Origin: Elusimicrobiota bacterium | GTDB lineage: Bacteria; Elusimicrobiota; Elusimicrobia; UBA1565 | Length of the DNA: 64,000 nucleotides | Assembly: GCA_016196755.1 (NCBI GenBank) | Contig: JACPXC010000039.1 | Coordinates: 10,645-74,644, forward strand | Direction: 5' to 3' | Part shown: in pieces, positions 1 through 64,000 of the stretch | Layout: every line of letters begins with the position of its first letter | How positions within the stretch are numbered: position 1 is the stretch's first letter | Program-made: the position numbers and the translations under genes | Notes under the pieces: generated by a model | What the model was told of the DNA's origin: nothing | The model's input: the letters and a program-made list of their open reading frames with translations, nothing else | Databases searched by the model: none

Positions 1-944
1 ACGCCGGGCTCGAGCTGGACGAACAGCCCGTAGGGCTCCTTGCGCGTGATCTTGCCCGTGATGACCTGGCCGGCGGCGTACTTGGCCCAGGGATCGACGA
101 ACGCGGGGGCGGTCGGGGTGGCCGGGCGCTCGGTGACCTGCTTGATCGACAAGGCTACCTTGAGCCGGCCCTCGGTCGTCTCGCGCTTGAGGATCTTGAC
201 CGTCACCTCTTGGCCCACGGTCAACAGGTCCGACGGGGATTCCACGCGGGACCAGGCCAGCTCGGAGACGTGGGCCAGACCCTCGACGCCGCCGATGAGC
301 TCGACGAACGCCCCGAACTTCTCCAGGCGGCTCACCTTCCCGACGACCACGGACCCGTCGGGGTTCTGCGCGAAGTAGGCGTCGACGGCATGCCCGCGCT
401 CCTCCTCGAGGAGCTTGCGCCGGGAGACGACGATGCTGCGGCCGTCCTCCGAGAACTCGGTGATGCGGAACACGAAGGACTTGCCGACGTACTCGGCGCC
501 GGTCTCGGTGCGCTTGAGGTCGATCTGGCTGATGGGGCAGAAGGCCGTCTTGCCGTTGACGCTCACCCGCAGGCCCCCCTTGCAGAGCTCGACGACGAGG
601 GCTTTGACGGGGCGCTGGAGCGCGAAGGCCTCTTTGAGGTCCTCGGCGATGTTCTTGTCGGTGGGATTGACGGAAAGGCGGATCTCGCCGGGGCGGACCG
701 AGGTCACGAAAAGCTCGACGGCGTCTCCGGGACGCGCGGAGCAGGCTCCCGCGGCGTCGCGGAAGTCGGCCGTGGCGACCACGCCCTCGCGGCCCGGCGA
801 GAGCGCTACGTAGGAATCCTCCTGCCCCACGGTCAGGACGGACGCCCGCACCCGGTCCCCGGGCGAGTACACCGTCTCCGCCTCCTCCAAAGACGCCCCG
901 AGCATCTTCGAGAAATCCTCGCCCGACTCTTCCCCGGATTCCAT
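1..944 (-). CDS. S1 RNA-binding domain protein (ribosomal protein S1-like); C-terminal part lies beyond the window start
   Basis: Not in the ORF track because it is open at the window edge. My reverse-strand translation from ATG 944-942 gives MESGEESGEDFSKMLGASLEEAETVYSPGDRVRASVLTVGQ..., followed by repeated S1-fold strings (GKVSRLEKFGAFVELIGGVEGLAHVSE; GKITRKEPYGLFVQLEPG). Track ORFs 40-378, 210-1097 and 415-813 (+) are its shadows. Confidence 0.75.
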   Translation of the reverse strand, partial: MESGEESGEDFSKMLGASLEEAETVYSPGDRVRASVLTVGQEDSYVALSPGREGVVATADFRDAAGACSARPGDAVELFVTSVRPGEIRLSVNPTDKNIAEDLKEAFALQRPVKALVVELCKGGLRVSVNGKTAFCPISQIDLKRTETGAEYVGKSFVFRITEFSEDGRSIVVSRRKLLEEERGHAVDAYFAQNPDGSVVVGKVSRLEKFGAFVELIGGVEGLAHVSELAWSRVESPSDLLTVGQEVTVKILKRETTEGRLKVALSIKQVTERPATPTAPAFVDPWAKYAAGQVITGKITRKEPYGLFVQLEPG

Positions 945-1125
945 CACACGCCTCCCGCAGCCGACCGGATAGAGAAAGATTACCAGATTCTTGGAGGCGC
1001 CTTCCCCAGGCCTCTTGGCCCGGTCCGGGGGAGCCCTTTTGGACCGTCCGTCGGGACCCCTTTCGACCCTACTCCGGGTCCGCAATGCCGAGCATAATAG
1101 ATGCAGTTCGATCGGAGGAACGGCA

Positions 1126-2709
1126 ATGGGACTGAACTTTCCGGCTAAGCACGGCGCGCGGGCGACCCTGGGTCTGCTCTTGTCGTCTTGCTTGGTCATC
1201 GACGCGGCGGCCCAGGCCCTCAGAGCGCCGATCATGGGGCAGGGCTATTTGGGAGCCGGAGGCGTCACCGCCGTTCCCAGGCTCGTCCTTCCCGGGCCGA
1301 GCGCCTTGGCAGCGCCCTCCAGCCTGCCCGCGGCCTCGCTCCCTTCGCTTCAGCCGGTCCTGTCCCCGAACGCCGCGGCGGCCCCCGTCCTGGCGCTGCC
1401 GGCCGCCCGCGCGGTGCCGGCGGCCGCCCTGGCCGCCTCCGTCCCGACCGCGGCAAACGCCGTCGCGGGCCACGAGCCCGCCGGCGTCCCCGGCAGCTCG
1501 ATCCGGGCGGCCTCCCTCAGTCTGGGCTCCATCGCCTCCGCCATCGCGAGATCGATCCGGTCCATCCGATCCGGCGGCGGGTCCCTGGAGTCCCAATCGC
1601 GCTCGGCGGGAGACATCGGCGCCCGGCTGATCGGCGAAGAGCTCACCGGCCGCGGCGCCGCCGCCCCGGTCGCCTTCCAGGCCGGCGCCCCGGACCGCAC
1701 CCCGGGCGGCGCCCTGCTCCCCGAGGAAGAGAACTCGGTGCGCGTGTTCGACAAGGCCTCCCCCTCGGTCGTCTACATCAAGAACCTCCAAAGCGGCGGC
1801 GGCCGGCGGTCGTTTTTCCAGAGGGAGGCGGACGACGAGGAGAAGGTGCGCGGCCAGGGCTCGGGCTACGTCTGGGACCGCGACGGCCACATCGTCACCA
1901 ATTTCCACGTCGTGCAGGGCGGGGACGCCTTCAAGGTCGTCTTCAAGGACGGCAGCGAGCTCGACGCGCGCCTGGTGGGGACCGACCCGACCAAGGACAT
2001 CGCCGTCCTCAAGGTCTCGCCCGTCAAGCCCTTGACCCCGATCGAGCTAGGCGACTCCGGCTCCCTGCGCGTGGGCCAGAAGGCGATCGCCATCGGCAAC
2101 CCGTTCGGGCTGGCGCAGACCATGACCCAAGGAGTGGTCAGCGCCGTCGACCGCGAGATGGAGGGCGTCGGCGGGGTCCTCATCCGCGGCATGGTGCAGA
2201 CCGACGCGCCGATCAACCCGGGCAATTCCGGCGGCCCGCTGCTCGACTCCGGCGCGCGGCTCATCGGCATGAACACCCTCTCGCTGGGCGCCGGCGGCGG
2301 CAGCAACGTCGGCATCGGCTTCGCCGTCCCGGTGGACTCCATCAAGAAGGCGGTGCCCGAGCTCATCAAGTTCGGCAACGTCGACCGGCCGACCTTGGGC
2401 GTCAGCCTCGCCACGCAGGAGGAGCTCGCCCGCCACGGCTACCGGATCGAAGGCGTCTTCGTCAAAGGCGTGCAGCCGGGCGGGCCCGCCGCCGCCGGCG
2501 GCCTCGAACGCGGAGACATCATCACCTCGATCGACGGCGCCAAGGTGGAGAGCTTCGACGACCTCTACGCCGCGCTCGAGAAGCGCAAGTCCGGCGACAC
2601 GGTGAAGGTCGGCGTCCAGCGCGGAGACCGCGAGGGGACCCTCAGCGTTCGCCTCTCCTCGCTGCGCCAGAGCGCCGGGCGCGGCACCACCGTCGCCCAC
2701 CGCCCCTAG
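1126..2709 (+). CDS. HtrA/DegP-family periplasmic serine protease with C-terminal PDZ domain
   Basis: Track ORF 991-2709, trimmed to ATG 1126 (GGAGGA at 1114-1119; MGLNFPAKHGARATLGLLLSSCLVIDAAAQA looks like a signal peptide). Trypsin-like block TDAPINPGNSGGPLLD. PDZ-like tail (GVFVKGVQPGGPAAAGGLERGDIITSIDG). A long Ala/Pro/Leu/Ser-rich linker follows the signal peptide. Confidence 0.9.
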   Translation: MGLNFPAKHGARATLGLLLSSCLVIDAAAQALRAPIMGQGYLGAGGVTAVPRLVLPGPSALAAPSSLPAASLPSLQPVLSPNAAAAPVLALPAARAVPAAALAASVPTAANAVAGHEPAGVPGSSIRAASLSLGSIASAIARSIRSIRSGGGSLESQSRSAGDIGARLIGEELTGRGAAAPVAFQAGAPDRTPGGALLPEEENSVRVFDKASPSVVYIKNLQSGGGRRSFFQREADDEEKVRGQGSGYVWDRDGHIVTNFHVVQGGDAFKVVFKDGSELDARLVGTDPTKDIAVLKVSPVKPLTPIELGDSGSLRVGQKAIAIGNPFGLAQTMTQGVVSAVDREMEGVGGVLIRGMVQTDAPINPGNSGGPLLDSGARLIGMNTLSLGAGGGSNVGIGFAVPVDSIKKAVPELIKFGNVDRPTLGVSLATQEELARHGYRIEGVFVKGVQPGGPAAAGGLERGDIITSIDGAKVESFDDLYAALEKRKSGDTVKVGVQRGDREGTLSVRLSSLRQSAGRGTTVAHRP

Positions 2710-3668
2710 CCGGGTTCGTCGAGCGCCCGTCGCGCGGCCCCGGCCGCCACGGCCAGGGGGCCGAGCGCGGCGGCCCGCACGCTCACCTTCCGCGCGATGG
2801 CGGCCACGGCGTGGCGGCGCATCGAGCGGTCGACCGCGGGGACGAAGATCTTGCCGAGGGCCTCGATGAGGCCCCCTCCCAGGACGACGACGTCGGGAGA
2901 GAGCAGGTTGACGAAGTTCGCCAGGACGATCCCCACGATGTGGGCCCGGCTGCGCACGAGCTCCTCGAGATGGCCGTCCCCCCGCTCGATGGCCCGGGCG
3001 ATGGCGCCGGCCTTGATCTTGAGCAGGTCGGCTCCGGCCGCGCGGAACAGGTGCGGCGCCCATTGCTTGGCCGCCAGCGCCGCCGCCTGGGCCGCTATGG
3101 CGTGGCGGCTGGCCACGTCGTCGAGGAGCCCGTAGCGGTGCGAGCCGGCGAAGGGGCCCAGCGCGTCGATGAGGTAATGCCCCACCTCCCCGGCCAGGCC
3201 CGAGGCGCCGCGGTGGAGCTTCCCGTCGATGATGAGGGCTCCGCCGATCCCGGTCCCCAAGAACAGGGCGAGGGCATGGCGGCTGCCTTTCGCGGCCCCC
3301 AAGGCATGCTCGCCGTATAGGCCGAACTGGACGTCGTTGCCGAGGGCGGGGCGCAGCCCCGTCAGCCGCTCGAGTTGGGCGCCGAGCGGGTAGCGGTCGA
3401 TGAACGGGATGTTGGGCGAGCCCACCAGCAGGCCGCGCTCGGCGTCGACCACTCCCGCGCAGCCGGCCCCGATCGCCGTCAGCCGCCTCCCGTCGCGCTC
3501 GCCGCGCCGGATGAGGCGTCGGACGCACCATGCCAGCGCCTCCGAGAAGCGCCGGCGGCCGCCCTCCGGCCGGGTGCGGATGCGCACGACCTTCACGGGA
3601 CGCATCCGCTCGTCAAACAGCGCCGCCAGGAGCTTCGTCCCGCCCAGGTCGATGCCGATGGACGCCAT
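2706..3668 (-). CDS. ROK-family sugar kinase (glucokinase-like)
   Basis: MASIGIDLGGTKLLAALFDE N-terminal ATP-binding motif; LFLGTGIGGALIIDGKLHRGASGLAGEVGH ROK signature region. 4-nt overlap with the htrA-like stop on the opposite strand. Confidence 0.85.
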   Translation of the reverse strand: MASIGIDLGGTKLLAALFDERMRPVKVVRIRTRPEGGRRRFSEALAWCVRRLIRRGERDGRRLTAIGAGCAGVVDAERGLLVGSPNIPFIDRYPLGAQLERLTGLRPALGNDVQFGLYGEHALGAAKGSRHALALFLGTGIGGALIIDGKLHRGASGLAGEVGHYLIDALGPFAGSHRYGLLDDVASRHAIAAQAAALAAKQWAPHLFRAAGADLLKIKAGAIARAIERGDGHLEELVRSRAHIVGIVLANFVNLLSPDVVVLGGGLIEALGKIFVPAVDRSMRRHAVAAIARKVSVRAAALGPLAVAAGAARRALDEPG

Positions 3669-3749
3669 GAGTCATCCTACGCCCGGCATATTGCGGCCGC
3701 ATGCGTCCGCGGTCAAACAAAGATGACGGCGTGCTATCATCGCGGTTCG

Positions 3750-4088
3750 ATGATCTACAAGCTCCTGCGCCGGGCGGAATGGGAGGCGTTCGAGGCCGCC
3801 GCGCGCTTCGAAGGCTCCGCGGCCGACCGGGCCGACGGCTTCATCCACTTCTCGACGGCCTCCCAGGTCCCGGAGACCGCGGCCAAGCACTTCGCCGCCG
3901 CGGGGGAGCTGGTCCTGGCCGAGGTCGACCCCGCGCGGCTCGGGTCCCCGCCCAAGTGGGAGCCCTCGCGCGGAGGCCGGCTCTTCCCCCACCTCTACGC
4001 CGCCCTGCCGCTCTCCGCCGTGACGCGCACCTGGCCCCTGGTCCCCGGCCCGGACGGCCGCCACCCGATCCCCGAAGACCTGCTCTAG
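3750..4088 (+). CDS. DUF952-family protein
   Basis: Track ORF 3375-4088 trimmed to ATG 3750 (ATG 3723 is an alternative). MIYKLLRRAEWEAFEAAARFEGSAADRADGFIHFSTASQV...FPHLYAALPL matches my memory of the DUF952 pattern. The upstream part of the track ORF overlaps the ROK gene antisense. Confidence 0.7.
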   Translation: MIYKLLRRAEWEAFEAAARFEGSAADRADGFIHFSTASQVPETAAKHFAAAGELVLAEVDPARLGSPPKWEPSRGGRLFPHLYAALPLSAVTRTWPLVPGPDGRHPIPEDLL

Positions 4089-4106
4089 CGGGGCGGGGCG
4101 CCCGGC

Positions 4107-4781
4107 CTAGGCGCCGTCGAAGCCCACGGCGTTCTTGCCGCGGCGCTTGACCGAGTACATCACGCCGTCGGCCCTCTTGAGGAAGTCCCGGGGCGTCTCG
4201 CCCTCCCGCAGTTCGATGACGCCCAGGCTCAGGGTGACGCCCCGGTCGCCGAGCGCGTCGCGGATGCCGAGGATGCGCTCGGCGATCGCGCCGGCCATCG
4301 CCAGCCCGGCATGCGGGCAGAGGACCAGGAACTCGTCGCCGCCGTAGCGGAAGCAGAGGTCCATGTGCTCGCGGATCCTGGTCGTCAGCGCCGCGGAGAC
4401 CCGCCGGAGGACGGCGTCGCCGGCCAGATGGCCGTGACGGTCATTGACCTTCTTGAGGTCGTCGACGTCGATGAAGATCATCGAGAGCGGCAGCTGCGTC
4501 CGGTGCGCGACGTGCACCTGACGGTCGAGCTCGACCCTGAGGTAGCGCGAGTTGAAGACCCCGGTCAGCCGGTCGGTGATCGAGATCCCCTCGAGCCGCC
4601 GCCGCTGGCGCTGGTCGAGGATCACGAGCCCGAGTATCAGGAGGGCCGCGACGAGGTCGGTCCAGTCCGGCGCGGCCCCCGCGAGACGGCCTCGCAGCCA
4701 AGCCGCCGCGACGGGGACCAGCGCGATGGCATAGGGCCAGTTCGACATCAGCCGCCGCTCGAGCGGTTCCTGGGGTTCCAT
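4107..4781 (-). CDS. Membrane-anchored GGDEF-domain diguanylate cyclase
   Basis: Two N-terminal hydrophobic helices, then a GGDEF domain with RYGGDEFLVL. The start ATG overlaps the stop of the upstream barrel gene (ATGA at 4781-4784). Confidence 0.9.
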   Translation of the reverse strand: MEPQEPLERRLMSNWPYAIALVPVAAAWLRGRLAGAAPDWTDLVAALLILGLVILDQRQRRRLEGISITDRLTGVFNSRYLRVELDRQVHVAHRTQLPLSMIFIDVDDLKKVNDRHGHLAGDAVLRRVSAALTTRIREHMDLCFRYGGDEFLVLCPHAGLAMAGAIAERILGIRDALGDRGVTLSLGVIELREGETPRDFLKRADGVMYSVKRRGKNAVGFDGA

Positions 4782-6007
4782 CAGCGTCGACGGCCGGCAG
4801 GGCGGAGATGGCGCAGGCCCTCGCTGGAGCGGGAGGGCTGCAGACGCGGGGACTTCACGGTCAGGAAATCATACTGCACCAGCAACCCCAGGGTATGCCC
4901 GCCGTTCCCGTGACCGCGGGCGGCGTTGAGGCCGTAGCCGTAGGCGGTCAGCACCTGCCAGGTCTTGGAGCGCGACAAGTACGCGGCCCCGAGGCCGACT
5001 CCCGTGTGCGTTTTTCCGCGCTGGCCGTGCCCCGGCGCGTAGTCGACCAGGGCGCTGGCCGCGGTCAAGGCGCCCGTCCAGGTCGTCTTGTCGCGGCTCA
5101 GGGGGACGATGTAGCTGCCGCCGAGCAGGACGAAGCGGCCGGCGCTGACCTCCTCGTGATAGTAGCCGGGCAAGGAAAGCGGGAATTCGGCGGCCAACGG
5201 CAGGTTGCCGCCCAGCCGGTAGGCGCTGAAGCGGTCGGGCCGGACGCTGCCCCCGCCGACCAGGTTGGCCAGGAAGCGCGCCTGGGAGCTCGGCCGGTTG
5301 TAGGCCAAGAGGGCCCGGCCCCAGAAGAGGCGGGTGTCGTCCTCGATCCGGCGGTCGTCGGCGAACCCATAGGCTCCCGGCGCCGCCCTCAGCCGTCCCT
5401 CGTACCAGGCCGAGAGCTCCCCGGCCAGGTTGGGCCTGAGGACGGGCTCCTGGCCGCCCAAGCGAAAGCCGGTCCGGAGACAGCCCTCGTCGAGCGCCTT
5501 CGGCGCGACGAAGGCGGGGTCGGTGCCCTTCTCGCCGGCGAATCTCGCGTGATGGACCTCGGCGCGCAGGACCCCGGCCAGCGGCGCGGGGCCCGGCACC
5601 GGGATGTCCTGGTAGAGCGCTACGGCGGCGCGGCCGCCATTGCCTTGGAAGGACTCGCCCCTCCGGTAGCGGCCCTGGCGGATCTCCGAGTGGCTGTCGG
5701 CCAAGGCGCCTCCCGCCAAGCCGAGGCCGAGGTCGCCGCGTGCGCCGAGCGCCTCCTTGATCCCAAGCTCGGCGTCGGCGTAGATCGGCGCGAGGGCCAG
5801 CCTGAGGGTCTGGCGCGGGGAGAGCCGGCGCGGCGCGTTGAGGTAGTAGAAAGCGTACCCCGCCAGCGGGCCGCGGCCGTCGAGCGCGTGGTCGAAGCCC
5901 AATTGCATGAGGCTGCGATGCTCGGGATCGATCTGGGCGGACGCCGGCGCCGCCGCGGCCGATAAAAGCGGCGCCAGGAGCAGAGCCGCCCCGGAGAAGT
6001 TCTTCAC
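4781..6007 (-). CDS. Putative Omp85/surface-antigen-like outer-membrane beta-barrel protein
   Basis: Track ORF 4781-6043 (TTG start). I prefer GTG 6007-6005, which gives VKNFSGAALLLAPLLSAAAAPASAQ as a signal peptide. Alternating beta-strand-like sequence; FSAYRLGGNLPLAAEFPLSLPGYY resembles the Omp85 RxxLGG...RGY region. Start and family are uncertain. Confidence 0.5.
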   Translation of the reverse strand: MKNFSGAALLLAPLLSAAAAPASAQIDPEHRSLMQLGFDHALDGRGPLAGYAFYYLNAPRRLSPRQTLRLALAPIYADAELGIKEALGARGDLGLGLAGGALADSHSEIRQGRYRRGESFQGNGGRAAVALYQDIPVPGPAPLAGVLRAEVHHARFAGEKGTDPAFVAPKALDEGCLRTGFRLGGQEPVLRPNLAGELSAWYEGRLRAAPGAYGFADDRRIEDDTRLFWGRALLAYNRPSSQARFLANLVGGGSVRPDRFSAYRLGGNLPLAAEFPLSLPGYYHEEVSAGRFVLLGGSYIVPLSRDKTTWTGALTAASALVDYAPGHGQRGKTHTGVGLGAAYLSRSKTWQVLTAYGYGLNAARGHGNGGHTLGLLVQYDFLTVKSPRLQPSRSSEGLRHLRPAGRRR

Positions 6008-6087
6008 GTCCTCGATGATAACGGCGCGGAGGCCGTCGGGCAATGAGGAGTTCTACGTCCCCTCCCGCTAAATGGTAGACTGAGGCT

Positions 6088-7407
6088 CTGAACTTCGACT
6101 CCTTCAAGCTCCACCCCCGCATCGCCGAAGGCCTCAAGCGGGCAGGCTACGAGACCCCGACGCCGATCCAGGCCCAGGCCCTTCCCATGGCCCTGGAGGG
6201 CCGCGACGTCCTCGGGCTGGCCCAGACCGGCACCGGCAAGACCGCCGCCTTCGCCCTGCCCATCCTCCAGAAGCTCATCGTGGGCCCGCGCGGCAAGGTC
6301 CGCGCCCTGGTCGTCGCCCCCACCCGCGAGCTGGCCGAGCAGATTCATACGACCTTCGAGACTCTGGGATTTCGCACCGGCCTGCGCAGCGCCACGGTCT
6401 ACGGCGGGGTCGGGATGCAGAAGCAGGAGCATGCCCTGCGCGGCCGCGCCGAGATCATCGTCGCCTGCCCCGGGCGCCTGCTCGACCACTGCGACCAGCG
6501 CATCGCGAACCTGACGGGGGTCGAGGTCCTGGTGCTCGACGAGGCCGACCAGATGTTCGACATGGGCTTCCTCCCCTCGATCCGCCGCATCGTCGCCCTG
6601 GTGCCGCGCCAGCGCCAGACCCTGCTGTTCTCGGCCACCATGCCCCAGGACATCCGGCACCTGGCCCATGAGTGCCTGCGCGACCCGGCCACGGTCCAGG
6701 TCGACCACGAGACCCCGCTGACCACGGTGACCCACGCCCTCTATCCGGTCAAGGAGCACCTCAAGGCCGCGCTCCTGCTCGAGCTGCTCAAGCACGCCGG
6801 CGAGGGCTCGGTCCTGGTCTTCACGCGCACCAAGCACCGGGCCAAGAAGCTCGGCCAGCGCGTGCAGGCGGCCGGCTACCGCGCCGAGTCCCTGCAGGGC
6901 AACCTGTCCCAGAACCGCCGCAAGGCGGTCATGGACTCCTTCCGCGACGGCTCGACCCAGGTCCTGGTCGCCACCGACATCGCCGCGCGCGGGATCGACG
7001 TCTCCCAGATCACCCACGTCATCAACTTCGACATACCGAACACCCCCGAGGCCTACACCCACCGCATCGGCCGCACCGGCCGGGCCGCCAAGACCGGGGA
7101 CGCCTTCACGCTGGTCACCGACGCCGACAACGAGATGGTGCGCGCCATCGAGCGGCGCATGGGCAAGCCCATCGAGCGCAAACGGCAGGAAGGCTTCGAC
7201 TACAACAAGGCCGGGGACGCCGCGCCGGCCCACAAGCCCGGCGGCCAGCACCACTCCCACGGGGGACAGCGCCATCACCAAGGGGGCGGGCAGCGCCAGC
7301 ACTCGGGAAGCGGGCAGGCTCCTTCCGGGGTTCACCGCCCCGCCGCTCCCAGCGGCCATCGCGGCGGCGGACACCGCCGTCGCCGGCGCGGACCCCGCCT
7401 AGGCTAG
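6088..7407 (+). CDS. DEAD-box ATP-dependent RNA helicase with His/Gly/Arg-rich C-terminal tail
   Basis: Track ORF 6187-7407 starts after the Q motif. The frame is open back to stop TAG 6076-6078 and encodes LNFDSFKLHPRIAEGLKRAGYETPTPIQAQALP (Q-motif region), then AQTGTGKT, VLDEADQMF, SAT and HRIGRTGR. The only candidate start is CTG 6088. Confidence 0.85.
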   Translation: MNFDSFKLHPRIAEGLKRAGYETPTPIQAQALPMALEGRDVLGLAQTGTGKTAAFALPILQKLIVGPRGKVRALVVAPTRELAEQIHTTFETLGFRTGLRSATVYGGVGMQKQEHALRGRAEIIVACPGRLLDHCDQRIANLTGVEVLVLDEADQMFDMGFLPSIRRIVALVPRQRQTLLFSATMPQDIRHLAHECLRDPATVQVDHETPLTTVTHALYPVKEHLKAALLLELLKHAGEGSVLVFTRTKHRAKKLGQRVQAAGYRAESLQGNLSQNRRKAVMDSFRDGSTQVLVATDIAARGIDVSQITHVINFDIPNTPEAYTHRIGRTGRAAKTGDAFTLVTDADNEMVRAIERRMGKPIERKRQEGFDYNKAGDAAPAHKPGGQHHSHGGQRHHQGGGQRQHSGSGQAPSGVHRPAAPSGHRGGGHRRRRRGPRLG

Positions 7408-8334
7408 TTCGGAGGTCGGGACGGCCGTGACCGTCACCCCGGCCTGAAGCTTCCCGTCCTCGTCCTGCAGTTGATCGGGTATCCAGGTCGCCGGCTGGGG
7501 CTTGTAGGCCACCTCGAGGAAGTTCCGACAGCCGGCGTCGAACGCCGCCCAGACCGCCTCGAAATGCCGCTCCAGGGCCGTCGGCTGCTTGGCCAGGAGC
7601 CGCTTGATCTCAGACGGGTCGGTCTCCTGCTTGCCCGAGGTGCCCATGAACACCGGGACCTTGGGCGGCTTCACCTCTATGCCCTCGAGCGCCTTCGTCA
7701 GCGCGGCCTCGCAGGAGGAGAAGGCCGGTGTGTGGTAGGGCCCCTCGACCTTGAGCAGCTTGACCTTGAACGGCAGGCCTTCGGCCGAGATCTTGGCGGC
7801 CATGGCTTCGAGGGCGGCCATCGTCCCCCCCGCCGTGCCGCGCCCGATCGTATTGTGCAGGGCCAGAGAGACGCCCGGGAAGTCGGAGATCTTATCGCCG
7901 AAGTCGGGCAGGTAGTCGGTAGAGACCGCCGCCAGACCCATCGGCTCCGAGAAGCTCTTGCAGGCGTCGGAGAAAGCCTGGGCACGCGCGCGGATAAAGG
8001 CGCCCGAATCCTCCACCGTCATCGCCTCGGCGGCCACCAAGGCCGCGGCGATACCCATAGAGTGGCCGATGGCACCGTCAAGCTCGAGGCCGGGGGTCCT
8101 CGCCTTGTAGGCGAAGAAGTTCCCGAGATGATGGGCGTGGATGGCTCGCTGGGCATTGAAGGTCAGGGCCAACTCGGGGTCCGGCATCGTCGTCGTCACG
8201 GCCTCGAGGTCCCCGCCCAAAGACGGCGTCAGGCGCTCGAGGACGGCACGCGCGGCGGGGAGCTTCCAGAGCTCGGAGCACATCCCGGCGGCCTGGACCG
8301 ACTGTCCGGCGAACATCACGCAGTGGCGGCTCAT
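7399..8334 (-). CDS. Malonyl-CoA:ACP transacylase-like acyltransferase (FabD-like)
   Basis: VMFAGQSVQAAGM near the N-terminus and the nucleophile elbow GHSMGIAAALVAAEA. Last gene of the lipid operon. Confidence 0.8.
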   Translation of the reverse strand: MSRHCVMFAGQSVQAAGMCSELWKLPAARAVLERLTPSLGGDLEAVTTTMPDPELALTFNAQRAIHAHHLGNFFAYKARTPGLELDGAIGHSMGIAAALVAAEAMTVEDSGAFIRARAQAFSDACKSFSEPMGLAAVSTDYLPDFGDKISDFPGVSLALHNTIGRGTAGGTMAALEAMAAKISAEGLPFKVKLLKVEGPYHTPAFSSCEAALTKALEGIEVKPPKVPVFMGTSGKQETDPSEIKRLLAKQPTALERHFEAVWAAFDAGCRNFLEVAYKPQPATWIPDQLQDEDGKLQAGVTVTAVPTSELA

Positions 8335-8343
8335 GTCGGGCTC

Positions 8344-9747
8344 CTATGAGACCATGAAGCTGTAGGCCGCGTAGCGGCCGGAGTGGGACAGGGACACCCC
8401 CCAGTCCTGCAGCTTGCCGCGGCGCAGGACCCGCGGCAGGCCGTCGTCCTCGCTGATCGCCAGGAGCGCCGCCGAAGGGATGTCGTCGGCCGATTCGGCG
8501 ATGAAGTCCAGCAGGCGCCGGCGCGCGAAATCGCCGGGATTCTCGCCGGAAGGCACCTCCTCCACGCGCCAGAGCACGTCGCCGGGCTGGTCGGCGTCGC
8601 CGACCGAACCGCCGCGCAGGACGGCCAGGCAGTGCACCTTGTCGTCGTCGGCGTCGGTGAAGGAGATGTCGGCCTGCGCCCCGGTCGGGCGGTGCAGGGC
8701 CTTGCGGCGGAACAGATCGACCTCGATCATCCGGAAGGCGCCGTGCGGGGTCATTATCCCGGCCTGGGTGAAGGCCTTGTGAGCGGCCTCCTTGGCCGCG
8801 AAGTACATCCAAAAGGTACGGAAGCGGGACCCTTTGAGCTGAGACGAGAAGTAGGATAGCTCCTTGGCGCTCAGATGGCGGGTCAGCCAATCCGTGTCGG
8901 CCTCGCCGCTTTCCAAATCGAAGTTCTCGCGGTGGCGCTCGGCGCCGAGGTCGACGACGTCGTTGCCCGCGCAGTTCTTGCTCAGGACGCTCCCCGCGAA
9001 CCAGCGCTCCTGGAGACCCGCCAGCACGGTGAAAAGCCGCTCGGAGACCGCTCGCGGGGTGGTCTCCCCCGGCAGGACGCCGTCGACGAGTTCGGCGTGC
9101 ATCCGGAACGCTTCGCCGCGGCGCGGCGCCACGGTGGCGAAGGTCTGACCCTCGCCGCGCAGGTACACGCAGAGGAACTTGGCCCCCGGCGTGGCCAGGG
9201 CCAAGCGGCCGAGGAAGTCCTTGGGCTTGCGGGAGTCCAGCCAGCCGTTGCGCGCCCGCCCGGCCTCGGGATAGACGAAGACCGAGCCGCCTTCCTTCAG
9301 GATCAGCGCGCACTTCTCGAAGGCGGCCTCGCGCCAGCGCACCGAGGCCTCGTCCTCGCCCTCGCGCAAGAACGGGATGCAGCGGCACAGATACATGAGC
9401 GTGCGCACCGCGGCGGCCTTGAGCGGCGAGCCCACCGCGTAGTAGTTCCGATACTCGGGGGTCGACCAGGGCAGGCGGTTGGCCTGTCCCGCCCGGCTCA
9501 TCGGGAACACCGCCCAGAAGACCAGGAAGGAGTCGATCATGGTCAGGTGGTTGGCCGCCCAGATGACCGGACCGGGGTGGGCGTCGAGCTTGGCCCAGAG
9601 CTCGGCGCGGAAGCGCTCGAGGTCCTTGAACGTATAGCCGAACCTGAGCCGCCCCATCGCTATGATGAGGGCGTAGGTCGGGTAGGCCAGGAGGCGGCTC
9701 CAGAGCGCCTGGCGGCGCAGCTGGGCCGTCTCCGCGGCGCTCAGCAC
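8344..9747 (-). CDS. Fusion protein: lysophospholipid/glycerol-phosphate acyltransferase (PlsC/LPLAT) domain + 4'-phosphopantetheinyl transferase domain
   Basis: N-terminal half: NHX4D motif (AANHLTMIDSF) and YPEAGR (FPEGTR-like). C-terminal half: GNDVVDLGAERH, FAAKEAAHKAF (W/FxxKEAxxK) and VSLSHSGRYAAYSF, all typical of PPTases. GTG start 9747-9745 overlaps the upstream stop by 7 nt. Confidence 0.75.
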   Translation of the reverse strand: MLSAAETAQLRRQALWSRLLAYPTYALIIAMGRLRFGYTFKDLERFRAELWAKLDAHPGPVIWAANHLTMIDSFLVFWAVFPMSRAGQANRLPWSTPEYRNYYAVGSPLKAAAVRTLMYLCRCIPFLREGEDEASVRWREAAFEKCALILKEGGSVFVYPEAGRARNGWLDSRKPKDFLGRLALATPGAKFLCVYLRGEGQTFATVAPRRGEAFRMHAELVDGVLPGETTPRAVSERLFTVLAGLQERWFAGSVLSKNCAGNDVVDLGAERHRENFDLESGEADTDWLTRHLSAKELSYFSSQLKGSRFRTFWMYFAAKEAAHKAFTQAGIMTPHGAFRMIEVDLFRRKALHRPTGAQADISFTDADDDKVHCLAVLRGGSVGDADQPGDVLWRVEEVPSGENPGDFARRRLLDFIAESADDIPSAALLAISEDDGLPRVLRRGKLQDWGVSLSHSGRYAAYSFMVS

Positions 9748-10634
9748 CCGGAGAGGCGGATCGTCTCGGAGAGCAGGGTGCGGATCTGCGCGACCTTGGC
9801 TTCCTCGGCCGCCGAGCGCTTGCCGGCCTGCGCCGCTACCTCGGCTGAGACGCGCAGCTTCGCCGCGCTCATCTTGAGGCGGGTCTTGATCTCGGCTTCC
9901 TCGGTGCGCAGGGCGGCGACGCGGCCGGCGTCGTTGGAGGTGGTGGCGCCGGCCAATTTGTCGACGGCCATGGTCAGCTCCGAGCTCAGCGCCTCGTGGG
10001 CGGCCTTGTCCGCGGCGTAGGACTTCTGACGCGCCTCGGCCAGCGCAGCGGGGTCGGCCAGGAGGGCCTCGTAGGCCAAGGCCTGCGCGGCCAGGGTCTT
10101 CACGTTGGCGGCGGCCTCGTCCTTCTCTACCCCGGTCAGCTTCTCGGCCCGGGAGACGGCCTTCTTCAAGGCCTCGTTCATCTTATGCCCGTCGCCGACG
10201 ACGCTGATGTAGGCGAAGGACACCACGCGCTCGAGATAGGCGGGGTCGGAGGCCATGTGGCCGAAGTCCATGAGCATCTTGACCGAGAGGCCGGGCGTGG
10301 CGGCCAGGGCGTCCTGGCCGTCGAGGATGCGCAGCTTGCCCAGCTCGCCGTCCTCGAGGCGGAATTCGCCGTTGGCGCCTACGGGCACGCGGGTGGTCTT
10401 CTTGGTCAGGAACTGGCGCTCGATCGACATCGTGATGTCGGCCAGGTTGCTCGACTCGATGCCCATGCCGATGATGTGGCCCAAAAACGGGGTGTTGGCG
10501 TCGGCCGAGGACCAGTTGGCCTCGTTGGTGGCGTACTTCTTGACCCCGGCGATGATCCGCTTCTCCGTCTCGGCGGCGTCGATCGTGTTGAGGTCCGTCG
10601 CCTCGATGACCGTCTCTTTGCGCTTAAAGGCCAT
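9741..10634 (-). CDS. ACP-like domain protein with long Ala-rich, probably coiled-coil, C-terminal extension
   Basis: Strong SD (AGGAGA) 5 nt before ATG 10634. Residues ~25-75 (EKRIIAGVKKYA...PFLGHIIGMGIESSNLADITMSIERQF) align by eye with the ACP helix II region [20 protein letters not shown]. The remaining ~200 aa are Ala/Glu/Lys-rich heptad-like sequence. Confidence 0.45.
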   Translation of the reverse strand: MAFKRKETVIEATDLNTIDAAETEKRIIAGVKKYATNEANWSSADANTPFLGHIIGMGIESSNLADITMSIERQFLTKKTTRVPVGANGEFRLEDGELGKLRILDGQDALAATPGLSVKMLMDFGHMASDPAYLERVVSFAYISVVGDGHKMNEALKKAVSRAEKLTGVEKDEAAANVKTLAAQALAYEALLADPAALAEARQKSYAADKAAHEALSSELTMAVDKLAGATTSNDAGRVAALRTEEAEIKTRLKMSAAKLRVSAEVAAQAGKRSAAEEAKVAQIRTLLSETIRLSGC

Positions 10635-10675
10635 GGTCGTCTCCTGGTGCTGATGATGTGACGCTATTTTACCAA

Positions 10676-11980
10676 TTATTCCCAGCGCTTAAAGAGCAGA
10701 CAGCCGTTGACGTCGCCGAACCCGAACGACGCCTTGATGACGTAGTCCAGCCGTTTCTGGATCATCTCATGCGGGATGCTGCCCGCGATCTTCTGGATCT
10801 CGGGGTGCACCGTCTCGCAGTTGATAGAGGGATGGACGTAGCCCTGGGACAGCTGGTCGATGGCGGCCACGGCCTCCAGGGCGCCGGCCGCGCCCAGTGT
10901 GTGGCCGATCATCGACTTGGTCGACTGGATGAGCGGGAACTTCTCGAGCGGGAGCTCCAGGGCCTTGATCCAGCTGCCCGCCTCGCGAGGATCGGCCCCG
11001 GTCGAGGTCAAATGGCCGTTGATGAGCGAGATGGCCGACGGGGAGACGCCGGAGTCCTTGAGCACGCGCCGGATGCAGCGCGCCACACCGTCGGGGTTCG
11101 GGAAGGTCATCGTCCCCCCGTCGCGCTGGCCGCCGGAGTTGCAGTAGGCCGCCACGAGCTCGCAGTGGATCTTGGCCCCGCGCTTCTGGGCCGATTCGAG
11201 GCTCTCGATCCTGAGCACCGCCGCGCCGCCGGCCGGGACGAAGCCGCAGGCCCCGGCCCCCATCGGCTGGGAGCCCTTGCCCGGCATCTCGTTGTACTTG
11301 GAGCAGAGCACGTCGCGCATGGCGTCGAACCCCGACCAGACGCCGTAGTGGGAGCCCTCGGCCCCGCCCACGAACATCGACTCGGCGTAGCCGAGCTGGA
11401 TGTGCTTGTAGCCCTCGAAGATGGCCTCGGTGCCGGTGTTGCAGGCCGAGCTGTTGGTCGTGGTCTGCCCGCCCAGCCCCAGGAACTTGCCCACCGCGAC
11501 GCTGACCGAGCTGCCCATGACCTTGGGGACGATGTCGGTGCCCATCGGCGCCGTGCCGCGGCCGGGCTCCTGCTCCTCGGCCTCGGCCATGACGGGCCCG
11601 AGCTCCTCGAAGATGGTGTCCATCCCGCCCACGCCGCAGCCGATGAAGGCGCCGGTGTCCCAATCCACGGGGGTGTTCTGGTAGCCCTTGAGGAGGTCGA
11701 CGGCCATCCCCGAGTCGCGCGCGCACTCCACGGCCGCCAAGGCAGCGTAGATCATGGCCTCGCTGAGCTTATGGTAGTCGGTCTGCGGGAGGACCTTGAG
11801 GATGTCGTCCTCCTCGATCGGCGGTGCCCCGCCGATCTGGCAGGCGAAATTGAGCTTCTTGAGCTGTTCGTGCCAGGTGATGCCGGACTTTCCGGCCTTG
11901 AGGGCGGCGCGATAGGCCGGCAGGCCCACGCCGTTGGGAGCGACCACGCCTAGACCGGTGACGACCACGCGCTTGCGCAT
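10676..11980 (-). CDS. Beta-ketoacyl-ACP synthase I/II (FabB/FabF-like elongating KAS)
   Basis: Track ORF 10676-12256 trimmed to ATG 11980-11978 (MRKRVVVTGLGVVAPNG). Active-site region NSSACNTGTEAI, then GHLTSTGADP and GHTLGAAGALE. The start shares one nt with the upstream stop (TGATG). Confidence 0.9.
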   Translation of the reverse strand: MRKRVVVTGLGVVAPNGVGLPAYRAALKAGKSGITWHEQLKKLNFACQIGGAPPIEEDDILKVLPQTDYHKLSEAMIYAALAAVECARDSGMAVDLLKGYQNTPVDWDTGAFIGCGVGGMDTIFEELGPVMAEAEEQEPGRGTAPMGTDIVPKVMGSSVSVAVGKFLGLGGQTTTNSSACNTGTEAIFEGYKHIQLGYAESMFVGGAEGSHYGVWSGFDAMRDVLCSKYNEMPGKGSQPMGAGACGFVPAGGAAVLRIESLESAQKRGAKIHCELVAAYCNSGGQRDGGTMTFPNPDGVARCIRRVLKDSGVSPSAISLINGHLTSTGADPREAGSWIKALELPLEKFPLIQSTKSMIGHTLGAAGALEAVAAIDQLSQGYVHPSINCETVHPEIQKIAGSIPHEMIQKRLDYVIKASFGFGDVNGCLLFKRWE

Positions 11981-12468
11981 CAAAACCCTCCCGAGCCCTT
12001 GGGGACGAACATCCCCGCCGTCCTGCCGCTGAAGATCTCCTCTCCGTCCTTCGGCCCGCCCATGAACTGGATCTCGACGCTGCTGACCAGCTTGTTGCCG
12101 CGGAAATAGCCGTCCTCGCCGAACCGAGCCATCGCGGCCACCCTGTCGCCGGGCTTGACCACCTTCTTGAAGACCCCGCGCTCGATGTCGGTGAAGAAGC
12201 CCACCATCTGGCGGATCTCGTCGGGGGTGTTGGTCTTGGCCAGGTGGAAGATGCACCAGGCCACGCTGCCGACCTGGGCCGCCATCTCGATGAGCTTTAC
12301 CCCGGGGACGACCGGGTAGCCGGGGAAGTGCCCGTCGCAGTCCTCTTGCTTCCAGGTGTAGGTCGCCAGGATGTGCTCGTCGTCGAGCTCTAGGATCTCG
12401 TCGACGAAGCGCATCGGGCGCGCCTGCGGCACCATCGCCAGCACTTCCGCGGGGGTCATGGGCTTCAT
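11980..12468 (-). CDS. FabZ-like 3-hydroxyacyl-ACP dehydratase (single hotdog)
   Basis: RFVDEILELD...GHFPGYPVVPGVKLIEMAAQ is the FabZ-type catalytic His motif. Confidence 0.85.
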   Translation of the reverse strand: MKPMTPAEVLAMVPQARPMRFVDEILELDDEHILATYTWKQEDCDGHFPGYPVVPGVKLIEMAAQVGSVAWCIFHLAKTNTPDEIRQMVGFFTDIERGVFKKVVKPGDRVAAMARFGEDGYFRGNKLVSSVEIQFMGGPKDGEEIFSGRTAGMFVPKGSGGF

Positions 12469-13193
12469 AACGCCATCCCCCCGTCCACCGCGATGACGGT
12501 CCCGTTGGCGAAGTCGTTCTCGATGAGGTGGGCCACGGCCTGGGCCACGGCCTCCGGGGCGCCGAAGGAGCCCAGCGCCACCTGGGCCATGATCTTCTCG
12601 CGCATCTCGGGGGCTATGCCGTCGGTCATCGCGGTCTCGATGAAGCCCGGCGACACCGCGTTGACGCGCACGCCGCGCGGGCCCAGCTCGAAGGCGAACT
12701 GCAGGGTCAGCGCCTCGAGCGCGGCCTTGGAGGCGCGGTAGAGCGCGCTGCCGACCAGGGCCTTGCGGGCCAGGATCGAGCTGACGTTGACGATGACGCC
12801 GGAACCCGCCGAGGCCATCTCCTTGCCGAAGTCGCGCATCAGGAAGGCCGGGCCCTTGAGGTTGACCGAGACCAGCGAGTCGAAGCTGGTCTCCTGGATC
12901 ATCAGCGCGGGCTCGTGCGGGCGGTCGGTGCCCGCGTTGTTGACCAGGACGTACGGGGCGCCTTGGGCGAGGACGGCATCGAGCAGGCTCTTGCGTCCCG
13001 CCTCGGAGGAGAGGTCGGCGCGGACGATGAAGGAGTCCGGGATCTCGGCCCTGAGGGCCTCGGCCGCGGCCTGGTTGCCGTTGTAATGCAGGGCCAGGCG
13101 CAGTCCGCCCTCGCTCTTCTGGTGGATCAGCTTGGCCGTGGCCCGGCCGATGCCGCCCGAGGCTCCCGTCACGACGGCGATGTCCTTAGGCAT
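12465..13193 (-). CDS. 3-oxoacyl-ACP reductase (FabG-type SDR)
   Basis: Track ORF 12465-13853 trimmed to ATG 13193-13191 (MPKDIAVVTGASGGIGRATA). NNAG, and YRASKAALEAL (YxxxK). Overlaps neighbours at both ends (4 nt and 1 nt). Confidence 0.9.
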   Translation of the reverse strand: MPKDIAVVTGASGGIGRATAKLIHQKSEGGLRLALHYNGNQAAAEALRAEIPDSFIVRADLSSEAGRKSLLDAVLAQGAPYVLVNNAGTDRPHEPALMIQETSFDSLVSVNLKGPAFLMRDFGKEMASAGSGVIVNVSSILARKALVGSALYRASKAALEALTLQFAFELGPRGVRVNAVSPGFIETAMTDGIAPEMREKIMAQVALGSFGAPEAVAQAVAHLIENDFANGTVIAVDGGMAL

Positions 13194-14323
13194 CAAGCCC
13201 TCACCATGAGTTTCCCGCCGCGGCCCATGACCCCGTCGACCGGGTAGTCGCAATAGCGGATGTTCTTGTGGCAGCCCACGTTGGCGTTGGCCATGGCGAG
13301 GACGCGCCGCCCGTCGGCGAAGACCTCGGCGTCGGCGCGCGCGAAGGCGTCGCCGGTCTGCGGGGCCTTGAAGTACTTGAGGATCTTGAGCTTGTAGACG
13401 AGCTCCGCGTCCTTGGGCGTCACCGCGCCGAAGAGCTCGACGCGCTCGAACCCCAGCGCCCGGCCGGTGCCGGCGTTGCCGGCCCAGGCGAGGAACATGC
13501 CGAGCAGCTGCCAGACCCCGTCCACCAGGAGCGCGGCGGGCTTGCTCCCGCCGCTCATCGGGAAGAACCACTCGGTAGGCGCGTTGGCGCGCGTGGCGAG
13601 GATCTCGCCCTCGCCGGCCGCCTCGTCGAAGGCGATGCGGCGCACGTCGCGGACCTCGAGCATCAGCGAGTCTGGCAGGAGTCCCATCTCCCCGGCCGGG
13701 TCCTTGACCAAAGTCCCGCGCGAGAGGGCGATGATCTCCGGATGGGAGAACGCGCTCCGGCCGGTGAACTCGGCGGCGGAGAGCGGCGCCCGGTAGGCGG
13801 CCTCGGGGGCAGGCGGCACGGCGCCTAGGACGGATTTCGACTCGTCCTGCCAATAACCCGTCCCGACCGCGGCCGAGGCTATCGTGTAGACCGGCACGCC
13901 GTCGACGGACACGGAGGCCTTGCCGGTGACCATAGCCTCGCCGCCGTCGCGCTCGATGGACAGGACGTCCACCGCGTAGACGACCTCTTTGTCATACGGG
14001 CGGATCTGGCCGAAGAACGAGACGCCCTCCATCCCCATCGGCTTGTCGCAGGCGGGCAGGCCGCGCCAAGCCGCGAAAAGGCGCAGGGCCTGCCAGACGG
14101 CGTCCACGCCCCAGCAGCCGGGCATGACCGGGTCGCCGAGGAAATGGCAGCCGTAGAACCAGTCGTCGACGCTGTTGCGGCGCACGGCCTCGATGCGCCC
14201 GGTGCCGGCGGCCTCGTCCCATGCCAGAACCCGCACCGAGTGGAAGGGCAGGAGCAGCGCGCGCGGCAAAGTGCCCGCCTCGGCCATGGCGAGGAGCTCG
14301 GTCTCGCCCATGACGGCGCTCAC
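13193..14323 (-). CDS. FabA-type dehydratase/isomerase hotdog fused to a second, apparently catalytically degenerate hotdog
   Basis: Track ORF 13193-14941 trimmed. GTG 14323-14321 overlaps the upstream TGA (GTGA); ATG 14311 is an alternative. N-terminal half has WFYGCHFLGDPVMPGCWGVDAVWQ (FabA active-site signature). C-terminal half has WFFPMSGGSKPAALLVDGVWQLLGMF, which lacks the His and DPVMPG. Confidence 0.8.
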   Translation of the reverse strand: MSAVMGETELLAMAEAGTLPRALLLPFHSVRVLAWDEAAGTGRIEAVRRNSVDDWFYGCHFLGDPVMPGCWGVDAVWQALRLFAAWRGLPACDKPMGMEGVSFFGQIRPYDKEVVYAVDVLSIERDGGEAMVTGKASVSVDGVPVYTIASAAVGTGYWQDESKSVLGAVPPAPEAAYRAPLSAAEFTGRSAFSHPEIIALSRGTLVKDPAGEMGLLPDSLMLEVRDVRRIAFDEAAGEGEILATRANAPTEWFFPMSGGSKPAALLVDGVWQLLGMFLAWAGNAGTGRALGFERVELFGAVTPKDAELVYKLKILKYFKAPQTGDAFARADAEVFADGRRVLAMANANVGCHKNIRYCDYPVDGVMGRGGKLMVRA

Positions 14324-15324
14324 GCCAGGGCCTCCATGTAGCCGCCCCCCCAGGCCAGACCGGAGCCGAGGACGGCGTAGACCAGCTGGTCGCCCTTCTT
14401 GAAGCGCCCCATGTTCTGGGCGATGACCGACGGACAGCCGGCGGCGGCGATGTTGCCCTGCTCGCGGACGTTGCGCAGGTGGCGCTCCGCGGGAAGGCTG
14501 AGATGGCCGAGGATCGAGTCCTGCATGACATGGTTGGCCTGATGGGCCACGGTGTAGACGCCCTCGGCGTAGAGGCCCTTGGCCGCGGCGATCGACTCGT
14601 ACATCTCGCAGGTCTTGCGGATGGAGAACTCGCGCACCATGGCGCCGTTCTGCGCGAAATGGCCCGCGCTGTCGATGATGATGTCGTCGGCGCCGCCCGG
14701 GGCGGTCTCGAAGATCATCGGTTCTACCGAGAGCTTGCCGGGACGCCGCGCCGACATCACCTCGGCGGCGGCGCCATCGCCCCAAATGTAGCCGTCGAAC
14801 GAGTCCGGGGAATAATCGGTACGCACCGTATACGCGCTGGCCTGCACGCACAACACGACCTCGGGCATTCGGTCCGGGCGCATGTCGGCCAACAGCTTCA
14901 TGTGTCGGGCGAAGCTCGAGCAGGCGCTGTTGACGTCGCAATGCGGGCCGGGGCCGATCCCCAGGGCCTTGGCGATGAGCGCCGCGCTGCTCGGGATCGT
15001 CTCGAAGGGGGTGTCGTTGTTGGCGATGACCCAGCCGACTTCCTCGGCCTTGACCCCCGCGTCGGCCAGGGCGCGCCGGGCGGCCTCCGCTCCCAAGGAC
15101 ACAGGGGTCTCGCCGCGCGCGCGCGCGTGCAGGATGGCCTGGGCGGGGTCGGCGTTCTTGGTCTGCTTGATGTAGTCGCGGCTCAGGACGGAGTAGCGCT
15201 TCTGGATGCCCAGGCGCGAATCCACCCAGTCCTGGCCGCGCTTGAGTCCGACCTCCCGCTGGAGGAAGTCGTTGGTGATCTCGGTGGCGGGGAGGGCCCA
15301 GCCCATCCCCAGGATCTGCAGCAT
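14320..15324 (-). CDS. Beta-ketoacyl-ACP synthase III (FabH-like initiating KAS)
   Basis: Track ORF 14320-15606 trimmed to ATG 15324-15322 (MLQILGMGWALP). Cys-His-Asn regions: DVNSACSSFA, VAHQANHVM, GNIAAAGCP. Confidence 0.85.
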   Translation of the reverse strand: MLQILGMGWALPATEITNDFLQREVGLKRGQDWVDSRLGIQKRYSVLSRDYIKQTKNADPAQAILHARARGETPVSLGAEAARRALADAGVKAEEVGWVIANNDTPFETIPSSAALIAKALGIGPGPHCDVNSACSSFARHMKLLADMRPDRMPEVVLCVQASAYTVRTDYSPDSFDGYIWGDGAAAEVMSARRPGKLSVEPMIFETAPGGADDIIIDSAGHFAQNGAMVREFSIRKTCEMYESIAAAKGLYAEGVYTVAHQANHVMQDSILGHLSLPAERHLRNVREQGNIAAAGCPSVIAQNMGRFKKGDQLVYAVLGSGLAWGGGYMEALA

Positions 15325-16310
15325 CAGACTCCGGAGACCGCCTCGCCGCCGTCGACCCGGATGACCTCGCCGTTGGCCCAGGCGAAGCCGGGCAGGCAGA
15401 GCGAGAGGATCGCCTCGGCCACGTCCTCGGGCGTGGTCAGACGGTGGAAGGGGTTGCGCAGGCGGGCCTGCGCCTTCATGAGGTCGAAGTTCGGGATGGC
15501 GTTGCCGGCCGGGGTGTCGGTGATGCCGGCCTGGACCACGTAGGAGCGCACGCCGTAGGGCGCCAGCTCGACGGCCATCGCGCGGCAGGAGGCCTCGAGC
15601 GCGCACTTGGCCGCCGAGACCGCGGCGTAGCCCTTCCAGGCGATCTCATTGCCCTCGGAGGTCATCGCCACCATGCGGGCGTCCTTGGTCAGCAGGCCCG
15701 CGTTGGAGAGCTCCCGCGCCCAGAGCAGGTAGTCGTAGCCCATCATCCAGACCGTGCGCTGGAGGTCCTCCTCGCTGAGGAGTTCCTCGCGGTACGGGAT
15801 CCTGCTGTCGGCCAGCGTATAGAGGGCGTCGCAGCCCTTCTGGTGGAAGGCGGCGTTCACGGCCCGCTTGAGGACGTCGGGCTCCACGGAGGCGCCCTCG
15901 GCCTTGAGGGACTCGGCCAGCCCGCGCAGGGCGATCCCTTTGAAGTCCGGGGTCTTATCCTCGGCGATCAGCTTGCAAGAGCCGGCGGCGATCGAGTGCA
16001 TGAACAGGTGCACCTTCCCGGCCCCGGCCTTCTCGGCGATGCTCTCGAATACCGTCCCGCGCTCCTCGTCGTCGAAAAGGTTGGCGTTGTGGGTGACGAG
16101 GGACACCCCGGCGGCCCGAATCTCGTCGAAATGCGGCTTGATGACGGTCTCGACGGTCCCTTCCTTGTCCTTATGGGCGATGAGGATGTTGAGGCCTTCC
16201 CGGGCCAAGCGCTTGGCGGCGGCCAGGCCGAAGCCGGAGGACCCCCCCAAAATGACGCCCCAAAGGCCTTTTCCGCGGAATACACCGGTTTCTTGGTTCA
16301 TTCTTGTCAT
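15324..16310 (-). CDS. Enoyl-ACP reductase of the SDR type (FabI/FabL/FabV-like)
   Basis: VILGGSSGFGLAAAKRLA nucleotide-binding region; WKGYAAVSAAKCALEASCRAMAVEL (Y-x6-K as in FabI/FabL). First gene of the lipid operon. ATG 16301 is an alternative start. Confidence 0.7.
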   Translation of the reverse strand: MTRMNQETGVFRGKGLWGVILGGSSGFGLAAAKRLAREGLNILIAHKDKEGTVETVIKPHFDEIRAAGVSLVTHNANLFDDEERGTVFESIAEKAGAGKVHLFMHSIAAGSCKLIAEDKTPDFKGIALRGLAESLKAEGASVEPDVLKRAVNAAFHQKGCDALYTLADSRIPYREELLSEEDLQRTVWMMGYDYLLWARELSNAGLLTKDARMVAMTSEGNEIAWKGYAAVSAAKCALEASCRAMAVELAPYGVRSYVVQAGITDTPAGNAIPNFDLMKAQARLRNPFHRLTTPEDVAEAILSLCLPGFAWANGEVIRVDGGEAVSGV

Positions 16311-16321
16311 GGATTATACGT

Positions 16322-16359
16322 AAAAAAACGGGCGGGAGGCGCTGCCGCCCCCCCGCCCG
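16322..16359 (-). terminator. Rho-independent terminator downstream of ppiC-like gene
   Basis: On the minus strand, stem CGGGCGGG (16359-16352) pairs with CCCGCCCG (16336-29), followed by TTTTTTT (16328-16322). Confidence 0.7.
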
Positions 16360-16379
16360 CCTTTCCGACCAACGCCGGA

Positions 16380-16664
16380 CTAAGCCGTGCGGCTGATGAC
16401 CTGGATGAGATGGTAGCCGAACTGCGTCTTGACCGGCCCTTGGACCGACATCGGGTCGGCCGAGAAGCAGACTTTGTCGAACTCGGGGACCATCGCCCCC
16501 TTGCCAAACGAGCCCAGGTCGCCGCCCGACTTGCCCGAGGGGCAGGAGGAGTGCTTCTTGGCCAGCTCGCCGAAATCGGCGCCGCCTTCGATCTGCTTCA
16601 TGAGGTCCTTGCAGTCCGCTTCCGTCTTGACCAGAATGTGCCGCGCGTGAGCCGTTGCCGCCAT
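16380..16664 (-). CDS. Parvulin-type peptidyl-prolyl cis-trans isomerase (PpiC-like)
   Basis: [55 protein letters not shown]...GYHLIQV is the classic small parvulin pattern. GGAGGA SD before ATG 16664. Confidence 0.9.
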
Positions 16665-16686
16665 AGTGTCCTCCGGTGTCAGCAGT

Positions 16687-16764
16687 TGGTGTCAGTCTTT
16701 CGGATGTTTCGGAAGTTTGCAAAAAACTCAGCGAACTTCCGAAACATCCGAAAGACTGACACCA
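16687..16764. repeat. 31-bp perfect inverted repeat (hairpin with 16-nt loop) between a secreted-protein gene and ppiC
   Basis: Arm GGTGTCAGTCTTTCGGATGTTTCGGAAGTT (16688-16717) is the exact reverse complement of 16734-16763. The pair 16687/16764 also matches. Loop TGCAAAAAACTCAGCG. Confidence 0.9.
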
Positions 16765-16769
16765 GAAGC

Positions 16770-17309
16770 TTACAACAGTTTGAAGGAACGGAGGAACGCC
16801 TGCCAGGCCTTCTCCCCCTTGCCCGAGGGGTCGGGCAGGGGGTTCTCGTCGCGGTAGCTCAGGACGAAGAAGCGGCCTTTCACCGGCACCAGGAGGAAGC
16901 GTTCCTCGGATAGCGCCGGGGAGCCGCCCGGAGCATGCGGGTCGCCGTCGAGCGAAGGAACCCCGCGCTTATACATGGGGTAGGCCTTGCCGGAGATTCT
17001 CGTCCGTCCTATCCCCTCAGGGGGGCGGCCCATCGTCGAAGCGGCCGGCGAAGCGAGGAAGGCGTCGGGGACGGAGTATTCCGAGCCCTTCCCGCCGAAG
17101 AGCCGCACCGAGATCAGAACGCCCGCCCGGGTCAGCTCCAGCGCCGCGTCCTGCCCTTTGGCCCGGCGCTCGACGGTCCAGCCGGCGGGAGCCTTATAGC
17201 CGGCCAAGGCCTCGATCGCGCCCTTCTTCTCTTTCACGGCAGGCTCCTTGGCCTCCAGGCCCGAGGCCAGGAGCAAGAGCGCGGCGGCGGCCAGGCGCGC
17301 CGCGCTCAT
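16770..17309 (-). CDS. Small secreted hypothetical protein
   Basis: C-terminal part of track ORF 16770-18842, trimmed to ATG 17309-17307 (MSAARLAAAALLLLASGLEA is signal-peptide-like). ATGA overlap with the upstream gene stop. Confidence 0.6.
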   Translation of the reverse strand: MSAARLAAAALLLLASGLEAKEPAVKEKKGAIEALAGYKAPAGWTVERRAKGQDAALELTRAGVLISVRLFGGKGSEYSVPDAFLASPAASTMGRPPEGIGRTRISGKAYPMYKRGVPSLDGDPHAPGGSPALSEERFLLVPVKGRFFVLSYRDENPLPDPSGKGEKAWQAFLRSFKLL

Positions 17310-18898
17310 GGCCAGTGCCCCGGGTTCTCGCGGCGGTCCTTGTTGTACATGGCGGAAAGCTCCGCGCGGGAGACTTGTCCGGGCGCCGGCGGGGCGAAGG
17401 ACTCGCCGCGCGGCTTGCCCCGGGTGAGCTCGGCCAGGCGCCGCCGGCGCTCCGCCAGCTCGCGCTCGGCGTCCCCGAAGAACGGCCTGGCGGCATCCGC
17501 CGCCATGCGCTTGAGGACCGCCTTTCCCGCGTCCGTCCCATAATAGTCGACGTAGCTCTGGACGTAGGTGGAGATGTTCCCCAGCGTCGTCTCGCGCGCC
17601 GGCGCGGTGACCGATACGTAGTTGCCGATGTCCTGCCGGATCGAGGCGAACGACTCCGCCTTGAGTCCGTGGCTCTTGACGAAATGGTCGATGATGGGCA
17701 GCCAGGACTTCTGCGCCGCTACCTGCTCGGGAACCTGCGCCTTGGCGGCGTCGGCGGCCGCGCGGCGGTCGCGCAGGACCGGCAGCGGGTCGGCCAGCTC
17801 GGAGACGCTGAAGGTGGCCGCGTAGTACGGCAGGTTGGTCTTGAGCCCCCGGTGGTAGGCCTCCGGGTCGGCGAGATAGTTCCACATGTGCCCGTTGGTC
17901 AGCTTGACCCCGCGCTCGGCGTCGACCAGCCAGCCGACCAGGCCCGCCCCGGCCTCGTTGTCGCGGTAGGAGAGGTAGGTATCGTGCACCCCGGCCTTCT
18001 TGGCCTCGAGGGCCCCCAGGCCGTGCCCGAGCAGCTCGTGGCCCAGGGTACCCGGGAGATAGGAGGCGCGAAAATCCGCGTCGGTGCCGAGGTAGTCGCG
18101 GTTGAGGCGGACGTGGACCATCTCCCCCGAGGAGTCGGTGCTCCCCCCCGAGGACTCGATGATCTTCTTGCCGTTGACGTCGATTACCTTGGAATTGGCC
18201 ACCGGCTCGAAGGAGACGCGGACCTTCTTGCCGGTCTTGATGAGGCGCTCGGCCAAAGCCTGGGCCGTCGGGCTCTCCAGCATGCGCGCGATGGCAAGGT
18301 CGAGCTCGGCCCGCTCGTTCGGATTGCCGTGGTCGATGAGCTCGAGCTGGGGCTTTAAACGGTCGATGAGGGCGGGCTCGGCGGGCTTGAGCCCCGCGGG
18401 CGGCTTCCCCCCCGGTCCGCGGCCCGTACGCGGCTCGGGCTGGGGGACGCGCCCGAGGCGCGTCGGGTTGAGCAAGGCCAGGAACTCGCGGTCCCGCTCG
18501 GCCAGCATCGGGCCGCGTTCCCAGAACAAGGTCAGCGCCAGGTCGCGGTCGGCCTGGGTCAGCGTCCCGTCCTTCTCTTTTTCGCGCAGGGCGGCTACGA
18601 CCTTCTCGCCATGGGCCCGGAAGAGCAGGTGGGCGCCCTCGTTGCTGAGCAGGTGGCCCGGCTCGGTCGGGGCGAGCGTGGAATCGGATAGATGGTCGGC
18701 GGCCAGGCGATAGCGGCCGCCCTCGTATTCGGCCAGGAAGGCCTTCTCGGATTCGAGGACCCCCGGAGGCACACGCGCGTCGAACGGGGCGTCCGGGACG
18801 GGGTTCTCGGGGACAGGAGCCGCGGGGTCGCAGAAGAGGCACGCGCGCGCCGCCGGTCCGAGGAAGGCCAGCGCCAAAGCCAACGCTAATCGGGGCAT
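17306..18898 (-). CDS. Secreted or lipoprotein-like hypothetical protein with HELLGH motif
   Basis: Track ORF 17306-18940 trimmed to ATG 18898 (MPRLALALALAFLGPAARAC). Coding-like composition throughout. The motif GTLGHELLGHGLG is HExxxH, not a canonical zincin HExxH. Confidence 0.6.
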   Translation of the reverse strand: MPRLALALALAFLGPAARACLFCDPAAPVPENPVPDAPFDARVPPGVLESEKAFLAEYEGGRYRLAADHLSDSTLAPTEPGHLLSNEGAHLLFRAHGEKVVAALREKEKDGTLTQADRDLALTLFWERGPMLAERDREFLALLNPTRLGRVPQPEPRTGRGPGGKPPAGLKPAEPALIDRLKPQLELIDHGNPNERAELDLAIARMLESPTAQALAERLIKTGKKVRVSFEPVANSKVIDVNGKKIIESSGGSTDSSGEMVHVRLNRDYLGTDADFRASYLPGTLGHELLGHGLGALEAKKAGVHDTYLSYRDNEAGAGLVGWLVDAERGVKLTNGHMWNYLADPEAYHRGLKTNLPYYAATFSVSELADPLPVLRDRRAAADAAKAQVPEQVAAQKSWLPIIDHFVKSHGLKAESFASIRQDIGNYVSVTAPARETTLGNISTYVQSYVDYYGTDAGKAVLKRMAADAARPFFGDAERELAERRRRLAELTRGKPRGESFAPPAPGQVSRAELSAMYNKDRRENPGHWP

Positions 18899-18976
18899 CA
18901 CCCTAAGGATAGGCGCGGACCTGGATTCGTCAGGGGTCAAGAGACCTAGTAGACCCGGACCGGAAGGACTACGGAC

Positions 18977-20863
18977 CTAAAGCCTTATCTGCCGCCCGAT
19001 CTCGATGACCTGGTTGTCGGGAAGCCGGAAGTACTCGGTGGGGCGCAGGGCGTTGCGATAGAGGAAGGAGAACAGGCTCAGCCTCCACGGCGACAAGCGG
19101 CCGCGGTGTGTGGTCACCAGGGTGTTGTCGCTGAGGATGAAGGTGAGGCGCGTCGGGCTGGAGGCCAGCTTGAAGCCGCCGGCCGCCAGCTTGGCGACCA
19201 CGGCCGGGATATCGGGGTCTTCCATGAAGCCGTAGCGGGCCACCACCTGATGGAAGTCCGGCCCTACCGTCTCCACGCTGAGACGCCGCGACTCCACGAC
19301 GCGCGGGACGTCCTCGGTGAGGACCGTGATGAAGATATTCTGCTGGTGCAGCACCTTGTTGTGTTTTAGGTTGTGAAGCAGGGCGCTGGGCGTGGTGGCG
19401 GCGGTGCCGCTTAAGAACACGGCGGTGCCCGGGACCCGGACGATACCGCCCTCGACGGCCTCCTGGACGAACTGGGCCAACGGAAGGAAGCCTTCCTGCT
19501 GCAGCACGCCCAGGATGTCGCGTCCTTTCTTCCAGGTCGTGAACACCAGCATCACGATGGCCGCGGCGGCCAGCGGGAACCAGCCTCCGTCGATCACCTT
19601 GACGCTGTTAGCGCCGAAGAAAGCCAGGTCGGCGGCCAGGAACGCGCCCGTCACCGCCAGCGCCGTGGGCAGCGACCAGTTCCAGACGTTCCGGGAGACG
19701 ATGAAGGCCAGCAAGGTGGTGATGATCATGGTCACCGAGATGGCGATGCCGTAGGCGGAAGCCAGGTTGGTCGACCGCTTGAAGCCGACCACCAGCGCCA
19801 CCGTGGCGGCCAGCAATATCCAGTTCACGGTCGGGATGTAGATCTGGCCGATCTCATGAGAGGAGGTGTGCTGGATGCGCGAGCGGGGCAGGAAGCCGAG
19901 TTGGACGGCCTGCCGCGTAAGGGAGAACACCCCCGAGATGACCGCCTGCGAGGCTATCACCGTGGCCATGGTCGCCATAAGGACGGCCGGATAAAGCGCC
20001 CATTCCGGGACCATCCGGTAAAACGGGTTGTTGGCGAGCTCGGGGTGCTGCAGCAGCAATGCCCCTTGTCCGAAGTAGTTCATCAGCAGGCCGGGCGCCG
20101 CGATGAAGAACCAGTCGATCTGGATGGCTTTCTCCGAGAAGTGCCCGAGGTCGGCGTAGAGCGCCTCGCCGCCCGTGGCCACGAGGAAGACGGCGCCGAG
20201 GACCAAGTACCCGTGGTAGCCGTTGCGGATCAAGAAATCCACGGCGTACATGGGATTGACGGCCGCCAGCACCGACGGCTCTTTAATGATCTGCGCTACT
20301 CCCGTGATCGCCAGGAACGCGAACCAGACGATGATGATGGGGCCGAAGACCAAGCCCACCTTGGTCGTCCCGTGAGCCTGGAAGAAGAACAACCCGATCA
20401 GGATAGCCACCGTGATAGGAATGATATAGGGAGTGAACAGGGGCGTGGCGATCTCCAGGCCTTCGACGGCGCTGAGCACAGAGATAGCGGGAGTCAGCAT
20501 GCCGTCGCCGTAGAGCAGCGCGGCGCCGAAGAGGCCGAACGCCAGGATGAACTTCTGCGTGGTCGGCCCTACGGCGGCGCCGCGAGCCAGCGCCATCATC
20601 GCCAGGATGCCGCCCTCGCCTTTGTTGTCGGCCCTCAGGACGTAGACGTGATATTTGAGCGTGACGAGGATGACCAAGGTCCATACGATCAAAGACAGGA
20701 CGCCAAGGACGTTGGCATGCGTGACCGGCACGCCGTGCGGGCCATGGAAGCATTCCCGGATCGCGTAGAGAGGGCTGGTGCCGATGTCGCCGTAGACGAC
20801 GCCCAGTGCGGTCAGGCAGAGCAGGGCCAGGCGGGAACGCGACGTCTTAGACTCCTCGGTCAC
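18977..20863 (-). CDS. kup: KUP/HAK/KT-family potassium uptake transporter
   Basis: LTALGVVYGDIGTSPLYA signature, ~12 hydrophobic segments, ~200-aa cytoplasmic tail. GTG start 20863-20861. Confidence 0.93.
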   Translation of the reverse strand: MTEESKTSRSRLALLCLTALGVVYGDIGTSPLYAIRECFHGPHGVPVTHANVLGVLSLIVWTLVILVTLKYHVYVLRADNKGEGGILAMMALARGAAVGPTTQKFILAFGLFGAALLYGDGMLTPAISVLSAVEGLEIATPLFTPYIIPITVAILIGLFFFQAHGTTKVGLVFGPIIIVWFAFLAITGVAQIIKEPSVLAAVNPMYAVDFLIRNGYHGYLVLGAVFLVATGGEALYADLGHFSEKAIQIDWFFIAAPGLLMNYFGQGALLLQHPELANNPFYRMVPEWALYPAVLMATMATVIASQAVISGVFSLTRQAVQLGFLPRSRIQHTSSHEIGQIYIPTVNWILLAATVALVVGFKRSTNLASAYGIAISVTMIITTLLAFIVSRNVWNWSLPTALAVTGAFLAADLAFFGANSVKVIDGGWFPLAAAAIVMLVFTTWKKGRDILGVLQQEGFLPLAQFVQEAVEGGIVRVPGTAVFLSGTAATTPSALLHNLKHNKVLHQQNIFITVLTEDVPRVVESRRLSVETVGPDFHQVVARYGFMEDPDIPAVVAKLAAGGFKLASSPTRLTFILSDNTLVTTHRGRLSPWRLSLFSFLYRNALRPTEYFRLPDNQVIEIGRQIRL

Positions 20864-20869
20864 CGGCCC

Positions 20870-20875
20870 ATTCTA
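20870..20875 (-). promoter_or_regulatory. -10-like TAGAAT placed 6 nt upstream of the kup GTG (possible leaderless start)
   Basis: Minus strand reads TAGAAT-GGGCCG-GTG. No good -35, because the upstream sequence is the terminator T-tract. Confidence 0.35.
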
Positions 20876-20891
20876 TCATGCCGAGGCCGTC

Positions 20892-20948
20892 TAAAAGGAA
20901 AGGTCGCCGGGGAGAGCGGGCGCCGAGTCCGGCCGCCCCGGCGACCTT
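20892..20948 (-). terminator. Hairpin plus T-tract between response-regulator gene and kup
   Basis: AGGTCGCCGGGG (20901-20912) pairs with CCCCGGCGACCT (20936-20947). On the minus strand the stem is followed by TCCTTTTAG. Confidence 0.55.
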
Positions 20949-20992
20949 GAGATAGCTTACCCGGGGACTCCCGCGGCTTCGACCGACGCACG

Positions 20993-21688
20993 TCAGGAGA
21001 TGTCAGCCCTGGCCACGAACTCGTAGCCGCCGGGCGTGGTCTTGAGGCGGAAGGCTTGGTCGCCCAGGTCCTCGCGCAGGCGGGAGATCGCCTTCTCGAG
21101 GGCGGCCGGCCCCGCCCGGCCGCGCCAGACCCGGGTCAAAAGCTCCTCCTTGGCCAACGGCCCGTCGGCCGAGGCCAAGGCGGCCAGGAGCTCGAAGCGG
21201 CTCGGCGGCAAGGTGGCGACGAGGCGGTCGTTGACGAGCACCGTCCTCAGGCGGGTGTCGAGGCGCATCTCCCCGGAGCGTATCTCGCGTCCGGGCGCGG
21301 ACTCCTTGGGCCGCGCCGCCAGACAGGCCTTCACGCGGCGCAGGAGCTCCGGGATGCGGAACGGCTTTTCGAGGTACTCGACGGCGCCGAGGGCCTTCAC
21401 GGTCTGCTCGAGGACCGAGCCCCTCTGCCCCCCGCCGAAGGCCGTCATGACCAGGACCGGCGTCCCCTTGAGCTCCGGGTGGCCGTGCAGGGCTTTGAGC
21501 ACTTCGGCCCCGCTCATCCCCGGCAGCATCAGGTCGAGGATGACCATGTCGGGCCGCGAGGTGAAGATCTTCTTGAAGCCCTCGTCGCCCGAAAAAGCGT
21601 AATGAACCTCGTGGCCTTCCAGGTTCAGGGCCACCGAGAGCACCTGCTGGATGGACGGGTCGTCCTCGATCGACAGGATGCGCGCCAT
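20993..21688 (-). CDS. OmpR-family response regulator (REC + winged helix)
   Basis: MARILSIEDDPSIQ...MVILDLMLPGMSG...YLEKPF receiver motifs. C-terminal trans-reg pattern (LVATLPPSRFELLAALA...GYEF). SD-like GGTGAGG 4 nt before the ATG. Confidence 0.9.
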   Translation of the reverse strand: MARILSIEDDPSIQQVLSVALNLEGHEVHYAFSGDEGFKKIFTSRPDMVILDLMLPGMSGAEVLKALHGHPELKGTPVLVMTAFGGGQRGSVLEQTVKALGAVEYLEKPFRIPELLRRVKACLAARPKESAPGREIRSGEMRLDTRLRTVLVNDRLVATLPPSRFELLAALASADGPLAKEELLTRVWRGRAGPAALEKAISRLREDLGDQAFRLKTTPGGYEFVARADIS

Positions 21689-21748
21689 TTGACCTCACCT
21701 GACCGTCCTGACAAGTGTGGCCTACAATCGCGACCTCGTCAAGGCCGT

Positions 21749-22183
21749 CTAGAGGGCGGCCAAGCCAAGCCCCACGGCCCGAGCGGCCTCATTGAGGCGT
21801 TCATCGAGCGAGGCGAACCGAACCCGCGCTTCGACATCGGCGGCCGCGCGAGCCGAAGCCAGCTGAAGGGCGTCCGCCGGCCGCAAGCCCAGCTCGGCGA
21901 CATGCCGGCGGGCGTCCGCGAGGATCTCATGGTCAGGCCAGAGCAGGGCAAGGGCTCCCTCCAGCTCTCGGACTTCGACGCGAAGCTTTGAAAGGGCGCC
22001 GCGGGCGAGGGAGCCTTCGGCGAGCCGGCGCGCGATAGCCGACTCCATCTCGATGAACGTGAAAAATGAGGTGTAGCCTGGGAGTCCCCCCTCCTGAAAG
22101 GCCAGATGCCTGACTTGGGAAGAACGCGCTTCCTGAAAAAGCATGGCCAAGAGCGCCGAAGTATCCCAGTAGGCGGGCTTCAT
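21749..22183 (-). CDS. vapC: PIN-domain toxin (VapC-like)
   Basis: MKPAYWDTSALLAMLFQE N-terminal acidic PIN motif. 4-nt overlap with the upstream antitoxin gene. Confidence 0.8.
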   Translation of the reverse strand: MKPAYWDTSALLAMLFQEARSSQVRHLAFQEGGLPGYTSFFTFIEMESAIARRLAEGSLARGALSKLRVEVRELEGALALLWPDHEILADARRHVAELGLRPADALQLASARAAADVEARVRFASLDERLNEAARAVGLGLAAL

Positions 22184-22428
22184 TCCTCGTCGCGGATGCG
22201 CCGCACGAGCTGGGCCGACGACAGCTTGGCCCTGCGCCCCAGACGAAGCGGCTTGGCTTCTCTAAGACGAGAGAGGTCGCCGGCCGGCAGAGGAGGGACG
22301 CGGGAGATCGGGACGATTCGCGCTACCGGCCGGTTATGATCGGTGACCACGACCTCGGCGCCCTTGGCGACCTCGGCGACGATCGAGGAAAGGCCGTCCT
22401 TGAGACGCGCGATGCTATAGACCTTCAT
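22180..22428 (-). CDS. Phd/YefM-type antitoxin
   Basis: MKVYSIARLKDGLSSIVAEVAKGAEVVVTDHNRPVARIVPI is the typical Phd/YefM N-terminus. Small gene immediately upstream of the PIN gene. Confidence 0.8.
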   Translation of the reverse strand: MKVYSIARLKDGLSSIVAEVAKGAEVVVTDHNRPVARIVPISRVPPLPAGDLSRLREAKPLRLGRRAKLSSAQLVRRIRDEE

Positions 22429-22434
22429 TCTTTT

Positions 22435-22463
22435 ATTATAGCCTCTATTATGGCTACTTTCAA
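22435..22463 (-). promoter_or_regulatory. Consensus-like sigma70 promoter of VapB-1, leaderless geometry
   Basis: Minus strand: TTGAAA (22463-22458), 17 nt, TATAAT (22440-22435), AAAAGA, ATG (22428). The spacer carries the inverted repeat TAGCC..GGCTA. Confidence 0.7.
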
Positions 22464-22478
22464 GGCCTAGAGACCGGC

Positions 22479-22931
22479 CTAAAGGCCGGCGGCTTTGAGC
22501 TGCTCGGGGGAGAGCCGGGCGAAGGACGCCTCGGCCTCGGCGTAGAAGCCGCCCCGGGAGTCGACTAGGCGGCTGGTGACGAAGACGAGCCGGCGGTGCT
22601 CGCGGACGATGTCGGTCTCGACGTGCAGGTTCACCGACAGCGGGACCGCGCGGCGGAAGGCGGCCGAGATGCGCGCCGTGAGGACCGGCCAGCCGCGCAC
22701 CCAGCAGGCCGCGCCCATAGCCTCGTCGAGGACGGTGAGGACCGCGCCTCCGTGCGCGCGCCTCGGAGCACCCTCGGCATGGGGCCCGAAGCGCACCTTG
22801 GCGATGAGCGGACCGTCCTTGCCGCGGCGCTGGTAGCGCAGCGCGATGCGTTCGGCCTCGAGGATGCCCCCCGTGAACGTGCGCTCGGCCTTGCTGTTCG
22901 GGAACGGGCTGACGTCGACTAAGTCGTTCAC
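22479..22931 (-). CDS. PaaI/YbgC-type hotdog thioesterase
   Basis: RRAHGGAVLTVLDEAMGAACW matches the PaaI-type HGG...D motif. 150 aa. Confidence 0.75.
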   Translation of the reverse strand: MNDLVDVSPFPNSKAERTFTGGILEAERIALRYQRRGKDGPLIAKVRFGPHAEGAPRRAHGGAVLTVLDEAMGAACWVRGWPVLTARISAAFRRAVPLSVNLHVETDIVREHRRLVFVTSRLVDSRGGFYAEAEASFARLSPEQLKAAGL

Positions 22932-22942
22932 GGGAGGCGTGA

Positions 22943-23398
22943 TTATAGCTTAGCGGGCGGCTCGCCGAGGGACGCGAGATCGGCCAAGTCCTTGGGACGA
23001 GCCGCCGCGCGCTTATTCTTGATGAGCGCGGCCTTGCCCATGTAGAAGACGGTCTGGTCCCCGAATGGGCCCTTCTGACGGCTAGCCCAGACCTCGTCCG
23101 GCGTCACCCCGTCGAGTTCCGTGAGCAGGTCGATGCGCATCGGCGGATAGCCCATCTGGATTATCTTGCCCGACAGGATATCCCGTTCCGTAAGCGAAAG
23201 GGCTTGAAAGCCGAATTCCTCGATGGCGCGGAGCAGCCTCTTGGCGTTCGGAGCCGTCGGCCTGACCCAGATGTCCACGTCGCCGGTGTAGCGCGGCGCG
23301 CCCAGGAAAGCCAAGGCATAGCCGCCCACGATCACGCTCTGCACGCCGTTTCGCTCGAGACAGGCGATGAAGTCCGCGAAATCCGGGTGGATCTTCAT
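22943..23398 (-). CDS. Minimal nucleotidyltransferase-fold protein (putative TA toxin partner)
   Basis: VIVGGYALAFLGAPRYTGDVDIWV fits the NTase G[GS]-x(9-13)-DxD motif. 4-nt overlap with the upstream AbiEi-like gene. Confidence 0.6.
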   Translation of the reverse strand: MKIHPDFADFIACLERNGVQSVIVGGYALAFLGAPRYTGDVDIWVRPTAPNAKRLLRAIEEFGFQALSLTERDILSGKIIQMGYPPMRIDLLTELDGVTPDEVWASRQKGPFGDQTVFYMGKAALIKNKRAAARPKDLADLASLGEPPAKL

Positions 23399-23904
23399 GC
23401 GCGGCGATCCCTCAGCACGATGGCGCGCGCGAGCCGCGGGAGGCTCTTGAAGCCCGACAACGCGTAGTATTGCTCGCGAAGGAACTCCACCGCGGCGACC
23501 CGGGCCGAGGGAGACTTCGCCAGCCAGTATTCGAGGTCGCCGCGCTCCTCCTCTTTAGACGTCACGCGCAGCGCCATGCGGTCTTTTGGGTAGGCCCGCA
23601 CGACCCGCAGATGAAACCGCCGCCCGTCCAAGATGAAATGCCCTGCACGCTTGCGGTTATAGACCAGCCCGCCGTCGGCGAGCAAGAAATCGTCGGTCTT
23701 GAGAAAGGCCCGCACCAGCTCCCGCGTCTCCGGGGAGGCCGACTTTGGGCGGCAATATAGACCGCGGGCGAGCTTACGGACTTCGCCCTCCTCAAGAAGA
23801 GTCTTGAGGTCTCGATCGACGGCCGTCGAAGCCCGCTCAAGGTCGAGACGACGGTAGACCCTGCCGAACTGCATGAAATCCCTGAGCTTCCAGGAGCTCC
23901 TCAC
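23395..23904 (-). CDS. AbiEi-like (type IV TA antitoxin / wHTH regulator) protein
   Basis: C-terminal part of track ORF 23395-24426. GRVYRRLDLERASTAVDRDLKTLLEEGEVRKLARGLYCRP resembles the AbiEi N-terminal wHTH (..G.l.rl.rGlY). Start GTG 23904-23902 sits 6 nt after TATAAT; ATG 23874 is an alternative. Confidence 0.6.
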   Translation of the reverse strand: MRSSWKLRDFMQFGRVYRRLDLERASTAVDRDLKTLLEEGEVRKLARGLYCRPKSASPETRELVRAFLKTDDFLLADGGLVYNRKRAGHFILDGRRFHLRVVRAYPKDRMALRVTSKEEERGDLEYWLAKSPSARVAAVEFLREQYYALSGFKSLPRLARAIVLRDRRA

Positions 23905-23910
23905 TCCGGC

Positions 23911-23961
23911 ATTATAGAATATTTCATGCACTTTGTCAATAATAATGAATCTTTCATGCAC
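23911..23961 (-). promoter_or_regulatory. Perfect-consensus promoter with two direct operator-like repeats
   Basis: Minus strand: TTGACA (23939-23934), 17 nt, TATAAT (23916-23911), GCCGGA, GTG. The 10-mer TTTCATGCAC occurs at 23922-23931 (inside the spacer) and at 23952-23961 (upstream of -35), 30 bp apart. Confidence 0.7.
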
Positions 23962-23985
23962 CCTTTTTACTAGAATGCTCCCAGA

Positions 23986-24288
23986 ATGAAACGGGAGCTC
24001 GCTAGGATCCGCGTCGGCATCGACGCCGTCGACAACGGCCTGGTGCGCCTGCTGGCGCGCCGGCGCGCCCTCGCCCTGCGCCTGGCCCGGGTCAAGGCCG
24101 GGCTCGACATGCCGATCTACGACCGCGTCCGTGAGGAGGCCCTGTTCAAGCGCGTGAAGGCCTGGGGCGCCGGCCGCGGCCTCGACGCCGAGTTCGTCGA
24201 GGTCCTCTTCCGCCTCATCGTCATGAACTCGAAGGAAGTCCAATATCATGAGAACCTCGGCCAGGGCGCGCGCCGCCGCCGGGTCTGA
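23986..24288 (+). CDS. AroQ-class chorismate mutase (monofunctional)
   Basis: MKRELARIRVGIDAVDNGLVRLLARRRALALRLARVK...PIYDRVREEAL is the typical CM_2 helix pattern. TAGAAT at 23971-23976, 9 nt before the ATG. Confidence 0.85.
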   Translation: MKRELARIRVGIDAVDNGLVRLLARRRALALRLARVKAGLDMPIYDRVREEALFKRVKAWGAGRGLDAEFVEVLFRLIVMNSKEVQYHENLGQGARRRRV

Positions 24289-25381
24289 GACCCTCCGCCT
24301 CTCCGCCGAAGCCGCCCGCCTGCGCCGCGCCGGCCGCGACATCGTCAGCCTGCTCGAGGGCGAGCCCGACCTCCCGGTCCCGGCCGCGGCGCTCGGCGCC
24401 ACGGTCCGCGCCCTGAAGGCCGGCAAAACCGGCTACTCGGACTCGGCCGGCCTCCCCGAGCTGCGTTCGGCGATAGCGCGCAAGCTCCGGGCGCGCAACG
24501 GCGTCCCGGCGGTCCCCGAAGGGGTCCTCGTCACCAACGGCGCCAAGCAGGCCGTCTACGCGGCGCTCCAGACCTTGGCAGGGCCCGGCGACGAGGTCAT
24601 CGTCCCGCGGCCCGGCTGGGTGAGCTACCCTGAAGCCGTGCGCCTGGCCGGGGCGCGGCCGGTCTTCGCCGGCCTCGCCGGCGTCGCCGCCGCCGTCACC
24701 GCTCGCACCCGAGCGGTCGTCATCAACACCCCGAACAACCCCACCGGGGCCGTGGCGTCGGCCTCCGAGCTCAAAGCCTTGGTCCGGCTAGCCGAAAGGA
24801 AGGACCTCGTCCTGGTCTCCGACGAGGCCTATGAGGACCTGGTCTACGACGGCGTAAAGCACGTCAGCGCCGCCTCGCTGGGGCCGGCCGCCGCGCGCCG
24901 GACGCTGACCGTCCAGACTTTTTCCAAGAGCTGGTCCATGACCGGCTACCGCGTGGGCTTCCTCGCCGGGCCGGTCGAACTCGTCAGCGCCGCCGCGCGC
25001 ATGCACGGCCACATGACCGGCAACGTCTGCACCTTCGCCCAGCACGGCGCGCTGGCGGCGCTGGCCCTCCCCCCCGCCCAGCGCGAGCGCCGCCGGGCCG
25101 TCTACGAGCGCCGGCGCGACCTGGCCTGCGCGCTGGCCGCCCCGCTCTTCGACTTCACGATGCCCGAGGGCGCCTTGTTCATCCTGGCCGACGCGCGGCG
25201 TTGGCTGGGCGGACGCTTCAAGGACGACGCCGCGCTGGCCGGGCATCTGCTGCGGGCCGGCGTCGCCGTCGTCCCGGGCTCCGCGTTCGGCGCCCCGGGG
25301 CATCTGCGCCTGAGCTTCTGCGCCCCCGAGGCGCGCTTGAGCGAGGGCTTCCGCCGCCTCCGGGAGGCCCTGTGCCGCTAG
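24248..25381 (+). CDS. Class I/II PLP-dependent (aspartate/aromatic) aminotransferase
   Basis: GEPDLPVP..., YSDSAGLPELR, NPNNPTG-like INTPNNPTGAV, and the PLP-lysine region TFSKSWSMTGYRVGF. Confidence 0.85.
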   Translation: MRTSARARAAAGSETLRLSAEAARLRRAGRDIVSLLEGEPDLPVPAAALGATVRALKAGKTGYSDSAGLPELRSAIARKLRARNGVPAVPEGVLVTNGAKQAVYAALQTLAGPGDEVIVPRPGWVSYPEAVRLAGARPVFAGLAGVAAAVTARTRAVVINTPNNPTGAVASASELKALVRLAERKDLVLVSDEAYEDLVYDGVKHVSAASLGPAAARRTLTVQTFSKSWSMTGYRVGFLAGPVELVSAAARMHGHMTGNVCTFAQHGALAALALPPAQRERRRAVYERRRDLACALAAPLFDFTMPEGALFILADARRWLGGRFKDDAALAGHLLRAGVAVVPGSAFGAPGHLRLSFCAPEARLSEGFRRLREALCR

Positions 25382-26103
25382 GCATCATCGGCTTCGGCCG
25401 CCTCGGCGCCCTCCTGACCCGCCATCTGGCCGCCGACTGCGCCATCAAGGTCCACGAGAAGCGGCCCGGCTTTGCGGCGAGCATCAAGGCCGCCGGCGGC
25501 GAGCCCGCCTCGCTGGCCGAGGTCTGCCGCCAGGACGTCGTCGTCCCCTGCGTGCCGATCGCCGGATTCGAGGGCGTCCTGCGCCAGGTCCGCGGGCTCC
25601 TGCGCCCCGGGACCCTCGTGGTCGACGTCTGCTCGGTCAAAGAGCGGCCGGTGCGGCTCATGAAGGCGCTCTTGCCGCGCGCCGTCGAGATCCTGGCCAC
25701 GCATCCCAACTTCGGCCCCGACAGCGCCGCCGAGTCCCTGGGCGGCCGCCAGGTGGCCGTCTGCCGCGTGCGCATAGCGCCCGAACGCTACCGGCGCGTG
25801 AAGGCCTTCCTCGAGCGCAAAGGGCTCGAGCTCGTCGAGATGACCCCCAAGGAGCACGACAAGCGCATGGCCTCCTCGCTGCTCCTCACCCATTTCATAG
25901 GCCGCGCGCTGGTCGGCTTCGGCGCCCGGCCCACCGGCATGGACACCGAGGGCTTCAAGCGCCTCCTGCGCATCCTGCAGACAGTCAGCAACGACAGTTG
26001 GCAGCTCTTCGAGGACATGAACCGCTATAACGCCTACGCCCCGGCGATGCGCCGGCGCTTTCAGGCCTCGCTGCGCTCGGTGGACCGGAGGGTCTCGAGA
26101 TGA
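25372..26103 (+). CDS. tyrA: Prephenate/arogenate dehydrogenase
   Basis: Track ORF 25201-26103 trimmed to GTG 25372 (VPLGIIGFGRLGALL is a GxGxxG NAD fold). VDVCSVKE and HPNFGP motifs. Overlaps the aminotransferase stop by 10 nt. Confidence 0.75.
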   Translation: MPLGIIGFGRLGALLTRHLAADCAIKVHEKRPGFAASIKAAGGEPASLAEVCRQDVVVPCVPIAGFEGVLRQVRGLLRPGTLVVDVCSVKERPVRLMKALLPRAVEILATHPNFGPDSAAESLGGRQVAVCRVRIAPERYRRVKAFLERKGLELVEMTPKEHDKRMASSLLLTHFIGRALVGFGARPTGMDTEGFKRLLRILQTVSNDSWQLFEDMNRYNAYAPAMRRRFQASLRSVDRRVSR

Positions 26104-26924
26104 GAGTCGCCTACCAGGGGATGCGCGGCGCCTACAGCGAGGAGGCCGCCCTGCGCCACTTCGGCGCGCCCTGCCAGCCGGTGCCCTGTGCGTTTAGCGA
26201 GCAGGTCTTCGACGCCGTGGAATCCGGGTCGGCCGACTTCGGCCTGCTGCCGGTCGAGAACAGCATCGTCGGGCCGGTGACGGTCAACGAGGACCTCTTC
26301 CTCAGAAAACCGGCCTTCATCATCGCCGAGACCTACCTGCGCATCGAGCATTGCCTGCTCGGCTTGCCGGGCTCGGCGCTGACCAAGCTCAGCACGGTCT
26401 ACTCCCACCCGGTGGCGCTCGAGCAGTGCCGCGACTTCCTCGCCGCGCGCCACCTGGGCTCGATCCCGGAGTACGACACCGCCGGGGCCGCCGAGCTCGT
26501 GGCCTCGCGCGGGCGGCGCCAGGACGCCGCCATCGCCTCCAAACGCTGCGCCGAGGTCTACGGCCTGAGCGTCCTGGCCGAGAACATCCAGAACGCGCGC
26601 GAGAACTTCACGCGCTTTGCGGTCTTCGTGCGCTCCAACCGCATCCCTCCGGGGCAGGTCATGGAGAAGACCAGCATCGCCTTCAGCGCCAAGCACAAGC
26701 CGGGAGCCCTGCTCGACTGCCTGCGCCGCTTCGCCGAGAACGGCGTGAACCTTTTGAGGCTGGAGTCGCGCCCGGTGCCGGAGGACCCGTTCCAGTACAT
26801 CTTCCTGGCGGACTTGGTGGGCGGCCTCAAGGACGCGGGGCTGGCCGCCGCCCTCGAGGCGCTCTGCGGCGAGGCCGGCTTCGTGAAGGTCTTGGGAAGC
26901 TATCCGGCCGCGCCGCGGCCGTAG
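26100..26924 (+). CDS. pheA: Prephenate dehydratase with ACT domain
   Basis: MRVAYQGMRGAYSEEAA, LPVENSIVG, TRF and ESRP motifs. ATGA overlap with tyrA. Confidence 0.88.
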   Translation: MRVAYQGMRGAYSEEAALRHFGAPCQPVPCAFSEQVFDAVESGSADFGLLPVENSIVGPVTVNEDLFLRKPAFIIAETYLRIEHCLLGLPGSALTKLSTVYSHPVALEQCRDFLAARHLGSIPEYDTAGAAELVASRGRRQDAAIASKRCAEVYGLSVLAENIQNARENFTRFAVFVRSNRIPPGQVMEKTSIAFSAKHKPGALLDCLRRFAENGVNLLRLESRPVPEDPFQYIFLADLVGGLKDAGLAAALEALCGEAGFVKVLGSYPAAPRP

Positions 26925-27961
26925 GCTTCGAGCACCATCGTCTCGGTAGCCTCCCAGCCCAGGCAGGCGTCGGTGACCGAGACCCCATACTGAAGGCGGC
27001 CCAGCGGAGACCTCCCCTTCGGGATGGGCTGGCTGCCCCCCTTCAGGTTGCTCTCCACCATCAGCCCCATGAGGCTGGGAGCCTTCCCGGAGGCCTGCGC
27101 GAGGCAGGCGGCGAAGACGGAGGGCTGTCTTTCGGGGTCCTTCCCCGAGTTCCCGTGGCTGCAGTCGACCATGACCTTGGGCTTGAGGCCCGCCGCGCGC
27201 AGGGACTCGGCGCAGGACTCCACGGTGGCGCGGTCGTAGTTCGGCTCCCGCCCGCCGCGCAGGACGACGTGGCTGTGCGGGTTTCCCTTCGTGCGGTACA
27301 CCGAGATGCGTCCCTGGGGATCGAGGCCGAGGAAGTGATGCGGCCGGAGCGCCGCCTTCATCGCGTCGAGCGCCACCTGGATGTCGCCGTTGGTGCCGTT
27401 CTTGAAGCCCACCGGCGAGGAGAGTCCGCTGGCCAGCTCGCGGTGGGTCTGAGACTCGATCGTGCGCGCGCCGATGGCGTGCCAGGAGACCAGCTCGGAG
27501 AGATACTGCGGCGTGATGGGGTCGAGCGCCTCGGAGGCCGCCGGCAGGCCGAGCTCGGTGATCTTGCACAGGAGCTTGCGGGCCAAGATCAGGCCGTCCT
27601 CCAGGTGGAACGAGTCGTCGAGATAGGGGTCGTTGATGAGGCCCTTCCAGCCGACCGTGGTGCGCGGCTTCTCGAAGTACACGCGCATCGCCACGAGGAA
27701 GCGGTCGGCCACGCGGTCGGCGAGACCCGACAGGCGCTGCGCGTACTCGAGGGCGGCCTTGGGGTCGTGGATCGAGCAGGGGCCGACGATGAGGAGCAGG
27801 CGCTCGTCCTTGCCGTCCAGGATGTCGCGGATGGCGGCCCGGCCGCGCTCGACGGTTTCGCGGCTGGCCTTCGACATCGGCAGGCGCTCGCGCACCCGGC
27901 GCGGGGTGGGCAGGAGGGTATGCCCCAGGATGTTTACGTTGTCGAGCTTGGCTTTGGCCAC
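26900..27961 (-). CDS. 3-deoxy-7-phosphoheptulonate (DAHP) synthase, class I
   Basis: LLLIVGPCSIHDPKAALEYAQRL, KPRTTVGWKGL, DCSHGNS: class I-alpha DAHPS motifs. Convergent 25-nt overlap with pheA. Confidence 0.9.
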   Translation of the reverse strand: MAKAKLDNVNILGHTLLPTPRRVRERLPMSKASRETVERGRAAIRDILDGKDERLLLIVGPCSIHDPKAALEYAQRLSGLADRVADRFLVAMRVYFEKPRTTVGWKGLINDPYLDDSFHLEDGLILARKLLCKITELGLPAASEALDPITPQYLSELVSWHAIGARTIESQTHRELASGLSSPVGFKNGTNGDIQVALDAMKAALRPHHFLGLDPQGRISVYRTKGNPHSHVVLRGGREPNYDRATVESCAESLRAAGLKPKVMVDCSHGNSGKDPERQPSVFAACLAQASGKAPSLMGLMVESNLKGGSQPIPKGRSPLGRLQYGVSVTDACLGWEATETMVLEAYGRGAAG

Positions 27962-27983
27962 GGGTGGTCCCGCGACCAGGATA

Positions 27984-28862
27984 TCAGAAGCGCGAGCCCA
28001 GGGAGAAGCGGTGCGTATTGCCGAGCTCGCCCATCGGGAGCACGCCGTAGGACAGCTCCCAGCGCTCGTTCTTGAAGCCCATGCCCAGCGTCAGACCGCG
28101 CACGGCGTCGAACCCCGAGCCGCCGGCGACGTTCCGGGTCGTGTAGCCGGCGCGGACGAATACGGCCTCGAGCGCCTGGTATTCCCCGCCTATGGATACC
28201 ACGCTGCCCGCGCCGCGCGGACCGTTGACGAGTTCCGCCGCCAGCGCGTGGCCGCCCGTCAGACGATACGCCCCGCCGAAGGCCAGCCGCAGCGGCAGGT
28301 CGTCGCGTTCGGTGTCGTACTTGAGCCCGCGCCCCACGTTCCGGAGCGCGGCCCCGAGGGTCAGCGCACCCAGCGCCCGGCGCAGTCCGGCGTCCAGGCC
28401 GACGCCCTGCGCCTCGGCCGACCCGATGTGCCCGCGGATGTATTTGACGGCAACCCCGTAATCCGCCAGGCCGCCCTTGGCGGCATAGGCTAGGCTGACG
28501 GCCGTGTCGGACGCCTCGAAGCCGCCGGTGGGCCGCCCCAAGGCGTCGCGGCCCTCCAGCTCGCCGTGACTGAGATGGGTCAAGCCGCCCGCGAAGGTTC
28601 CGCGCTCCGTAGGATACGCGAAGGCGAGGAAATCGTGCCGGGTCCGCAGCGCCAGCTCCGCGTGGCTGACCGCCGCCTCGCGCCTCTTGAGCGCCGCCAG
28701 GCCGGCGGGGTTCCAGTACAGGGAGTGGGCGTCCTCGCCGAGCGCCGTGTAGGCGCCGCCCAGCGCCAGCGCGCGCGCGCCGATCCCCAGATCGAGGAAG
28801 GCGGCGGTCTCGGCCCCGCGGGCGGGCGCGGCGAAGAGCAGGAGGAGGGCCAGGGTCTTCAT
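27984..28862 (-). CDS. PorV/PorQ-family (UPF0164-like) outer-membrane beta-barrel protein
   Basis: Track ORF 27984-28964 trimmed to ATG 28862 (MKTLALLLLFAAPARGAE). FLDLGIGARALALGGAYTALGEDAHSLYWNPAGLA matches the family N-terminal signature as I remember it. Ends in an aromatic (..HRFSLGSRF). ATGA overlap with the giant gene stop. Confidence 0.65.
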   Translation of the reverse strand: MKTLALLLLFAAPARGAETAAFLDLGIGARALALGGAYTALGEDAHSLYWNPAGLAALKRREAAVSHAELALRTRHDFLAFAYPTERGTFAGGLTHLSHGELEGRDALGRPTGGFEASDTAVSLAYAAKGGLADYGVAVKYIRGHIGSAEAQGVGLDAGLRRALGALTLGAALRNVGRGLKYDTERDDLPLRLAFGGAYRLTGGHALAAELVNGPRGAGSVVSIGGEYQALEAVFVRAGYTTRNVAGGSGFDAVRGLTLGMGFKNERWELSYGVLPMGELGNTHRFSLGSRF

Positions 28863-31800
28863 TTGACGATGGCCAGCTTCCCGGTCCGAGTCTCGGTCTG
28901 TCCGTCCTTGCGCGCCGCCACGACGTAGAAATAGACGCCGGAGCCGATGCCCGAAACGTCCCATAGGTGCTCGTAGGTGAACTGCGGCCCCAGCCCGTTG
29001 CCGTCGTCGAAGGCCCCCCGGTCGGTGAATTCCGACGAGGAATGGACCAGGCGGCCGGTCAGGTCGTAGACGCGCACATCGGCGCCGCCGGCCAGGCCCG
29101 GCTGGAGCCGGAAGGTGGCGGCCTTCACGCCGCGCACGGGGTTGGGGAAGATATAAGCCGCCTTGAAGCCGAACCCCGGGTCGGCGACGGCGGGGAACGC
29201 CCCTTCCTGCCGCGCCTTGGGGTCAGGGGCGAAGGCCGACAGCCCGGCTCCGCCTCCAGCGGGAGCCGTCGAGACGCCCTGCGAAAAGACCGCGTCGACC
29301 CAGTAGTTCGTGGCCTGATAGCCGTTCACCGGGAACGCCGGAGCCGCGCCATACACGTAGCGCCCGTTGAGAGCTCCGGGCGCGTTGGCGGGCGCATGGA
29401 GCGGCGGGCTCTCGCGAGGGACGGTGAAGTAGTTGCGCGTCGCCGCGTAGCCCGTCGGCGAGTGGTAAGCCGCGACATAGACCGTGTTCGAGGCCACGGC
29501 GATGGGAGCGGGGAAAGCCGTCGTCTGCCAGCCGGTGGACGTCTCGTTGGCGAAGGGGGCCGAGCCGAGCAGGCCGCCGGTGCTCGTGTAGAGGCGGGCC
29601 GTGTGCGGGCCGTTGTTGCCGCTCACCTTGAAGAACCGCACGCCCGTGACGAACCCCGGCACGTCCGCGAAGAAGCGCACTCCGAGGGTCAGCGGGTTGG
29701 GGTCGAGGTAGAACTCGTTGCTCGCCGGGCCCTGGGTCGTCCAGAGCGAGGCCGTCGCAGTCGAGGACGGCGACGGAGAGGGGCTCGGCCCGAGGTCGGA
29801 GCCGTCCGGAGCGTAGACCGTGAAATCGTCGAAGGAAAACTCGGTATGGTCGCCGCGCAGGCCCACGGCGCCCGGATCCCGGAGGACCCGCCCGAAATTC
29901 CCCCAATCGACGAGCGACCAGGTCTTGCCGTAGGCGTCGAGCGTCAGCTCGACGGAGCCGTCGGCGAGGTTGACCGCGCGCGCCCGTACCGTCTGCGTCG
30001 AGCCGAACGGGATGGGATCGTTGCTGGCGAGCAGAAGGTACGTCTGCGCGCCGTCGACCACCTTGCCGATGCCGATGCCGCCGGTGTTGTCGTTGAACTG
30101 CAGGAAGTAGTAGTCGGTCGTGGGCGTGACCCGGAGCAGCACCCGCAGTCCGTCGCGGAAGACGGCCCGCGGCATCCCATGGTTGACGACGTTGAGCTGC
30201 ACGGCCACTTCGCCGAAATCGCCCCGCTGGGTCTGAAGCCGGATGAAGTCGTTTCCCGTCCCGTTGGTGGAGCCCGCGTTCGGCCGGACGTCGTCGTTGA
30301 CGCCGGTCCAGCCTTGGTTGCCGTTGGCGAAGAGCGACCCGACGCGCACCTTCCAGACGTCGGATTTGACGGAGGCCGGGTCGTTAGGGTTGTTCGTCGC
30401 GTACTCGTTGGTGATCAGGCCGTTGGGCCGCGTGAAGGTCTCCGAGAAGATCACGACTCCCGGCGTGAAGGTGGGCTTGACGGTGAACAGGAGCTCGTTG
30501 GACTCGCCGCCTCCGGGAGCCGGGTTGAAGACCGTGACCCTGACCGTCTGCGCAGCGGCGATGTCGCTTGCGGGGATCTCGGCGTTCAAGCCCCCCTCGT
30601 CGAGGAAAGTGGTCGCGCGCGGCGATCCGTTCCAGCGCACGGCCGCGCCCGGCACGAAGCGGCCGCCGCGGACGTGCAAAGTAAAGCCCGGGCCGCCGGC
30701 CTCGGCCGCCGCCCGCGGCGCGAAGCCGGACGGCGGGTAGACCACGGGCACCGGGTTCTGCACCGGGCAAGGACCGGAGCAGGGGACGTAGAGCTCGGCG
30801 CTGGAGAGGTATTCGTCGGCTCTCCCGCCCGTGGCTAGGACCCTGCCGTCGGCCAGGAGCAGCGCTCGATGGGCGCCGCGCTGCGTCGTCATGTGGGCGG
30901 CGGGCCGCCAGGTCCCATTGGCGGGATCATAGAGCTCCGCGCTGGAGAGCCCGGTGCCGCTTTCGTTTTCTCCCCCGGCCGCCAGGACTAAGCCCTCGGG
31001 CAGGAGAGTGGCCTCATGGCGCCAACGGTTGAGCGCCATGGGGCCGGTCGCGGACCAAAGGCCGGTGGCGGGATCGTAGAGTTCGGCGCCGGCGGCCGGC
31101 CGCCCGCCCGAGACCAGGACCCTGCCGTCGGCCAAGAGCGTGGCGGAGTGCCCCGTACGCGCCGCGCCCATCGAGCCGGTGTCCGACCAGGTCCCGGCGG
31201 CCGGATCGTAGAGCTCGCTGAGCTCTCCTCCCGCGGCCAGGACCTTGCCGTTTTGGAGGAGTGTGAACGAGACGGCGCCTCCCCCGGCCCTGGAACCGGT
31301 CGGCCCCCAGACGCCGGTAGCGGGATCGTATAACTGCGCGCTCCCGTCGCCGGCGACCGCGAGCACCTTTCCGTTGGGCAAGAGCGCTCCCAGCCCGCGA
31401 AGCGCGGACATGGAGCCGGTGGGGCTGAACGTGCCCAGGGCGGGGTCAAAGAGCTCGGCGCTTACATTGAATCCATCCGAGTTGCCTCCTCCGAACACCA
31501 AGACCTTCCCGTTGGGCAGGAGGGCGGCTGAATGGCCGTAGCGTTGATCGGCCATGAAGCCGGTGACCGTAAAAGAGCCCGTAGCCGGATCATAAACCTC
31601 GGCCGTGTTGGTGGGATCGCTTCCGCCGCCGGTCACCAGCACCCGCCCGTCCGGCAGGCGAGTCATGGTATGGGATTGGCGCACCGCGGGCATGGGACCC
31701 GTAGCCGCCCACTCGCGCGCGCCCGGAGCGGCCGCCGGCTGAGTGGAGATGGCAAGGTTGCAGGCCGTCTCGCTGCCGGTAGCGGCGAAGAGCCCGAGGT

Positions 31801-34800
31801 TGTCGAGCGTCCCGACCGCGCCCTGCTCGGTCCGGAACGCAAAATTCCCGCCGACCAGCTGCTCGGGCGAAGCGCCAGTCCTCACGAAGGCGGAATAGGT
31901 ATGGGCCGGGACGTCCACCGCCAGCCTGAAACGGTACGCGGTCCCGGCGCTGTAGGGGATCGGGGCGGCCGCCGCGTACGCGCCGCCGTTGCGCGCGTCG
32001 ATGAAGCCCGCCGGGTTGAAGCGGACGATCGAGGCCACCGCCGGATAGTCGGCCGCGGGGCCGTTGGAGAACCCCGCCACCCCGTCCATGCCGGCCTGAC
32101 CGGGGGTGGCGTCGAAGGTCGCTTCGAAGGACCCCGCCTGCGGCGAGAACGGCCGGTTCTGCCACGACCCCGCGCTGCTAAAGCAGGTCGGGTTGGGGGC
32201 GGGAACCGTCGAGACGTCTTGAGAAAAGACCGCGTCGACCCAGTAGTTCGTGGCCTGGAAGCCGTTCACAGGGAACGCCGGCGCCGCGCCATAGACGTAG
32301 CGCCCGTTGAGGGCCCCGGGCGCGTTGGCGGGCGCATGGAGCGGAGGGCTCTCGCGCGGGATGGTGAAGTAGTTGCGCGTCGCCGCGTAGCCTGTCGGCG
32401 AGTGGTAAGCCGCGACATAGACCGTGTTCGAGGCCACGGCGATGGGCACGGGGAATGACGTCGTCTGCCAGCCGGTGGACGTCTCGTTGGAGAAGGGGGC
32501 CGAGCCGAGCAGCCCGCCGGTGCTCGTGTAGAGGCGCGCCGTATGCGGGCCGTTGTTGCCGCTGACCTTGAAGAACCGGACGCCCTTGACGACCCCCGGC
32601 ACGTCCGAGAAGAAGCGCACGCCTAGGGTCAGCGGGTTGGGGTCTAGGTAGAACTCGTCATTCGCCGGGCCCTGGGTCGTCCAGAGCGAGGCTGTCGCGG
32701 TCGAGGAGGCCGGTGGAGGCGCGCTGGCGGCGAAGACCGTGAAGGCCGCGGCGTTTGAAACGCCTCCCTCGCCGCCGGGGACCGGGTTGAACACCGTGAC
32801 CGAAGCGGTGCCCGTTGACGCGACGTCGCCGGAGGAAATACTCGCGGTCAAGGTCGAGCCGCTGATGAAGGTCTTGGGCCTGCTCGAGCCGTTCCATCGC
32901 ACGACTGAATCGGGCGTGAAGTTGCCCCCGTTGACCGTCAGCGTAAAACCGGGCCCTCCGGCCGTCGCCGAGTTAGGCGAGAGTCCCGTGATGGAAGGCG
33001 CTGTCACGGACAAAGGCGCGCTGCCGCTCACCGAGCCGGAGGAGGCTATGATCCGCGCGGACCCGCCCGCCAGCCCAGTCGCGAACCCATACGCCGTCAC
33101 GGTGGCCACCGAAGGCGCGTCGCTCGACCAGCCGACCCCGGTCGGGCTCGGGTCGAAGACCTCCAGCGCGCTCCCGTTGCCTGTAGGGTCCGTGCCGCCG
33201 GCGACGTAGAGCTTGCCGGCGATAGCGGCGGCGGCGGGTCCGCCGCGCGCGGTGGGCATCGGCGGGCCCGGAGCCCAGACGTTGGCCGCCGGGTCATAGA
33301 CCCACAGGGCGTTGACCGGCTGGCTCGCGCCGTCCATGCCGCCGGCTAAGTACCATTTCCCGTTTATGACGTCGCCCGCCATCGCCGAGAGGACGGCCGG
33401 CATGCTGGCGCCCGTCGTCCACGCATTGGTCCCAGGGTCGTAAACGTCCACCTCCGGCCGGACGACGACGTCCTGGCCTCCGGTCACGTAGAACTTCCCC
33501 GCGATGGCGGTCCCCACGCCTCCGGCATGGGGCCGAGGCGCGTCGGGACCCGCCGTCCATGTTTGGGCTACGGTGTCGAAGATGTAGAGGCTCCGTTTGA
33601 AGCCCGCGAAGCCGTTGCAGGCGCTGAGCAGGTAGATCTTCGTCCCGATGACCGCGGCCTGGGAGCAGGCCGAGCGTTCCGGAACCGTCGGCCCGGCGCT
33701 CCAGGAGTTCAGGGCCGGATCGTAGACCGAGACCGTGTCGCTGGGCAAGGCCGGCGAGGTGGTCCACCCCCCGATCATGTAGATCTTGCCGCCGACGGCC
33801 GCCGCCGATCCTTGGTAGCGTCCCCGGTTGGCGCCCGGCGTCGGGGAGGAGACCGTGCTGTTAGGGGCGTTCAGCGGGGCCTTCGTCGACCATGAGTCGG
33901 CCGAAGGAGCGTACGCTTCCACGGTCGTCGTGTCGCTGGCGACATAGCCGCCGATGGCGTAGAGGACGCCGCCCGACGCGGCGCCCTGTAGGTCGCGGCG
34001 TCCCGACGGGAGCGGGGCTAACCCCGACCACGGGCCGGAGAGCGTGAGCGTCGAGCCGTCCGTATAGGTGCCGATCGCCCTGAAGGCCTGGCGCATGCCG
34101 ACCATCACCGCCGCGCTCGAGGGCGTGACGGAGATAGCGGCCAAGGAGGGAGATCCCCCGGGGCCCGTCGATATGGCGAGGTTGCAGACGGTTTCGCTTC
34201 CGGTAGCGGCGAAGAGCCCCAGGTTGTTGAGCGCCGCCACCGCGCCCTGCTCGGTCCGAAAAGCAAAATTGTTCCCCACCAGTTGCTCCGAACCCGCCCC
34301 GGACCGCACGAAGGCCGAATAGGTGTGGGCGGGTACGTTCACGGCCAGCCTGAAGCTGTAGGCGGTCCCGGCGCTGTAGGGGATCGAAGCGGCCGCCGCG
34401 TACGCGCCGCCGTTGCGGGCGTCGATGAAGCCCGCCGGGTTGAAGCGGACGATGGAGGCCACGGCCGGGTAGTCGGACGCGGGGCCGTTGGAAAAACCGC
34501 CCACGCCGTCCATCCCTGCCTGCCCGGGAGTGGCGTCGAAGGTCGCCTCGAATGAATCCGTCTGCGACGTGAAAGGACGGTTCTGCCAGGTTCCCGCGCT
34601 GGAGAAGCAGGTGGGATTGGGAGCGGGAACGGTCGAGGCGTTCTGAAAGAAGACCGCGTCGACCCAGTAGTTCGTGGCCTGGAAGCCGTTGACCGGGAAC
34701 GCCGGCGCCGCGCCGTAGACGTAGCGTCCGTTAAGGGCCCCGGGAGCGGTGGCGGGCGCATGGAGCGGAGGACTGTCGCGCGGGACGGTGAAGTAGTCGC

Positions 34801-36400
34801 GCGTCGCCGCGTAGCCGGTCGGCGAGTGGTACGCCGCGACATAGACCGTGTTCGAAGCCACGGCGATGGGCGCGGGGAAGGCCGTCGTCTGCCAGCCGGT
34901 GGACGTCTCGTTGGCGAAGGGGGCCGAGCCGAGCAGGCCGCCGGTGCTCGTGTAGAGGCGCGCCGCGTGCGGGCCGTCGTTGCCGCTCACCTTGAAGAAC
35001 CGCACGCCCGTCACGACCCCCGGCACGTCGGAGAAGAAGCGCACGCCGAGCGTCAGCGGGTTGGGGTCGAGGTAGAACTCGTTGTTCGCCGGGCCCTGGG
35101 TCGTCCAGAGCGTGGCCGTCGCGGTGGAGGACGGCGGAGGAGGAAGAGGAGGGGTCGATCCGGCGACCGAGAAGACCACGTCGACCCAGTAGTTGCTCGC
35201 CCGAGTGCTCGCGGTCGGGAACGCCGGCGCCGCGCCGTAGAGATAGAGCCCGTTGAGCGCCCCGGGCGCGCTGGCGGGGGCGTGCAGCGGCGCGTTGTCG
35301 CGCGGGGCGAGGAAATAGTCGCGGGTGACGGCGAAGCCCGATTGGGAATGATAGGAGGCCACGTAGGTCGTGCTCGCCGCGATCGGGATCGGCGCGGGGA
35401 AGAGCGCAGTCTGCCAGCCCGAGGCCGACTCCCCGGTGAAATTCACCGAACCCAGGAGCGCGCCGGCGTTGGTGTAGAGCCGCCCGACGTGGGGACCGGT
35501 CGCGCCGGTTTTATAGTAGCGGATGCCGTCGATGCGCCCGGCGACGTCCGAGCGAAAGCGCACGCCCAGCGACACGGGAGCCGGATCGTTGGAGAACTCG
35601 GCGGCGGCCGGGCCCAGAGAGGGAGCCCAGAGCGAGGCCGTGGTGGTCGACGCCAAGCCCCTCGACATGGCCTGGACCACGGTCTCGACGACCGTCCCTT
35701 GGGCCGAGCGGGCGGCCAACCAGTCCGTGAAGTCGATCAGCGTCCGCGAGCTGACCGAAAGGTCCTCGCAGCCGTCACAGATGTAGTGGAACACCAGCGG
35801 CACCCAGCCGCCGCCCGCCGCCTCGACGGCGCTCACGTAGCCTTGCAGCTGCGCCAGAGTCGTCGTGCTCTTGATCGATTCGGCCGAGCGTATGGCGAAG
35901 GGCTCGGGCGGAGGGAAGGGCTCGGCCTTGGCGCAGCCGACGCAGGAGAGCCCGCCCACGGCGCGGGCGTTCGAGTAGCCGCAGGCGGCGACGACCGACC
36001 GGACCCCCGCGTTGTTGGCCCCGAAGGGATAGGCGAAGGATTTGGGGTCGAAGCCCCAGGCCAGCAGCTGCTGGCGGTCGTCGCAGACTTGGCGCTCCGC
36101 CTCCGCGGCGGAGACTAAGGTAAGGTCCGCATGGGTCAGGGTATGGCCCGTGACCTCATGGCCGTCGGCAGCGAGGACGTCGAGCTGAGCGCGGGTCAGA
36201 AAGCCCCCGGCGCCGATCCGGTCCGTGTTCACGTAGAAGGTCCCCTTGAGGCCGCGCTGGCGGAGGATCTCCCCCGCCAGGGCCTGTCCGGACGTGGCGT
36301 CGTCGAAGGTGAGGCTGACCACCGTCTGGGCCGCTTGGGCCGAGACGGCCCCGCTCAGGGCCGCTAGGACCAGAAGCAAGCGCGGGAGGCGGATCTGCAT
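28859..36400 (-). CDS. Giant (2513 aa) secreted multidomain surface protein with T9SS-type C-terminal sorting domain
   Basis: Signal peptide MQIRLPRLLLVLAALSGAVSAQA. NodB-type polysaccharide deacetylase (VVSLTFDDATSGQ...). Four DUF4082-like units (LGVRFxSDVxG...NYWVDxVF). Two Kelch-like propeller blocks (GKIYMIGG, GKFYVTGG, DGRVLVTGG...). Ig-like/IPT-like segments. Final ~95 aa are FPNPVRG...VRVYDLTGRLV...GVYFYVVAARKDGQTETRTGKLAIVK, which is T9SS CTD-like. Confidence 0.9.
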   Translation of the reverse strand: MQIRLPRLLLVLAALSGAVSAQAAQTVVSLTFDDATSGQALAGEILRQRGLKGTFYVNTDRIGAGGFLTRAQLDVLAADGHEVTGHTLTHADLTLVSAAEAERQVCDDRQQLLAWGFDPKSFAYPFGANNAGVRSVVAACGYSNARAVGGLSCVGCAKAEPFPPPEPFAIRSAESIKSTTTLAQLQGYVSAVEAAGGGWVPLVFHYICDGCEDLSVSSRTLIDFTDWLAARSAQGTVVETVVQAMSRGLASTTTASLWAPSLGPAAAEFSNDPAPVSLGVRFRSDVAGRIDGIRYYKTGATGPHVGRLYTNAGALLGSVNFTGESASGWQTALFPAPIPIAASTTYVASYHSQSGFAVTRDYFLAPRDNAPLHAPASAPGALNGLYLYGAAPAFPTASTRASNYWVDVVFSVAGSTPPLPPPPSSTATATLWTTQGPANNEFYLDPNPLTLGVRFFSDVPGVVTGVRFFKVSGNDGPHAARLYTSTGGLLGSAPFANETSTGWQTTAFPAPIAVASNTVYVAAYHSPTGYAATRDYFTVPRDSPPLHAPATAPGALNGRYVYGAAPAFPVNGFQATNYWVDAVFFQNASTVPAPNPTCFSSAGTWQNRPFTSQTDSFEATFDATPGQAGMDGVGGFSNGPASDYPAVASIVRFNPAGFIDARNGGAYAAAASIPYSAGTAYSFRLAVNVPAHTYSAFVRSGAGSEQLVGNNFAFRTEQGAVAALNNLGLFAATGSETVCNLAISTGPGGSPSLAAISVTPSSAAVMVGMRQAFRAIGTYTDGSTLTLSGPWSGLAPLPSGRRDLQGAASGGVLYAIGGYVASDTTTVEAYAPSADSWSTKAPLNAPNSTVSSPTPGANRGRYQGSAAAVGGKIYMIGGWTTSPALPSDTVSVYDPALNSWSAGPTVPERSACSQAAVIGTKIYLLSACNGFAGFKRSLYIFDTVAQTWTAGPDAPRPHAGGVGTAIAGKFYVTGGQDVVVRPEVDVYDPGTNAWTTGASMPAVLSAMAGDVINGKWYLAGGMDGASQPVNALWVYDPAANVWAPGPPMPTARGGPAAAAIAGKLYVAGGTDPTGNGSALEVFDPSPTGVGWSSDAPSVATVTAYGFATGLAGGSARIIASSGSVSGSAPLSVTAPSITGLSPNSATAGGPGFTLTVNGGNFTPDSVVRWNGSSRPKTFISGSTLTASISSGDVASTGTASVTVFNPVPGGEGGVSNAAAFTVFAASAPPPASSTATASLWTTQGPANDEFYLDPNPLTLGVRFFSDVPGVVKGVRFFKVSGNNGPHTARLYTSTGGLLGSAPFSNETSTGWQTTSFPVPIAVASNTVYVAAYHSPTGYAATRNYFTIPRESPPLHAPANAPGALNGRYVYGAAPAFPVNGFQATNYWVDAVFSQDVSTVPAPNPTCFSSAGSWQNRPFSPQAGSFEATFDATPGQAGMDGVAGFSNGPAADYPAVASIVRFNPAGFIDARNGGAYAAAAPIPYSAGTAYRFRLAVDVPAHTYSAFVRTGASPEQLVGGNFAFRTEQGAVGTLDNLGLFAATGSETACNLAISTQPAAAPGAREWAATGPMPAVRQSHTMTRLPDGRVLVTGGGSDPTNTAEVYDPATGSFTVTGFMADQRYGHSAALLPNGKVLVFGGGNSDGFNVSAELFDPALGTFSPTGSMSALRGLGALLPNGKVLAVAGDGSAQLYDPATGVWGPTGSRAGGGAVSFTLLQNGKVLAAGGELSELYDPAAGTWSDTGSMGAARTGHSATLLADGRVLVSGGRPAAGAELYDPATGLWSATGPMALNRWRHEATLLPEGLVLAAGGENESGTGLSSAELYDPANGTWRPAAHMTTQRGAHRALLLADGRVLATGGRADEYLSSAELYVPCSGPCPVQNPVPVVYPPSGFAPRAAAEAGGPGFTLHVRGGRFVPGAAVRWNGSPRATTFLDEGGLNAEIPASDIAAAQTVRVTVFNPAPGGGESNELLFTVKPTFTPGVVIFSETFTRPNGLITNEYATNNPNDPASVKSDVWKVRVGSLFANGNQGWTGVNDDVRPNAGSTNGTGNDFIRLQTQRGDFGEVAVQLNVVNHGMPRAVFRDGLRVLLRVTPTTDYYFLQFNDNTGGIGIGKVVDGAQTYLLLASNDPIPFGSTQTVRARAVNLADGSVELTLDAYGKTWSLVDWGNFGRVLRDPGAVGLRGDHTEFSFDDFTVYAPDGSDLGPSPSPSPSSTATASLWTTQGPASNEFYLDPNPLTLGVRFFADVPGFVTGVRFFKVSGNNGPHTARLYTSTGGLLGSAPFANETSTGWQTTAFPAPIAVASNTVYVAAYHSPTGYAATRNYFTVPRESPPLHAPANAPGALNGRYVYGAAPAFPVNGYQATNYWVDAVFSQGVSTAPAGGGAGLSAFAPDPKARQEGAFPAVADPGFGFKAAYIFPNPVRGVKAATFRLQPGLAGGADVRVYDLTGRLVHSSSEFTDRGAFDDGNGLGPQFTYEHLWDVSGIGSGVYFYVVAARKDGQTETRTGKLAIVK
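29283..29766 (-). repeat. DUF4082-like unit, copy 4 (near-identical to copies 2 and 3)
   Basis: Exactly 2940 nt from copy 3. I counted 16 mismatches in 240 nt when comparing 29281-29520 with 32221-32460. Confidence 0.8.
31748..32706 (-). repeat. Segmental duplication copy B (DUF4082-like unit + ~160-aa unit X) inside giant gene
   Basis: Protein SSTATASLWTTQGPANDEFYLDPNPLTLGVRFF...CNLAIS repeats the block encoded at 34170-35130 with few substitutions. Offset is about 2424 nt. Confidence 0.75.
34170..35130 (-). repeat. Segmental duplication copy A (DUF4082-like unit + unit X)
   Basis: See copy B. The shared nucleotide string GACCGCGTCGACCCAGTAGTTCGTGGCCTGGAAGCCGTT lies at the same relative position. 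Confidence 0.75.
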
Positions 36401-36501
36401 GCCGGCTAGTAAATCCGAATCGCGGTTGCGCCCTCATGAAGGATCTGCAAAGTTTATGGCTCATGGCGGGAAGGTCCTAGCGCTGTTTGCGCCTACAAGA
36501 G

Positions 36502-37842
36502 TCAACGGGTCGGGAGAGGTCCCAAGAGCTCGATGAGCCTCAAGGTGTCGTGCGCCTGATAGTAGGCCTTCCCCACGCTCTGCGTCAGCCGCGGGTTGTA
36601 CTCGGTGAAAGCTCGGGCCGCGTCCAGGGCCTTGTCGACGCCCGCCTTATCATCATCGGCGGCCGCCTTCCGGGCCTCGGCCAGGAGCATGGGGACGAAC
36701 TCCCTGGCCTGGAGCTCCCCTTGGCGGAAGGCCTGCTCGACTAGGATGGAGGCGTCCTGATAGTTCATCCGGGCCCGCGCCTCGGCCTTGGCCGTTTTCA
36801 GGAGCGCCAGCGTTTCGTAAGGGTCGCCGGACCTCGCGGCCGCCCTAAGGATCCTCCCCACATGCTCCGCGGGCTGGCGCGCCGGGTCGATGGGGAGTTC
36901 CGCGCCGGGAGCGAATATCGGCGCGGCTTTACCGGGCGCCGGCTCGGGAGCGGCCTTGGCCTGGGCGGGCAGCGTGTTCATGAGGGCGGCCATGTTGACG
37001 AAGGTGGCGCCGGCCTGGTCCGCCGCGCGCGCGGCGTCGATCTTCCGGGCCAGGCCCGCGGCCCCGGCCGGGGCGCCGTCGCGCCCCAGCCCTTCCGCGG
37101 TGAGCACGATCCGGACGGCGGACAGTTCGGGATGCCGGGCCGACATGACCGTGACACCGTCGGCGTCCTTCATCGTGAACACGGGCCCGCGCTCGAAGAG
37201 CGGCGAGACGGCCAAGAGCACGCGCGCCGCGGCCAAGGAGGCTCCGGGGCCCAGCGCCGCGACCTCCGGGAGCCCGGCGACCCAGCTGTAAAAGCCATAG
37301 GCGCCGTTGAAATCCCGGGCGTCGACGCCTCCCACGCCGCCCGGAGCGGCCAGCGCTCCCTTGTCGAAAAGGAGGCCGAGGGCGGCGCCCCGCTCGGCCG
37401 AGCCCGATCTCGGGCTGACGGCCGCGCGCAGGGTCTCATCCTTGCCGAGGCGGTCTAAGACGGCGCGCGGACCGTCGGCGCCCGGCTCGGTCGGAGAGAC
37501 GGCGCGCGCTTGCGCGTCGGCGGAGGCCGGTACCGCGAAAGCCGCCGGGGCCGGGAGCGCGGCCGCGGCGGAAGGCGCTATCGCGGCCGCCAGGGGGCTG
37601 GGACGTGCCGCCGCCGCGGAAAGGGTCGGGACGCTCAGAATCGGGACGCCGCCGAGCCCAGCGCTCAGCGGGGCCAACGAGGCAGGCGTCCCCGGCGGGG
37701 GCGCCGCCGGGCTGACCTGGACGGGAAGTCCGCGCGCCGCCGGGACGCCGGTTCGGGTCACCTGGGAGGCGGCTTGGCCCGCGAGAAGAGCGAGCGTCAG
37801 CAGCGATAGCGCCGGCCGTCCTTCACGTAGACGTCGCGCCAT
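36502..37842 (-). CDS. Secreted Ala-rich hypothetical protein
   Basis: Signal-like N-terminus (ALSLLTLALLAGQAASQ), an Ala/Pro/Leu/Ser-rich region, and a helical C-terminal part. Sits between the giant gene and the next hypothetical in the same orientation. Confidence 0.6.
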   Translation of the reverse strand: MARRLREGRPALSLLTLALLAGQAASQVTRTGVPAARGLPVQVSPAAPPPGTPASLAPLSAGLGGVPILSVPTLSAAAARPSPLAAAIAPSAAAALPAPAAFAVPASADAQARAVSPTEPGADGPRAVLDRLGKDETLRAAVSPRSGSAERGAALGLLFDKGALAAPGGVGGVDARDFNGAYGFYSWVAGLPEVAALGPGASLAAARVLLAVSPLFERGPVFTMKDADGVTVMSARHPELSAVRIVLTAEGLGRDGAPAGAAGLARKIDAARAADQAGATFVNMAALMNTLPAQAKAAPEPAPGKAAPIFAPGAELPIDPARQPAEHVGRILRAAARSGDPYETLALLKTAKAEARARMNYQDASILVEQAFRQGELQAREFVPMLLAEARKAAADDDKAGVDKALDAARAFTEYNPRLTQSVGKAYYQAHDTLRLIELLGPLPTR

Positions 37843-37956
37843 TGGTTCCCCCCGTGCGTCTTACCGAAGTGTAGGCGGGAGTTCATGGGTGCAAAAGGGC
37901 CGCTGGGGATGACTCAAGCTGGGCCATCGGACCTAAGGATGGACTGGGGCGCGGCG

Positions 37957-39309
37957 TTACTGCGGCACGGGCAGCACACGCATGAGGGACTCGCGCACGC
38001 GCCGGCGCGCGGGCTCCAGAGCCGCGCCCGCCGCCTCCGCCATCTTGCGCCGACAGACCGCGCCGACCGCGCAGACGGCGTCCCTCGCGCCCTCGGCTCC
38101 TTCGCGCGCCCTGCGCGACGACCAGGCGCCCGCCCCCTCCGCGCGCTCCGCCGACCACTCAAAGGCCGCGACGGCCCCGTCGCGGCATTTCCCGGGCGCG
38201 GCGCAGACCGCGTCCCGCGTTCCGCGAAGCGCGGGAAGGTAGGTGTTTTGGCGCCAAAGCTCGGCGCGGTCCGAGAGGGTCAGCGGCGGCGGCGCGACCG
38301 TCATCGCGGAGGGGCCGGCCTCGTAATCCTCCGCGTCGTCCTGGATGCGCGCGAGCGCGCTGCCCGCCCGGAATACGAAGCCCTGCTCGCGCCACCGCGC
38401 CTTCAGCGCGGGGACGACGGCATCGCGCGCCGAGCCGAGGCGCGGATCGTCGTAATACCCGAAGACGGCGATGTCCTCGGCCGCTTGGAACGCCGCGTCC
38501 CCGCCTTCGCGCAGACGCCGCGTCGCGGCCTGCAGGACGATCCGCTCGTTTAGGCTCGCCAGCACGGCGCGCGCGGCCTCTCCGCGTTCGAGGTCCGACG
38601 CGGACTCGCGCAGGACGGCGTAGACGGCCAGCTCGTCGGTCTCGAGACCGTTGGCCGCCAGGAGGACGGCCGCGCGCTCGGCCGCCTCGCGGTCCGCGCG
38701 CTCGCCGGGGTCCAATTCCTCGCTCGCGCGCCCTGGCGCGCAGCCGCGAACCGCCTCGAGCAGGCCCCGGGCGACCTCCTTGCGACCGAGGACCGTGCGG
38801 TCCTCCGGCGTCCCCGCCTCGCGCTGGCGCGCGAGCAGCGCCGAGATCCCGTCGAGCGCCGCCGGGCCCGCGTGCGCGCGCTCCCGCCGGGAGCCTGAGC
38901 GACGCGGATCGAGCTCCGCGGCGAGCAGGCGCGTGATGCGTTCGAGGCTCGGGTCCTCCTCCGGCTCCGTCCTTGGATCCGCGAGCCAGCGCGCCAGGGC
39001 CTGAGCGTGGGCACGACGCGTCTCGGCCTCCATCCAATCGTGCCGCGATTGGCTATCGAGCAGGCTTTCCAACGCTCGCCGTGCACGCGGATCGTCGAGC
39101 CTCCCCGGTTCGGCGAAAAGCCAGTCGAACCCGTGACGGCGCGCGGGTTCCGACGGGATGCCGTTGCCGAAGCCGAGCCACTCCAGCGCCTCATCGAGAT
39201 CGGCGGGCGCGGGCGCGGATGCGGCATGCGCTCGGCTCGCGGAAAATGCCGCGGCGAAGATAGCCGCCGAGAGAAACGTCCGACTCCACGCTGGGAATAT
39301 TCCTTGCAT
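37957..39309 (-). CDS. Secreted hypothetical protein
   Basis: Track ORF 37957-39381. ATG 39309 gives MQGIFPAWSRTFLSAAIFAAAFSASRAHA as a signal peptide. Acidic/Arg-rich helical protein with no motif I recognise. Confidence 0.55.
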   Translation of the reverse strand: MQGIFPAWSRTFLSAAIFAAAFSASRAHAASAPAPADLDEALEWLGFGNGIPSEPARRHGFDWLFAEPGRLDDPRARRALESLLDSQSRHDWMEAETRRAHAQALARWLADPRTEPEEDPSLERITRLLAAELDPRRSGSRRERAHAGPAALDGISALLARQREAGTPEDRTVLGRKEVARGLLEAVRGCAPGRASEELDPGERADREAAERAAVLLAANGLETDELAVYAVLRESASDLERGEAARAVLASLNERIVLQAATRRLREGGDAAFQAAEDIAVFGYYDDPRLGSARDAVVPALKARWREQGFVFRAGSALARIQDDAEDYEAGPSAMTVAPPPLTLSDRAELWRQNTYLPALRGTRDAVCAAPGKCRDGAVAAFEWSAERAEGAGAWSSRRAREGAEGARDAVCAVGAVCRRKMAEAAGAALEPARRRVRESLMRVLPVPQ

Positions 39310-39386
39310 GATCACCACCCCCCGGATGATCCAAGGATGCATCGGCGCGTTCGTCTTCGCAAAGCCCCAAAGGGCCCGCATTGGCT

Positions 39387-39446
39387 GGGCCTAACGGCCT
39401 GAATTTTGGGCTCATGGCACTGAACCGCGGGCTAACAGGGCTGAAC
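39387..39446. repeat. Three direct repeats with exact 21-bp period
   Basis: GGGCCTAACGGCCTGAAT (39387), GGGCTCATGGCACTGAAC (39408), GGGCTAACAGGGCTGAAC (39429). Confidence 0.8.
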
Positions 39447-39469
39447 AGAGCCGGTCCGAGCTATGCAAA

Positions 39470-39805
39470 TTTACGCGCCTCGGGCGCGTGGATCGAAGAG
39501 TTGCGATACGGCCGCAACTCTTCGATCTCGTACGGATCAACGGAAAAACGGAAGACGATTGGGCGAGTCGTGTGCACGCTTCGCGCACGGTCCAAATGAT
39601 GAAAAAAACGTCGACTATCCACGTGGATAGTTCGGTGGATATCTTTCCGAATCAACCTGTGATTTCGTTCTGGAACGGCGTAAATCCGTGCGCGAAGCGT
39701 GCACACAGGCGGGCCAATCCTACTGCTCTTTGCCGTTCATTGCTCCAGATCGAAGGATTGCGGCCGTATCGCAATCCTTCGATCCACGCGCCCGAAGCGC
39801 GTAAA
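39470..39805. repeat. Low-GC, triply nested palindromic element (MITE-like, inverton-like or composite operator)
   Basis: Outer 58-nt inverted repeats 39470-39527 and 39748-39805 (53/58 identical). Inner perfect 21-nt inverted repeats 39570-39590 and 39686-39706. Central perfect 16-nt palindrome CTATCCACGTGGATAG at 39615-39630. Confidence 0.85.
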
Positions 39806-39944
39806 CTAACTTCTGGAGCCGTTTCAGAAGCCTACCCACACCTTCGTGCCATGAGCCAAGCTCATCTCCGCGAATTCTTTGCGAACCTAATTTCGCAAGA
39901 GTTCGCAGCCGCTACCTACACTTTTCGCGAAACGTCCGTTACAC

Positions 39945-39977
39945 TTCCCATTACGCGCGCGGGCGCGTACCCTCAAG
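39945..39977 (+). promoter_or_regulatory. Possible promoter of giant gene 2 with palindromic operator in the spacer
   Basis: TTCCCA (39945-39950), 17 nt (TTACGCGCGCGGGCGCG, a TACGCGC..GCGCGTA palindrome), TACCCT (39968-39973), CAAG, ATG 39978. The hexamers are weak matches. Confidence 0.3.
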
Positions 39978-42900
39978 ATGCGCACGAACAGCCCAAGGAT
40001 CTCCCCGAGCGCGCGGAGCCTGCTCGGCGCCCTCATCCTCTCGCTCGCCCTGCCGCGCGAGCTCCATGCCGACACCGCGGTCAAGACCGCCGTCGACGCC
40101 GCCTCCGTCAGCGGCGGGGCCGACTGGACCAACCCCGCCAACGTCCAAGGCGACGACGGCGCCTATGCCGATTTCAACGCCACCAGCCAGAGCTATCTGA
40201 CCATCAAGACCTTCGGCTTCTCCCTGCCGGTCGGCGCCACCGTCGACGGCGTCCAGGTGGTCGTCAACGGCCAAGGGGCCGGCGGAACCAACGCGCGAAG
40301 ACGCTTCCGGGCGGGCCTGACCAAGGACGGCGCCAATCTGGCGGGCACCGAGATGACGGCGCTGACCTTCCTCCAGGACGTGGATTCGGACATCACGACC
40401 GGCGGAGCCACCGACCTGTGGGGCACGACCTTGACCCGCGCGGAGGTCAACAGCGCGGACTTCGGGATCCTGATCCGGGACCAGAACACAACCGCCGATC
40501 TCCTGCGCTTCGACCATGCGACGGTGACCGTCTTCTACACCCCGGCCTCGCAGGCCACCGCGACCCCGACCGACGTAGCGCCCGCCGGCCTCGACCAAGG
40601 CGCCGAATCCGCCTTCGAGAAACTCTCGCTGGTCACCGACCAGGGGAACGCGGAATGGACGGCGGTCAAGGTGACCAAATCCGGGACCTTGGCCGACTCC
40701 GGCGTCACCTCGGTGAAGATATACCTCGACAACGGCAACGGCGTCTACGGCGGCGAGGACACCCTCATCTCCCCCGCCGTCACCGTCTTCGCGGGCGGCG
40801 TCGCCAACATCACGCTTTCGGCCGCGCAGACGCTTACGGCGACGGCCAAGGTCTACTTCGTCGTCTATGACCTCGAACCCTCGGCGGCGCCGGGCGCCAC
40901 GATCGGAGCCTCCATCGCCTCGCAGGCGGACCTCACGATCACCTCGCCCGACACCATCTCCTCGGCGAACTTCCCGGCGAACTCCGCCAACGCCACGGTG
41001 GGCGACGTGGCGGACACCGTCACGATGACGCCCACCGACCAGGCGCCCGGAAGCGCCGCGCAGGGGGCAGAGTTCGCGCTGGAGAGGCTGTCCTTGGTTA
41101 CCAACGCCGAGACCGCCTTGTGGACCGCCATCAAGGTCACCAAGGGAGGGACGCTCGGCGACGGCTACGTGACGACGGTCAAGATCTACGAGGACACCAG
41201 CGGCGACGGCTTCTACGGAGGCGGAGACACCCTCATCTCGCCGTCGGTCAACACGTTCACGTCCGGCTCGGTGACGATCACCCTGTCGGCGCCGCAGACC
41301 ATCACCACCAGCGCGAAGGCCTACTTCATCGTCTGCCAAATCGCGAGCGACGCCACGGTGGGTGCTACCATCGGCGCGCAGGCGGCGGCCGACACGGACC
41401 TCACCCTGAGCGCGCCGGACGCCGTGTCGGCGGCGAACTTCCCGGCCGCCTCCGCGAACACCGCCATCACCGACGTCGCCGACACGATCACGCTCACGCC
41501 CACCGACCTCGCCCCGGCGGACATCGTCCAGGGCTCGGACTACGCGGTGGAGAAGCTCTCGCTGGCGACCGGCGGCGACGCGGCCGTCTGGACGGCGGTC
41601 ACGGTGACCAAGACGGGCGATCTGGCCGACGGCGACGTCGCCTCCGTCAAGCTCTATCTCGACACCGGCAACGGCGTCTACGGCGCCGAGGACACTCTCC
41701 TGGCCAACGGCGCCTTCTCGGGCGGGGCCGCCGCGCTCAGCCTCTCTCCGGCCCAGACCATCACGACCTCCGCCCAGGTTTACTTCATCGTCTACGTCCT
41801 GACCTCCGGCGCCGCGCCGGGCGACACCATCGGCGCTCAACTCACGAACAACGCCAGCCTGACGGTGAGCGCCCCGGACACCGTCGCGACGACCAACTTC
41901 CCCGTCAACTCGTCAAATTCCACGGTCCTCCTTCAAGGCGACGAGATCACCGTCACGCCGACGGACCAGGCCCCCGGCAGCGTAAGCCAGGGGGCGGAGT
42001 TCGCCTTGCTCCGGCTCTCGATGGCGACCGACGCCAACACCGCGGAATGGACCGCGCTCAACGTGACCAAAGGCGGGACGGTGCCCGACGCGGGCATCGC
42101 GACGGTCAAGATCTACCTCGACGACGGCGACGGCGTCTACGACGCCGGCGACACCCTCATCTCCCCCGCCGTGACCGCGTTCTCGGGGGGCGCGGCGGCC
42201 GTCACGTTGACCGCCGCCCAGACCATCACCACCACCCCCAAGGTCTACTTCATCGTCTACGACCTCGAGAGCGACGCCTCCGCGGGCACGACCGTCGGGG
42301 CCTCGGTCGCGTCCAACAGCCAGCTGACCGTGACGACACCCGACACGGCGGCAAGCGCCAACCTGCCCGCGAACTCGGCCAACGCGACCATAAACGACGT
42401 GGCCGACACCGTGACCGTGACCCCGACCGACGCAGCACCGGCGAACATCGCCCAAGGCTCGGACTTCGCCCTGCTCAAGCTCTCGCTGGCGGCCGACGAC
42501 GACCAGGCGACCTGGACCAACCTGACCGTGACCAAGACCGGCGACCTGGCCGACGGCCAGGTCACCACGGTCAAGGTGTATCTAGACGACGGAGACGGGA
42601 CTTACGACGCCGGGGACACGCTGATCTCGCCGGCGGTCAACACGTTCACCGCCGGCGTGGTGAGCATCGCGATCTCGGCCTCCCAGGCGATCACGCCGGC
42701 GGCCAAGGTGTACTTCGTAGTCTACGCCTTGGAGGCGCTCGCCGCCGTCGGCGGCACCATAGGCGCGCGCGTGGCGGCCGCCGGCGACGTGACGGTCACG
42801 GGCGTGGACGGAGTCTCGGCGGCGAACCTTCCGGCGAACTCGACGGTCGCGAGCGTGGTCGACGGGGCCGACACCGCCACGGTGACCCCGACCGACCAGG

Positions 42901-45900
42901 CGCCCGCCAACATCGCGCAGGACGCCGACTACTCGGTGCTGAGGCTCTCGCTGGCCATGGACCAGGAGACCGCGCAGTGGACGGCTATCACGGTGACCAA
43001 GACGGGGACCGCGGCCGACGCCGCCGTCGATTCCATCAAAATCTACCTCGACGACGGCGACGCCGTCTACGACGCCGGCGACACGCTCATCTCGGCGGCG
43101 GTGACGCCCTTCTCGGGCGGCTCGGCCGCGATCACCCTGACGGCGGCGCAGACGCTGACGACGAGCGCCAAGGTATACTTCGTCGTCTACGACCTCGACC
43201 CCGAGGCGGCGGCGGGCGACACGATCGGAGGCTCGGTCGGCGCGGCCTCGGCGCTGACGCTGAGCGCCCCGGACGCGGTCTCCTCGGCGAACCTCCCGGC
43301 CGACTCGACGGATTCCTCGATCACCGAGCTTGCGGACACCATCACCGTCACGCCGACCGACATCGCTCCCGCCTTCGCGGTCCGCGGCCAGGAGACAGCT
43401 CTTCTCAAGCTCTCTCTGGCCACCCCCGCCGACTCGGCCTTATGGACCGTGCTGGCCCTGACGAAACTCGGGAGCCTGGGCAATGCCAGGATCACCGCCA
43501 TCAGGGTCTATCTCGATGACGGCGACGGGCTCTACGGCGTGGGCGACTCGCTCTTGGGCAGCGGGACCTACGGCGGCGGCGGGACCGTCGCCCTGTCTCC
43601 GGCCCAGACCATCAACGCTGCCCCGAAGGTGTACTTCGTCGTGTACCTGCTGGCGATCGGTTCCCCCCTGGGCGCCACCACGGGCGTCCGGGTCGCCGCG
43701 AACACCGAGCTGACGGTGACCGCACCCGACCTCGTCAGCGCCGCGAACTTCCCCGCCGACTCGTCCTTGGCCACCGTCGCCGATCCCCCCGCCCTGGTGA
43801 CGGTGACCCCGACCGACCTGGCCCCCGCCAACGTGAACCAGGGCGCCGACTACGCGGCGCTGAGATTGGCCATGGCGACCGGGGGCAACTCGGCCACCTG
43901 GTCGGCGCTCACGGTGACCAAGACCGGGACTCTCGCCGACGGCTCGATCACCACGGTCAAGATCTACCTCGACGACGGCGACGCCGTCTACGACGCCGGC
44001 GACACCCTCATCTCGCCGCCCGTGACGACCTTCTCGGGCGGGGCCGCCGCCATCACCCTGAGCGCGGCCCAGACCCTCTCCACCACGAGCCAGGACTATT
44101 TCGTCGTCTACACCTTGACCGCCACGGCTCTCCCCGGCGCGACGCTCGGGGCCGAGCTCACCGCCAACACCGACCTCACGCTGGACTTAAACAACACCGT
44201 CGCTGCGACCAACTTCCCGATCAACTCGACGAACTCGACGGTGGTCGACGTCGCCGACACGATCACCGTCACGCCGCTCGATCAGGCTCCGGCCGACGTC
44301 GCCCAGGGCGCCGACTTCGCGCTGCAGCGCTGGTCGATCGCCGCCGGGGGCGACCAGGCGCTGTGGACGGCGCTCACGGTGACCAAGACCGGCACGCTCG
44401 CCGACGGCTCGATCACGACGGTGAAGATATACCTCGACGACGGCGACGCCGGCTACGACGCCGGCGACACGCTCATCTCACCGCCGGTCACTACCTTTTC
44501 CGGAGGCTCGGCCGCCATCACGCTGAGCGCGGCTCAGACGCTCACCACCTCGGCGAAGGTCTACTTCATCGTCTATCAGCTCGCCGCCGACGCGACCGTG
44601 GGCGGCACGGTCGGCGCCCAGGTCGCGGCGAACACCGACGTGACGGTGACGGCTCCCGACCTCGTGGCCGCGGCCAATTTCCCGGCCGACTCGACCGACT
44701 CGAACGTGACCGACGTGGCCGACACGATCACGCTCACGCCCACCGACCTCGCTCCGGCCAACGTCGTGCAGGGCGACGAGTACGCGGTGGAGAAGCTCTC
44801 CTTGGCGACCGGCGGCGACCAAGCGAGCTGGACCGCGATCACGGTCACCAAGACCGGCTCCAGCCCGGACGGCGACGTGGACACGGTGAAGGTGTACCTC
44901 GACAACGGCAACGGGACCTGGGGCGGCGAGGACACCCTGGTCTCGCCCCCGGTCAACACCTTCTCGGCCGGCGCGGCCGCGATCACGCTGTCGGCGGCCC
45001 AGACGATCAACACCACGGCCAAGGTCTATTTCATCATCTACAAGGTCAACCTCTCCGCCGCGTTCCCGAACACCCTCGGCGCGGAGGTGACCGCCGACAC
45101 CGACCTCACGGTGAGCGCTCCGGACCTCGTCAGCGCGGCCAATTTCCCGGTCAACTCCGCCAACTCCAACGTCCTGGAGCGCGGCGACCAGATCACCGTG
45201 ACGCCGACGGACCTGGCGCCGGGCAGCGTCGCTCAGGACTCGGACTTCGCCCTGCTCCGGCTCTCGATGGTCACCGACGTGAACTCCGCCCAGTGGACGG
45301 CCGTCAACGTCGCCAAAGCCGGCGACCTCGCCGACGCCAAGGTCAGCTCCGTGAAGATCTACCTCGACGACGGCGACAACGGTTATGACGGCGGCGACAC
45401 CTTGATCTCCCCGGGGGTCACGACGTTCTCGGCGGGCGCGGCGGCCATCACGCTGACGGCGGCCCAGACCATCGGCACGCCCCCCAAGGTATATTTCGTG
45501 GTCTACGACCTGGCCAGCGACGCCCCGGTGGGAGACACCATCGGGGCGAGCATCGCCTCCAAGAACGAGCTGACCATCACGGTGCCCGACGTCGTGGTCG
45601 ACGTGAACTTCCCGGCCGACTCGACGAACTCACCCCTCACCGACATCGCCGACACCGTCACCGTCACGCCGACCGACCTCGCCCCGGCGAGCATCGCCCA
45701 GGCCTCGGACTTCGCCCTGCTCAAACTCTCGCTGGCAACCAACGAGGACGCGGCGACCTGGACAAACCTCACGGTGACCAAGACCGGCGACCTGGCCGAC
45801 GGTGACGTGAGCGCGGTCAAGGTCTACTTCGACGACGGCGACGGGAGCTACGACGGCGGGGACACCCTGGTCTCGTCGGGACTCGACACGTTCACGGCGG

Positions 45901-47912
45901 GAACGGCGGACATCGCCCTCTCGGCCGCGCAGACCATCACGCCGAGCGCCAAGACGTACTTCGTGGTCTATACCTTGGAGGCGCTCGCCGCCGTCGGCGA
46001 CACGATCGGCGCCCAGGTCGCGGCCGCCGGGGACCTGACCGTCTCGGGCGTGGACGTCGTCTCGGCGTCGAACTTCCCGGCGGACTCGACCGACTCCAGC
46101 GTGATCGACGGGGCGGACACCGTCACCGTGACTCCCACCGACCAGGCGCCGGGGAGCATCGCGCAGGACGCGGACTACTCGGCGCTGCGGCTCTCGATGC
46201 TCACCAACCAGGAAACCGCGCTGTGGACCGCGCTCACGGTGACCAAGACCGGGACCGCCGCCGACGCGGCGGTCGACTCCGTGAAGGTCTATATCGACGA
46301 CGGCGACAACGGCTACGACGCAGGCGACACCCTCATCTCGCCGGCGGTGACGACGTTCTCGGGCGGCTCGGCGGCGATCACGCTGTCGGCGGCGCAGACG
46401 CTGACGACCACGGCCAAGGTCTACTTCGTGGTCTATGACCTCGACCCGGAGGCCGTCGTCGGCGCCACCATCGGCGCCTCCCTGGGCGCGGCGTCGGCGC
46501 TGACGGTCAGCGCCCCGGACGCGGTCTCCTCGGCCAATTTCCCGGCCGATTCGACGAACTCCGGCGTCACCGACGTCGCCGACACGATCACGGTGACCCC
46601 CACCGACACCGCCCCCGCCAACATCGGGCAGGGCGAGACCTATTCCCCGCTCAAGCTCTCGATGGCTACCGCGGTGGACCAGGCGGTCTGGACCGCGCTC
46701 ACCGTCACCAAGCTCGGAAACCTCGCCGACGGCCAGATCACCACGGTCCGGGTCTACCTGGACGACGGCGATGGGACTTACGACGCCGGCGACACCTTGG
46801 TCTCGCCGCTGACGAGCACCTTCGCCGGGGGCTCGGTCGCGATCACCCTGTCGGCGGCCCAGACGATCGGCACCACCCCCAAGGCCTACTTCATCGTCTA
46901 CATCCTCGCCGCCGCCGCCCCGGTCGGCAACACGATCGGCGCCCGGGTGACGAACAACGCCAGCCTGAGCGTCACCGCCCCGGACACGGTGTCCGCCGCG
47001 AACTTCCCCGCGGATTCCGCTCTCTCCAGCGTGATCCTGGCCAGCGTGGTCACCGTATCCCGCGCCAACCTCGCTCCGGCCGAGATCGGCCAGGGCTCGG
47101 ACTTCGCGCTCGAGAGCCTCTCGGTGCTCACCGACGCGGAGACCGCGGTCTGGACCGACGTCAGGCTGACCAGGCTGGGAAATCTGGCGGCGGCCGACAT
47201 CACGGCGGTGAGGATCTACCTCGACGACGGCAACGGAGTCTACGGCCCGGAGGACACCCAGCTAGCCACCGGAAAATTCGGGATCCTGACCTTGAGTCCC
47301 GCCCAGACCATCACGACCTCGCCCACGCTTTACTTCGTGGTCTACGTCCTGCCGGGCGCGGCGCCGATCGGGGACACCACCGGCGCCAGCCTCACCCAGG
47401 CGAACTTCACCGTCACGGGCCCCGACACCGTCGCGGGGACGAATTTCCCCCTCGACTCGACGCTGGCCACCGTGGCGGCGCGCGAGCTCGCCGTCGTCTT
47501 GTCGGAGACCCTCATCGAGGCCGGCGACCTCGCTGTCAACGGCGAGTACGTCATCACGACCAACGTGACCGCCGTCAACAACGGCAACGGCCCCCAGACC
47601 TACGACCTCAAAGCCCAGCCGATCACCGGCGGCACGCCGTGGGCTCTGGGCGCGGCGCCCGACTTCGACGTCTTCACCCTGCGGGCGGTGGCCGGCGCCG
47701 CCGAGCCGCCGCTCGGGGATTTCGGCGCCGAGGACGCGCTGAGCGGAGCCGGGGAGCTGTGCACGAGCACCGTCTTCGCGCGCGGCACGGCGCGCTGCGA
47801 CAAGCAGGCCGCCGGCGCCAGCACGGTCCTCTGGCTGAAGGTCGGGATGCCGACCATCACCAGCACCGAGGCCGTGCAGGACATCCAGGTCACGGTGACC
47901 GCCAATCCATGA
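39978..47912 (+). CDS. Giant (2644 aa) secreted protein with 15 tandem ~154-aa repeats
   Basis: Signal peptide MRTNSPRISPSARSLLGALILSLALPRELHA. A ~165-aa N-terminal domain (..WTNPANVQGDDGAYADF..). Fifteen units of the pattern PTDxAP..QG..FA..LSL.T....WT...VTKTG.LADG.V..VKIYLDDGDG.YD.GDTLIS....F.GG.A.ITLSAAQT....KVYF.VY.L......G.TIGA......LT...PD.V...NFP..S. A ~150-aa C-terminal domain. No T9SS CTD. Confidence 0.9.
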   Translation: MRTNSPRISPSARSLLGALILSLALPRELHADTAVKTAVDAASVSGGADWTNPANVQGDDGAYADFNATSQSYLTIKTFGFSLPVGATVDGVQVVVNGQGAGGTNARRRFRAGLTKDGANLAGTEMTALTFLQDVDSDITTGGATDLWGTTLTRAEVNSADFGILIRDQNTTADLLRFDHATVTVFYTPASQATATPTDVAPAGLDQGAESAFEKLSLVTDQGNAEWTAVKVTKSGTLADSGVTSVKIYLDNGNGVYGGEDTLISPAVTVFAGGVANITLSAAQTLTATAKVYFVVYDLEPSAAPGATIGASIASQADLTITSPDTISSANFPANSANATVGDVADTVTMTPTDQAPGSAAQGAEFALERLSLVTNAETALWTAIKVTKGGTLGDGYVTTVKIYEDTSGDGFYGGGDTLISPSVNTFTSGSVTITLSAPQTITTSAKAYFIVCQIASDATVGATIGAQAAADTDLTLSAPDAVSAANFPAASANTAITDVADTITLTPTDLAPADIVQGSDYAVEKLSLATGGDAAVWTAVTVTKTGDLADGDVASVKLYLDTGNGVYGAEDTLLANGAFSGGAAALSLSPAQTITTSAQVYFIVYVLTSGAAPGDTIGAQLTNNASLTVSAPDTVATTNFPVNSSNSTVLLQGDEITVTPTDQAPGSVSQGAEFALLRLSMATDANTAEWTALNVTKGGTVPDAGIATVKIYLDDGDGVYDAGDTLISPAVTAFSGGAAAVTLTAAQTITTTPKVYFIVYDLESDASAGTTVGASVASNSQLTVTTPDTAASANLPANSANATINDVADTVTVTPTDAAPANIAQGSDFALLKLSLAADDDQATWTNLTVTKTGDLADGQVTTVKVYLDDGDGTYDAGDTLISPAVNTFTAGVVSIAISASQAITPAAKVYFVVYALEALAAVGGTIGARVAAAGDVTVTGVDGVSAANLPANSTVASVVDGADTATVTPTDQAPANIAQDADYSVLRLSLAMDQETAQWTAITVTKTGTAADAAVDSIKIYLDDGDAVYDAGDTLISAAVTPFSGGSAAITLTAAQTLTTSAKVYFVVYDLDPEAAAGDTIGGSVGAASALTLSAPDAVSSANLPADSTDSSITELADTITVTPTDIAPAFAVRGQETALLKLSLATPADSALWTVLALTKLGSLGNARITAIRVYLDDGDGLYGVGDSLLGSGTYGGGGTVALSPAQTINAAPKVYFVVYLLAIGSPLGATTGVRVAANTELTVTAPDLVSAANFPADSSLATVADPPALVTVTPTDLAPANVNQGADYAALRLAMATGGNSATWSALTVTKTGTLADGSITTVKIYLDDGDAVYDAGDTLISPPVTTFSGGAAAITLSAAQTLSTTSQDYFVVYTLTATALPGATLGAELTANTDLTLDLNNTVAATNFPINSTNSTVVDVADTITVTPLDQAPADVAQGADFALQRWSIAAGGDQALWTALTVTKTGTLADGSITTVKIYLDDGDAGYDAGDTLISPPVTTFSGGSAAITLSAAQTLTTSAKVYFIVYQLAADATVGGTVGAQVAANTDVTVTAPDLVAAANFPADSTDSNVTDVADTITLTPTDLAPANVVQGDEYAVEKLSLATGGDQASWTAITVTKTGSSPDGDVDTVKVYLDNGNGTWGGEDTLVSPPVNTFSAGAAAITLSAAQTINTTAKVYFIIYKVNLSAAFPNTLGAEVTADTDLTVSAPDLVSAANFPVNSANSNVLERGDQITVTPTDLAPGSVAQDSDFALLRLSMVTDVNSAQWTAVNVAKAGDLADAKVSSVKIYLDDGDNGYDGGDTLISPGVTTFSAGAAAITLTAAQTIGTPPKVYFVVYDLASDAPVGDTIGASIASKNELTITVPDVVVDVNFPADSTNSPLTDIADTVTVTPTDLAPASIAQASDFALLKLSLATNEDAATWTNLTVTKTGDLADGDVSAVKVYFDDGDGSYDGGDTLVSSGLDTFTAGTADIALSAAQTITPSAKTYFVVYTLEALAAVGDTIGAQVAAAGDLTVSGVDVVSASNFPADSTDSSVIDGADTVTVTPTDQAPGSIAQDADYSALRLSMLTNQETALWTALTVTKTGTAADAAVDSVKVYIDDGDNGYDAGDTLISPAVTTFSGGSAAITLSAAQTLTTTAKVYFVVYDLDPEAVVGATIGASLGAASALTVSAPDAVSSANFPADSTNSGVTDVADTITVTPTDTAPANIGQGETYSPLKLSMATAVDQAVWTALTVTKLGNLADGQITTVRVYLDDGDGTYDAGDTLVSPLTSTFAGGSVAITLSAAQTIGTTPKAYFIVYILAAAAPVGNTIGARVTNNASLSVTAPDTVSAANFPADSALSSVILASVVTVSRANLAPAEIGQGSDFALESLSVLTDAETAVWTDVRLTRLGNLAAADITAVRIYLDDGNGVYGPEDTQLATGKFGILTLSPAQTITTSPTLYFVVYVLPGAAPIGDTTGASLTQANFTVTGPDTVAGTNFPLDSTLATVAARELAVVLSETLIEAGDLAVNGEYVITTNVTAVNNGNGPQTYDLKAQPITGGTPWALGAAPDFDVFTLRAVAGAAEPPLGDFGAEDALSGAGELCTSTVFARGTARCDKQAAGASTVLWLKVGMPTITSTEAVQDIQVTVTANP
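40566..47498 (+). repeat. Coding tandem-repeat array: 15 units, organised as a duplicated 7-unit super-repeat plus one
   Basis: Unit 1 starts at 40566 (aa 197), unit 8 at 43809 (aa 1278), unit 15 at 47061 (aa 2362). Units 3-7 resemble units 10-14 far more than they resemble their neighbours. Confidence 0.8.
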
Positions 47913-48736
47913 CCAGGGCGCTCACGCTCCTCGCCGCCGTCCTGCTAGGCGCCGCCCCGGCGGGGGCGCAGATCGGCCTGGCGACCAGCTTCGTCGAGGT
48001 CTCCATCGACGGGCTCGAGCCGGGGCGCGTCCACGGGCTGGCCGATTTCTCCGAGCTCGAGTACCCGGTCCGCAATCTCGGCGGGAAGGCCGTGGAGGCG
48101 CTCCTCAAGGCCGAGCGTCCGGCCCGGGCCGCGCCTTTCTACGAGCCCATACCCGATCCCGCCTGGATCCGCTTCTCATCGGCCGCGCTCAAGCTCCAGC
48201 CCGGCGCCTCGGCTTCCGCCGAGGTGCTGATAGCGCTCCCGGACGACCCCCGCCTCTTTGGCAGGCACTTCGAGGCCTCCATCTGGGCGCGCACCCGGGG
48301 CGCCGGCGGCCTCGCCGCGGGAGTGAGGAGCCGCCTGAGATTCTCCGTCGGCCCACCTCCCGGCGCGCCGGAGGAGCGCGCGCCCCGGAGCCTGGCATGC
48401 CTGCTCGGGCCGGAAGACGTCCACGTAAGGCGCGCCAAGCCGGCCCACCGCCTTTCTCTCAGAGTCGCCAGCCGCGAGAGCCTTCCGCTCGAGCTCCTCG
48501 TGCGCGCCTTCCCGGCGCCGAAGGTCCCACGCGGCTTCCAGCCCGTCGAGCCTTCGGCGTGGGTCATATTCAAGCCGGCTCGCCTAAGGCTCGCCCCGAA
48601 GGGCTCGGCGGTCCTCGAGCTAGAATGGGCCGCTCCTGCGGAGCTCCGCGGCAGGCGGGTCGCCTTTGCGCTGCGCGCCGAGGCCTCCGACGGCCGCGCC
48701 TGCCCGACGCGCAGGGTCTTCCTCGACTTGGAGTAG
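47909..48736 (+). CDS. Secreted hypothetical protein, translationally coupled to giant gene 2
   Basis: Track ORF 47639-48736 trimmed to ATG 47909 (ATGA overlap with the giant-gene stop). MTRALTLLAAVLLGAAPAGAQ is a signal peptide. Two similar halves (PAWIRFSSAALKLQPGASASAEVLIALPDD and SAWVIFKPARLRLAPKGSAVLELEWAAPAE) suggest two beta-sandwich domains. Confidence 0.65.
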   Translation: MTRALTLLAAVLLGAAPAGAQIGLATSFVEVSIDGLEPGRVHGLADFSELEYPVRNLGGKAVEALLKAERPARAAPFYEPIPDPAWIRFSSAALKLQPGASASAEVLIALPDDPRLFGRHFEASIWARTRGAGGLAAGVRSRLRFSVGPPPGAPEERAPRSLACLLGPEDVHVRRAKPAHRLSLRVASRESLPLELLVRAFPAPKVPRGFQPVEPSAWVIFKPARLRLAPKGSAVLELEWAAPAELRGRRVAFALRAEASDGRACPTRRVFLDLE

Positions 48737-48769
48737 CATTTGGTATCGTCGCGGGGAGAAGGAGGAGAC

Positions 48770-49453
48770 ATGCCCGGCTGCCTTTCCGTCGTCGTCCCGG
48801 TCTACAACGAGGCGGCCGCCCTGCCCGGCCTGCTCGAGACCCTGCGGCGCCAGGCCCCGGACGCCGAACTGGTCGTAGCCGACGCCGGCTCGCTGGACGG
48901 CACGCAGGCCGCCGCGCGGGAAGGCGCCGATGTACTCGTGAAGTGCGTGAAGCCCGGCCGCGCCTTCCAGCTCGACTGCGGCCTGCGCGCGTCCTCGGGG
49001 GCCGTCGTCCTCTTCCTCCACGCCGACACCGTCCTGCCCGACGGCTGGCCGGCCCTCGTCGCCGACGCCTTCGCCGCCCTGCCCACGCCGGCGGCCAGCT
49101 CGTTTCGCCTAGCCTTCGACAGCCCGCGGCCGTTCTATCGCGTCCTCGAGCGCGCGGCCGCCCTGCGCCAGGCCGTCACGGGGGTCCCGCACGGCGACCA
49201 GGCCGTCGCCGTCCTGCGCGAGGCCTATCTGGCCTGCGGAGGCTTTCCGGTGGTCCCGCTCATGGAGGAGTACGAGCTGGCCCGGAGGCTCAGGTCCCAG
49301 GGCCGCTTCGTCACGCTCGAGGCCGCGGCGACGACCTCGGTGCGCCGCTACGAGAGGGACGGGCCGCTCAAGCGCGCGTTGGGAAACTCCGCCCGTGTGG
49401 CGCTCTGGTACCTCGGCGTCTCGCCCGAACGCCTGGCGCGGGGCTACCGGTGA
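48770..49453 (+). CDS. Family-2 glycosyltransferase, TIGR04283-like
   Basis: Track ORF 48740-49453 trimmed to ATG 48770 (GGAGGA at 48761). LSVVVPVYNEAAALPGLL, LFLHADTVLP, PHGDQAVAV, LMEEYELARRL and TSVRRYERDG fit my memory of that family. Confidence 0.7.
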   Translation: MPGCLSVVVPVYNEAAALPGLLETLRRQAPDAELVVADAGSLDGTQAAAREGADVLVKCVKPGRAFQLDCGLRASSGAVVLFLHADTVLPDGWPALVADAFAALPTPAASSFRLAFDSPRPFYRVLERAAALRQAVTGVPHGDQAVAVLREAYLACGGFPVVPLMEEYELARRLRSQGRFVTLEAAATTSVRRYERDGPLKRALGNSARVALWYLGVSPERLARGYR

Positions 49454-50106
49454 AGAGCGTGCTCGTCTTCGCGAAGGCCCCCGTGCCCGGAGCGGTGAAG
49501 ACGCGTCTGACCCCGCCGTTCTCGGCCGAGCAGGCCGCCGGCCTCTATCGGGCCATGGCCGCCGACTGCTTGGGGGCGGCCGAAGCGGTCCCGGGGGCGC
49601 GGGTCAGAGTGGCCTATCAGCCCGCGCCGACCTGGCCGGACCCGTCATGGCTGAAGATCCCGGCCCCGGACTGGTTCCCGCAGGCGGGGGCCGACCTCGG
49701 ACGCCGCTTGGCCGCGGCCACGGAAAAGGCCTTCGTCGACGGCGCCGAGCGCGTCGTCGTCATCGGAACGGACTCCCCCCAGCTCGCCCCGGCCACGATC
49801 GAAGAGGCCTTCGCCCGTCTGGCCGCCGCGCCGCTGGTCCTGGGCCCCGCCGCCGACGGCGGCTACTACCTCATCGGCCTGCGCGAGCCGGCCCCGAGCT
49901 TGTTCGATGACGTCCCTTGGTCCACCGCGGGAGTCCTCAAAGCCACTCAGCAGCGGGCCGCCGAGCTGCATTGGCCCGTCCATCTGCTCGATGAGCTCGA
50001 GGACGTCGATGACGCCCCCTCCCTGGCCCGCATGCTGGCCGCCGTGAAAGGCGCCCCGCTGGCCCTGCGTACCCAGACGGCCATCGCCGACCTCACCCGG
50101 CGCTGA
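49450..50106 (+). CDS. DUF2064 / TIGR04282-like putative transferase
   Basis: Part of track ORF 48397-50106, from GTG 49450 (GTGA overlap). VLVFAKAPVPGAVKTRLTPP, VVVIGTDSPQL, LGPAADGGYYLIGL, VPWSTAGV, LEDVDD. Confidence 0.7.
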   Translation: MKSVLVFAKAPVPGAVKTRLTPPFSAEQAAGLYRAMAADCLGAAEAVPGARVRVAYQPAPTWPDPSWLKIPAPDWFPQAGADLGRRLAAATEKAFVDGAERVVVIGTDSPQLAPATIEEAFARLAAAPLVLGPAADGGYYLIGLREPAPSLFDDVPWSTAGVLKATQQRAAELHWPVHLLDELEDVDDAPSLARMLAAVKGAPLALRTQTAIADLTRR

Positions 50107-50107
50107 A

Positions 50108-51307
50108 TCAGGTTCCAGAAAACAGGTCGGCGGGGTCGGCGAGGAAGAATTCCTCGAGGGGCATCCCCCCGGGTCCGACGATGAACGGCCGGGCTTCAGG
50201 CCATAGCCGCTTGAACGCCCTCAGGCCGGCGCCGTCGCCGGGAGCGGCGCCCGACTTGACCTCGATGGCCCACAGAGCCCGCGGAGTCTTCACCACGAAG
50301 TCCACCTCGCGGTCCCGCTCGCGCCAATAATAGACCTGACTGGTCGTGGGGTCGAGCGCCCCCAGGAGATGCCCTCCCACTGCGTTCTCCACCAAGCGGC
50401 CGCGCCAAGCCGGGTCGCGCAGCGCGCGCTCACGCGGCTCCCCCAGATACGCCGTCACGAGGGCGTTGTTGCGAAAGACCAGCTTCGGGCTGCCGGCGCG
50501 CTTGCGGCCGCGCCCGGCTTTGTATAGGTCGAGCCCGCCCACGAGGAACGCCGAGTCCAACAGGTGGAGGTAATGCGCCAGGGTCGTCGTATTGCCGGCG
50601 TCCTGGAGTTGTCCGAGCATCTTGTTGTAGGAGAGGATCTCGGCAGGGTGCGAGACGGCGAGTCCGAAAAGATGGCGCAGCAAGGCGGGCTTCGCCACCG
50701 CCGCCAATTGGAGGACGTCGCGCGAAAGGACGGTCTCTATGAGCGAGTCCGTGATGTAGCGGCGCCAGGACGCCTCGTCCGCCTTTAAGACCGCCGCGCC
50801 GGGATAGCCTCCGAAATACAGCCAGTCTTCCAGGTCCCAGCCGAAGGCTTCGCGCATCTCGCCCAACGACCAATGGCCGCATTGATAAGAGAGGAAGCGG
50901 CCGGCCATGCTCTCCGCGAGGCCTTTCTGGATGAGAAGGCTCGATGAGCCCAGGAGCAGTACCCGGATGGCGCGGCTTTCCCGCCTGGCGCGATCCCAAA
51001 GCAGTTTGATCGTCTCGCTCCAGCCGGACACCTTTTGAATCTCATCGAGCACGAGAAGGACGCGGCCATCGCGCCCTCCTCGGGCCAACGCTAATTCCCA
51101 CTGGGCATGGATCCATTCCGGGCCGGGAGGCAACGGGGCGTCGGCCGCCGCGAAGACGGTCTCGCCCTTCCAGGTCCGGCAGATTTGCTGGGCTGCCGTC
51201 GTCTTTCCGACTTGCCGTGGTCCGGTGATGATATGAAGGAAGGGTAATTCCGTCGCTAATGCTTCCTCTATTTTCGCGACGAGGGGGTGCTTGTAAATAT
51301 TACTCAT
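50108..51307 (-). CDS. AAA-family ATPase with DUF4143-type C-terminal domain (paralog 1)
   Basis: Track ORF 50108-51346 trimmed to ATG 51307 (MSNIYKHPLV). Walker A ITGPRQVGKTT and Walker B LLVLDEIQKV. C-terminal EVDFVV...AIEVKSG is nuclease-fold-like. Confidence 0.8.
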   Translation of the reverse strand: MSNIYKHPLVAKIEEALATELPFLHIITGPRQVGKTTAAQQICRTWKGETVFAAADAPLPPGPEWIHAQWELALARGGRDGRVLLVLDEIQKVSGWSETIKLLWDRARRESRAIRVLLLGSSSLLIQKGLAESMAGRFLSYQCGHWSLGEMREAFGWDLEDWLYFGGYPGAAVLKADEASWRRYITDSLIETVLSRDVLQLAAVAKPALLRHLFGLAVSHPAEILSYNKMLGQLQDAGNTTTLAHYLHLLDSAFLVGGLDLYKAGRGRKRAGSPKLVFRNNALVTAYLGEPRERALRDPAWRGRLVENAVGGHLLGALDPTTSQVYYWRERDREVDFVVKTPRALWAIEVKSGAAPGDGAGLRAFKRLWPEARPFIVGPGGMPLEEFFLADPADLFSGT

Positions 51308-51346
51308 TGGTTGAGTAATTATACTCAACGATTGAGTAAAATGCAA
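51300..51346 (-). promoter_or_regulatory. Promoter of ATPase-1 overlapped by four alternating TGAGTAA half-sites
   Basis: Minus strand: TTGCAT (51346-51341), 17 nt, TATAAT (51323-51318), 10 nt, ATG. Half-sites at 51300-06 (rc), 51312-18, 51322-28 (rc) and 51333-39, about 10.5 bp apart. Confidence 0.6.
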
Positions 51347-51358
51347 TAGGCCAGAACG

Positions 51359-51766
51359 TCAGGGCAGGATGTGAAAGCCGGCGCAGTGGGCCGGCCGGAA
51401 GCTGGAGAAGTGCCGTCTATCCAGCGTCGCCAGACGAACCAGCTTGAGGCGCTCTGCCGTAGCGATGACGGCCGCGTCCACCATCCCCAGGTCGGGACGC
51501 CGGCGCGCGACCTCGATGATCCGCCCCAAGTCCCGCGGCTCGCTCCAGGCCACGGTCAGCTCGCCGGCCGCGAGGCTCTCAAGGAAGCTCAACTCCGCGG
51601 CGGCTCCGAGGAACTTGTTGGCGAGGTAGCACACCTCCGGGAGGACAGGCGAAGGGACGATGAAAGGGCCGCGCTCCCGGCCCAGCACCGCGCGCGCGGC
51701 GCGGTGGTGCGGATCGTCGCGGTCGAGAAGGGCGACCAGGAATCCCGTGTCCGTCAGGACGGCCAT
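51359..51766 (-). CDS. vapC: PIN-domain toxin (VapC-like), second copy
   Basis: MAVLTDTGFLVALLDRDDPHH is a PIN N-terminus. 1-nt overlap with the antitoxin stop. Confidence 0.8.
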   Translation of the reverse strand: MAVLTDTGFLVALLDRDDPHHRAARAVLGRERGPFIVPSPVLPEVCYLANKFLGAAAELSFLESLAAGELTVAWSEPRDLGRIIEVARRRPDLGMVDAAVIATAERLKLVRLATLDRRHFSSFRPAHCAGFHILP

Positions 51767-52002
51767 CAGCGCCGTCGGCCGCGGTCGAAGAGCAGGTCCT
51801 CGGAGCGCTCCGAGAGGCGCAGCTTCCCGCCGCTCGAGCCGGCCCCGACGAAGGACGGTTCCCCGGCCTTCGGCGAGTGCCGCGCGACGAATTCCGCCAG
51901 CGCGAGGCGGACGACTTCCGAGAACGAGACCCCCGTCCTCTGGGCCAGCGCCTTGAGTTGGAGGAGGAGGGAATCCTCGGCGACCACCGTGGTCCTTGTC
52001 AT
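51766..52002 (-). CDS. Ribbon-helix-helix (CopG-like) antitoxin
   Basis: MTRTTVVAEDSLLLQLKALAQRTGVSFSEVVRLALAEFV is an RHH pattern. Upstream partner of the PIN gene. Confidence 0.75.
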   Translation of the reverse strand: MTRTTVVAEDSLLLQLKALAQRTGVSFSEVVRLALAEFVARHSPKAGEPSFVGAGSSGGKLRLSERSEDLLFDRGRRR

Positions 52003-52008
52003 AATATG

Positions 52009-52037
52009 ATTATGACATATGAAGCAAGGCTCGTCAA
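52009..52037 (-). promoter_or_regulatory. Promoter of VapB-2, leaderless geometry
   Basis: Minus strand: TTGACG (52037-52032), 17 nt, CATAAT (52014-52009), CATATT, ATG (52002). The ATATG..CATAT inverted repeat spans the -10. Confidence 0.65.
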
Positions 52038-52062
52038 GCGCCTTTCTTCCCGGTAATAACGC

Positions 52063-52326
52063 TCAGCGATCGAGTAAATCGTGAAAGAGGCTGTTCTGAA
52101 ACGCAGCGAGCCTGACCGGCGCCGGCTCGGCCGCCCGACGAGCCGCACGCGCGATAGCGCGCAACTGCCGCTCAAGGAAACGACAGGACGGGCAGATCAG
52201 CAGGTGCAGCCGTGCCAGGAGCCACGAAACCCCCGGACTTTCGAAGTCCCCCTCCGCCCGGCGGCGGGCGAAAGCGCGGCAGTCGAACATCGGCCTCACC
52301 GGGTCCCCCAACGCTTCTCCAGGCAC
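52063..52326 (-). CDS. Short zf-HC2-type anti-sigma factor (no obvious TM segment)
   Basis: H-x3-C-x2-C (LHLLICPSCRF) directly downstream of the ECF sigma gene. ATG 52290 (MFDCRAF) is an alternative start that removes the overlap. Confidence 0.55.
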   Translation of the reverse strand: MPGEALGDPVRPMFDCRAFARRRAEGDFESPGVSWLLARLHLLICPSCRFLERQLRAIARAARRAAEPAPVRLAAFQNSLFHDLLDR

Positions 52327-52862
52327 TCGCGCAGACGGTGTCGGGCACGGAAGAGCAGGACCCTCAGGTTAGTGTCGGAGACTTCCAAGACGTTACGGAT
52401 CTCCTCCGGCTCCAAGCCCTCGACCTCCTTGAGCTGGAAGGCCGCCCTCTGCGCCTCGGGAAGTTCCCCGAGGCAGGCCTTGATGTGCCCCTCGGTCTCG
52501 GACGCCGCGGCCTCTTCGTCTGGCCCCTTAGGGGGCTTGGCCCAATGCCCGTCGCCCGAAAAGCGCCGCTCGAACACTTCGTCGACGGGGTCGGTAGCGA
52601 CCTCGCGGGCGCGCAGCCGGCCGCGTTCCTTGGCCTTGAGGTACAGGATGCCGAAGAGATAGGTCCGGACCGAGGAGCGCCCCTCGAACCGGTCGAGCCC
52701 CGCCAGGAAGGCAGCGAAGGCCTCCTGCGCCAGGTCCTCGGCCTCGCCTTCGCCGAGCCCCAGAGCCATGGCCCCGCGCAGGAGCGGGCCGGAATTCTCG
52801 CGGACCACGGCCTCCAAGGCCTCCCGCTTCCGGGCACGCAGGTCGGCCAGAGAAGGCTCCAC
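52296..52862 (-). CDS. ECF-type RNA polymerase sigma factor
   Basis: Region 2 (DLAQEAFAAFL...) and region 4 (LPEAQRAAFQLKEVEGLEPEEIRNVLEVSDTNLRVLLFRARHRLRECL). GTG start 52862-52860 lies 6 nt after TAGAAT (52874-52869). Confidence 0.85.
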   Translation of the reverse strand: MEPSLADLRARKREALEAVVRENSGPLLRGAMALGLGEGEAEDLAQEAFAAFLAGLDRFEGRSSVRTYLFGILYLKAKERGRLRAREVATDPVDEVFERRFSGDGHWAKPPKGPDEEAAASETEGHIKACLGELPEAQRAAFQLKEVEGLEPEEIRNVLEVSDTNLRVLLFRARHRLRECLEKRWGTR

Positions 52863-52892
52863 TCGGGTATTCTAGCTGACCCCGCCCGGGCA

Positions 52893-52921
52893 TTGACAGC
52901 ACGGCGGGGGACCCCTACACT
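52893..52921 (+). promoter_or_regulatory. Promoter of the REC-OmpR-MotA-MotB operon, leaderless geometry
   Basis: TTGACA (52893-52898), 17 nt, TACACT (52916-52921), TAGCGC, GTG 52928. Confidence 0.65.
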
Positions 52922-52927
52922 TAGCGC

Positions 52928-53305
52928 GTGAGCACCAAGGTCTTGGTCGTTGACGACGACGAGGAATACCGGGGCATCGTGGTCGGGGCCCTCAAGACCG
53001 GGGGCTTCGAGACCGTCGAGGCCGACTGCATGGCCCAAGGGCTCGAGGTCTACCGCAAGGAGCGCCCCGAGGCCGTGGTCCTCGACGGCCAGCTCCCCGA
53101 CGGCGACGGCTTCGCCCTCTGCGCCATCCTGCGCAAGGAACCGGGCGGCGAGAAGCTGCCCGTCCTGCTCTGCACGATCCGCGGCTCCTTCGAGGAGGTC
53201 GTGGCCGGCCTCTCGGCGGGGCCCGACGACTACGTGGTCAAGCCCTTCGACGACCACGAGCTGCTGGCGCGCCTGCGCTCCGCGATCGACGCCCGCAAGA
53301 CATGA
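52928..53305 (+). CDS. Stand-alone receiver-domain response regulator (CheY-like)
   Basis: KVLVVDDDEEYR, AVVLDGQLPDGDG and YVVKPF receiver motifs. 125 aa, no output domain. Confidence 0.9.
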   Translation: MSTKVLVVDDDEEYRGIVVGALKTGGFETVEADCMAQGLEVYRKERPEAVVLDGQLPDGDGFALCAILRKEPGGEKLPVLLCTIRGSFEEVVAGLSAGPDDYVVKPFDDHELLARLRSAIDARKT

Positions 53306-54009
53306 AGGGGGCCCGCGTGGCCGTCGTCGAGGACGAACCGGGCTGGCTCGAGCTCCTCGAGCGCTCCTTGGGCGCGGCCGGCTTCGACGTGGCGGGCTTC
53401 GCGTCCCCCCTCAAGTTCCTCAAGTCCATGGCCACCGAGGTCCCCGAGGCCGCCGTCGTCGACATGCTCCTGCCCGGGATGGACGGACGCGAGGTCATCC
53501 GAGTCCTGCGCCGCGAGCCGCGCACGCGTCTGATCCCCATCGTGGCGATGACCGCCTCCGAGGTCTCCCCCAACTCGGCGGTCTCCGGCATCACGGCCGG
53601 CGCCGACGAGTATTTCCGCAAGCCCTTCGAGCCCGAGCTGCTCGTCGTCCGTCTCCAGGGGCTGCTCCAGCGCCGCCTCGGCGAGCCCGCGCCGTCCCCC
53701 GAGGCCGGCCTCCAGGACGACGGCATCTCGCTTTCTTTCGACAGCCGGGCCTGCACGGTGGACGGGAAGGGCCACGAGCTGACCCGGCTCGAGTTCGAAC
53801 TGCTCACCCATTTCCTGGGCCAGCCGGGCCGCGTCTACACCCGCCGCCACCTGCTGGACGCCTTCTGGCCCGGGCGCGTCCACAGCGACGGCCGCTCGCT
53901 CGACAAGCACGTCCAGCGCCTGCGCAAGGTCCTCGGCCGGCATTCCGACCGCCTGCAGACGGTCTACGCGGTCGGCTATGTCTGGCGCTTGAACGGAGGG
54001 ATGAAGTGA
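53302..54009 (+). CDS. OmpR-family response regulator
   Basis: VAVVEDEPG, AAVVDMLLPGMDG and YFRKPF motifs. Winged-helix output (LTRLEFELLTHFLGQPGRVYTRRHLLD...VGYVW). ATGA overlap with the upstream gene. Confidence 0.9.
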   Translation: MKGARVAVVEDEPGWLELLERSLGAAGFDVAGFASPLKFLKSMATEVPEAAVVDMLLPGMDGREVIRVLRREPRTRLIPIVAMTASEVSPNSAVSGITAGADEYFRKPFEPELLVVRLQGLLQRRLGEPAPSPEAGLQDDGISLSFDSRACTVDGKGHELTRLEFELLTHFLGQPGRVYTRRHLLDAFWPGRVHSDGRSLDKHVQRLRKVLGRHSDRLQTVYAVGYVWRLNGGMK

Positions 54010-54776
54010 ACCTCTCGCTCTGGCTCGGCTTGGGCGTCGGCACCGGCCTCCTGGCCTGGGGCGCGGCCAGCGGAGAGGCCGGCGGCTTCCTCAACACCCA
54101 CGGGATATCGGTCGTCATCGGCGGGACGCTGACGGCACTCCTGGCCGGCACCCCGATGGCCACGCTGGTCAGCTCGGTGCGCCGCGGCCTCGGACTCTTC
54201 ATGGCCGACCGGACGCCGACCCTCGAGGCCGCCATGGCCGAGGTCCTGCGTCTGGCCCAGGCCGCCCAGGACGGCGGGGGCCTGCTCTCGATCCAGGACG
54301 AGGCCCGCGACTTCGCCGAGGGCTTTCTGCACCGCTGCGTCCGGGTCGCCATCGCCTGCGGCGAGACCTCGGACGCACGGCGCGTGCTCGAGGAGGACAT
54401 CCGCCAGCGCCGCATCCTGCGCAACGAGGACGCCAACGTCTACCGCACGGCCGGCATGCTCTCGCCGATGTTCGGCATCCTGGGGACCCTGATCGGGATG
54501 ATCCAGGTGCTCTCCAAGCTCAACGACCCCAGCAAGGTGGGCCCCGCCATGGCGCTGGCCCTGTCCTCGGCCTTCCTCGGCATCGCCATCGCCAACATCC
54601 TCTGCATCCCGCTCGCCGGCCAGATCCGCATGTGGGCCATGAAGGAATCCCTGGTCCTCGAAGTCATCCTCGAGGGCGTGCTCAACATCGCCCTGGGCCG
54701 CCCCCCCATCGTCGTCGAGATGCGCCTGGCCTCCTACCTCGGCGCGCGTCCCACGCCGGCCGGCCGCCCCAAATGA
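54006..54776 (+). CDS. motA: MotA/PomA-type stator channel protein
   Basis: Part of track ORF 52950-54776, from GTG 54006 (GTGA overlap). Two N-terminal TM segments, a ~100-aa cytoplasmic loop, then MLSPMFGILGTLIGMIQVL...PAMALALSSAFLGIAIANILCIPLAGQI, which is the MotA/ExbB/TolQ core. Confidence 0.85.
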   Translation: MNLSLWLGLGVGTGLLAWGAASGEAGGFLNTHGISVVIGGTLTALLAGTPMATLVSSVRRGLGLFMADRTPTLEAAMAEVLRLAQAAQDGGGLLSIQDEARDFAEGFLHRCVRVAIACGETSDARRVLEEDIRQRRILRNEDANVYRTAGMLSPMFGILGTLIGMIQVLSKLNDPSKVGPAMALALSSAFLGIAIANILCIPLAGQIRMWAMKESLVLEVILEGVLNIALGRPPIVVEMRLASYLGARPTPAGRPK

Positions 54777-55390
54777 GCGTCTGGTACGAGCGCGAGGACG
54801 AACTGGAGGCCAACCTCAACCGCGGGGCCATGTGGAGCGTCACCTACGGCGACCTCATGAGCTACCTGGCGATCTTCTTCCTTCTGATGTATTCCGCCTT
54901 CGCCAGCAACGCCGTCAACATGCAGATGGACCTCAACGCGATCAAGGACCACTACAACAAGGAGGCCGACCTGTTCTCGCGCCACGGCATCCAGCAGATC
55001 GCCAAGCTCGAGGTCGGCGAGGACCGCATGCGGATCCTCTTCTCCGCGCCGGTGCTCTTCGACCCCGGCGAGGCCGACCTCAAGCCCATGGCCGAGGAGC
55101 ACCTTAAGAAGCTGGCCGCCGCCCTGCAGGAGCTCCCCAACCCCATCCAGATCGAGGGCCACACCGACGACCGGCCGCTCGGCAGGCACGCCGGCTTCAA
55201 GGCGAACTGGGAGCTCTCCGCCGCCCGCGCCTTCGCGGTCCTGCGCTGCCTGGAGCGCAACGGCGTCCCGTCCTCCCGCTTGGCGGCCATCGGCTACGGG
55301 GAGCATAAGCCCGTCGCCCTCAACGACACCTCGACCGGGCGCGAGGCGAACCGCCGCATCGAGATCAACCTGCTCAGGCGCCGGGAGTAG
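54773..55390 (+). CDS. motB: MotB-type stator protein with OmpA-like peptidoglycan-binding domain
   Basis: Part of track ORF 54632-55390, from ATG 54773 (ATGA overlap). WSVTYGDLMSYLAIFFLLMY includes the conserved TM Asp. NWELSAARA...RLAAIGYGEHKP...GREANRRIEI is OmpA-like. Confidence 0.88.
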   Translation: MSVWYEREDELEANLNRGAMWSVTYGDLMSYLAIFFLLMYSAFASNAVNMQMDLNAIKDHYNKEADLFSRHGIQQIAKLEVGEDRMRILFSAPVLFDPGEADLKPMAEEHLKKLAAALQELPNPIQIEGHTDDRPLGRHAGFKANWELSAARAFAVLRCLERNGVPSSRLAAIGYGEHKPVALNDTSTGREANRRIEINLLRRRE

Positions 55391-55397
55391 GCGGGCC

Positions 55398-57527
55398 TCA
55401 GGCCGGCTTCGCGGGCTTCGCGTCGCGCTTGGCCTGCTTCTCGGGCAGCCAGAACTGGAACACGCTGCCCTTGCCGAACTCGCTCTCCACCCAGATCCGG
55501 CCGCCGTGCGTCTCCACCACCATGCGGCAGACCGTGAGGCCGAGGCCGGTCCCGCGGGCCTTAGCGTTGACCTTGGTCTCCTCGACCTGGAAGAACTTCT
55601 GGAACAGTTTGCCGACCTTGTCGGCCGGGATGCCGGCGCCGGTGTCGCGGACCTGGACGAGGACGCCGTCGTGGTCGCGCTTGGCGCAGACGCTGACGGT
55701 GCCCTTCGACGGCGTGAACTTGAGGGCGTTGGAGATCAGGTTCTGTACCACGCGCTGGACCTGCGAGGCGTCCATCTCCAGCGGCGGCAGGTCCGGGGCC
55801 GCCTCGAGGCGGAGCTGGACCTCCTCCTTGGCCGCCTGGACCGACAGGAGGCCGTGGACGGCCTCGAGCACCGGAAAGAGCGGGGCGGGCTTGTAGTCCA
55901 GGGTCATCATCCCGGACTCGAACTTGGACACGTCGAGGATGTCGTCGACCAGGTGCGAGAGTGTCCTGGCGGCGTGGGTGATGACGGTAGCGCGCTTGCG
56001 GTGCTTCTCGCCTAGGGCGTTGTCGCCGGTGGCCTGGCCGGCCATCAGCATGAGCTCGGCCATGCCCGAGATGGAGGCCAGGGGGCTGCGCAGGTCGTGG
56101 GTGACGGTCTCGAGGATGTTCTGTTTGGTGCGCTCGACCTCCTTCTCGTAGGTGACGTCGCGCAGGATGAGCAGGATCCCCACCTCGCGCCGCTCGGCCC
56201 GTACCACGATCCCGCGCGCCGCGACCTGGCGAGGCTCCGTGCCCGCCGTGGCGCGCAGCTCGAACTCCGCGTTGCCCGCCTCGCGCTTGCGGCCGAGCAT
56301 CGCCAGAGCGAGGTCCCGCAGGGGTCCGGCCGGCAGGGCGCGGTGGACGCTGAGCTCCGTGCCCTCCGTGCCGCCCAGCATCTCCGCGGCCGAGGCGTTG
56401 GTGAAGGTGATGCGCCCGTCGAAGCCGGCCAGGACGATCCCGTCGGGGATCGTGCGGACCAGGGCGTCGACGCGCGACTTCTCCTCGAGCGTGCGCTCGA
56501 TATGGAGGTCCTGGACCTCCCGCAGGCGGCCGATCATCGTGTTGAAGGCCACGGCCAGGCGTTTGAGCTCGCCCCAGGCCAGTTCGGGGACGGGGGTCGA
56601 GAGGTCGTTGTCGGCCGCGCGCTCGGCGCCGGCCAACAGCGCGCCGATCGGGTCGGTCAGGCGGGCCGCGAACCAGGCGGCGAGGATCGCCACCAAGCCC
56701 ACCAACAGGCCCATGAACGCCGCCGCGCGGCCGGCGAACTCCGTGCCTACCGAGAGGGCTTCCGCGCGCGGCTGGAGGCTCATGACCCGCCAGTCGCCCG
56801 AGGTGGCGCCGGAGTAGGCGCCGACCATCCGGCCCGACGGCGCCGGGATGTCGGCCAGCCAGCCCGAGGCTTCGCCCAAGCGCACCGGCGGCCGCCAGGT
56901 GGGCGGCAGGAAGCCCTCGGCCGAGCCCTTGAGCGGACGGCCGTCGGCGCCCAGCACGACGACCCGGCCGGCGCGGCCGGGCTTGAGGGCCCCGAGCCGC
57001 TTCCAGAGCGGGGCCAGGTCGAAGGCCCCGTAGAGGAGCCGGCCGTCGAGCAGGGGGTAGGCGAAGACCAGCGCCGGGCGCCCCTCGATGATGGCCGGTT
57101 CGTCTAGGACCAGACGCCCGGTGGACTGGGCGCGCTTGACCAAGTCCTCCCCGGAGCGGTCGACGAGCTCCGGAGACTTGAAGACGGCGACGTCGGCCAG
57201 GCGGACGCGCTCCTTGCCGTCGAGGCTCAAAGTCGAGAGCAGGATGAAGGGCGGCGTGGCGGACGCGGCGCGCTGGAGGATGGCGAACTCCTTCTCGGGG
57301 GCTTTCGAGCCCAGACGCTCGAGGTCCTCGACGAAGCTTAAGCCCCGGTTGAGGCGGCCCACGGTGTCCTCGACGGTCGAGGCGGCCAAAGCCGTCAACT
57401 GCTCGTGGAGGAAGCGCGCGTTCTCCTCGGCGCGGCCCGTGGTGCGCAGGAACCAGGCCCCGGTGACGCCTACCGGGACGATCCCGACCGCGAGGAAGAC
57501 GACCAGCAATCGGCCGAAGAGGCCCAT
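55398..57527 (-). CDS. Membrane sensor histidine kinase (periplasmic domain, HAMP, PAS, HisKA, HATPase)
   Basis: Two TM segments flank a ~250-aa periplasmic region. HAMP (PIGALLAGAERAADNDL..), PAS (IPDGIVLAGFDGRITFTNASAAEMLG), H-box THDLRSPLASI, N/G boxes (NLISNALKFTP, VRDTGAGIP, GTGLGL). Confidence 0.92.
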   Translation of the reverse strand: MGLFGRLLVVFLAVGIVPVGVTGAWFLRTTGRAEENARFLHEQLTALAASTVEDTVGRLNRGLSFVEDLERLGSKAPEKEFAILQRAASATPPFILLSTLSLDGKERVRLADVAVFKSPELVDRSGEDLVKRAQSTGRLVLDEPAIIEGRPALVFAYPLLDGRLLYGAFDLAPLWKRLGALKPGRAGRVVVLGADGRPLKGSAEGFLPPTWRPPVRLGEASGWLADIPAPSGRMVGAYSGATSGDWRVMSLQPRAEALSVGTEFAGRAAAFMGLLVGLVAILAAWFAARLTDPIGALLAGAERAADNDLSTPVPELAWGELKRLAVAFNTMIGRLREVQDLHIERTLEEKSRVDALVRTIPDGIVLAGFDGRITFTNASAAEMLGGTEGTELSVHRALPAGPLRDLALAMLGRKREAGNAEFELRATAGTEPRQVAARGIVVRAERREVGILLILRDVTYEKEVERTKQNILETVTHDLRSPLASISGMAELMLMAGQATGDNALGEKHRKRATVITHAARTLSHLVDDILDVSKFESGMMTLDYKPAPLFPVLEAVHGLLSVQAAKEEVQLRLEAAPDLPPLEMDASQVQRVVQNLISNALKFTPSKGTVSVCAKRDHDGVLVQVRDTGAGIPADKVGKLFQKFFQVEETKVNAKARGTGLGLTVCRMVVETHGGRIWVESEFGKGSVFQFWLPEKQAKRDAKPAKPA

Positions 57528-57552
57528 CGGCGGATACTATACCAAGGGTCTT

Positions 57553-58698
57553 TCAGGAGATATAGTCGCCGGCCCAGAGCCTCTCCAGAAACAGCCTCCA
57601 AGGAAGCACTTCGACCCCCCCGGCGATCCGGCGCGGCTCCAGCTCCAAGCCGACGACCACGCGCCGCTTGACCGGGCCGTCCTCGATGAGGGCCGCGAGC
57701 GAGCGGGTATCACCCTCATGGACCCGGGCCGAGCCCTTTACCTCGACGGCCAGTTCCTTGTCGCCGAAGATGAAGTCCACCTCCTGGCCCGTGCTGGTCC
57801 TCCAGAAGGCGATGGGATGGTCCGGCTTCCTGTAGGCCTGGTAGGCACGCAGCTCCATCAGGATGAAGTGCTCGAAGGATTTCCCGAAGTCGGAGCTTCC
57901 CGGACGCGGGACGCGCCGAGCCAGATGGTTGGCGACCCCCACGTCGAACAGGTAGAACTTCTCGGTCAGGATCATGCGGCGGCTCGGGGACCTCCGCCAA
58001 GGCTGGAGGCGGAACCCGAGATAGGTGTCCTCGAGGATGTCGAAATAGTTCCGGACGATCCGGGCGGAGACGCCGGACTCGCGCGCCGCGTTGACGTAGT
58101 TGAGCAACTCGCTGCCGGTCCGGGCCGCGACGAGCAGGAACTCCGAGAAGGCCGGGATACCGCGGCTCAGGGCCTCCACGGCGATCTCTTCCTTGAGGTA
58201 GTCCGCGACATAGGCCCGTAGGTCTTCTTCCGGCCGCTCCGAGAGGAAATGCGGCGGGAGGAGGCCCGAGGTCAGGGCACGTTCCAGGTCGAAGCCCTCC
58301 GTTTCCAGCGCCGAGAGCGGCAGCAGGGTCCGGCGCCAGGCCCGACCGCCCAGGAGGTTCGCGTGGCCGCGGCGGAGCTTACGGGCGCTCGAGCCCGTCA
58401 TCAGGAACGAGCATCCGGCGTTCTCGATGAGCCAATGGACCTCGTCGAGCAGGGCCGGGACCTTCTGGATCTCGTCGAGGACGATGAGGCCGCGATGCTC
58501 CGAGAAGCGCTCCCGCAGGAGGGCAGGCCGCGCGGCATAGTCGGCGAAGACGTCCGTCTTGAGCAGGTCTACGACGGCCGCGTCGCGCAGGTGATGGCGG
58601 ATCCAATAACTCTTGCCGGCCTTGCGGGGACCCCAAAGGAACGCCGATTGGCGGGGCGGAAGGCCCAGCTCGAAGAGGCGCTTGCATATCTTACGCAC
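57553..58698 (-). CDS. AAA-family ATPase with DUF4143-type C-terminal domain (paralog 2)
   Basis: Walker A LWGPRKAGKSY, Walker B LIVLDEIQKV. C-terminal EVDFIFGDKELAVEVKGS. GTG start 58698-58696. Confidence 0.8.
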   Translation of the reverse strand: MRKICKRLFELGLPPRQSAFLWGPRKAGKSYWIRHHLRDAAVVDLLKTDVFADYAARPALLRERFSEHRGLIVLDEIQKVPALLDEVHWLIENAGCSFLMTGSSARKLRRGHANLLGGRAWRRTLLPLSALETEGFDLERALTSGLLPPHFLSERPEEDLRAYVADYLKEEIAVEALSRGIPAFSEFLLVAARTGSELLNYVNAARESGVSARIVRNYFDILEDTYLGFRLQPWRRSPSRRMILTEKFYLFDVGVANHLARRVPRPGSSDFGKSFEHFILMELRAYQAYRKPDHPIAFWRTSTGQEVDFIFGDKELAVEVKGSARVHEGDTRSLAALIEDGPVKRRVVVGLELEPRRIAGGVEVLPWRLFLERLWAGDYIS

Positions 58699-58704
58699 AA
58701 TGTA

Positions 58705-58733
58705 ATTTTATCCGGATAATCTGCCTTAGTCAA
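58705..58733 (-). promoter_or_regulatory. Promoter of ATPase-2, leaderless geometry
   Basis: Minus strand: TTGACT (58733-58728), 17 nt, TAAAAT (58710-58705), TACATT, GTG (58698). Confidence 0.65.
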
Positions 58734-58760
58734 GCCGGCCCGCCGCAAGCAGTTCCTCCT

Positions 58761-59738
58761 TTATGACAGAGTAGGCTGCTCCGGCCCGCTGGCCGGGATG
58801 GCCAGGGTCACGCGCGCGCCGCCGCCCGGAGGGTTGGCGGCGTCGGCATCCCCTCCGGCCCGCCGCGCCACGCGGCTGGCCAGGGCCAGCCCCACGCCGA
58901 GGCGGCCCGGCTTGGGAGACGCGAACGGAGTGAAGGCCGAAGCCAGCGCTTCGGGCGAGAACCCCGGTCCGCTGTCGGCCACCTCGATGACGGCCCGGCC
59001 GTCCTCGCCGCGCCGCACGGCCACGCTCAGCGTGCCGCCGCGCGGCATGGCCTCGAAGGCGTTGCGGACCAGCTCGAAGAGCGCCGTGCGCAGGCCGTCC
59101 GCGTCGACCCGTACGCGCAGGCCGACCCCGCCGCGACGGCGCAGCGCCACGCCGCGCGAGCGCAAGGTGGGCTCCCAGGCCGCCAGGACGGCGTCGACGA
59201 CCGCCTGCAGAGGAGTGTCCTCCAGCACCCGGCCGTCGTCGAGGAGCAGCATGACCAGCCGCAGACGGTCGCGCGCGCGGGCCAACTCCGTGGCGGCCAG
59301 GCGCAATAGAGCCTTGGAGCCCTCGGGAAGCCGTCCTCCCCCGGCCCGGCGCACATGGGCCAGCGAGCGGGCCAAGGTGCCGTCGAGTTCCCCCGCCACG
59401 CGCAGCCAGGAAGGCTCGAGCAGAGGGTCGAGGCCGGGAGCGGGGGCCTCGGCGAAGCCCGGCTCCGCCTCCGGTGCCGTGGGAGCGGCCGGGGCGGCGG
59501 GAGCCTCGGGTGCTACGGGCGTCGTGAAGACCGCCTCCTCCAGATTCACGGGGAGCGCGGGAGCGGCAGGCGCGGCGGGCGTGACCGGCAGGACCGGCGG
59601 AGCGGGCTTTAGGAGCTTCGTCGGAAGGCGCAGGCGCTCGATGAGGGAGCGGACCTCGCCGACCAGGGCGTCGGTCGCCGGGTCGAGCGGCTCCCGGCCG
59701 GCCCCCTCGCCGCCCGCCGTCGAAGGACCGTCGGTCAT
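58761..59738 (-). CDS. Soluble histidine-kinase-like ATPase (HATPase_c) protein with Pro/Ala-rich N-terminal region
   Basis: C-terminal part of track ORF 58761-60719, from ATG 59738 (ATGA overlap with the upstream gene). N box LFELVRNAFEAM, G1 VADSGPGF, G2 GVGLALA. Only a weak H-box candidate (SLAHVRR). Confidence 0.65.
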   Translation of the reverse strand: MTDGPSTAGGEGAGREPLDPATDALVGEVRSLIERLRLPTKLLKPAPPVLPVTPAAPAAPALPVNLEEAVFTTPVAPEAPAAPAAPTAPEAEPGFAEAPAPGLDPLLEPSWLRVAGELDGTLARSLAHVRRAGGGRLPEGSKALLRLAATELARARDRLRLVMLLLDDGRVLEDTPLQAVVDAVLAAWEPTLRSRGVALRRRGGVGLRVRVDADGLRTALFELVRNAFEAMPRGGTLSVAVRRGEDGRAVIEVADSGPGFSPEALASAFTPFASPKPGRLGVGLALASRVARRAGGDADAANPPGGGARVTLAIPASGPEQPTLS

Positions 59739-61240
59739 CAGATGAGGCTCGCGGCGCCCTCGCCGCCGAGGACGATCAGGCCGCGCTCCGACATCGCGCG
59801 CGCCTCGGCCAGGATCCGGCCGCGGGCGGCCATGACCTTGTCGCGGGACTGCGGCTGGCGCAGGACCGAGCCGACCACGGCCTTGACCTCCAGCGGGAAC
59901 TCGGCGAGGATCTTGTCGGAGAGGTCGGCCGTCGTGCCGCGCAGGGCCAGGCCCCAGACCTCCTGGGGGACGGCGGTGATGAGCCGGCGCAGGTCGCGGC
60001 GCTCGAGGCCCGCCAACGCCTCGAACGGGAACAGGGCCGACTCCACGTCGCGCGCCGCGTCGGGGTCGCCGCTGATGAGCCCTCCCAGGACCTCCTCGCG
60101 GGTCTCCGGCGGGACGCGGCTGAGCAGGGCCCCGAGCCGCCGCGGCCCCTCGATCCCGCTCTCGAAGCGCGCGCGCAGGCGCTCCTCGAGGTCGTCGACC
60201 TTGCGCGGGTCGGCCTCGGAGAGCCGGGCCAGCGCCGCCGCCACGGAGGTCTGCAGCGGCGGGGGCAGGGACTCGAAGAGCCGGCCGGCGGCGTCCGGGG
60301 CGCTCTCGGATATCTGGGAGAAGAGCAGAGCGAGCTCGTCGGCGTTCTCCGAGGCCAGCCGCCGGGCGGCCTCCTGGGGCTCCCTTTCTATTAGGAAGTC
60401 GAAGCGCCGCCCCAAGGCCGGCAGGCGTCCGCCCGCCGCCAGCGACGGGTCGGCGCCGAGGTCGGCCAGGGAAGGCAGCCCGCCCCCCAAGAGCTCCATG
60501 GGACGCTCGGGCCCGGACGCGGCGCCGCCCTGGACCGAGGTCTGGGGGATGCGCTCGAAGCGTGAGCTGGCGATGGTCCCCAGCTCTCTCAGAAGGATGC
60601 GGACGCCGCGCAGGCCCGCCAAGACCACGATGGAGGCCAGGAGCAGGCCGCCGAACAGCCCGCCCGCCAGAAGGGCGCCCAGGCGCACGCCCTCGCTCGT
60701 GAAGGCCAGCGCCTTCCACGCCGGCATGAGGTCGGCGCGCAGGACCGTCAGGTCGTCCTCGCGCTCGGCCGCCAGGCGCAGGAGGTCGGGCAGAAGGCGC
60801 CGCACCGCGTTCTCCTGGGCCGCGGTGACCTTGCTGTCGATCACCACCGTCACGTTGACGCGCTTTATCTGCAGGCCGGGGTGGCGGGTCGAGCGCTCGA
60901 CGTCCTTCTGCACGAACTGGATCTCCGACTTGTCGTCGGCGATGGCCGCGTAGCCCGGCAGCTTGTCGCCGGCCAGGCTCGGGGGCTTGAGGACCGGCGT
61001 CACGACCTCCGACTGGGTCTGCACCTCGCTGATCTCGCCCTGGACGGTGACGAAGACCCGGGCCCGGCCCGGACCCAGCAGGCCGTCGAGGAAGTCGCGG
61101 GCCTGGCGCTCCATGCGCGCCGCGGCCTCATCGGACTCGGCGGCCGCGTACGCCGGGGCGCCGTGCCCCAGGATGGCGACCGCGGCCAATAGCGCCGCCG
61201 TTCTCATACCCCCCCAGGATGCCATGGCCCTATGACGCAT
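59738..61240 (-). CDS. FliF-like (MS-ring, YscJ/FliF family) periplasmic domain + TM + FliG-like middle and C-terminal domains in one polypeptide
   Basis: The start may be ATG 61207 (MRTAALLAAVAILG). Periplasmic hallmarks: GRARVFVTV and PGLQIKRVNVTVVIDSKV...EDDLTVLRADL. TM segment: GALLAGGLFGGLLLASIVVLAGL. Cytoplasmic part: ENADELALLFSQISE.. (FliG_M-like) and LFPFEALAGLERRDLRRLITAVPQEVWGLALRGTTADL...ERGLIVLGGE (FliG_C-like). Confidence 0.7.
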   Translation of the reverse strand: MRHRAMASWGGMRTAALLAAVAILGHGAPAYAAAESDEAAARMERQARDFLDGLLGPGRARVFVTVQGEISEVQTQSEVVTPVLKPPSLAGDKLPGYAAIADDKSEIQFVQKDVERSTRHPGLQIKRVNVTVVIDSKVTAAQENAVRRLLPDLLRLAAEREDDLTVLRADLMPAWKALAFTSEGVRLGALLAGGLFGGLLLASIVVLAGLRGVRILLRELGTIASSRFERIPQTSVQGGAASGPERPMELLGGGLPSLADLGADPSLAAGGRLPALGRRFDFLIEREPQEAARRLASENADELALLFSQISESAPDAAGRLFESLPPPLQTSVAAALARLSEADPRKVDDLEERLRARFESGIEGPRRLGALLSRVPPETREEVLGGLISGDPDAARDVESALFPFEALAGLERRDLRRLITAVPQEVWGLALRGTTADLSDKILAEFPLEVKAVVGSVLRQPQSRDKVMAARGRILAEARAMSERGLIVLGGEGAASLI

Positions 61241-61288
61241 TTGTTGCCGTAGCGGCGACCGAGCGTTATCGCGAGGAAGTGCCGCATC

Positions 61289-62632
61289 CTAGGCCTTGGA
61301 GGCGGCCGGTCCTGAGACGGGGAAACGGACGAGGAACGTGGAGCCCTTGCCCGGGGCGGAGTCCAGGCGCACGTCGCCGCCGTGGAGCTCGGCCACGCGC
61401 TTGACCAGGGCCAACCCCAGCCCCGTGCCGGGCCCGCGGGTACCCTTGACGCGCTCGAACGGCCGGAACAGGGACTTCTGGGCCTCGGCCGGGATCCCCG
61501 CCCCGGTGTCGGTCACCGCCAGCTCCAGGGTCCGGCCGTCGGCCCCCTTGCGGGCCGAGACCCGGACCCTCCCCCCCCGCGGGGTGAACTTGATCGCGTT
61601 GGAGACGAGGTTCGCGATGACCTGTGCTACGAGGTCGGAGTCCATGCGCGCCTGCGGGAGGTCGGCGGCCACCTCGGCGCCGAGGTCGAGCCCCCCTTCG
61701 CGGGCATGCGAGGCGAAGAAGGCCGCGGCGTCCTCGACGATGGGACCCAGGGCGGCCGGCCGCAGGCGGAGCTCCACCGACCCGCGCGCCACCTTCGCGG
61801 TCTCGAGCAGGCTCGTGACGAAGTGCTCGAGCCGGCCCAGGTTGCGCTCGAAGGACTCCAGGCGCTTGGCGGCGGACTCCGGCAGGCCGCCCTCCGAGCG
61901 CAGGTCCTTGAGGTGGTGGCGCATCGCCGCCAGCGGGGCGCGCAGCTCGTGGGTCACCGCCGCGACGAAGGTGCGCTTGGACTCGTCGAGCTCGCCCAGG
62001 CGGCGGCCCGCCTCGCGCACCCCGCGGGCCAAGCGGGCGATCTCGTCGGAGCCCGAGGCCTCGGGCGCCGAGTCGAAGCGGCCCTCGGCCAGGCCGGCGA
62101 CCGAGCGCTCGATCTCGACGAGGCGCCGGGTGAGGCTGCCGGAGAGCAGTATCGAGGCCAAGAGGCCGACCGCCGCGGCCGCCCCTCCCGAGCGCAGGGC
62201 GTCGGCCAGGAGCAGGCCGTAGGCCTTCCGGCGCCCCTCGGCCGCCGTGCCCTGGTCGATGTTGAGCTGGACGGCCGCCGCCGTGGTGCCGCCCGGCCCC
62301 GGGACCCAGGCGCTGCGTTCATCGAGCGAGTCCACGGGCCGGGACTCGCCCACGTCGCGCCAGGGGTCGCCGCCCAGGCGCACGCGCGCCGAGGCGATGA
62401 CGGGGTGGTCCTTGCGCAGGGACGCGATGGCGTCGAGGAAGGCCAGCATGTCTCCCGAGAGCACCGCCTCGTTGGCCGCGGCCTCGGCCCGGGCCACCAG
62501 CATGTTCATGCGCTCCTCGTCGGCGCGGACCAGGGCCCGGCTCTGCAGGTGCAGGAAGACCGCGGCGGCGCCGGCCGTGGCGCCGGCCATCGCCACCGCG
62601 AGGATCAAGGCCAGCTTGAGGCGTACGCTCAC
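61289..62632 (-). CDS. Membrane sensor histidine kinase (HAMP, HisKA, HATPase)
   Basis: Track ORF 61289-63028 trimmed to GTG 62632-62630 (VSVRLKLALILAVAMAG). HAMP (LTRRLVEIERSVAGLAEGRF), H-box THELRAPLAAM, NLVSNAIKFTP, VTDTGAGIP, GTGLGL. Confidence 0.9.
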   Translation of the reverse strand: MSVRLKLALILAVAMAGATAGAAAVFLHLQSRALVRADEERMNMLVARAEAAANEAVLSGDMLAFLDAIASLRKDHPVIASARVRLGGDPWRDVGESRPVDSLDERSAWVPGPGGTTAAAVQLNIDQGTAAEGRRKAYGLLLADALRSGGAAAAVGLLASILLSGSLTRRLVEIERSVAGLAEGRFDSAPEASGSDEIARLARGVREAGRRLGELDESKRTFVAAVTHELRAPLAAMRHHLKDLRSEGGLPESAAKRLESFERNLGRLEHFVTSLLETAKVARGSVELRLRPAALGPIVEDAAAFFASHAREGGLDLGAEVAADLPQARMDSDLVAQVIANLVSNAIKFTPRGGRVRVSARKGADGRTLELAVTDTGAGIPAEAQKSLFRPFERVKGTRGPGTGLGLALVKRVAELHGGDVRLDSAPGKGSTFLVRFPVSGPAASKA

Positions 62633-62636
62633 GTTT

Positions 62637-64000
62637 TCACCGTTTCTTGAGCCGCTCGAGGGCGCGGCGCGCCGGGACGTTCTCGGGGTCGAGCTGGAGG
62701 ACGCGCATGAAGGCGGCGGTGGCCTGCAGCTGCTCGCCGCGGGCGTAGTGCTCGACGCCCTTCTGGTAGAGGCGCTCGACCTCGCGCGGGTCGACCTTGC
62801 GCGGCGCCGCGATCTGGTCGGGGGAGGCGTCCAGCGCCTGCGCGGCGCGGTCGATCGGCGCCACGGCCCGGACCGGCGCGGGGGCGGCGGCCGCCGGACC
62901 GCCGGGGAGCTGGGTGGGCGCTTGGCCCAGCGCGGCGCGGGCCTTGGCCATGTACTCCTCGAGGGCGCGGCGCTCGCCGGCGTCCTTCTCCTGCGGCAGG
63001 GCCTTGTTCCAGGCGTCCAAGGCCTCATTATAGCGCCCGGTGATGTAATACGTGGAGCCCAGCCGCTCGAGCATCCGGACGTTGGCCGGGTCGAGGGTGG
63101 CGATGTCCTCGAGCAGGGCCAGCGAGCGGTCGCTGTCGCCGCGGTTGTGGGCCGCCTCGACGCGCTGCAGGAGCTCGGCCATGAAGGTCCGCGGGTGGCC
63201 GCTGGGCAGGCGCTCGGCCGGGATGCCGACGCCCTCCTCGACCTTCTTGAGGAAGTTGTCGAGCTTGGCGTCGTTGGGGACCATGCTCAGGGCGTAGGAG
63301 CCGAAGAGCACGGCCTCGCGGTCGCGGGCGTAGAGGAAGGACGAGATCATCTTGGCCAGGTTCTCCATCGCCTTCTCCGGCTTGCTCGGCTGCTCGGAGT
63401 AGTAATAGACGACCAGGCCCAGACGGTTGGCCAGGCGGTTGAGGGCGGGGTCGGCGGGCAGGTTTTTGGCCAGCTCGAGCAGGGTGCCGCGCGCCTCGCG
63501 ATAGCGGCCGACCTCGACCAACGCCTTCACGCGCGCCAGCGACGGGTCGGTCAGGTCGCGCGGCCGCAGGGCGTCGCTGTAGTCCTTGCCGTACTCGGGG
63601 TCCTTGCCCTCGCGGGCGCGGCGCACGTCCTCGAGCAGGGCCCCGCTGATCTCGTCCTCGGGCGAGGGCGCGCCGAAGTGGAAGTTGAAGGAGAACCGAT
63701 GCGTCCCCATGGTCTCGGAGATCGTGCCCATCGGCATCAGGAAGGCGTAGTCGATGCCGATCTTGTTGATCCGGTAGGACAGGCCGGCCGAGACCTGGCG
63801 GAACTCGCGGCTGCCGATCCCCAGGCCGCCGCGGACGCCGAAGTTCCCGCCGGTCAAGGACGGGAAGAAGCGCTCGACGCCGACCAGGATGTCGCGGTCG
63901 GCCGAGCCGGAGGGGCCCTTCACGCTGCGCAGCTCCCCGGTCAAGTTCATCCAGAGCGCCTTGTAGGCCGCGCCGAGGCGGATGTCCATCGGCAGCTTGT
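62637..64000 (-). CDS. PorV/PorQ-like beta-barrel (C-terminal part visible) fused to a TPR-repeat region; N-terminus beyond window end
   Basis: The frame stays open to the window edge upstream of the track's ATG 63989. IDYAFLMPMGTISETMGTHRFSFNFHF parallels the C-terminus of the 27984-28862 barrel (LSYGVLPMGELGNTHRFSLGSRF). About 330 aa of TPR-like helices follow (YYITGRYNEALDAWNKAL; GVEHYARGEQLQATAAFMRVLQLDPEN). Confidence 0.6.
   Translation of the reverse strand, partial: KLPMDIRLGAAYKALWMNLTGELRSVKGPSGSADRDILVGVERFFPSLTGGNFGVRGGLGIGSREFRQVSAGLSYRINKIGIDYAFLMPMGTISETMGTHRFSFNFHFGAPSPEDEISGALLEDVRRAREGKDPEYGKDYSDALRPRDLTDPSLARVKALVEVGRYREARGTLLELAKNLPADPALNRLANRLGLVVYYYSEQPSKPEKAMENLAKMISSFLYARDREAVLFGSYALSMVPNDAKLDNFLKKVEEGVGIPAERLPSGHPRTFMAELLQRVEAAHNRGDSDRSLALLEDIATLDPANVRMLERLGSTYYITGRYNEALDAWNKALPQEKDAGERRALEEYMAKARAALGQAPTQLPGGPAAAAPAPVRAVAPIDRAAQALDASPDQIAAPRKVDPREVERLYQKGVEHYARGEQLQATAAFMRVLQLDPENVPARRALERLKKR

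Follow-up and report, generated by a model that had tools for sequence, protein, structure and literature searches.

A conserved Elusimicrobiota operon that may encode the main type II fatty acid synthase of its clade on a non-canonical carrier

Is a nine-gene operon that encodes fatty acid synthase enzymes of type II (FAS II) the main fatty acid synthesis system of its lineage or a pathway to a specialised lipid, and which of its products carries the acyl chain? The question is raised by a locus in a 64,000-nt stretch of DNA (the window) from a groundwater Elusimicrobiota bacterium. The first-pass annotation had placed nine minus-strand genes here in the order of Table 1 (g1 to g9), and had described them as a self-contained ‘secondary lipid’ synthase with links to PUFA synthases, with the fallback that they might be the lineage's only FAS II. 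The gene content and order were borne out, and gene calls made independently on two Logan contigs that cover this DNA gave the same genes, with the enoyl reductase (ER) started at the second ATG (16301, 325 aa) and FabA at a GTG (14323, 376 aa). Examination of the whole window revealed no other FAS genes.

Table 1. Positions of the operon genes and adjacent features in the window
Feature	Position	Strand	Basis or detail
Operon	7399–16310	−	nine genes
ppiC, upstream neighbour	16380–16664		
Intrinsic-terminator-like hairpin 3′ of ppiC	16322–16353	−	stem 16353–16334, T-run 16328–16322
TATAAT hexamer	16313–16318	−	2 nt upstream of first ATG, 11 nt upstream of second ATG
g1, SDR enoyl-ACP reductase, FabL/FabI-like	15324–16310	−	Pfam/NCBIfam and motif
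g2, KAS III, FabH-like	14320–15324	−	Pfam/NCBIfam and motifs
g3, FabA-type double hotdog	13193–14323	−	Pfam/NCBIfam, PDB, motifs
g4, FabG-type 3-ketoacyl reductase	12465–13193	−	Ser, Y-x3-K
g5, FabZ-like single hotdog dehydratase	11980–12468	−	His47 and Glu61 present
g6, KAS I/II elongating condensing enzyme	10676–11980	−	Cys-His-His
g6/g7 intergenic gap, 41 nt	10635–10675	−	AGGAGA Shine-Dalgarno 6 nt 5′ of g7 start
g7, candidate acyl carrier, 297 aa	9741–10634	−	putative carrier function
g8, LPLAT/PlsC-family acyltransferase and AcpS-type phosphopantetheinyl transferase (PPTase) fusion	8344–9747	−	Pfam/NCBIfam and motifs
g9, FabD-like malonyl-CoA:carrier transacylase	7399–8334	−	GQS, GHSMG, Arg, His

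The genes are tightly packed. Six of the eight junctions are overlaps, where seven had been counted; in order of transcription we find overlaps of 1, 4 (GTGA), 1, 4 and 1 nt, then a gap of 41 nt, one further overlap (7 nt) and a last gap of 9 nt. The GTGA overlap precedes g3 and goes with a GTG start for that gene. The 41-nt gap separates the KAS I/II gene from the ACP-like gene and, contrary to the first description, does not precede the KAS I/II gene; g7 is the only operon gene with a clear Shine-Dalgarno sequence. A DEAD-box helicase gene converges on g9 and overlaps its 3′ end by 9 nt. The terminator-like hairpin and the TATAAT described upstream of g1 are both present, but no −35 partner was found for the hexamer and a promoter search called no sigma-70-like promoter.

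Pfam and NCBIfam searches support every domain call except that of the ACP-like 297-aa protein, which has no match. They assign g1 to SDR/enoyl reductases, g2 to KAS III, g3 to FabA (twice), g4 to FabG-type SDRs, g5 to FabZ/FabA hotdogs, g6 to ketoacyl-synt (N and C), g8 to Acyltransferase plus ACPS and g9 to Acyl_transf_1. As in the canonical FAS II of E. coli and B. subtilis, each step has a discrete protein of its own, and the catalytic residues agree: Cys-His-Asn for KAS III (motifs ACSSF, HQAN and GNIAAAG), Cys-His-His for KAS I/II, GHSxG for FabD, Y-x3-K for FabG, Y-x6-K for the ER (Y228-x6-K235) and, for the hotdogs, His/Glu or His/Asp. Both also have a PPTase of the AcpS type and an acyltransferase of the LPLAT family (PlsC). 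The catalytic residues are kept in 36–57 orthologues per core gene and in 8 FabA orthologues.

In contrast to canonical systems, the operon unites all of the genes, its AcpS is fused to the acyltransferase, its ER has an insert of ~80 residues (about 118–198), its FabA links two hotdogs covalently and keeps one active site intact, and its putative carrier has 297 residues, goes unrecognised by PF00550 and bears both an inserted hairpin and a tail that forms a basic helical bundle. Except for FabA, the enzymes also score far under the NCBIfam equivalog cut-offs of housekeeping FAS II: 112 against 292 for FabH, 86 against 261 for FabD, 168 against 298 for FabG, 56 against 155 for FabZ and 267 against 494 for FabF, with g6 roughly equidistant from FabF and FabB. 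FabA alone passes its equivalog model (NF003509, 196 bits against a cut-off of 124). Scores this far under equivalog cut-offs are typical of paralogous, specialised systems.

A scan of genome contigs revealed that the operon is syntenic in 62 species-level Elusimicrobiota loci, with the conserved order ER, KAS III, (FabA), FabG, FabZ, KAS, g7, g8 and FabD. The nine-gene arrangement is not a matter of chance, since the same order recurs in these 62 other genomes. The pairwise-identity vectors of ER, FabG, KAS, g7, g8 and FabD correlate with r = 0.80–0.94, which indicates that these six genes are co-inherited; for FabZ and KAS III, paralogues have turned over between lineages. A distant relative (40% GC, 31–43% identity) has the gene order unchanged and encodes a 1833-aa fused biotin carboxylase/BCCP/carboxyltransferase (acetyl-CoA carboxylase) directly 3′ of FabD. 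Within a subclade of 49–51% GC, the g7/g8/FabD trio lies among the core genes tol-pal, pth, prs and glmU, and the trio stays linked where other operon genes are elsewhere. We found no thioesterase, tailoring or export genes conserved alongside the operon in the window and annotated relatives, and no second KAS, FabD or canonical ACP in 1.11 Mb of related-locus flanks, a small genome sample.

On balance, we consider it somewhat probable that this operon is the main type II FAS of the clade, operating on a non-canonical carrier and inherited vertically. The earlier fallback, that it is the lineage's only FAS II, fits better than the PUFA or secondary-lipid framing because conservation is deep and vertical, tailoring and export genes are lacking, and a carboxylase is adjacent in the distant relative. 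On this reading, a canonical FAS II or AcpP would be absent elsewhere in the genome.

The strongest competing explanation, which we regard as unlikely, is a private specialised lipid pathway beside a canonical AcpP-based FAS II encoded elsewhere. The divergent carrier and its co-evolved enzymes would insulate it from the housekeeping FAS, and the LPLAT would place one particular kind of acyl chain, such as an unsaturated, very long or otherwise unusual one, on a specific lipid. The sub-equivalog scores of all enzymes but FabA, the dissimilarity of g7 to any known AcpP and the turnover of FabZ and KAS III paralogues agree with such a pathway, and possession of a PPTase and an acyltransferase of its own is typical of dedicated pathways. 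That a second type II system can be complete and use an extended ACP also has a precedent: FAS-II of mycobacteria (fabD-acpM-kasA-kasB, mabA-inhA, hadABC) has its own FabD and a carrier, AcpM, with a C-terminal extension past the ACP fold. However, AcpM clearly belongs to PF00550 and its extension has ~35 residues, and the mycobacterial system only elongates FAS-I products and has no PPTase-acyltransferase fusion. The private pathway is opposed by the deep vertical conservation, by the absence of conserved tailoring, thioesterase and export genes, by the carboxylase that adjoins the operon in the distant relative and by the flank survey, small as its sample is. Moreover, the set includes FabD, ER and KAS III, which dedicated clusters normally borrow.

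The claim of self-containment holds, as the operon encodes its own candidate carrier, FabD-type loader, AcpS-type PPTase and LPLAT, the last two fused in g8. The LPLAT half (PF01553, E = 1.4e-8) has intact LPLAT/PlsC-family H-x4-D (H67-x4-D72) and E-G-x-R (PEAGR) motifs; in sets of 27 and 55 sequences, NH67LTxID72 and PEAGR show no or almost no variation. The PPTase half matches PF01648 with 27 bits against a cut-off of 25, scores under the TIGR00556 and TIGR00516 cut-offs, and conserves GNDVVDL, KEAxxKA and SLSHSG, in accordance with the AcpS-type motifs G-x-D, K-E-A-x-x-K and S-x-S-H. We identified 161 homologues of the fusion (56–83% identity), and all of those with organism names derive from Elusimicrobia/Elusimicrobiota MAGs. 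No earlier description of an LPLAT-AcpS fusion was found in the literature searched.

The product of g7 is an undescribed 300-residue protein. Its N-terminal domain (1–140) contains an invariant GMGIES(S/A)NLADITMSIERQF motif with a putative pantetheine-bearing Ser61, as well as a beta-hairpin insert, and the C-terminal part (about 140–294), more than half of the protein, is a basic five-helix bundle. Mean pairwise identity over the full length is 0.70, which exceeds that of most operon enzymes, and mean column identity of the N-domain is 79%. The orthologue in the complete genome CP096137.1 (UPT75794.1) is annotated as ‘hypothetical protein’. Among 32 members searched, there was no Pfam match, including PF00550, even at E ≤ 10. 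PDB sequence searches gave no match and Foldseek none that was significant, and the 23 relatives among 1.84 billion representative proteins include no ACP. The protein is thus no small acidic PF00550 AcpP; its N-domain is mildly acidic (pI 5.2, compared with 4.05 for E. coli AcpP) and, modelled alone, reaches a low-confidence pLDDT of 48.

We propose that g7 probably stands in for the acyl carrier protein, given its context, the invariance of the GIES motif and profile matches that are weak (P = 0.005). A typical ACP is a four-helix bundle whose pantetheine-bearing Ser opens helix II within a G-x-D/E-S motif. Profile-profile alignment (hhalign) to manually entered sequences of canonical ACPs placed Ser61 on ACP Ser36 with P = 0.041 and then 0.0054, and spanned helices I–IV with the hairpin taken as an insert. 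In addition, when 10,969 ORFs were ranked with an ACP HMM, a g7 homologue came first, aligned in the same register. Nearly all bacteria have AcpP, so the prior against its replacement is strong; the protein is among the most conserved and most connected that they possess.

Alternatively, g7 may be a helical bundle that has a structural or scaffold role or binds lipid, perhaps in association with membranes or lipids, and the enzymes may use a canonical AcpP from elsewhere, served by the PPTase domain of g8. The absence of a significant ACP match by sequence or fold, the marginal homology statistics (P = 0.005–0.04) and the size of the basic bundle, for which Foldseek gave soluble helical-bundle proteins as weak neighbours below significance, are in keeping with this idea. 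We nevertheless judge it quite improbable: Ser61, with which a predicted helix (61–74) begins, does not vary within the family, nor do the helix II-like residues around it, even in a 37%-identical member, and the Ser-on-Ser register is identical in three independent alignments. Furthermore, g7 lies between the KAS and PPTase genes, translationally coupled, in all 62 loci and the distant relative, and it keeps its link to g8 (which it overlaps) and FabD even where the other operon genes are elsewhere.

The FabA-type protein was one basis of the proposed link to PUFA synthases. Its N-terminal half keeps His56 and Asp70, and its C-terminal half keeps the Asp (LVDGVWQ) and has lost the His. The nearest PDB relatives of the domain are free-standing proteobacterial FabA proteins, and only ~10 of the 62 loci have the gene within the operon, while the others have it at a different locus, all of which speaks against that link. 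There is also similarity to the anaerobic unsaturated-fatty-acid branch of E. coli (FabA/FabB): the N-terminal hotdog retains FabA's catalytic string, CHFxGDPVMPGC ... GxDAxWQ, and passes NF003509, and g6 resembles FabB and FabF equally. However, g3 is a fused pseudo-dimer, the host lineage is not proteobacterial, and the gene is missing from the operon in most relatives. In addition to its role as a dehydratase, g3 could possibly act as a 3-hydroxydecanoyl-ACP isomerase towards cis-unsaturated chains.

A dissociated Pfa-type, PUFA-synthase-like or aryl-polyene-type secondary-lipid cluster is largely refuted and very improbable, even though the FabA/pseudo-FabA pair resembles the DH-DH′ units of PfaC, Pfa systems have a dedicated PPTase, the AGPAT domain at the end of myxobacterial Pfa synthases delivers the product directly into lipid, and the FabZ-like protein has weak ApeP/ApeI-like Pfam matches in precomputed annotation. 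Pfa synthases are multidomain and type I-like and use ACPs in tandem, KS-CLF, an ER of the PfaD type and a PPTase of the Sfp type, whereas here we find discrete single-function FAS II proteins, an SDR ER without any PfaD-type family match and an AcpS-like PPTase; PfaA (KS-MAT-ACPn-KR), PfaC (KS-CLF-DH-DH), PfaD-type ER and Sfp-type PfaE are all missing. NCBIfam PfaA matches are KS or AT fragments of 29–58 bits against a cut-off of 1010. The operon architecture also differs from that of the pfaA-like ‘Type R’ cluster reported for Elusimicrobium minutum, KS-MAT-CLF-ACP(3-6)-KR plus a PPTase (Shulse & Allen 2011, PMC3098273). As for aryl polyenes, there is one KAS I/II and no CLF pair, the presence of an ER makes a polyene product less likely, and the accessory genes are not conserved: AMP-ligase, MMPL and LolA-like genes were not seen in the window and annotated relatives, and glycosyltransferases occur sporadically in unrelated flanks (for example at locus L066), none travelling with the operon. 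No orthology to a Pfa or aryl-polyene cluster was found.

If the operon is the main FAS II of the clade, we envisage that the AcpS-like half of g8 would place phosphopantetheine on Ser61 of g7, FabD would load malonate onto this carrier, and KAS III would prime the chain. KAS I/II, FabG, FabZ and the SDR ER would run the elongation cycle, with FabA as an extra dehydratase in this genome and possibly as the isomerase branch to cis-unsaturated chains. The membrane-anchored LPLAT half of g8 would then transfer the acyl chain from the carrier to an acceptor, presumably a glycerolipid.

We suggest, tentatively, that these Elusimicrobiota are a free-living diderm clade without conventional AcpP in which all acyl-carrier chemistry runs on a new carrier class. 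This clade would comprise at least 62 species genomes (49–73% GC) and the 40%-GC outlier. The carrier would combine an ACP-like fold, a beta-hairpin insert and a fused basic five-helix bundle, would serve fatty acid synthesis, phospholipid acylation and lipid A acyl supply, and would be activated by an AcpS domain fused to the very acyltransferase that unloads it. Because the g7 orthologue checked is labelled as hypothetical, automatic annotation reports an ACP-less FAS in these genomes. AcpP is the hub for the FAS II enzymes, which are antibiotic targets. A hub apparently replaced or duplicated by a 300-residue protein, with all partner enzymes in the operon diverged along with it, would show the reach of carrier-partner co-evolution, and synthetic biology would gain an orthogonal FAS II toolkit.

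The nine co-oriented minus-strand genes at window 7399-16310 described by the first-pass annotation (g1 to g9, numbered in transcription order) are real, and the genes called on two Logan contigs that carry this DNA concur, differing solely in starts (the second ATG for g1, giving 325 aa; a GTG for g3, giving 376 aa). Seven overlapping junctions had been claimed and we count six; in transcription order, the first five junctions overlap by 1, 4, 1, 4 and 1 nt, the sixth is a gap of 41 nt, the seventh an overlap of 7 nt and the eighth a gap of 9 nt. The 41-nt gap, placed at first before the KAS gene, in fact precedes g7 and includes an AGGAGA Shine-Dalgarno sequence 5' of that gene. The terminator of ppiC (stem 16353-16334 plus a T-run) and the TATAAT, 2 nt 5' of the first ATG, are present as annotated; no -35 element partnering the TATAAT was found. 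The 3' end of g9 overlaps a DEAD-box helicase gene convergently by 9 nt. The GC content of the window is ~70%, third-position GC is high throughout g1 to g9, and no other FAS genes were found in the rest of the 64-kb window. The sequencing runs containing the window are of groundwater metagenome DNA only, and there was no RNA evidence of expression.

Genes of the operon, with positions in the window, basis of assignment and conserved residues or motifs
Gene	Product	Position	Strand	Basis	Conserved residues or motifs
g1	SDR enoyl reductase (ER)	15324-16310	-	Pfam/NCBIfam	Y228-x6-K235
g2	KAS III	14320-15324	-	Pfam/NCBIfam	Cys/His/Asn
g3	FabA double hotdog	13193-14323	-	Pfam/NCBIfam	
g4	FabG	12465-13193	-	Pfam/NCBIfam	Ser, Y-x3-K
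g5	FabZ-like	11980-12468	-	Pfam/NCBIfam	His/Glu
g6	KAS I/II	10676-11980	-	Pfam/NCBIfam	Cys/His/His
g7	297-aa protein	9741-10634	-	Pfam: no match	
g8	LPLAT-PPTase fusion	8344-9747	-	Pfam/NCBIfam	LPLAT half: H67-x4-D72, PEAGR; PPTase half: GNDVVDL, KEAxxKA, SLSHSG
g9	FabD-like	7399-8334	-	Pfam/NCBIfam	GQS, GHSMG, Arg, His

Every domain call of the first-pass annotation is backed by Pfam and NCBIfam matches, and the catalytic residues are intact and conserved (36-57 orthologues per core gene; 8 for FabA). FabA alone scores above an equivalog threshold (196 bits vs 124 for NF003509); scores against the NCBIfam models for FabH, FabD, FabG, FabZ and FabF reach 35-57% of the respective cut-offs. Alignment of the ER with B. 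subtilis FabL falls into two blocks, with an ~80-residue insert between them, and g6 is about as close to FabB (181 bits) as to FabF (195 bits), with PKS ketosynthases further away (~120 bits). The N-terminal hotdog of g3 retains the FabA His and Asp and the C-terminal hotdog the Asp only, which gives g3 a single predicted composite active site, as expected of a covalent FabA pseudo-dimer. A PDB sequence search with g8 returned no match.

We propose that g7 is probably the acyl carrier of this system. At every locus the gene has KAS on one side and the gene with the PPTase domain on the other; it overlaps the latter by 7 nt and has the clearest ribosome-binding site of the operon. Residues 1-140 show 79% mean column identity, above the enzymes; the string GMGIES61(S/A)NLADITMSIERQF is invariant in the family, and Ser61 is kept even in a 37%-identical member. 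In the full-length AlphaFold model (pLDDT 78.9), the predicted N-part has one helix at 20-32 and, after a long loop, a second at 61-74 that begins exactly at Ser61, then a beta-hairpin (75-100) and a third helix (114-123); the predicted C-part is a basic five-helix bundle. Profile-profile alignment with six canonical ACPs, which serve as a yardstick only, placed Ser61 on the ACP pantetheine Ser, and a more diverse g7 alignment covered ACP helices I-IV with the hairpin as an insertion (P = 0.0054). When an HMM of these six ACPs was run unfiltered against 10,969 six-frame ORFs of all loci, a distant g7 homologue ranked first in the same register, at a non-significant E-value of 1.

Against a carrier role, Pfam searches with g7 and 32 N-domains gave no PP-binding match at E <= 10, and the g7 profile, run against PDB sequences, gave only non-significant coiled-coil or helical matches. 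Foldseek with the full-length model found nothing at E <= 0.001 (the best matches were helical bundles such as AhlC), and the N-domain modelled alone was of low confidence (pLDDT 48) and its matches were meaningless. The N-domain profile had 23 HMMER matches among 1.84 billion representative proteins, all of them g7 family members bar a tandem-repeat artefact (P0262) and a 107-aa fragment (P0263); no ACP was found among the examined relatives (all 23 but P0263). Weighing these negative results with the position, ribosome-binding site, conservation, invariant Ser61 string, predicted helix and ACP alignments, we consider a non-carrier role of g7 unlikely.

Scanning a single genome for each GTDB species, we recovered 62 loci, with GC contents from 49% to 73%. 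Their labels are mostly Elusimicrobia or Elusimicrobiota, with one Acidobacteriota, one 'Candidatus Endomicrobium trichonymphae' and several given only as 'bacterium'. The g8 fusion has 161 homologues (56-83% identity), and all organism-named ones are Elusimicrobia/Elusimicrobiota MAGs. The closest species-level relative of the operon (L001, JAKOVQ010000017.1; 67-84% identity, 73% GC) was deposited as an Acidobacteriota MAG, and the contig is probably mislabelled or mis-binned Elusimicrobiota. By tblastn, the order ER, KAS III, FabG, FabZ, KAS, g7, g8 is kept, with FabD adjoining or a few kb downstream; inserted genes separate FabD from g8 by 2-7 kb in many relatives (L063, L002, L003, L017, L020 and L027). 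The insert at L063 (11397-16212) consists of small unknown ORFs along with genes for a class-I aminotransferase and a kinase/TPR protein. Two KAS III genes occur at 4 loci. Within a 49-51% GC subclade, only g7, g8 and FabD remain together, among tol-pal, pth, prs and glmU. The pairwise-identity vectors of ER, FabG, KAS, g7, g8 and FabD correlate at r = 0.80-0.94; paralogue turnover accounts for the lower correlations of KAS III (about 0.6) and FabZ (0.3-0.5). An origin as a horizontal island was rejected, given that the cluster GC (0.67-0.70) agrees with that of the window and the genes co-vary across the clade.

One locus (L063) lies in a complete genome, CP096137.1, where the g7 orthologue is labelled 'hypothetical protein' by NCBI. 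The ER is called there as two ORFs of 181 and 141 aa (L063 4554-5521), with a frame change at ~residues 119-154. Since the isolate has a name similar to a nanopore flow-cell ID, the split may reflect an indel in the assembly and not a pseudogene.

FabA lies within the operon at only about 10 of the 62 loci. The double hotdog has 179 homologues, all organism-named ones from Elusimicrobia/Elusimicrobiota, and adjoins PFOR when outside the operon. At two such loci (L064 10001-11673 and L065 10001-11676), it overlaps by 4 nt a 163-aa FabZ-like gene whose product has the catalytic His replaced (GYTPDG vs GHFPGYP), and the pair also lies beside a response-regulator/4HBT-thioesterase fusion.

A distant relative with 40% GC (L069), whose proteins are 31-43% identical to those of the window, has the same gene order, g7 included. 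The dehydratase slot is occupied by a 207-aa protein without a Pfam match. Directly 3' of the FabD-like gene is an 1833-aa fused acetyl-CoA carboxylase (13652-19153; biotin carboxylase, BCCP and carboxyltransferase), and a further 10 kb of the contig encodes chemotaxis proteins and kinases, none lipid-related.

The window also encodes a 2513-aa protein (28859-36400, minus strand) with a polysaccharide deacetylase domain, four DUF4082, many Kelch repeats and Big_2, followed by a weak PorV/UPF0164-like gene (27984-28964, minus); the pair resembles a giant surface protein and a T9SS-like partner. A 2644-aa ORF (39978-47912, plus; coding-type third-position GC 0.94) has no Pfam match, nor have two minus-strand ORFs upstream of it (36502-37842 and 37957-39381). 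A 500-aa protein (59738-61240, minus) combines YscJ/FliF_C with FliG_M and FliG_C and thus looks like a FliF-FliG fusion; nearby are a MotB-like OmpA protein and two response regulators (54632-55390, plus, and the 52928-54009 region, plus). An aromatic amino-acid group (24248-27961) comprises a class I/II aminotransferase, prephenate dehydrogenase, prephenate dehydratase-ACT and a convergent DAHP synthase. The stand-alone 4HBT-family thioesterase gene located 6 kb upstream of the operon (22479-22931, minus) is not conserved with it.

Given these analyses, we lean towards the operon being the main type II FAS of the clade. The first-pass description of it as self-contained is borne out. A main membrane-lipid FAS is favoured indirectly by the presence of every function, FabD, ER, KAS III, AcpS and a PlsC-type transferase included, which dedicated clusters usually borrow, and further by deep vertical inheritance with strong purifying selection, by the core-genome context in the 49-51% GC subclade and at one other locus, by the acetyl-CoA carboxylase beside the operon in the distant relative and by the lack of tailoring or export genes; no thioesterase, tailoring enzyme or exporter was conserved with the operon among the loci examined. 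Alternatively, though with clearly lower probability, it may be a parallel specialised system beside a canonical FAS II. To our knowledge, canonical AcpP is near-universal in bacteria, a strong prior against the main-FAS reading. Nearly all the enzymes fall under housekeeping equivalog thresholds, which fits a private paralogous system and co-evolution with the carrier equally. Related loci totalling 1.11 Mb, a sample far too small for exclusion, showed no canonical ACP and no second KAS or FabD. A Pfa-type or aryl-polyene pathway is very improbable. Multidomain proteins, tandem ACPs, CLF and Sfp-type PPTase are all absent, PfaA model matches are fragments only, and no PfaD-type ER match was returned; the presence of an ER and the absence of CLF and the exporter set speak against an aryl-polyene cluster. 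The architecture is also unlike that of the pfaA-like 'Type R' cluster reported in Elusimicrobium minutum.

The operon would work like a canonical type II FAS with AcpS and PlsC but lacks two of its features, equivalog-level similarity and a PF00550 carrier. In the literature searched, we found neither the operon nor the LPLAT-AcpS fusion nor the carrier described; the nearest analogy is the mycobacterial FAS-II with AcpM, a complete type II system whose carrier is extended. Overall, the PUFA-like 'secondary lipid' proposed at first does not hold, and the fallback of that annotation, a FAS II of the lineage's own, fits better, with the non-canonical candidate carrier as the most interesting feature of the operon.

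Follow-up and report, generated by a model that had tools for sequence, protein, structure and literature searches.

Two operons for very large surface proteins diverge, in this DNA of an uncultivated, high-GC bacterium, from a stretch whose halves mirror each other in several layers, and the question raised by the locus is whether that stretch is a control region belonging to both operons, a switch that inverts, or a mobile element inserted between them. In the window, by which we mean the whole 64-kb stretch of DNA analysed, the start codons at 39309 and 39978 enclose a spacer of 668 bp, and the symmetric unit extends over ~39409-39857, roughly 450 bp, between the two divergent surface-protein operons. 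The original prediction had left three alternatives for it: (a) a MITE-like non-autonomous element, (b) an invertible promoter segment and (c) a composite operator or structured RNA.

Flanking operons and anatomy of the mirror symmetry

The giant protein of the leftward operon is of the DUF4082/Kelch type, and the 450-aa protein of the same operon has a sole match in the protein database, a 358-aa, 100%-identical entry that is taken as the window's own protein. On the right side, orthologues of the 2644-aa protein are found mainly in Elusimicrobiota MAGs. The coordinates of these genes and of the features lying between them are collected in Table 1.

Table 1. Genes and sequence features on both sides of the symmetry axis, in window coordinates.
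Feature	Position	Strand	Sequence or remark
Leftward operon, PorV-like gene	27984-28964	-	
Leftward operon, 2513-aa gene	28859-36400	-	
Leftward operon, 446-aa gene	36502-37842	-	
Leftward operon, gene 1 (450 aa)	37957-39309	-	signal peptide; orphan; likely start 39309
12-nt box, left copy (outermost)	39409-39420	.	GGCTCATGGCAC; perfect inverted repeat of 39846-39857
Left arm	39470-39528	.	small GC hairpin B' and 15-bp hairpin A'
Left B'	39473-39489		ACGCGCC-TCG-GGCGCGT
Left A'	39491-39527		GATCGAAGAGTTGCG-ATACGGC-CGCAACTCTTCGATC; perfect 15-bp stem, 7-nt loop
21-nt box, left copy	39570-39590	.	GTGTGCACGCTTCGCGCACGG; perfect repeat, itself an imperfect palindrome, resembles B'
Asymmetric 95-bp core	39591-39685	.	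A7 run, 16-nt palindrome, third GTGGATA
16-nt palindrome	39615-39630		CTATCCACGTGGATAG; central, in core
Third GTGGATA	39635-39641		in core
21-nt box, right copy	39686-39706	.	perfect repeat
Right arm	39747-39805	.	A' then B'
Right A'	39748-39784		GATCGAAGGATTGCG-GCCGTAT-CGCAATCCTTCGATC; perfect 15-bp stem, 7-nt loop
Right B'	39786-39802		small hairpin
12-nt box, right copy (outermost)	39846-39857	.	GTGCCATGAGCC
Motif A	39870-39906	+	in native promoter of right-hand gene; TTGCGAA/TTCGCAA palindrome GCGAATTCTTTGCGAA-CCTAAT-TTCGCAAGAGTTCGC; hairpin z = -5.0
-10-like TACACT	39940-39945	+	ahead of motif B
Motif B	39953-39968	+	ACGCGCGCGGGCGCGT; ends 9 nt ahead of ATG 39978
2644-aa repeat protein	39978-47912	+	signal peptide; ATG at 39978

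The nested dyad symmetry is genuine and lies far above chance, and all three layers that had been predicted (outer repeats, inner repeats and a central palindrome) were recovered in place. The outer inverted repeat, described earlier as 58 nt long, measures 59 nt with 92% complementarity between its arms, which are separated by 218 bp. Each arm had been said to carry a small hairpin next to the 15-bp one; this holds for the left arm, whereas the right one has 6 pairs and a C.A mismatch on the plus strand and a U.G pair on the minus strand. The loops of the two A' hairpins are reverse complements of each other, so that the two A' sites are mutually inverted. The inner 21-nt repeat is perfect, matching twice in 64 kb where 0.01 matches are expected, and is 75% identical to the small arm hairpin. 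The central palindrome and the third GTGGATA are also present as claimed, while the neighbouring A-run, placed at 39601-39607, in fact occupies 39602-39608. TATCCAC heptamers occur only three times in the 64-kb window, all of them in the core (in the palindrome and as the third GTGGATA), and on the minus strand of the core a T7 run comes after the palindrome in a terminator-like arrangement.

In addition, we have identified a further layer, a perfect mirrored pair of 12-nt boxes that lies outside the ends given in the original prediction and shares the same axis; this pair is centred at 39633, and the axes of the other layers are at most 5 nt away. On each side the blocks follow one outward order: 21-nt box, ~40 nt, A', B', 40-49 nt and 12-nt box. 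The axis of the whole (~39636; 39633-39638) is offset by 6-11 nt from the midpoint of the two start codons at 39643.5.

Hairpin stability and possible RNA roles

Folded as single-stranded DNA, 39460-39815 reaches -121.5 kcal/mol against -60.4 +/- 3.9 kcal/mol for shuffled sequences (z = -15.7), and the left arm folds as RNA at -38 to -39 kcal/mol (z ~ -7.7) on either strand. Compensatory changes between the arms, as reported earlier, are real: two pairs of the 15-bp stem are changed on both sides and 22/22 pairs are kept. From these changes it had been argued that the hairpins are under selection. Simulation lends this statistical support, since 5 random substitutions gave a compensated outcome in 6.6e-5 of trials; however, templated correction of quasi-palindromes, a form of template-switch mutagenesis, can keep palindromes perfect and yields the same pattern without selection.

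Could these hairpins act as RNA? The blocks might serve as identical 5' leaders on both divergent mRNAs, with a role in stability or processing, or they might belong to a small RNA of ~200 nt reading inward on the minus strand, and we consider either role very improbable; the same low estimate applies to the small RNA in its specific form, running from ~39810 to ~39600, where the central hairpin with U7 would end it. Both would agree with the high stability of the hairpins on either strand (z ~ -6 to -8), with the two compensated pairs, with the fifth difference between the arms, which changes C-G to U.G on the inward-reading strand only, and, for the small RNA, with the terminator-like hairpin and T7 at the centre on the minus strand. 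Against them, Rfam 15 returned a sole match that we regard as chance (mir-486, 14 bits, E = 7.2) and no family even at E = 10, a promoter was found in neither direction, and the T-run begins 5 nt past a stem that is weak and A/T-rich. Moreover, two sequences have essentially no covariation power, with 127/500 shuffles reaching the observed values, and an RNA structure leaves the 12-nt box and the TATCCAC sites unexplained.

Block identity, spacer divergence and base composition

Compared in mirror orientation, the blocks reach 92-100% identity, whereas the spacers between them are no more alike than shuffles. The sequence between the outer and inner repeats had been described as partly similar in inverted orientation, a description that was not upheld: its mirror likeness is not significant (shuffle fraction 0.11), and the sole basis for the impression is one short block, ATCAACGGAAAA / ATGAACGGCAAA. 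The stretch from the 12-nt box to the arm shows no significant likeness either (0.79), nor do the two halves of the 95-bp core (0.91). The mirror likeness of the flanks is significant (0.004) and is carried by the 12-nt box pair. Mirror homology of the whole spacer, out to the start codons, was considered and rejected, the proximal part giving a shuffle fraction of 0.08 with a match that falls off the mirrored positions. Near-identical blocks amid dissimilar spacers argue for constraint on the blocks, and the pattern appears to fit such constraint better than a recent duplication or insertion.

The same pattern bears on the possibility that the symmetry has no function and is an old inverted duplication, whose palindromes were perfected by templated hairpin correction and whose arms were kept alike by arm-to-arm gene conversion. 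We regard this as having little probability. It draws on the established ability of templated correction to produce "compensated" stems without selection, and arms of 59 nt are long enough for occasional conversion; yet the 21-nt and 12-nt boxes, which are too short for efficient conversion, are identical amid randomised spacers, and the motif types are common to the promoters of orthologous genes.

The segment had also been seen as AT-richer than everything around it. A lowered GC content was indeed found (52-57% against ~70%), but it spans the whole spacer, 39310-39977, rather than the element alone. Being common to the entire spacer, the conserved promoter part included, the low GC gives no sign of foreign DNA.

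Searches for further copies and the mobile element alternative

Several bacterial MITEs are known for structured ends, such as the Correia elements of Neisseria, ERIC and RUP. The element resembles them in its long terminal inverted repeats, its non-coding and intergenic position beside genes, its potential to form long hairpins and the presence of a near-IHF-like site (AATCAACCTGTGA) inside it. It could be viewed as a non-autonomous transposon of the MITE or foldback type, intact or decayed to a remnant, that has terminal repeats of 59 nt and inserted in this lineage upstream of the giant gene. This we consider quite unlikely, even though the terminal repeats are long and sharp-edged and are accompanied by subterminal repeats, the GC is below that of the genome, and the element is missing from all orthologous loci, where the promoters are compact (~90-135 bp in the Elusimicrobiota MAGs). 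Credible coding capacity is lacking as well: the frame 39395-39976 was rejected as a gene, its openness being marginal (3% of shuffles reach it) and no predicted protein being similar, and its peptide had nothing similar among 5.8 billion proteins.

No test that we ran supported a MITE. A second copy was absent from the other 63 kb of the window and from ~54 kb of related loci (n = 12 related or overlapping loci compared), whether sought by exact pattern, blastn-short, nhmmer or a covariance model; searches of these sequences with the arms gave noise below threshold and one chance match of 17 nt within a coding region (18447-18463). The hairpin pattern GATCGAAGNNTTGCG-N5-9-CGCAANNCTTCGATC had no match in 185,579 species-representative genomes, JGI metagenomes or IMG/VR, collections to which the source contig does not belong, and 39400-39860 had none among plasmids and phages (blastn, distant setting). 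Target-site duplications were found neither at 39470/39805 (CAAA vs CTAA) nor at 39409/39857 (TTTTG vs AAGCT). Discrete boundaries of the MITE kind were likewise not observed, the perfect mirrored 12-nt box lying 40-49 nt outside the arms, beyond the supposed ends and on the same axis. Furthermore, the palindrome types of the arms are common to the native promoter, low GC extends past the element, and the element is centred to ~6 nt between the start codons, which random insertion would achieve in about 4% of cases by our estimate. Unlike MITEs, the element showed neither multi-copy spread in the sequences searched nor target-site duplication, its symmetry continues beyond its ends, and its arms resemble local promoter motifs.

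REPs number from tens to hundreds in a genome, where a RAYT transposase gene accompanies them. The arms recall REPs and REPINs as hairpin-forming palindromic units arranged in an intergenic inverted pair; this is a single pair in 64 kb, with no transposase-like (RAYT) gene in the window, and its spacing (257 bp) is much larger than that of a REPIN.

Inversion as an alternative

Sites of the lox/FRT/dif type consist of inverted half-sites of 11-13 bp on either side of a spacer, 6-8 bp long and asymmetric, whose sequence both partners share. The A' sites are built alike: each has two inverted half-sites of 15 bp, the 7 bp between them (ATACGGC/GCCGTAT) are asymmetric and the same in both sites, and the sites are in inverted orientation to one another. 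Because of this resemblance to a lox/FRT-type core inversion was kept as a rival. According to it, the A' sites would be recombination cores at which a distant recombinase flips ~257 bp and with them the 95 bp of asymmetric core; a promoter could lie there, or the minus-strand terminator-like hairpin with T7, and flipping would alter the relative expression of the operons. We judge both the inversion and this effect to be unlikely. At 15 bp the A' half-sites are unlike those of lox, FRT or dif, and their architecture is indistinguishable from an ordinary stem-loop, as any hairpin with a 7-nt loop has it.

The asymmetry is confined to the central 95 bp, which has the directional terminator-like feature, and giant proteins, secreted or at the surface, are encoded next to it. 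The locus is like known invertons (fimS, hin, and the polysaccharide and surface-protein switches of Bacteroides) in that its inverted repeats flank ~220-260 bp beside surface-protein genes and its candidate core sites share one asymmetric spacer. The repeats of most described invertons are shorter than those found here. The size of the segment is usual for invertons, most of which are shorter than 300 bases (PMC11602134, PMC11892184; the PhaseFinder / DeepInverton surveys). Nevertheless, the locus departs from them in that the window is without a recombinase, no promoter was detected inside, and more than half of the segment is itself mirror-symmetric. As the original prediction had noted, the window lacks a recombinase gene: a Pfam scan of 45 window ORFs found no recombinase, tyrosine or serine, and no integrase or transposase. 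A recombinase can act from afar, Mpi being an example cited in PMC11602134. In agreement with the original prediction, a consensus scan found no sigma-70-like promoter in the segment, nor in the spacer as a whole, although the consensus may not suit this phylum. Little has been characterised, to our knowledge, of either the promoters or the regulators of these bacteria.

Further points weigh against inversion. The right-hand gene already owns a conserved promoter, which its orthologues use without the element. A single crossover in the spacer would leave hybrid A' sites with two mismatched stem positions each, so the perfect palindromes observed are not explained by an inverton. As for other assemblies, an exact-protein look-up found the locus again solely in two short Logan contigs (L001 and L012), both 100% identical to the window; neither of them, over the part it covers, contains the alternative orientation, and L012 ends at 39493 rather than at the branch point near 39517 that a mixture of orientations would create, while L001 ends at 39224, before the spacer. 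Moreover, non-inverting promoters flanked by inverted repeats are common (PMC11602134).

Perhaps, in a stricter form, a two-way toggle exists in which a recombinase encoded elsewhere flips the 95-bp core between the lox-like 15+7+15 sites and so selects either the leftward or the rightward surface operon for expression in a cell, and the mirrored 21-nt and 12-nt boxes are accessory sites of the recombination complex; we find both the toggle and this role of the boxes very unlikely. If this were true, giant surface proteins would be phase-variable in Elusimicrobiota, a phylum from which we know of no characterised invertons, and inversion of the segment would mean that one switch decides which of two surface structures is made.

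Other candidate identities

Three 7-of-9 matches to TTATCCACA beside the A7 run brought a replication origin or DnaA cluster under consideration, but the change of skew is terminus-signed and tracks the strand on which each giant gene is coded, with no global switch of gene orientation, and this identity was rejected. The central 10 nt of the palindrome, TCCACGTGGA, equal the parS core; the outer 3+3 positions differ, the site is the only one, and no parAB lies nearby, and parS was rejected. A sigma-54 promoter at the 12-nt box was discarded too: TGGCAC is present, but the GG-N10-GC spacing is not, and the box points inward. Neither hairpin of the arms is followed by a U-tract in either direction, and intrinsic terminators at the arms were dismissed.

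The native promoter and a proposed mirrored control region

The palindromes of the arms have counterparts in the native promoter of the right-hand gene. TTGCG-N4-10-CGCAA occurs 3 times in 64 kb against 0.40 expected, once per arm and once in the native promoter, and for ACGCGC-N3-7-GCGCGT the window has 4 occurrences where 0.24 are expected, 3/4 of them inside this spacer. TTGCGAA-type boxes are also found upstream of the orthologues at loci L002/L003, L004, L007 and L010 (44-63% amino-acid identity); in L002, L007 and L010 TAYACT comes next, then a CG-rich palindrome and then the ATG, and at these same loci a gene for an OmpR-type regulator lies directly upstream of the orthologue. Judged by their sequences, both core-promoter palindromes of the orthologues have a version in the arms, namely A' (TTGCG-N7-CGCAA) and B' (ACGCGC-N3-GCGCGT), a match of 5-7-nt half-sites across a handful of loci. 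The symmetric structure itself, for which conservation in related genomes had been considered, is absent from every orthologous locus compared. No clear orthologue of the OmpR-type regulator was found in the window: the closest candidate (53302-54009) reaches 37-40% identity, where the regulators of L002 and L010 are 50% identical to each other. The window encodes another OmpR-type regulator at 20993-21688.

The reading that we tentatively favour, while placing it somewhat short of probable, is that the blocks are mirrored operator or leader-hairpin modules which co-regulate both operons, and that they form the core of the control region rather than a foreign insertion. Alternative (c), the composite operator or structured RNA, thus suits the locus best of those first proposed, with its blocks standing amid dissimilar spacers and its palindromes of the types seen in the promoters of orthologues. 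As the series of blocks is mirrored about the axis, each operon is preceded by equal modules in equal order and orientation. The two series flank the unique 95-bp core with its three TATCCAC half-sites, and dimeric DNA-binding regulators may occupy the palindromes on both sides; occupancy of both sides would place the two surface-protein operons under joint control. For the TTGCGAA-type sites, an OmpR-type regulator resembling the one whose gene precedes the orthologues is a candidate. Were transcription to begin in the core, both mRNAs would in addition carry the blocks as one and the same stable leader of two hairpins. The sequence itself shows the anatomy, the conservation of the blocks, a single copy in all data searched and the motifs in common with the orthologous promoters; from these we infer the binding of proteins, the co-regulation and any part played by RNA.

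If the blocks are shared operators or leader hairpins, one mirror-symmetric region would co-ordinate two very large surface-protein operons, and the locus would supply testable binding motifs, namely TTGCG-N7-CGCAA, ACGCGC-N3-GCGCGT, the 21-nt box, GGCTCATGGCAC and the TATCCAC triplet. Whether the region is of this kind or inverts, its general significance is limited for now, with one locus known from one metagenomic lineage and no comparators.

Under the favoured control-region reading, the locus is like divergent control regions with repeated palindromic operators, or non-inverting promoters flanked by inverted repeats (PMC11602134), in that it lies between divergently transcribed operons and has several palindromic sites grouped around one axis, the coding DNA on both sides is richer in GC, it is single-copy in all data searched, and its site types are those of the core promoter. 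A typical operator is much shorter than the 59-nt, 92% identical two-hairpin repeat seen here. Unlike the divergent control regions mentioned, the element has an unusually long repeat unit (59 nt, two adjoining hairpins), and its symmetry comprises four nested layers over ~450 bp.

Architecture of the palindromic region

The layered dyad symmetry of the original prediction was confirmed by the outer, inner and central repeats found between the two divergent giant-protein operons (Table). A perfect mirrored 12-nt box, GGCTCATGGCAC, was detected beyond the ends first reported; its pair is centred at 39633, close to the axes of the remaining layers (39637.5 and 39638), and the symmetric unit therefore extends over ~449 bp. 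The mirror axis lies 6-11 nt from the midpoint of the two start codons (39643.5). Folding of 39460-39815 as single-stranded DNA gave -121.5 kcal/mol vs -60.4 +/- 3.9 for shuffles (z = -15.7).

Features of the palindromic region, the native promoter and related loci
Feature	Position	Remark
Outermost 12-nt box	39409-39420 / 39846-39857	perfect
Outer repeat (arms)	39470-39528 / 39747-39805	59 nt, 92% complementary
B', small GC hairpin	39473-39489 and 39786-39802	one per arm
A', 15-bp hairpin	39491-39527 and 39748-39784	one per arm; perfect stem, 7-nt loop
Inner 21-nt repeat	39570-39590 / 39686-39706	perfect
A-run	39602-39608	replaces the position first given
Central palindrome CTATCCACGTGGATAG	39615-39630	
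Third GTGGATA	39635-39641	
Motif A	39879-39898	TTGCG-N4-10-CGCAA
Motif B	39953-39968	
OmpR-type regulator gene, L002	3434-4135	
OmpR-type regulator gene, L007	about 2300-2852	
OmpR-type regulator gene, L010	about 2157-2848	
Inverted half-sites, L010	2946-2957	TATCCGGATA
Inverted half-sites, L004	274-298	TATCC-N12-GGATA

The small GC hairpin was present in both arms as predicted, although its right-arm copy carries a C.A mismatch on the + strand. The 21-nt box, a B-like imperfect palindrome, has no copy in the window beyond this pair (0.01 expected), and CTATCCACGTGGATAG with the third GTGGATA contains all three TATCCAC heptamers of the 64 kb. These heptamers are 7-of-9 matches to the DnaA box; a replication origin was nevertheless rejected, because the skew change tracks the coding strands of the giant genes with the wrong sign and gene orientation shows no global switch.

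The CTATCCACGTGGATAG region (39614-39631), followed by CGACGTTTTTTT, is terminator-like on the - strand only, and this hairpin with its T7 run is the sole clearly directional feature of the asymmetric core. Five CT(G/A)AAC-type boxes occupy the left flank at 39388-39446 (starts 39391, 39399, 39420, 39432 and 39441; spacings ~8-21 nt), and one extra CTAAC lies directly outside the right arm (39806-39810).

Conservation between the two halves

Five positions distinguish the arms. Four of these make up two adjacent base pairs altered on both sides (A-T/G-C to G-C/A-T), while the fifth turns C-G into U.G on the inward-reading strand; pairing is intact at 22 of 22 pairs. When five random substitutions were simulated, the two double changes arose with the stem left intact in a fraction of 6.6e-5. 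Between the blocks, mirror similarity did not exceed that of shuffled sequence (shuffle fractions 0.79 from the 12-nt box to the arm, 0.11 from the arm to the inner repeat and 0.91 between the central halves). Thus the element consists of conserved blocks whose distances are almost the same on either side of the axis (41/40 nt and 49/40 nt), while the sequence around them is unrelated. Templated quasi-palindrome correction, upholding palindromes that have no function, could account for the compensated stems, but not for 21-nt and 12-nt boxes that stay perfect while their surroundings are randomised; a lack of function is considered very unlikely.

Genomic setting

The segment is AT-richer than its surroundings, as first described, yet low GC (52-57%) characterizes the whole 668-bp spacer and not the element alone. 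The window is ordinary chromosomal DNA of ~70% GC, coding for aromatic amino-acid biosynthesis, Kup, fatty-acid or polyketide-type enzymes, two-component systems, MotA/MotB and FliF/FliG-like proteins. The ATG at 39309 is the most likely start of the left gene, since MQGIFPAW... opens a signal peptide and GGTGGTGA precedes the ATG; the right gene starts at 39978. The leftward operon encodes, in order, a 450-aa secreted protein, a 446-aa protein, a 2513-aa protein (polysaccharide deacetylase, DUF4082 and Kelch domains) and a PorV-like protein. The 450-aa protein is an orphan whose sole database match, 100% identical and with no source listed, is assumed to be this very protein of the window. 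Rightward, the product is a 2644-aa repeat protein with no Pfam match.

A stop-free + strand frame (39395-40870) crosses the whole element and enters the giant gene out of frame. Shuffles reach its 194 codons within the spacer in 3% of cases; as no similar predicted protein was found among 5.8 billion, its openness is probably due to chance.

A conserved native promoter of the right-hand gene

Relatives of the N-terminal region of the right-hand protein occur chiefly in Elusimicrobiota MAGs, with identities of 52% (L002/L003), 49% (L004), 44% (L007) and 40-48% (L005 and L006), and 63% in the metagenome contig L010. In L002, L007 and L010, an OmpR-type response regulator gene lies directly upstream of the orthologue on the same strand, separated by ~90-135 bp. 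The window's best match to this regulator (53302-54009) has only 37-40% identity. This synteny, kept in other Elusimicrobiota, is lost in the window; in L002 and L010 a methylmalonyl-CoA-mutase-type gene precedes the regulator.

The promoter architecture of window 39866-39977 recurs in these three loci: motif A (TTGCGAA / TTCGCAA-type boxes), a -10-like TAYACT, 5-7 nt, motif B (a CG-rich palindrome of the ACGCGCG...CGCGTAC type) and the ATG. L004 keeps the TTGCGAA-type boxes, but TAYACT and motif B are replaced there by TATCCT and a GGCGCGCC palindrome. This common architecture indicates that the right-hand gene is served by its own conserved promoter, located right of the reported element; the element itself is a lineage-specific addition upstream of that promoter.

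The element and this promoter have palindrome types in common. TTGCG-N4-10-CGCAA occurs three times in 64 kb (0.40 expected), as both A' hairpins and motif A, and ACGCGC-N3-7-GCGCGT four times (0.24 expected), as the two B', motif B and one coding-region site. Moreover, A' precedes B' in each arm when read towards the adjacent gene, just as A precedes B in the native promoter. Of the four TTGCGAA heptamers in the window, three fall within this spacer, one of them near the left gene.

Two orthologues carry TATCC...GGATA inverted half-sites close to their -10 or start-codon region (Table); these resemble the half-sites of CTATCCACGTGGATAG, which could be chance. In one Elusimicrobia MAG (JACQYT01), two contigs share a palindromic repeat, AGGGTAGAGGGTAGAG...CTCTACCCTCTACCCT (L005 2684-2745 and L006 2596-2680), ~100-300 bp upstream of two giant-gene paralogues, with a T-run after the L006 copy; it may be a repeated terminator or REP-like element.

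Possible roles: mobility, inversion or divergent control

The search for further copies covered the window, related loci and public collections, of which the nucleotide collections do not include the source contig. A degenerate 15-bp hairpin pattern had no match in 185,579 species-representative genomes, JGI metagenomes or IMG/VR, and blastn against plasmids and phages returned nothing. Elsewhere in the window and in ~54 kb of related loci, the arm was sought with blastn-short, nhmmer and a covariance model, and all matches were at chance level. A MITE or foldback remnant, one of the readings first offered, would agree with the long terminal repeats and with orthologous loci that do not carry the element; yet the ends are neither discrete nor flanked by target-site duplications, and no further copies were found in the data searched. 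This reading is not supported and is decidedly unlikely.

An invertible promoter segment is possible, although rather unlikely. The A' hairpins have the architecture of tyrosine-recombinase core sites (an asymmetric 7-bp spacer, identical in both, flanked by inverted half-sites of 15 bp) and are mutually inverted, asymmetry is confined to the central 95 bp with its directional hairpin, and the neighbouring genes encode surface proteins, a frequent setting of invertons (PMC11892184; PMC11602134). However, such an architecture is that of any stem-loop with a 7-nt loop, the right gene has its own promoter, and promoters with inverted repeats that do not invert are also common (PMC11602134). In agreement with the original prediction, no recombinase, integrase or transposase was found among the 45 window ORFs scanned, and a sigma-70 consensus scan of 39200-40100 detected no promoter, including inside the segment. 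The locus is also represented by two short Logan contigs (SRR12113417 and SRR12113416). With 100% identity to the window, they stop at 39224 and 39493, and neither spans the element; the stop at 39493 is not where a mixture of orientations would be expected to branch. A purely RNA-based function, one version being a ~200-nt transcript of the - strand that would end at the central hairpin, finds neither promoter nor family support (no Rfam match) and seems very unlikely.

The feature is real and unusually elaborate, at a single locus of one uncultivated lineage. Among the readings first offered, a composite operator or structured RNA is favoured; tentatively, the best fit is a mirror-symmetric divergent control region, since conserved blocks in randomised spacers are centred between divergent starts, the element is single-copy in accessible data with no target-site duplication, and its palindrome types are those of the local conserved promoter. 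The blocks would be binding sites of dimeric regulators, and transcription starting in the core would place identical leader hairpins on both mRNAs, whereby the two operons could be controlled together.

Other features of the window

The window's only other long AT-richer hairpin is a palindrome at 16677-16774 (43% GC; 44-nt arms, 89%), with ~30 bp of the arms perfect (GGTGTCAGTCTTTCGGATGTTTCGGAAGTT ... AACTTCCGAAACATCCGAAAGACTGACACC). It lies between two - strand genes, directly upstream of a parvulin-like gene, and no T-run follows it. Downstream of the right-hand operon are two paralogous AAA_14 + DUF4143 ATPase genes (50108-51346 and 57553-58698) and a PIN-domain gene (51359-51766).

Follow-up and report, generated by a model that had tools for sequence, protein, structure and literature searches.

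The 64-kb window, by which we mean the whole stretch of DNA analyzed, comes from an uncultivated Elusimicrobiota bacterium of groundwater and carries a giant gene at 39978..47912 on the forward strand. The reading frame is open over this interval, which includes the stop codon, and encodes a 2644-aa protein, P0001. Its GC3 of 0.94 is the top value among the surrounding long ORFs. The protein consists of a signal peptide, an N-terminal domain of ~165 aa, 15 contiguous repeat units, and a 147-aa C-terminal domain. The Sec-type signal peptide (aa 1–31; 39978..40070, forward strand) has a cleavage site placed after LHA by inspection, and P0001 orthologs have equivalent N-termini. The signal peptide contains no Cys, so P0001 is not a lipoprotein. 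Mature P0001 is 262 kDa with a pI of 4.05, and its composition is dominated by Ala (16.5%), Thr (14.2%), Val (9.6%), and Asp (8.8%); Cys occurs three times and His once.

Three forward-strand genes follow. A 275-aa secreted partner with two beta-rich halves (47909..48736) overlaps the giant gene at an ATGA and is translationally coupled to it. A GT2 glycosyltransferase (48740..49453; PF00535, E 1.6e-16) is followed by a DUF2064 protein at 49450..50106, whose start is approximate (domain at ~49579–49926; PF09837 E 2.7e-33, obtained with the ORF 48397–50106). The partner gene adjoins two of the three 15-unit genes with loci read (the window and P0002), and is found neither at P0003 nor at 8-unit genes. 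The partner has no PapD-family match in Pfam or PDB, and no usher is present among the neighboring ORFs scanned. ORFs at 51371–52009 and 52212–52931 were considered as small subunits and rejected as Arg-rich shadow frames. A neighboring divergent giant gene of the window encodes DUF4082, Kelch, and deacetylase domains.

Pfam and NCBIfam scans of whole P0001, each unit, the N-domain, and the C-domain gave nothing above threshold. In these scans P0001 had no Por_Secre_tail, TIGR04183-type, or CHU_C match and no SLH or other S-layer anchoring or lattice domain, and no known anchor family (LPXTG, outer membrane barrel, T9SS CTD, and similar) was found in it.

Repeat array

An HMM was built from the P0001 units and searched in P0001 and in six frames of the window. 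It detects exactly 15 contiguous copies at aa 196–2507, each scoring 188–244 bits, and no copy outside the giant gene in the 64-kb window. Units are 148–156 aa in length and abut directly with no linkers. Units 1–8 start at aa 196, 351, 507, 660, 815, 970, 1125, and 1277, and units 9–15 start at aa 1432, 1587, 1742, 1897, 2052, 2207, and 2361. An earlier note on this DNA, made by reading the sequence, had also counted 15 tandem units, in a register off by one residue. The strings it quoted are found in the protein (LLQGDEITV and LERGDQITV; TWTNLTVTKTGDLADG..EALAAVG).

All 15 units contain an acidic loop of the form Y-[LIFE]-D-D/N/T-G-D/N-x-x-Y/W-x-x-x-D/E-T/S. The earlier note had placed a YLDDGDG string in every unit; the loop is indeed universal, but it reads DDGD in only 10 of 15. 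Two of the remaining units have DNGNG, and DTGNG, DDGNG, and DTSGDG occur once each. The resemblance to DxDxDG calcium-binding loops suggested in the same note is good for orthologs, whose DANANG fits, and loose for the DDGDG of P0001 itself. Relative to the D-x-[DN]-x-[DN]-G spacing, ortholog loops (D-A-N-A-N-G-T-Y-E) fit and the P0001 loop (D-D-G-D-G-x-Y-D-x-G-D) is two residues shorter. Judged from sequence, the Asp/Asn-rich loop of each bead probably binds Ca2+.

The AlphaFold (AF2) model of the unit is a beta-sandwich with a pLDDT of 91, as had been expected of the beads. No Pfam or NCBIfam model matches the unit, consistent with the earlier failure to recognize the repeat family. Profile searches against PDB sequences gave a sole match for the unit, to 6-phosphogluconate dehydrogenase, which was dismissed as a chance loop match. 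In Foldseek, the unit best matches PDB entries for the CBM93 domain of GH33 sialidases (4fj6, 4bbw, 7qy9, and 6mrx). Across CBM93 entries 4fj6, 6mrx, 4bbw, 7qy9, and 6mnj, TMq is 0.55–0.62 with a probability of 1.0 and 7–14% identity. On these models, the closest relative of the unit fold appears to be the sialidase N-terminal module CBM93 (PF14873), as a distant one. When PF14873 was compared with the 15 units, one gave a marginal match (E 0.026, below the Pfam gathering threshold), and whole P0001 gave none. Sub-threshold PF14873 matches recur among members of the unit family.

The unit family is not rare: it comprises at least 1174 clusters, most of them represented by giant Elusimicrobiota proteins. 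Elsewhere the unit occurs with propeller, FG-GAP, or NHL heads and with T9SS tails. Seven of the 14 members scanned against Pfam end in FlgD_ig or Por_Secre_tail tails, and these surface-sorting tails argue that the unit is a surface-stalk module. The GEVED domain (PF20009) has no match in P0001 and gives weak summed scores with no passing stretch in the orthologs P0005 and P0007. The analysis delimits a large unannotated stalk-domain family, with proteins of up to ~7000 aa, that is a candidate for domain databases.

The array contains two paralogous blocks. Block 1 (units 1–7, aa 196–1276; 40563..43805, forward strand) and block 2 (units 8–14, aa 1277–2360; 43806..47057, forward strand) were delimited with the HMM and the identity matrix, and are 73% identical at the DNA level. 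They span 1081 and 1084 aa, the lengths previously reported. Unit 15 (aa 2361–2508; 47058..47501, forward strand) is a divergent terminal unit whose ortholog in 8-unit proteins is unit 8. Amino acid identity is 66% for units 2/9, 65% for 3/10, 66% for 4/11, 75% for 5/12, 81% for 6/13, and 56% for 7/14. Each of these pairs tops its own row by identity and clearly exceeds the neighboring-unit values, in agreement with the earlier statement that units 3–7 are closer to units 10–14 than to their neighbors. Units 1/8 are the exception at 56%, which is not best in its row; the best match of unit 8 is unit 9 (70%). Overall, units i and i+7 share 56–81% identity.

Ortholog arrays come in two sizes, 8 units in proteins of about 1563–1576 aa and 15 units in proteins of 2644 or 2654 aa, and the two sizes differ by exactly 7 units. 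This supports the proposal in the earlier note that duplication of a ~3.25-kb block enlarged the array. The pairing of units i and i+7 as best matches, together with the 8- or 15-unit orthologs, indicates that the duplication is real and old. When P0001 is compared with P0002, 11 of the 15 units match the unit at the same position, and units of both block copies are among the 11. By this comparison of sequences, the duplication is ancient and does not generate copy-number variation today. The high identity of units 5/12 and 6/13 reflects later gene conversion. A single ancient 7-bead block duplication took the stalk from 8 beads to 15, a clear-cut example of stalk lengthening followed by gene conversion. 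P0017 (1421 aa) was considered as evidence that the N-domain is optional and was rejected; it begins with the end of an N-domain, so its gene call is truncated.

A tandem repeat from a short-read metagenome assembly could be a mis-assembly or mis-count of a gene with fewer repeats, and Logan contigs do break within the array, including at 41483–41507 and 44723–44747, which lie in a 35-nt shared run. This run is the longest exact one that the two 3.25-kb blocks share, and units differ by at least 17% at the DNA level. The sequencing runs found were all groundwater DNA runs; for two such samples, Logan contigs cover the gene from end to end with no differences. Depth is flat across the gene (12–16 and 9–11) and equal to that of the flanks, so every piece is present at single-copy depth in both samples. 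Joints at 39807>43234 and 44029>47761 between Logan contigs were dismissed as repeat noise, their sides being just 20–23 nt. Single-copy depth, the absence of differences, and the 73% identity of the blocks make collapse or mis-joining very unlikely. Independent 15-unit orthologs of 2644 and 2654 aa from two other metagenomes correspond position by position. An artifactual array is thus highly improbable.

Terminal domains and related loci

The N-terminal domain (aa about 32–195; 40071..40562, forward strand) is beta-rich by sequence and belongs to no known family. It has no match among PDB sequences or in Pfam, known adhesive domains included, and is unrelated to the unit by hhalign. It is confined to the P0001 orthogroup. 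We take it as the putative distal head of a fiber.

The C-terminal domain (aa 2498–2644; 47469..47909, forward strand) has two conserved Cys (2595 and 2607) and an Ig/jelly-roll AF2 model with a pLDDT of 93. It aligns with ~220-aa small secreted Elusimicrobiota proteins by hhalign with E values of 2.8e-6 and 2.3e-5, over the full length and with several motifs in common. An HMM made from giant C-domains only detects 13 of 13 small proteins among 197 sequences (E 5e-9 to 3e-6). These profile comparisons indicate that the C-domain is homologous to the small proteins. The earlier note had described the C-terminus as unique and free of a T9SS-type tail; the tail is indeed absent, but the domain is common to the small secreted family. 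Ten orthologous C-domains, searched at E values up to 10, gave no match to Por_Secre_tail or CHU_C. The tail of the giant protein is thereby tied to a second unannotated family, whose members are small, secreted, tandemly duplicated, and pilin-like.

The Foldseek top 50 for the C-domain includes ~20 chaperone-usher pilin entries (FimG, PapG pilin domain, FimF, PapE, PapA, CfaB, and CsuA/B), the TasA fiber (TMq 0.51), and an archaeal bundling pilin. These matches are weak, with a best E of 2.2e-3 and TMq of 0.42–0.51, and the list also holds generic Ig-like folds (MSP, Cep192, and SdrD). For the top entries FimG, the PapG pilin domain, PapE, and CfaB, the TM is 0.39–0.47. As modeled, the C-domain is closest to donor-strand pilins (FimG, PapG pilin domain, and TasA), though the similarity is weak. 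The TasA/camelysin Pfam model (Peptidase_M73) matches neither C-domains nor small paralogs. By hhalign the C-domain is related neither to the unit nor to the 275-aa partner. No meaningful PDB sequence match came from profile searches with the N-domain, the C-domain, the small-protein family, or the partner.

Four independent loci (L001, L002, L005, and L007) share a gene order. An OmpR-type response regulator lies upstream of the giant gene, which is followed by 1–3 Wzy_C genes and then at least one small paralog. At L004 the equivalent slot holds seven small paralogs in tandem with no giant gene, and downstream of them lie a CHU_C-like gene and a PorP_SprF/TPR barrel. No small C-domain paralogs, extra units, or partner copies occur elsewhere in the 64-kb window, and no small paralog was found near the other relocated 15-unit gene (L006).

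Comparison with known systems

Fibrillar adhesins have been outlined as an adhesive domain, a tandem stalk, and an anchor (10.1101/2020.12.07.414375). Like them, P0001 has a signal peptide, a distinct domain at each end, and a long tandem beta-sandwich stalk; its rod is made of 15 contiguous units without linkers, and each repeat carries an acidic Ca-type loop, as do many stalk domains. Unlike them, its stalk, head, and tail lie outside every catalogued stalk, adhesive, or anchor family. P0001 has no LPXTG, autotransporter barrel, T1SS signal, or T9SS CTD. Its overall architecture is adhesin-like, with adhesion as a putative role. P0001 looks like a known kind of protein, a long surface adhesin, assembled from undescribed parts.

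The pilin domain of FimH and PapG plugs the tip adhesin into the pilus. The C-domain of P0001 is modeled as Ig-like, with FimG and the PapG pilin domain as best, though weak, PDB neighbors, and is homologous to small secreted proteins of orthologous loci as a pilin domain is to subunits. The P0001 locus also has a coupled two-domain secreted partner. It differs from these systems in having no usher and no PapD-family match among the ORFs scanned, in the low TM values (0.42–0.47), and in the 15-bead stalk between head and tail. TasA fibers and archaeal bundling pili consist of jelly-roll subunits linked by donor strands. TasA gives the highest TMq among the pilus and fiber subunits matched by the C-domain (8aur, 0.51), the value for 7ueg is 0.43, and the small paralogs are of like subunit size and also occur as tandem paralogs. 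By sequence and by Pfam there is no TasA/camelysin match, and genes for a SipW-type signal peptidase or a TapA-like protein were not encountered.

PF14873 (BNR_assoc_N) is the N-terminal module of Bacteroidota GH33 sialidases and the carbohydrate-binding module CBM93 of NanH (PMC9472817). The P0001 unit shares its fold but scores below gathering, forms a 15-fold stalk with no glycosidase attached, and has an Asp-rich loop. The GEVED domain occurs in CshA-type adhesins (PMC10952558), and both it and the unit are stalk-associated adhesin modules. The 8-unit orthologs match GEVED weakly over the Y-L-D-A-N-A-N-G-T-Y-E loop; this match is to the loop motif only (profile positions 2–47 of 78). SprB-type T9SS adhesins of Bacteroidota resemble P0001 in being giant and repetitive, the region encodes PorV/PorP-like barrels, and relatives of the unit are T9SS-tailed. 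P0001 differs in having no detectable CTD and in its repeat family and C-terminal domain.

Proposed role

With moderate confidence, we interpret P0001 as a Sec-exported, fibrillar adhesin-like surface fiber that is anchored through its pilin-like tail. The N-domain, as distal head, would bind a target. The stalk of 15 abutting beta-sandwich beads would hold the head away from the cell, with a rod reach of tens of nanometers (about 60–75 nm if a bead is 4–5 nm). The C-domain may link P0001 to a polymer or surface layer built from, or shared with, the small subunits. Because no small paralog is present in the 64-kb window or by the L006 gene, this partner polymer is putative for the genome of P0001. 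Both the surface location and the polymerization of P0001 are inferred. O-glycosylation of the Thr/Ser-rich protein is plausible, given the Wzy_C genes directly downstream in orthologous loci and the GT2 gene at the P0001 locus. Elusimicrobiota are almost entirely uncultivated, and to our knowledge nothing is known of the cell surface of the phylum.

The earlier note had left the choice between an S-layer-like and an adhesin-like protein; the latter fits the architecture, and nothing specific indicates the former. If P0001, alone or with small C-domain-like proteins, tiled the cell as a 2-D lattice or sheath, its acidic, Thr/Ala/Val/Asp-rich, almost Cys-free composition would be typical. Its top GC3 might reflect high expression, there are glycosylation-type genes close by, and the tandem small secreted paralogs could serve as lattice subunits. 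The composition argument is not specific, no SLH or known anchoring or lattice domain is present, and abutting beads with distinct end domains form a stalk architecture unlike that of known lattice formers. The heads and tails borne by the unit elsewhere also speak against a lattice. An S-layer role is less likely than the surface fiber and, taken by itself, improbable. We consider it similarly unlikely that the 15 CBM93-like units act as lectins that capture polysaccharide, EPS, or glycosylated partners along P0001. CBM93 modules are the best structural matches of the unit and PF14873 recurs below threshold in family members, but only one of 15 P0001 units gives a marginal match, identity to the sialidase modules is low, and what is conserved in the unit, namely core residues and the acidic loop, is as expected of a structural bead.

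Still less probable is a T9SS-dependent, mobile or anchored adhesin of the SprB type, in which PorV/PorP-like barrels from the region would handle the C-domain as an unrecognized domain for sorting or attachment. T9SS tails on other proteins built from the same unit favor this reading, as does the L004 array with its CHU_C-like gene and barrel. T9SS CTDs are removed on export. The P0001 C-domain is a 147-aa domain that also exists as a free-standing secreted family, unlike such CTDs; its structural neighbors are pilins, and the CTD searches of P0001 and its orthologs were negative. The opposite claim in the earlier note, export by a route other than T9SS, is likewise tentative, since it amounts to the absence of a recognizable CTD.

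The surface-fiber interpretation can be extended, tentatively and with low confidence, to an Elusimicrobiota fiber system. Pilin-like subunits of ~190 aa (mature) would polymerize by strand exchange without an usher, 8- or 15-bead giants ending in the same domain would be incorporated as long adhesive arms, control would be of the OmpR type, and Wzy_C enzymes would carry out O-glycosylation. Polymerization in such a system would be TasA- or chaperone-usher-like, with PglL/PilO-like Wzy_C enzymes and no known assembly machine. If the link between the C-domain and the small proteins reflects co-assembly, the system would represent a new type of fiber on bacterial surfaces; if not, P0001 is one more giant adhesin-like metagenome protein. 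The Wzy_C, TMEM260-like, FecR, and MCM genes of the orthologous loci have no tblastn match in the window. The response regulator of those loci has one relative in the window by tblastn, at ~52.9–54.0 kb.

The giant gene of the window, encoding protein P0001 (39978–47912, + strand), is open throughout and translates to 2644 residues. Unit borders were first anchored on a recurring TPTDxAP string, and an HMM was then built from the units. The array consists of exactly 15 head-to-tail units (u1–u15) of 148–156 aa, spanning aa 196–2507, which abut without linkers and score 188–244 bits each. Across all six frames of the window, the unit HMM found no extra copies outside the array. Ahead of the array, the protein begins with a signal peptide of Sec type (basic n-region, core LLGALILSLAL, LHA↓DT, no lipobox), followed by an N-domain of ~165 aa; a C-domain of 147 aa comes after the array. 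Each of the 15 units has an acidic loop, either Y-L-D-D-G-D-G-x-Y-D-x-G-D-T itself or a variant thereof. Mature P0001 is 262 kDa with a pI of 4.05, has a high content of Ala, Thr, Val, and Asp, and contains three Cys and one His. An earlier note had described the open reading frame, units, flanking domains, loops, and composition correctly in all essentials.

AlphaFold2, run on the 15-unit alignment, modeled the unit as a confident beta-sandwich (pLDDT 91, pTM 0.86), as the earlier note had proposed. That note did not recognize the repeat family, and Pfam-A and NCBIfam likewise give no match; a profile search of PDB sequences returned a chance loop match only. The top PDB folds in Foldseek are N-terminal modules of Bacteroidota GH33 sialidases, namely BDI_2946 (4fj6), BTSA (4bbw), NanH (7qy9, 7qxo), and Sialidase26 (6mrx), with TMq 0.55–0.62 and probability 1.0, yet E-values of only ~2e-3 and 7–14% identity. 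This module is CBM93, or PF14873 (PMC9472817). PF14873 matched one P0001 unit and several relatives, all below threshold, and 8-unit orthologues gave weak GEVED and DUF7282 matches confined to the loop. We conclude that the unit is distantly related to CBM93 in structure: its fold is similar, and by the standards of Pfam it lies outside the family. When 1.84 billion cluster representatives were searched with the unit profile, 1174 proteins were detected at E ≤ 1e-3 (209 at E ≤ 1e-30), with 1–26 copies each and sizes up to ~7000 aa. All named representatives looked up are Elusimicrobia/Elusimicrobiota proteins labeled "hypothetical," "FG-GAP-like," or "VCBS." FlgD_ig or Por_Secre_tail tails end 7 of the 14 members scanned with Pfam, and others have FG-GAP, NHL, or fn3 parts. 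Because the family is widespread and many of the scanned members carry such tails, the unit is a common, uncatalogued module that serves as a surface stalk in other proteins.

In the unit identity matrix, u2/u9 (66%), u3/u10 (65%), u4/u11 (66%), u5/u12 (75%), u6/u13 (81%), and u7/u14 (56%) are best in row, which confirms the pairing of units 3–7 with 10–14 noted earlier. The exceptions are u1/u8, which is not top in its row, and u8, which is nearest u9 (70%). The two 3.25-kb blocks (u1–u7 and u8–u14) share 73% DNA identity, rising to 83% over u5–u6/u12–u13, and their longest common exact run is 35 nt. Logan contigs from two groundwater metagenome samples of one study tile the whole gene without differences. 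Their depth (12–16 and 9–11) equals that of the unique flanks, a pattern that would not arise if the repeat were collapsed or expanded. Independent metagenomes also hold 15-unit orthologues of 2644 and 2654 aa, and an assembly artefact is a highly improbable explanation for the array. No sign of present-day copy-number variation was seen in the contigs of the two samples or in the orthologues.

A larger orthologue group, including NCBI MAG proteins labeled Elusimicrobia, has 8 units (~1531–1576 aa), and the length gap to the 15-unit group is exactly seven units. Unit-by-unit comparison of P0001 with the 15-unit orthologue P0002 gave diagonal matches at 11 of 15 positions, including u8, u10, u11, and u14 of block 2. 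In the unit tree, the three 15-unit proteins group position by position at u1, u4, u7, u11, and u15, and at u8 and u10 only P0001 and P0002 do so; u3, u7, and u8 of the 8-unit proteins join u3/u10, u7/u14, and u15, respectively. These positional matches and groupings indicate that a 7-unit block was duplicated once, before the 15-unit lineages (~60% aa identity) split. Growth by duplication of a ~3.25-kb block, as suggested in the earlier note, is thus backed by the 8- and 15-unit orthologues and the tree. Lineage-specific sister pairs (u5+u12 in P0001; u6 and u13 in P0001, which form one unresolved clade with P0002 u6; u3+u10 in the 15-unit orthologue P0003) are best read as later gene conversion between block copies.

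The N-domain is limited to the P0001 orthogroup among 197 protein sequences compared. Sequence searches of PDB and Pfam gave no match for it, and it shows no kinship with the repeat unit. The C-terminal region had been considered unique; instead, the full-length C-domain aligns with ~220-aa secreted proteins whose genes follow the giant gene in orthologous loci (hhalign E 2.8e-6 and 2.3e-5). Shared motifs are GV.V, GN..Q, W.ID.DE..D..Q.YALF, P.E.DFGS, LWLR.D.P..S, and Q..VT.TA. An HMM of giant C-domains only detects 13/13 small proteins in the set of 197 (E 5e-9 to 3e-6). The small-protein family is found in Elusimicrobiota only, annotated throughout as "hypothetical." The C-domain model (pLDDT 93) has donor-strand fiber subunits as its dominant Foldseek neighbors (FimG, PapG pilin domain, FimF, PapE, PapA, CfaB, CsuA/B, an archaeal bundling pilin, and the TasA fiber with TMq 0.51). 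These matches are weak (best E 2.2e-3, TMq 0.42–0.51), and generic Ig-like folds are listed too.

Four independent orthologous loci (L001, L002/L003, L005, and L007) share a syntenic slot: PriA, (TMEM260_N/TPR), TyrRS, FecR, MCM, an OmpR-type response regulator, the giant gene, 1–3 Wzy_C genes, and at least 1–3 small paralogues, where several contigs stop. The regulator/Wzy_C/small-paralogue neighborhood is conserved in orthologues. The Wzy_C (O-antigen-ligase/PglL-like) genes, 1–3 per 8-unit locus (L001 14706–16487; L005 14670–16433; L007 12771–18096), lie directly 3′ of the giant gene and overlap its end in L001 and L005. In L007, the called 8-unit protein P0011 ends in Arg-rich nonsense and its true C-domain is in another frame (12208–12732); the metagenome contig therefore has a frameshift or sequencing error. 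L004, from another Elusimicrobiota genome, has a shorter slot without FecR and MCM, and no giant gene; seven tandem small paralogues of ~220 aa (7782–13152) follow the same OmpR-type regulator. Beyond them the locus encodes an fn3 protein of 1368 aa, then a CHU_C-like protein, a PorP_SprF/TPR barrel, and a histidine kinase.

The window gene and the 15-unit gene of L006 have other contexts, and no small paralogues were found in the 64-kb window or the L006 locus. An ATGA overlap couples the window gene translationally to a 275-aa secreted partner with two beta-rich halves (47909–48736, +), which is 44% identical to the gene following P0002. This tiny family is absent from 8-unit loci and L006 and has no match in Pfam or PDB. 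Next on the same strand come genes for a GT2 glycosyltransferase and a DUF2064 protein, in place of the Wzy_C genes, which the window lacks. An AAA_14/DUF4143 ATPase gene (50108–51346, −), head-on to the operon's end, sits at the breakpoint of synteny with the orthologous loci. Just upstream of a MotA-like gene lie an ECF-type sigma factor (52296–52871, −) and, next to it, two adjacent response-regulator ORFs (52925–53305 and 53302–54009, +), the latter of which shares 36% identity with the OmpR-type regulator directly preceding the giant gene in orthologous loci.

P0001 is a rod-like string of 15 modules with distinct head and tail domains; the tail is homologous to small secreted proteins, and its structural neighbors are pilin-like. 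We consider the chances about even that it is a fibrillar surface protein joined through this tail to a small-subunit polymer or layer. It would be displayed on the cell surface, with the C-domain linking it to the subunits by analogy with FimH/PapG, the head binding a target, and the acidic loops binding Ca2+. Wzy_C proteins include PglL/PilO pilin O-oligosaccharyltransferases and O-antigen ligases, and P0001 may be O-glycosylated, with Wzy_C only a neighbor in orthologous loci. An S-layer or sheath protein is unlikely, and so, to the same degree, is a multivalent CBM93-like glycan binder, for which the closest PDB folds of the unit speak. Less likely still is T9SS cargo with an unrecognized tail; no known T9SS tail is detectable in P0001 or its C-domain, consistent with the earlier note.

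The fibrillar surface protein favored here has the architecture outlined for fibrillar adhesins in 10.1101/2020.12.07.414375. However, its three parts all lie outside the catalogued families of stalk, adhesive, and anchor domains, and the search for known surface anchors in P0001 was negative. It would thus act as a fibrillar adhesin does, but it falls outside strict membership on the anchor, and its N-domain matches no recognized adhesive domain in Pfam or PDB sequences. In having a pilin-like tail in common with tandem small paralogues, P0001 brings to mind chaperone-usher tip adhesins and TasA-type fibers. No usher, PapD-family chaperone, or TasA-family sequence was present among the neighboring ORFs scanned, C-domains, and small paralogues. 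Tentatively, Elusimicrobiota might possess an undescribed fiber system.

Upstream of the giant gene is a palindromic element with inverted-repeat arms of ~59 nt (39468–39515 and 39732–39805). Within the 64-kb window the arm is confined to this element (39468–39805). On the arms, contigs from the two groundwater runs accumulate (summed depth 230–520 vs 9–12 on unique flanks), and many diverge at 39805–39807 into differing sequences. The arm therefore appears to be a short, REP/MITE-like palindrome present in very many copies in this community or genome.
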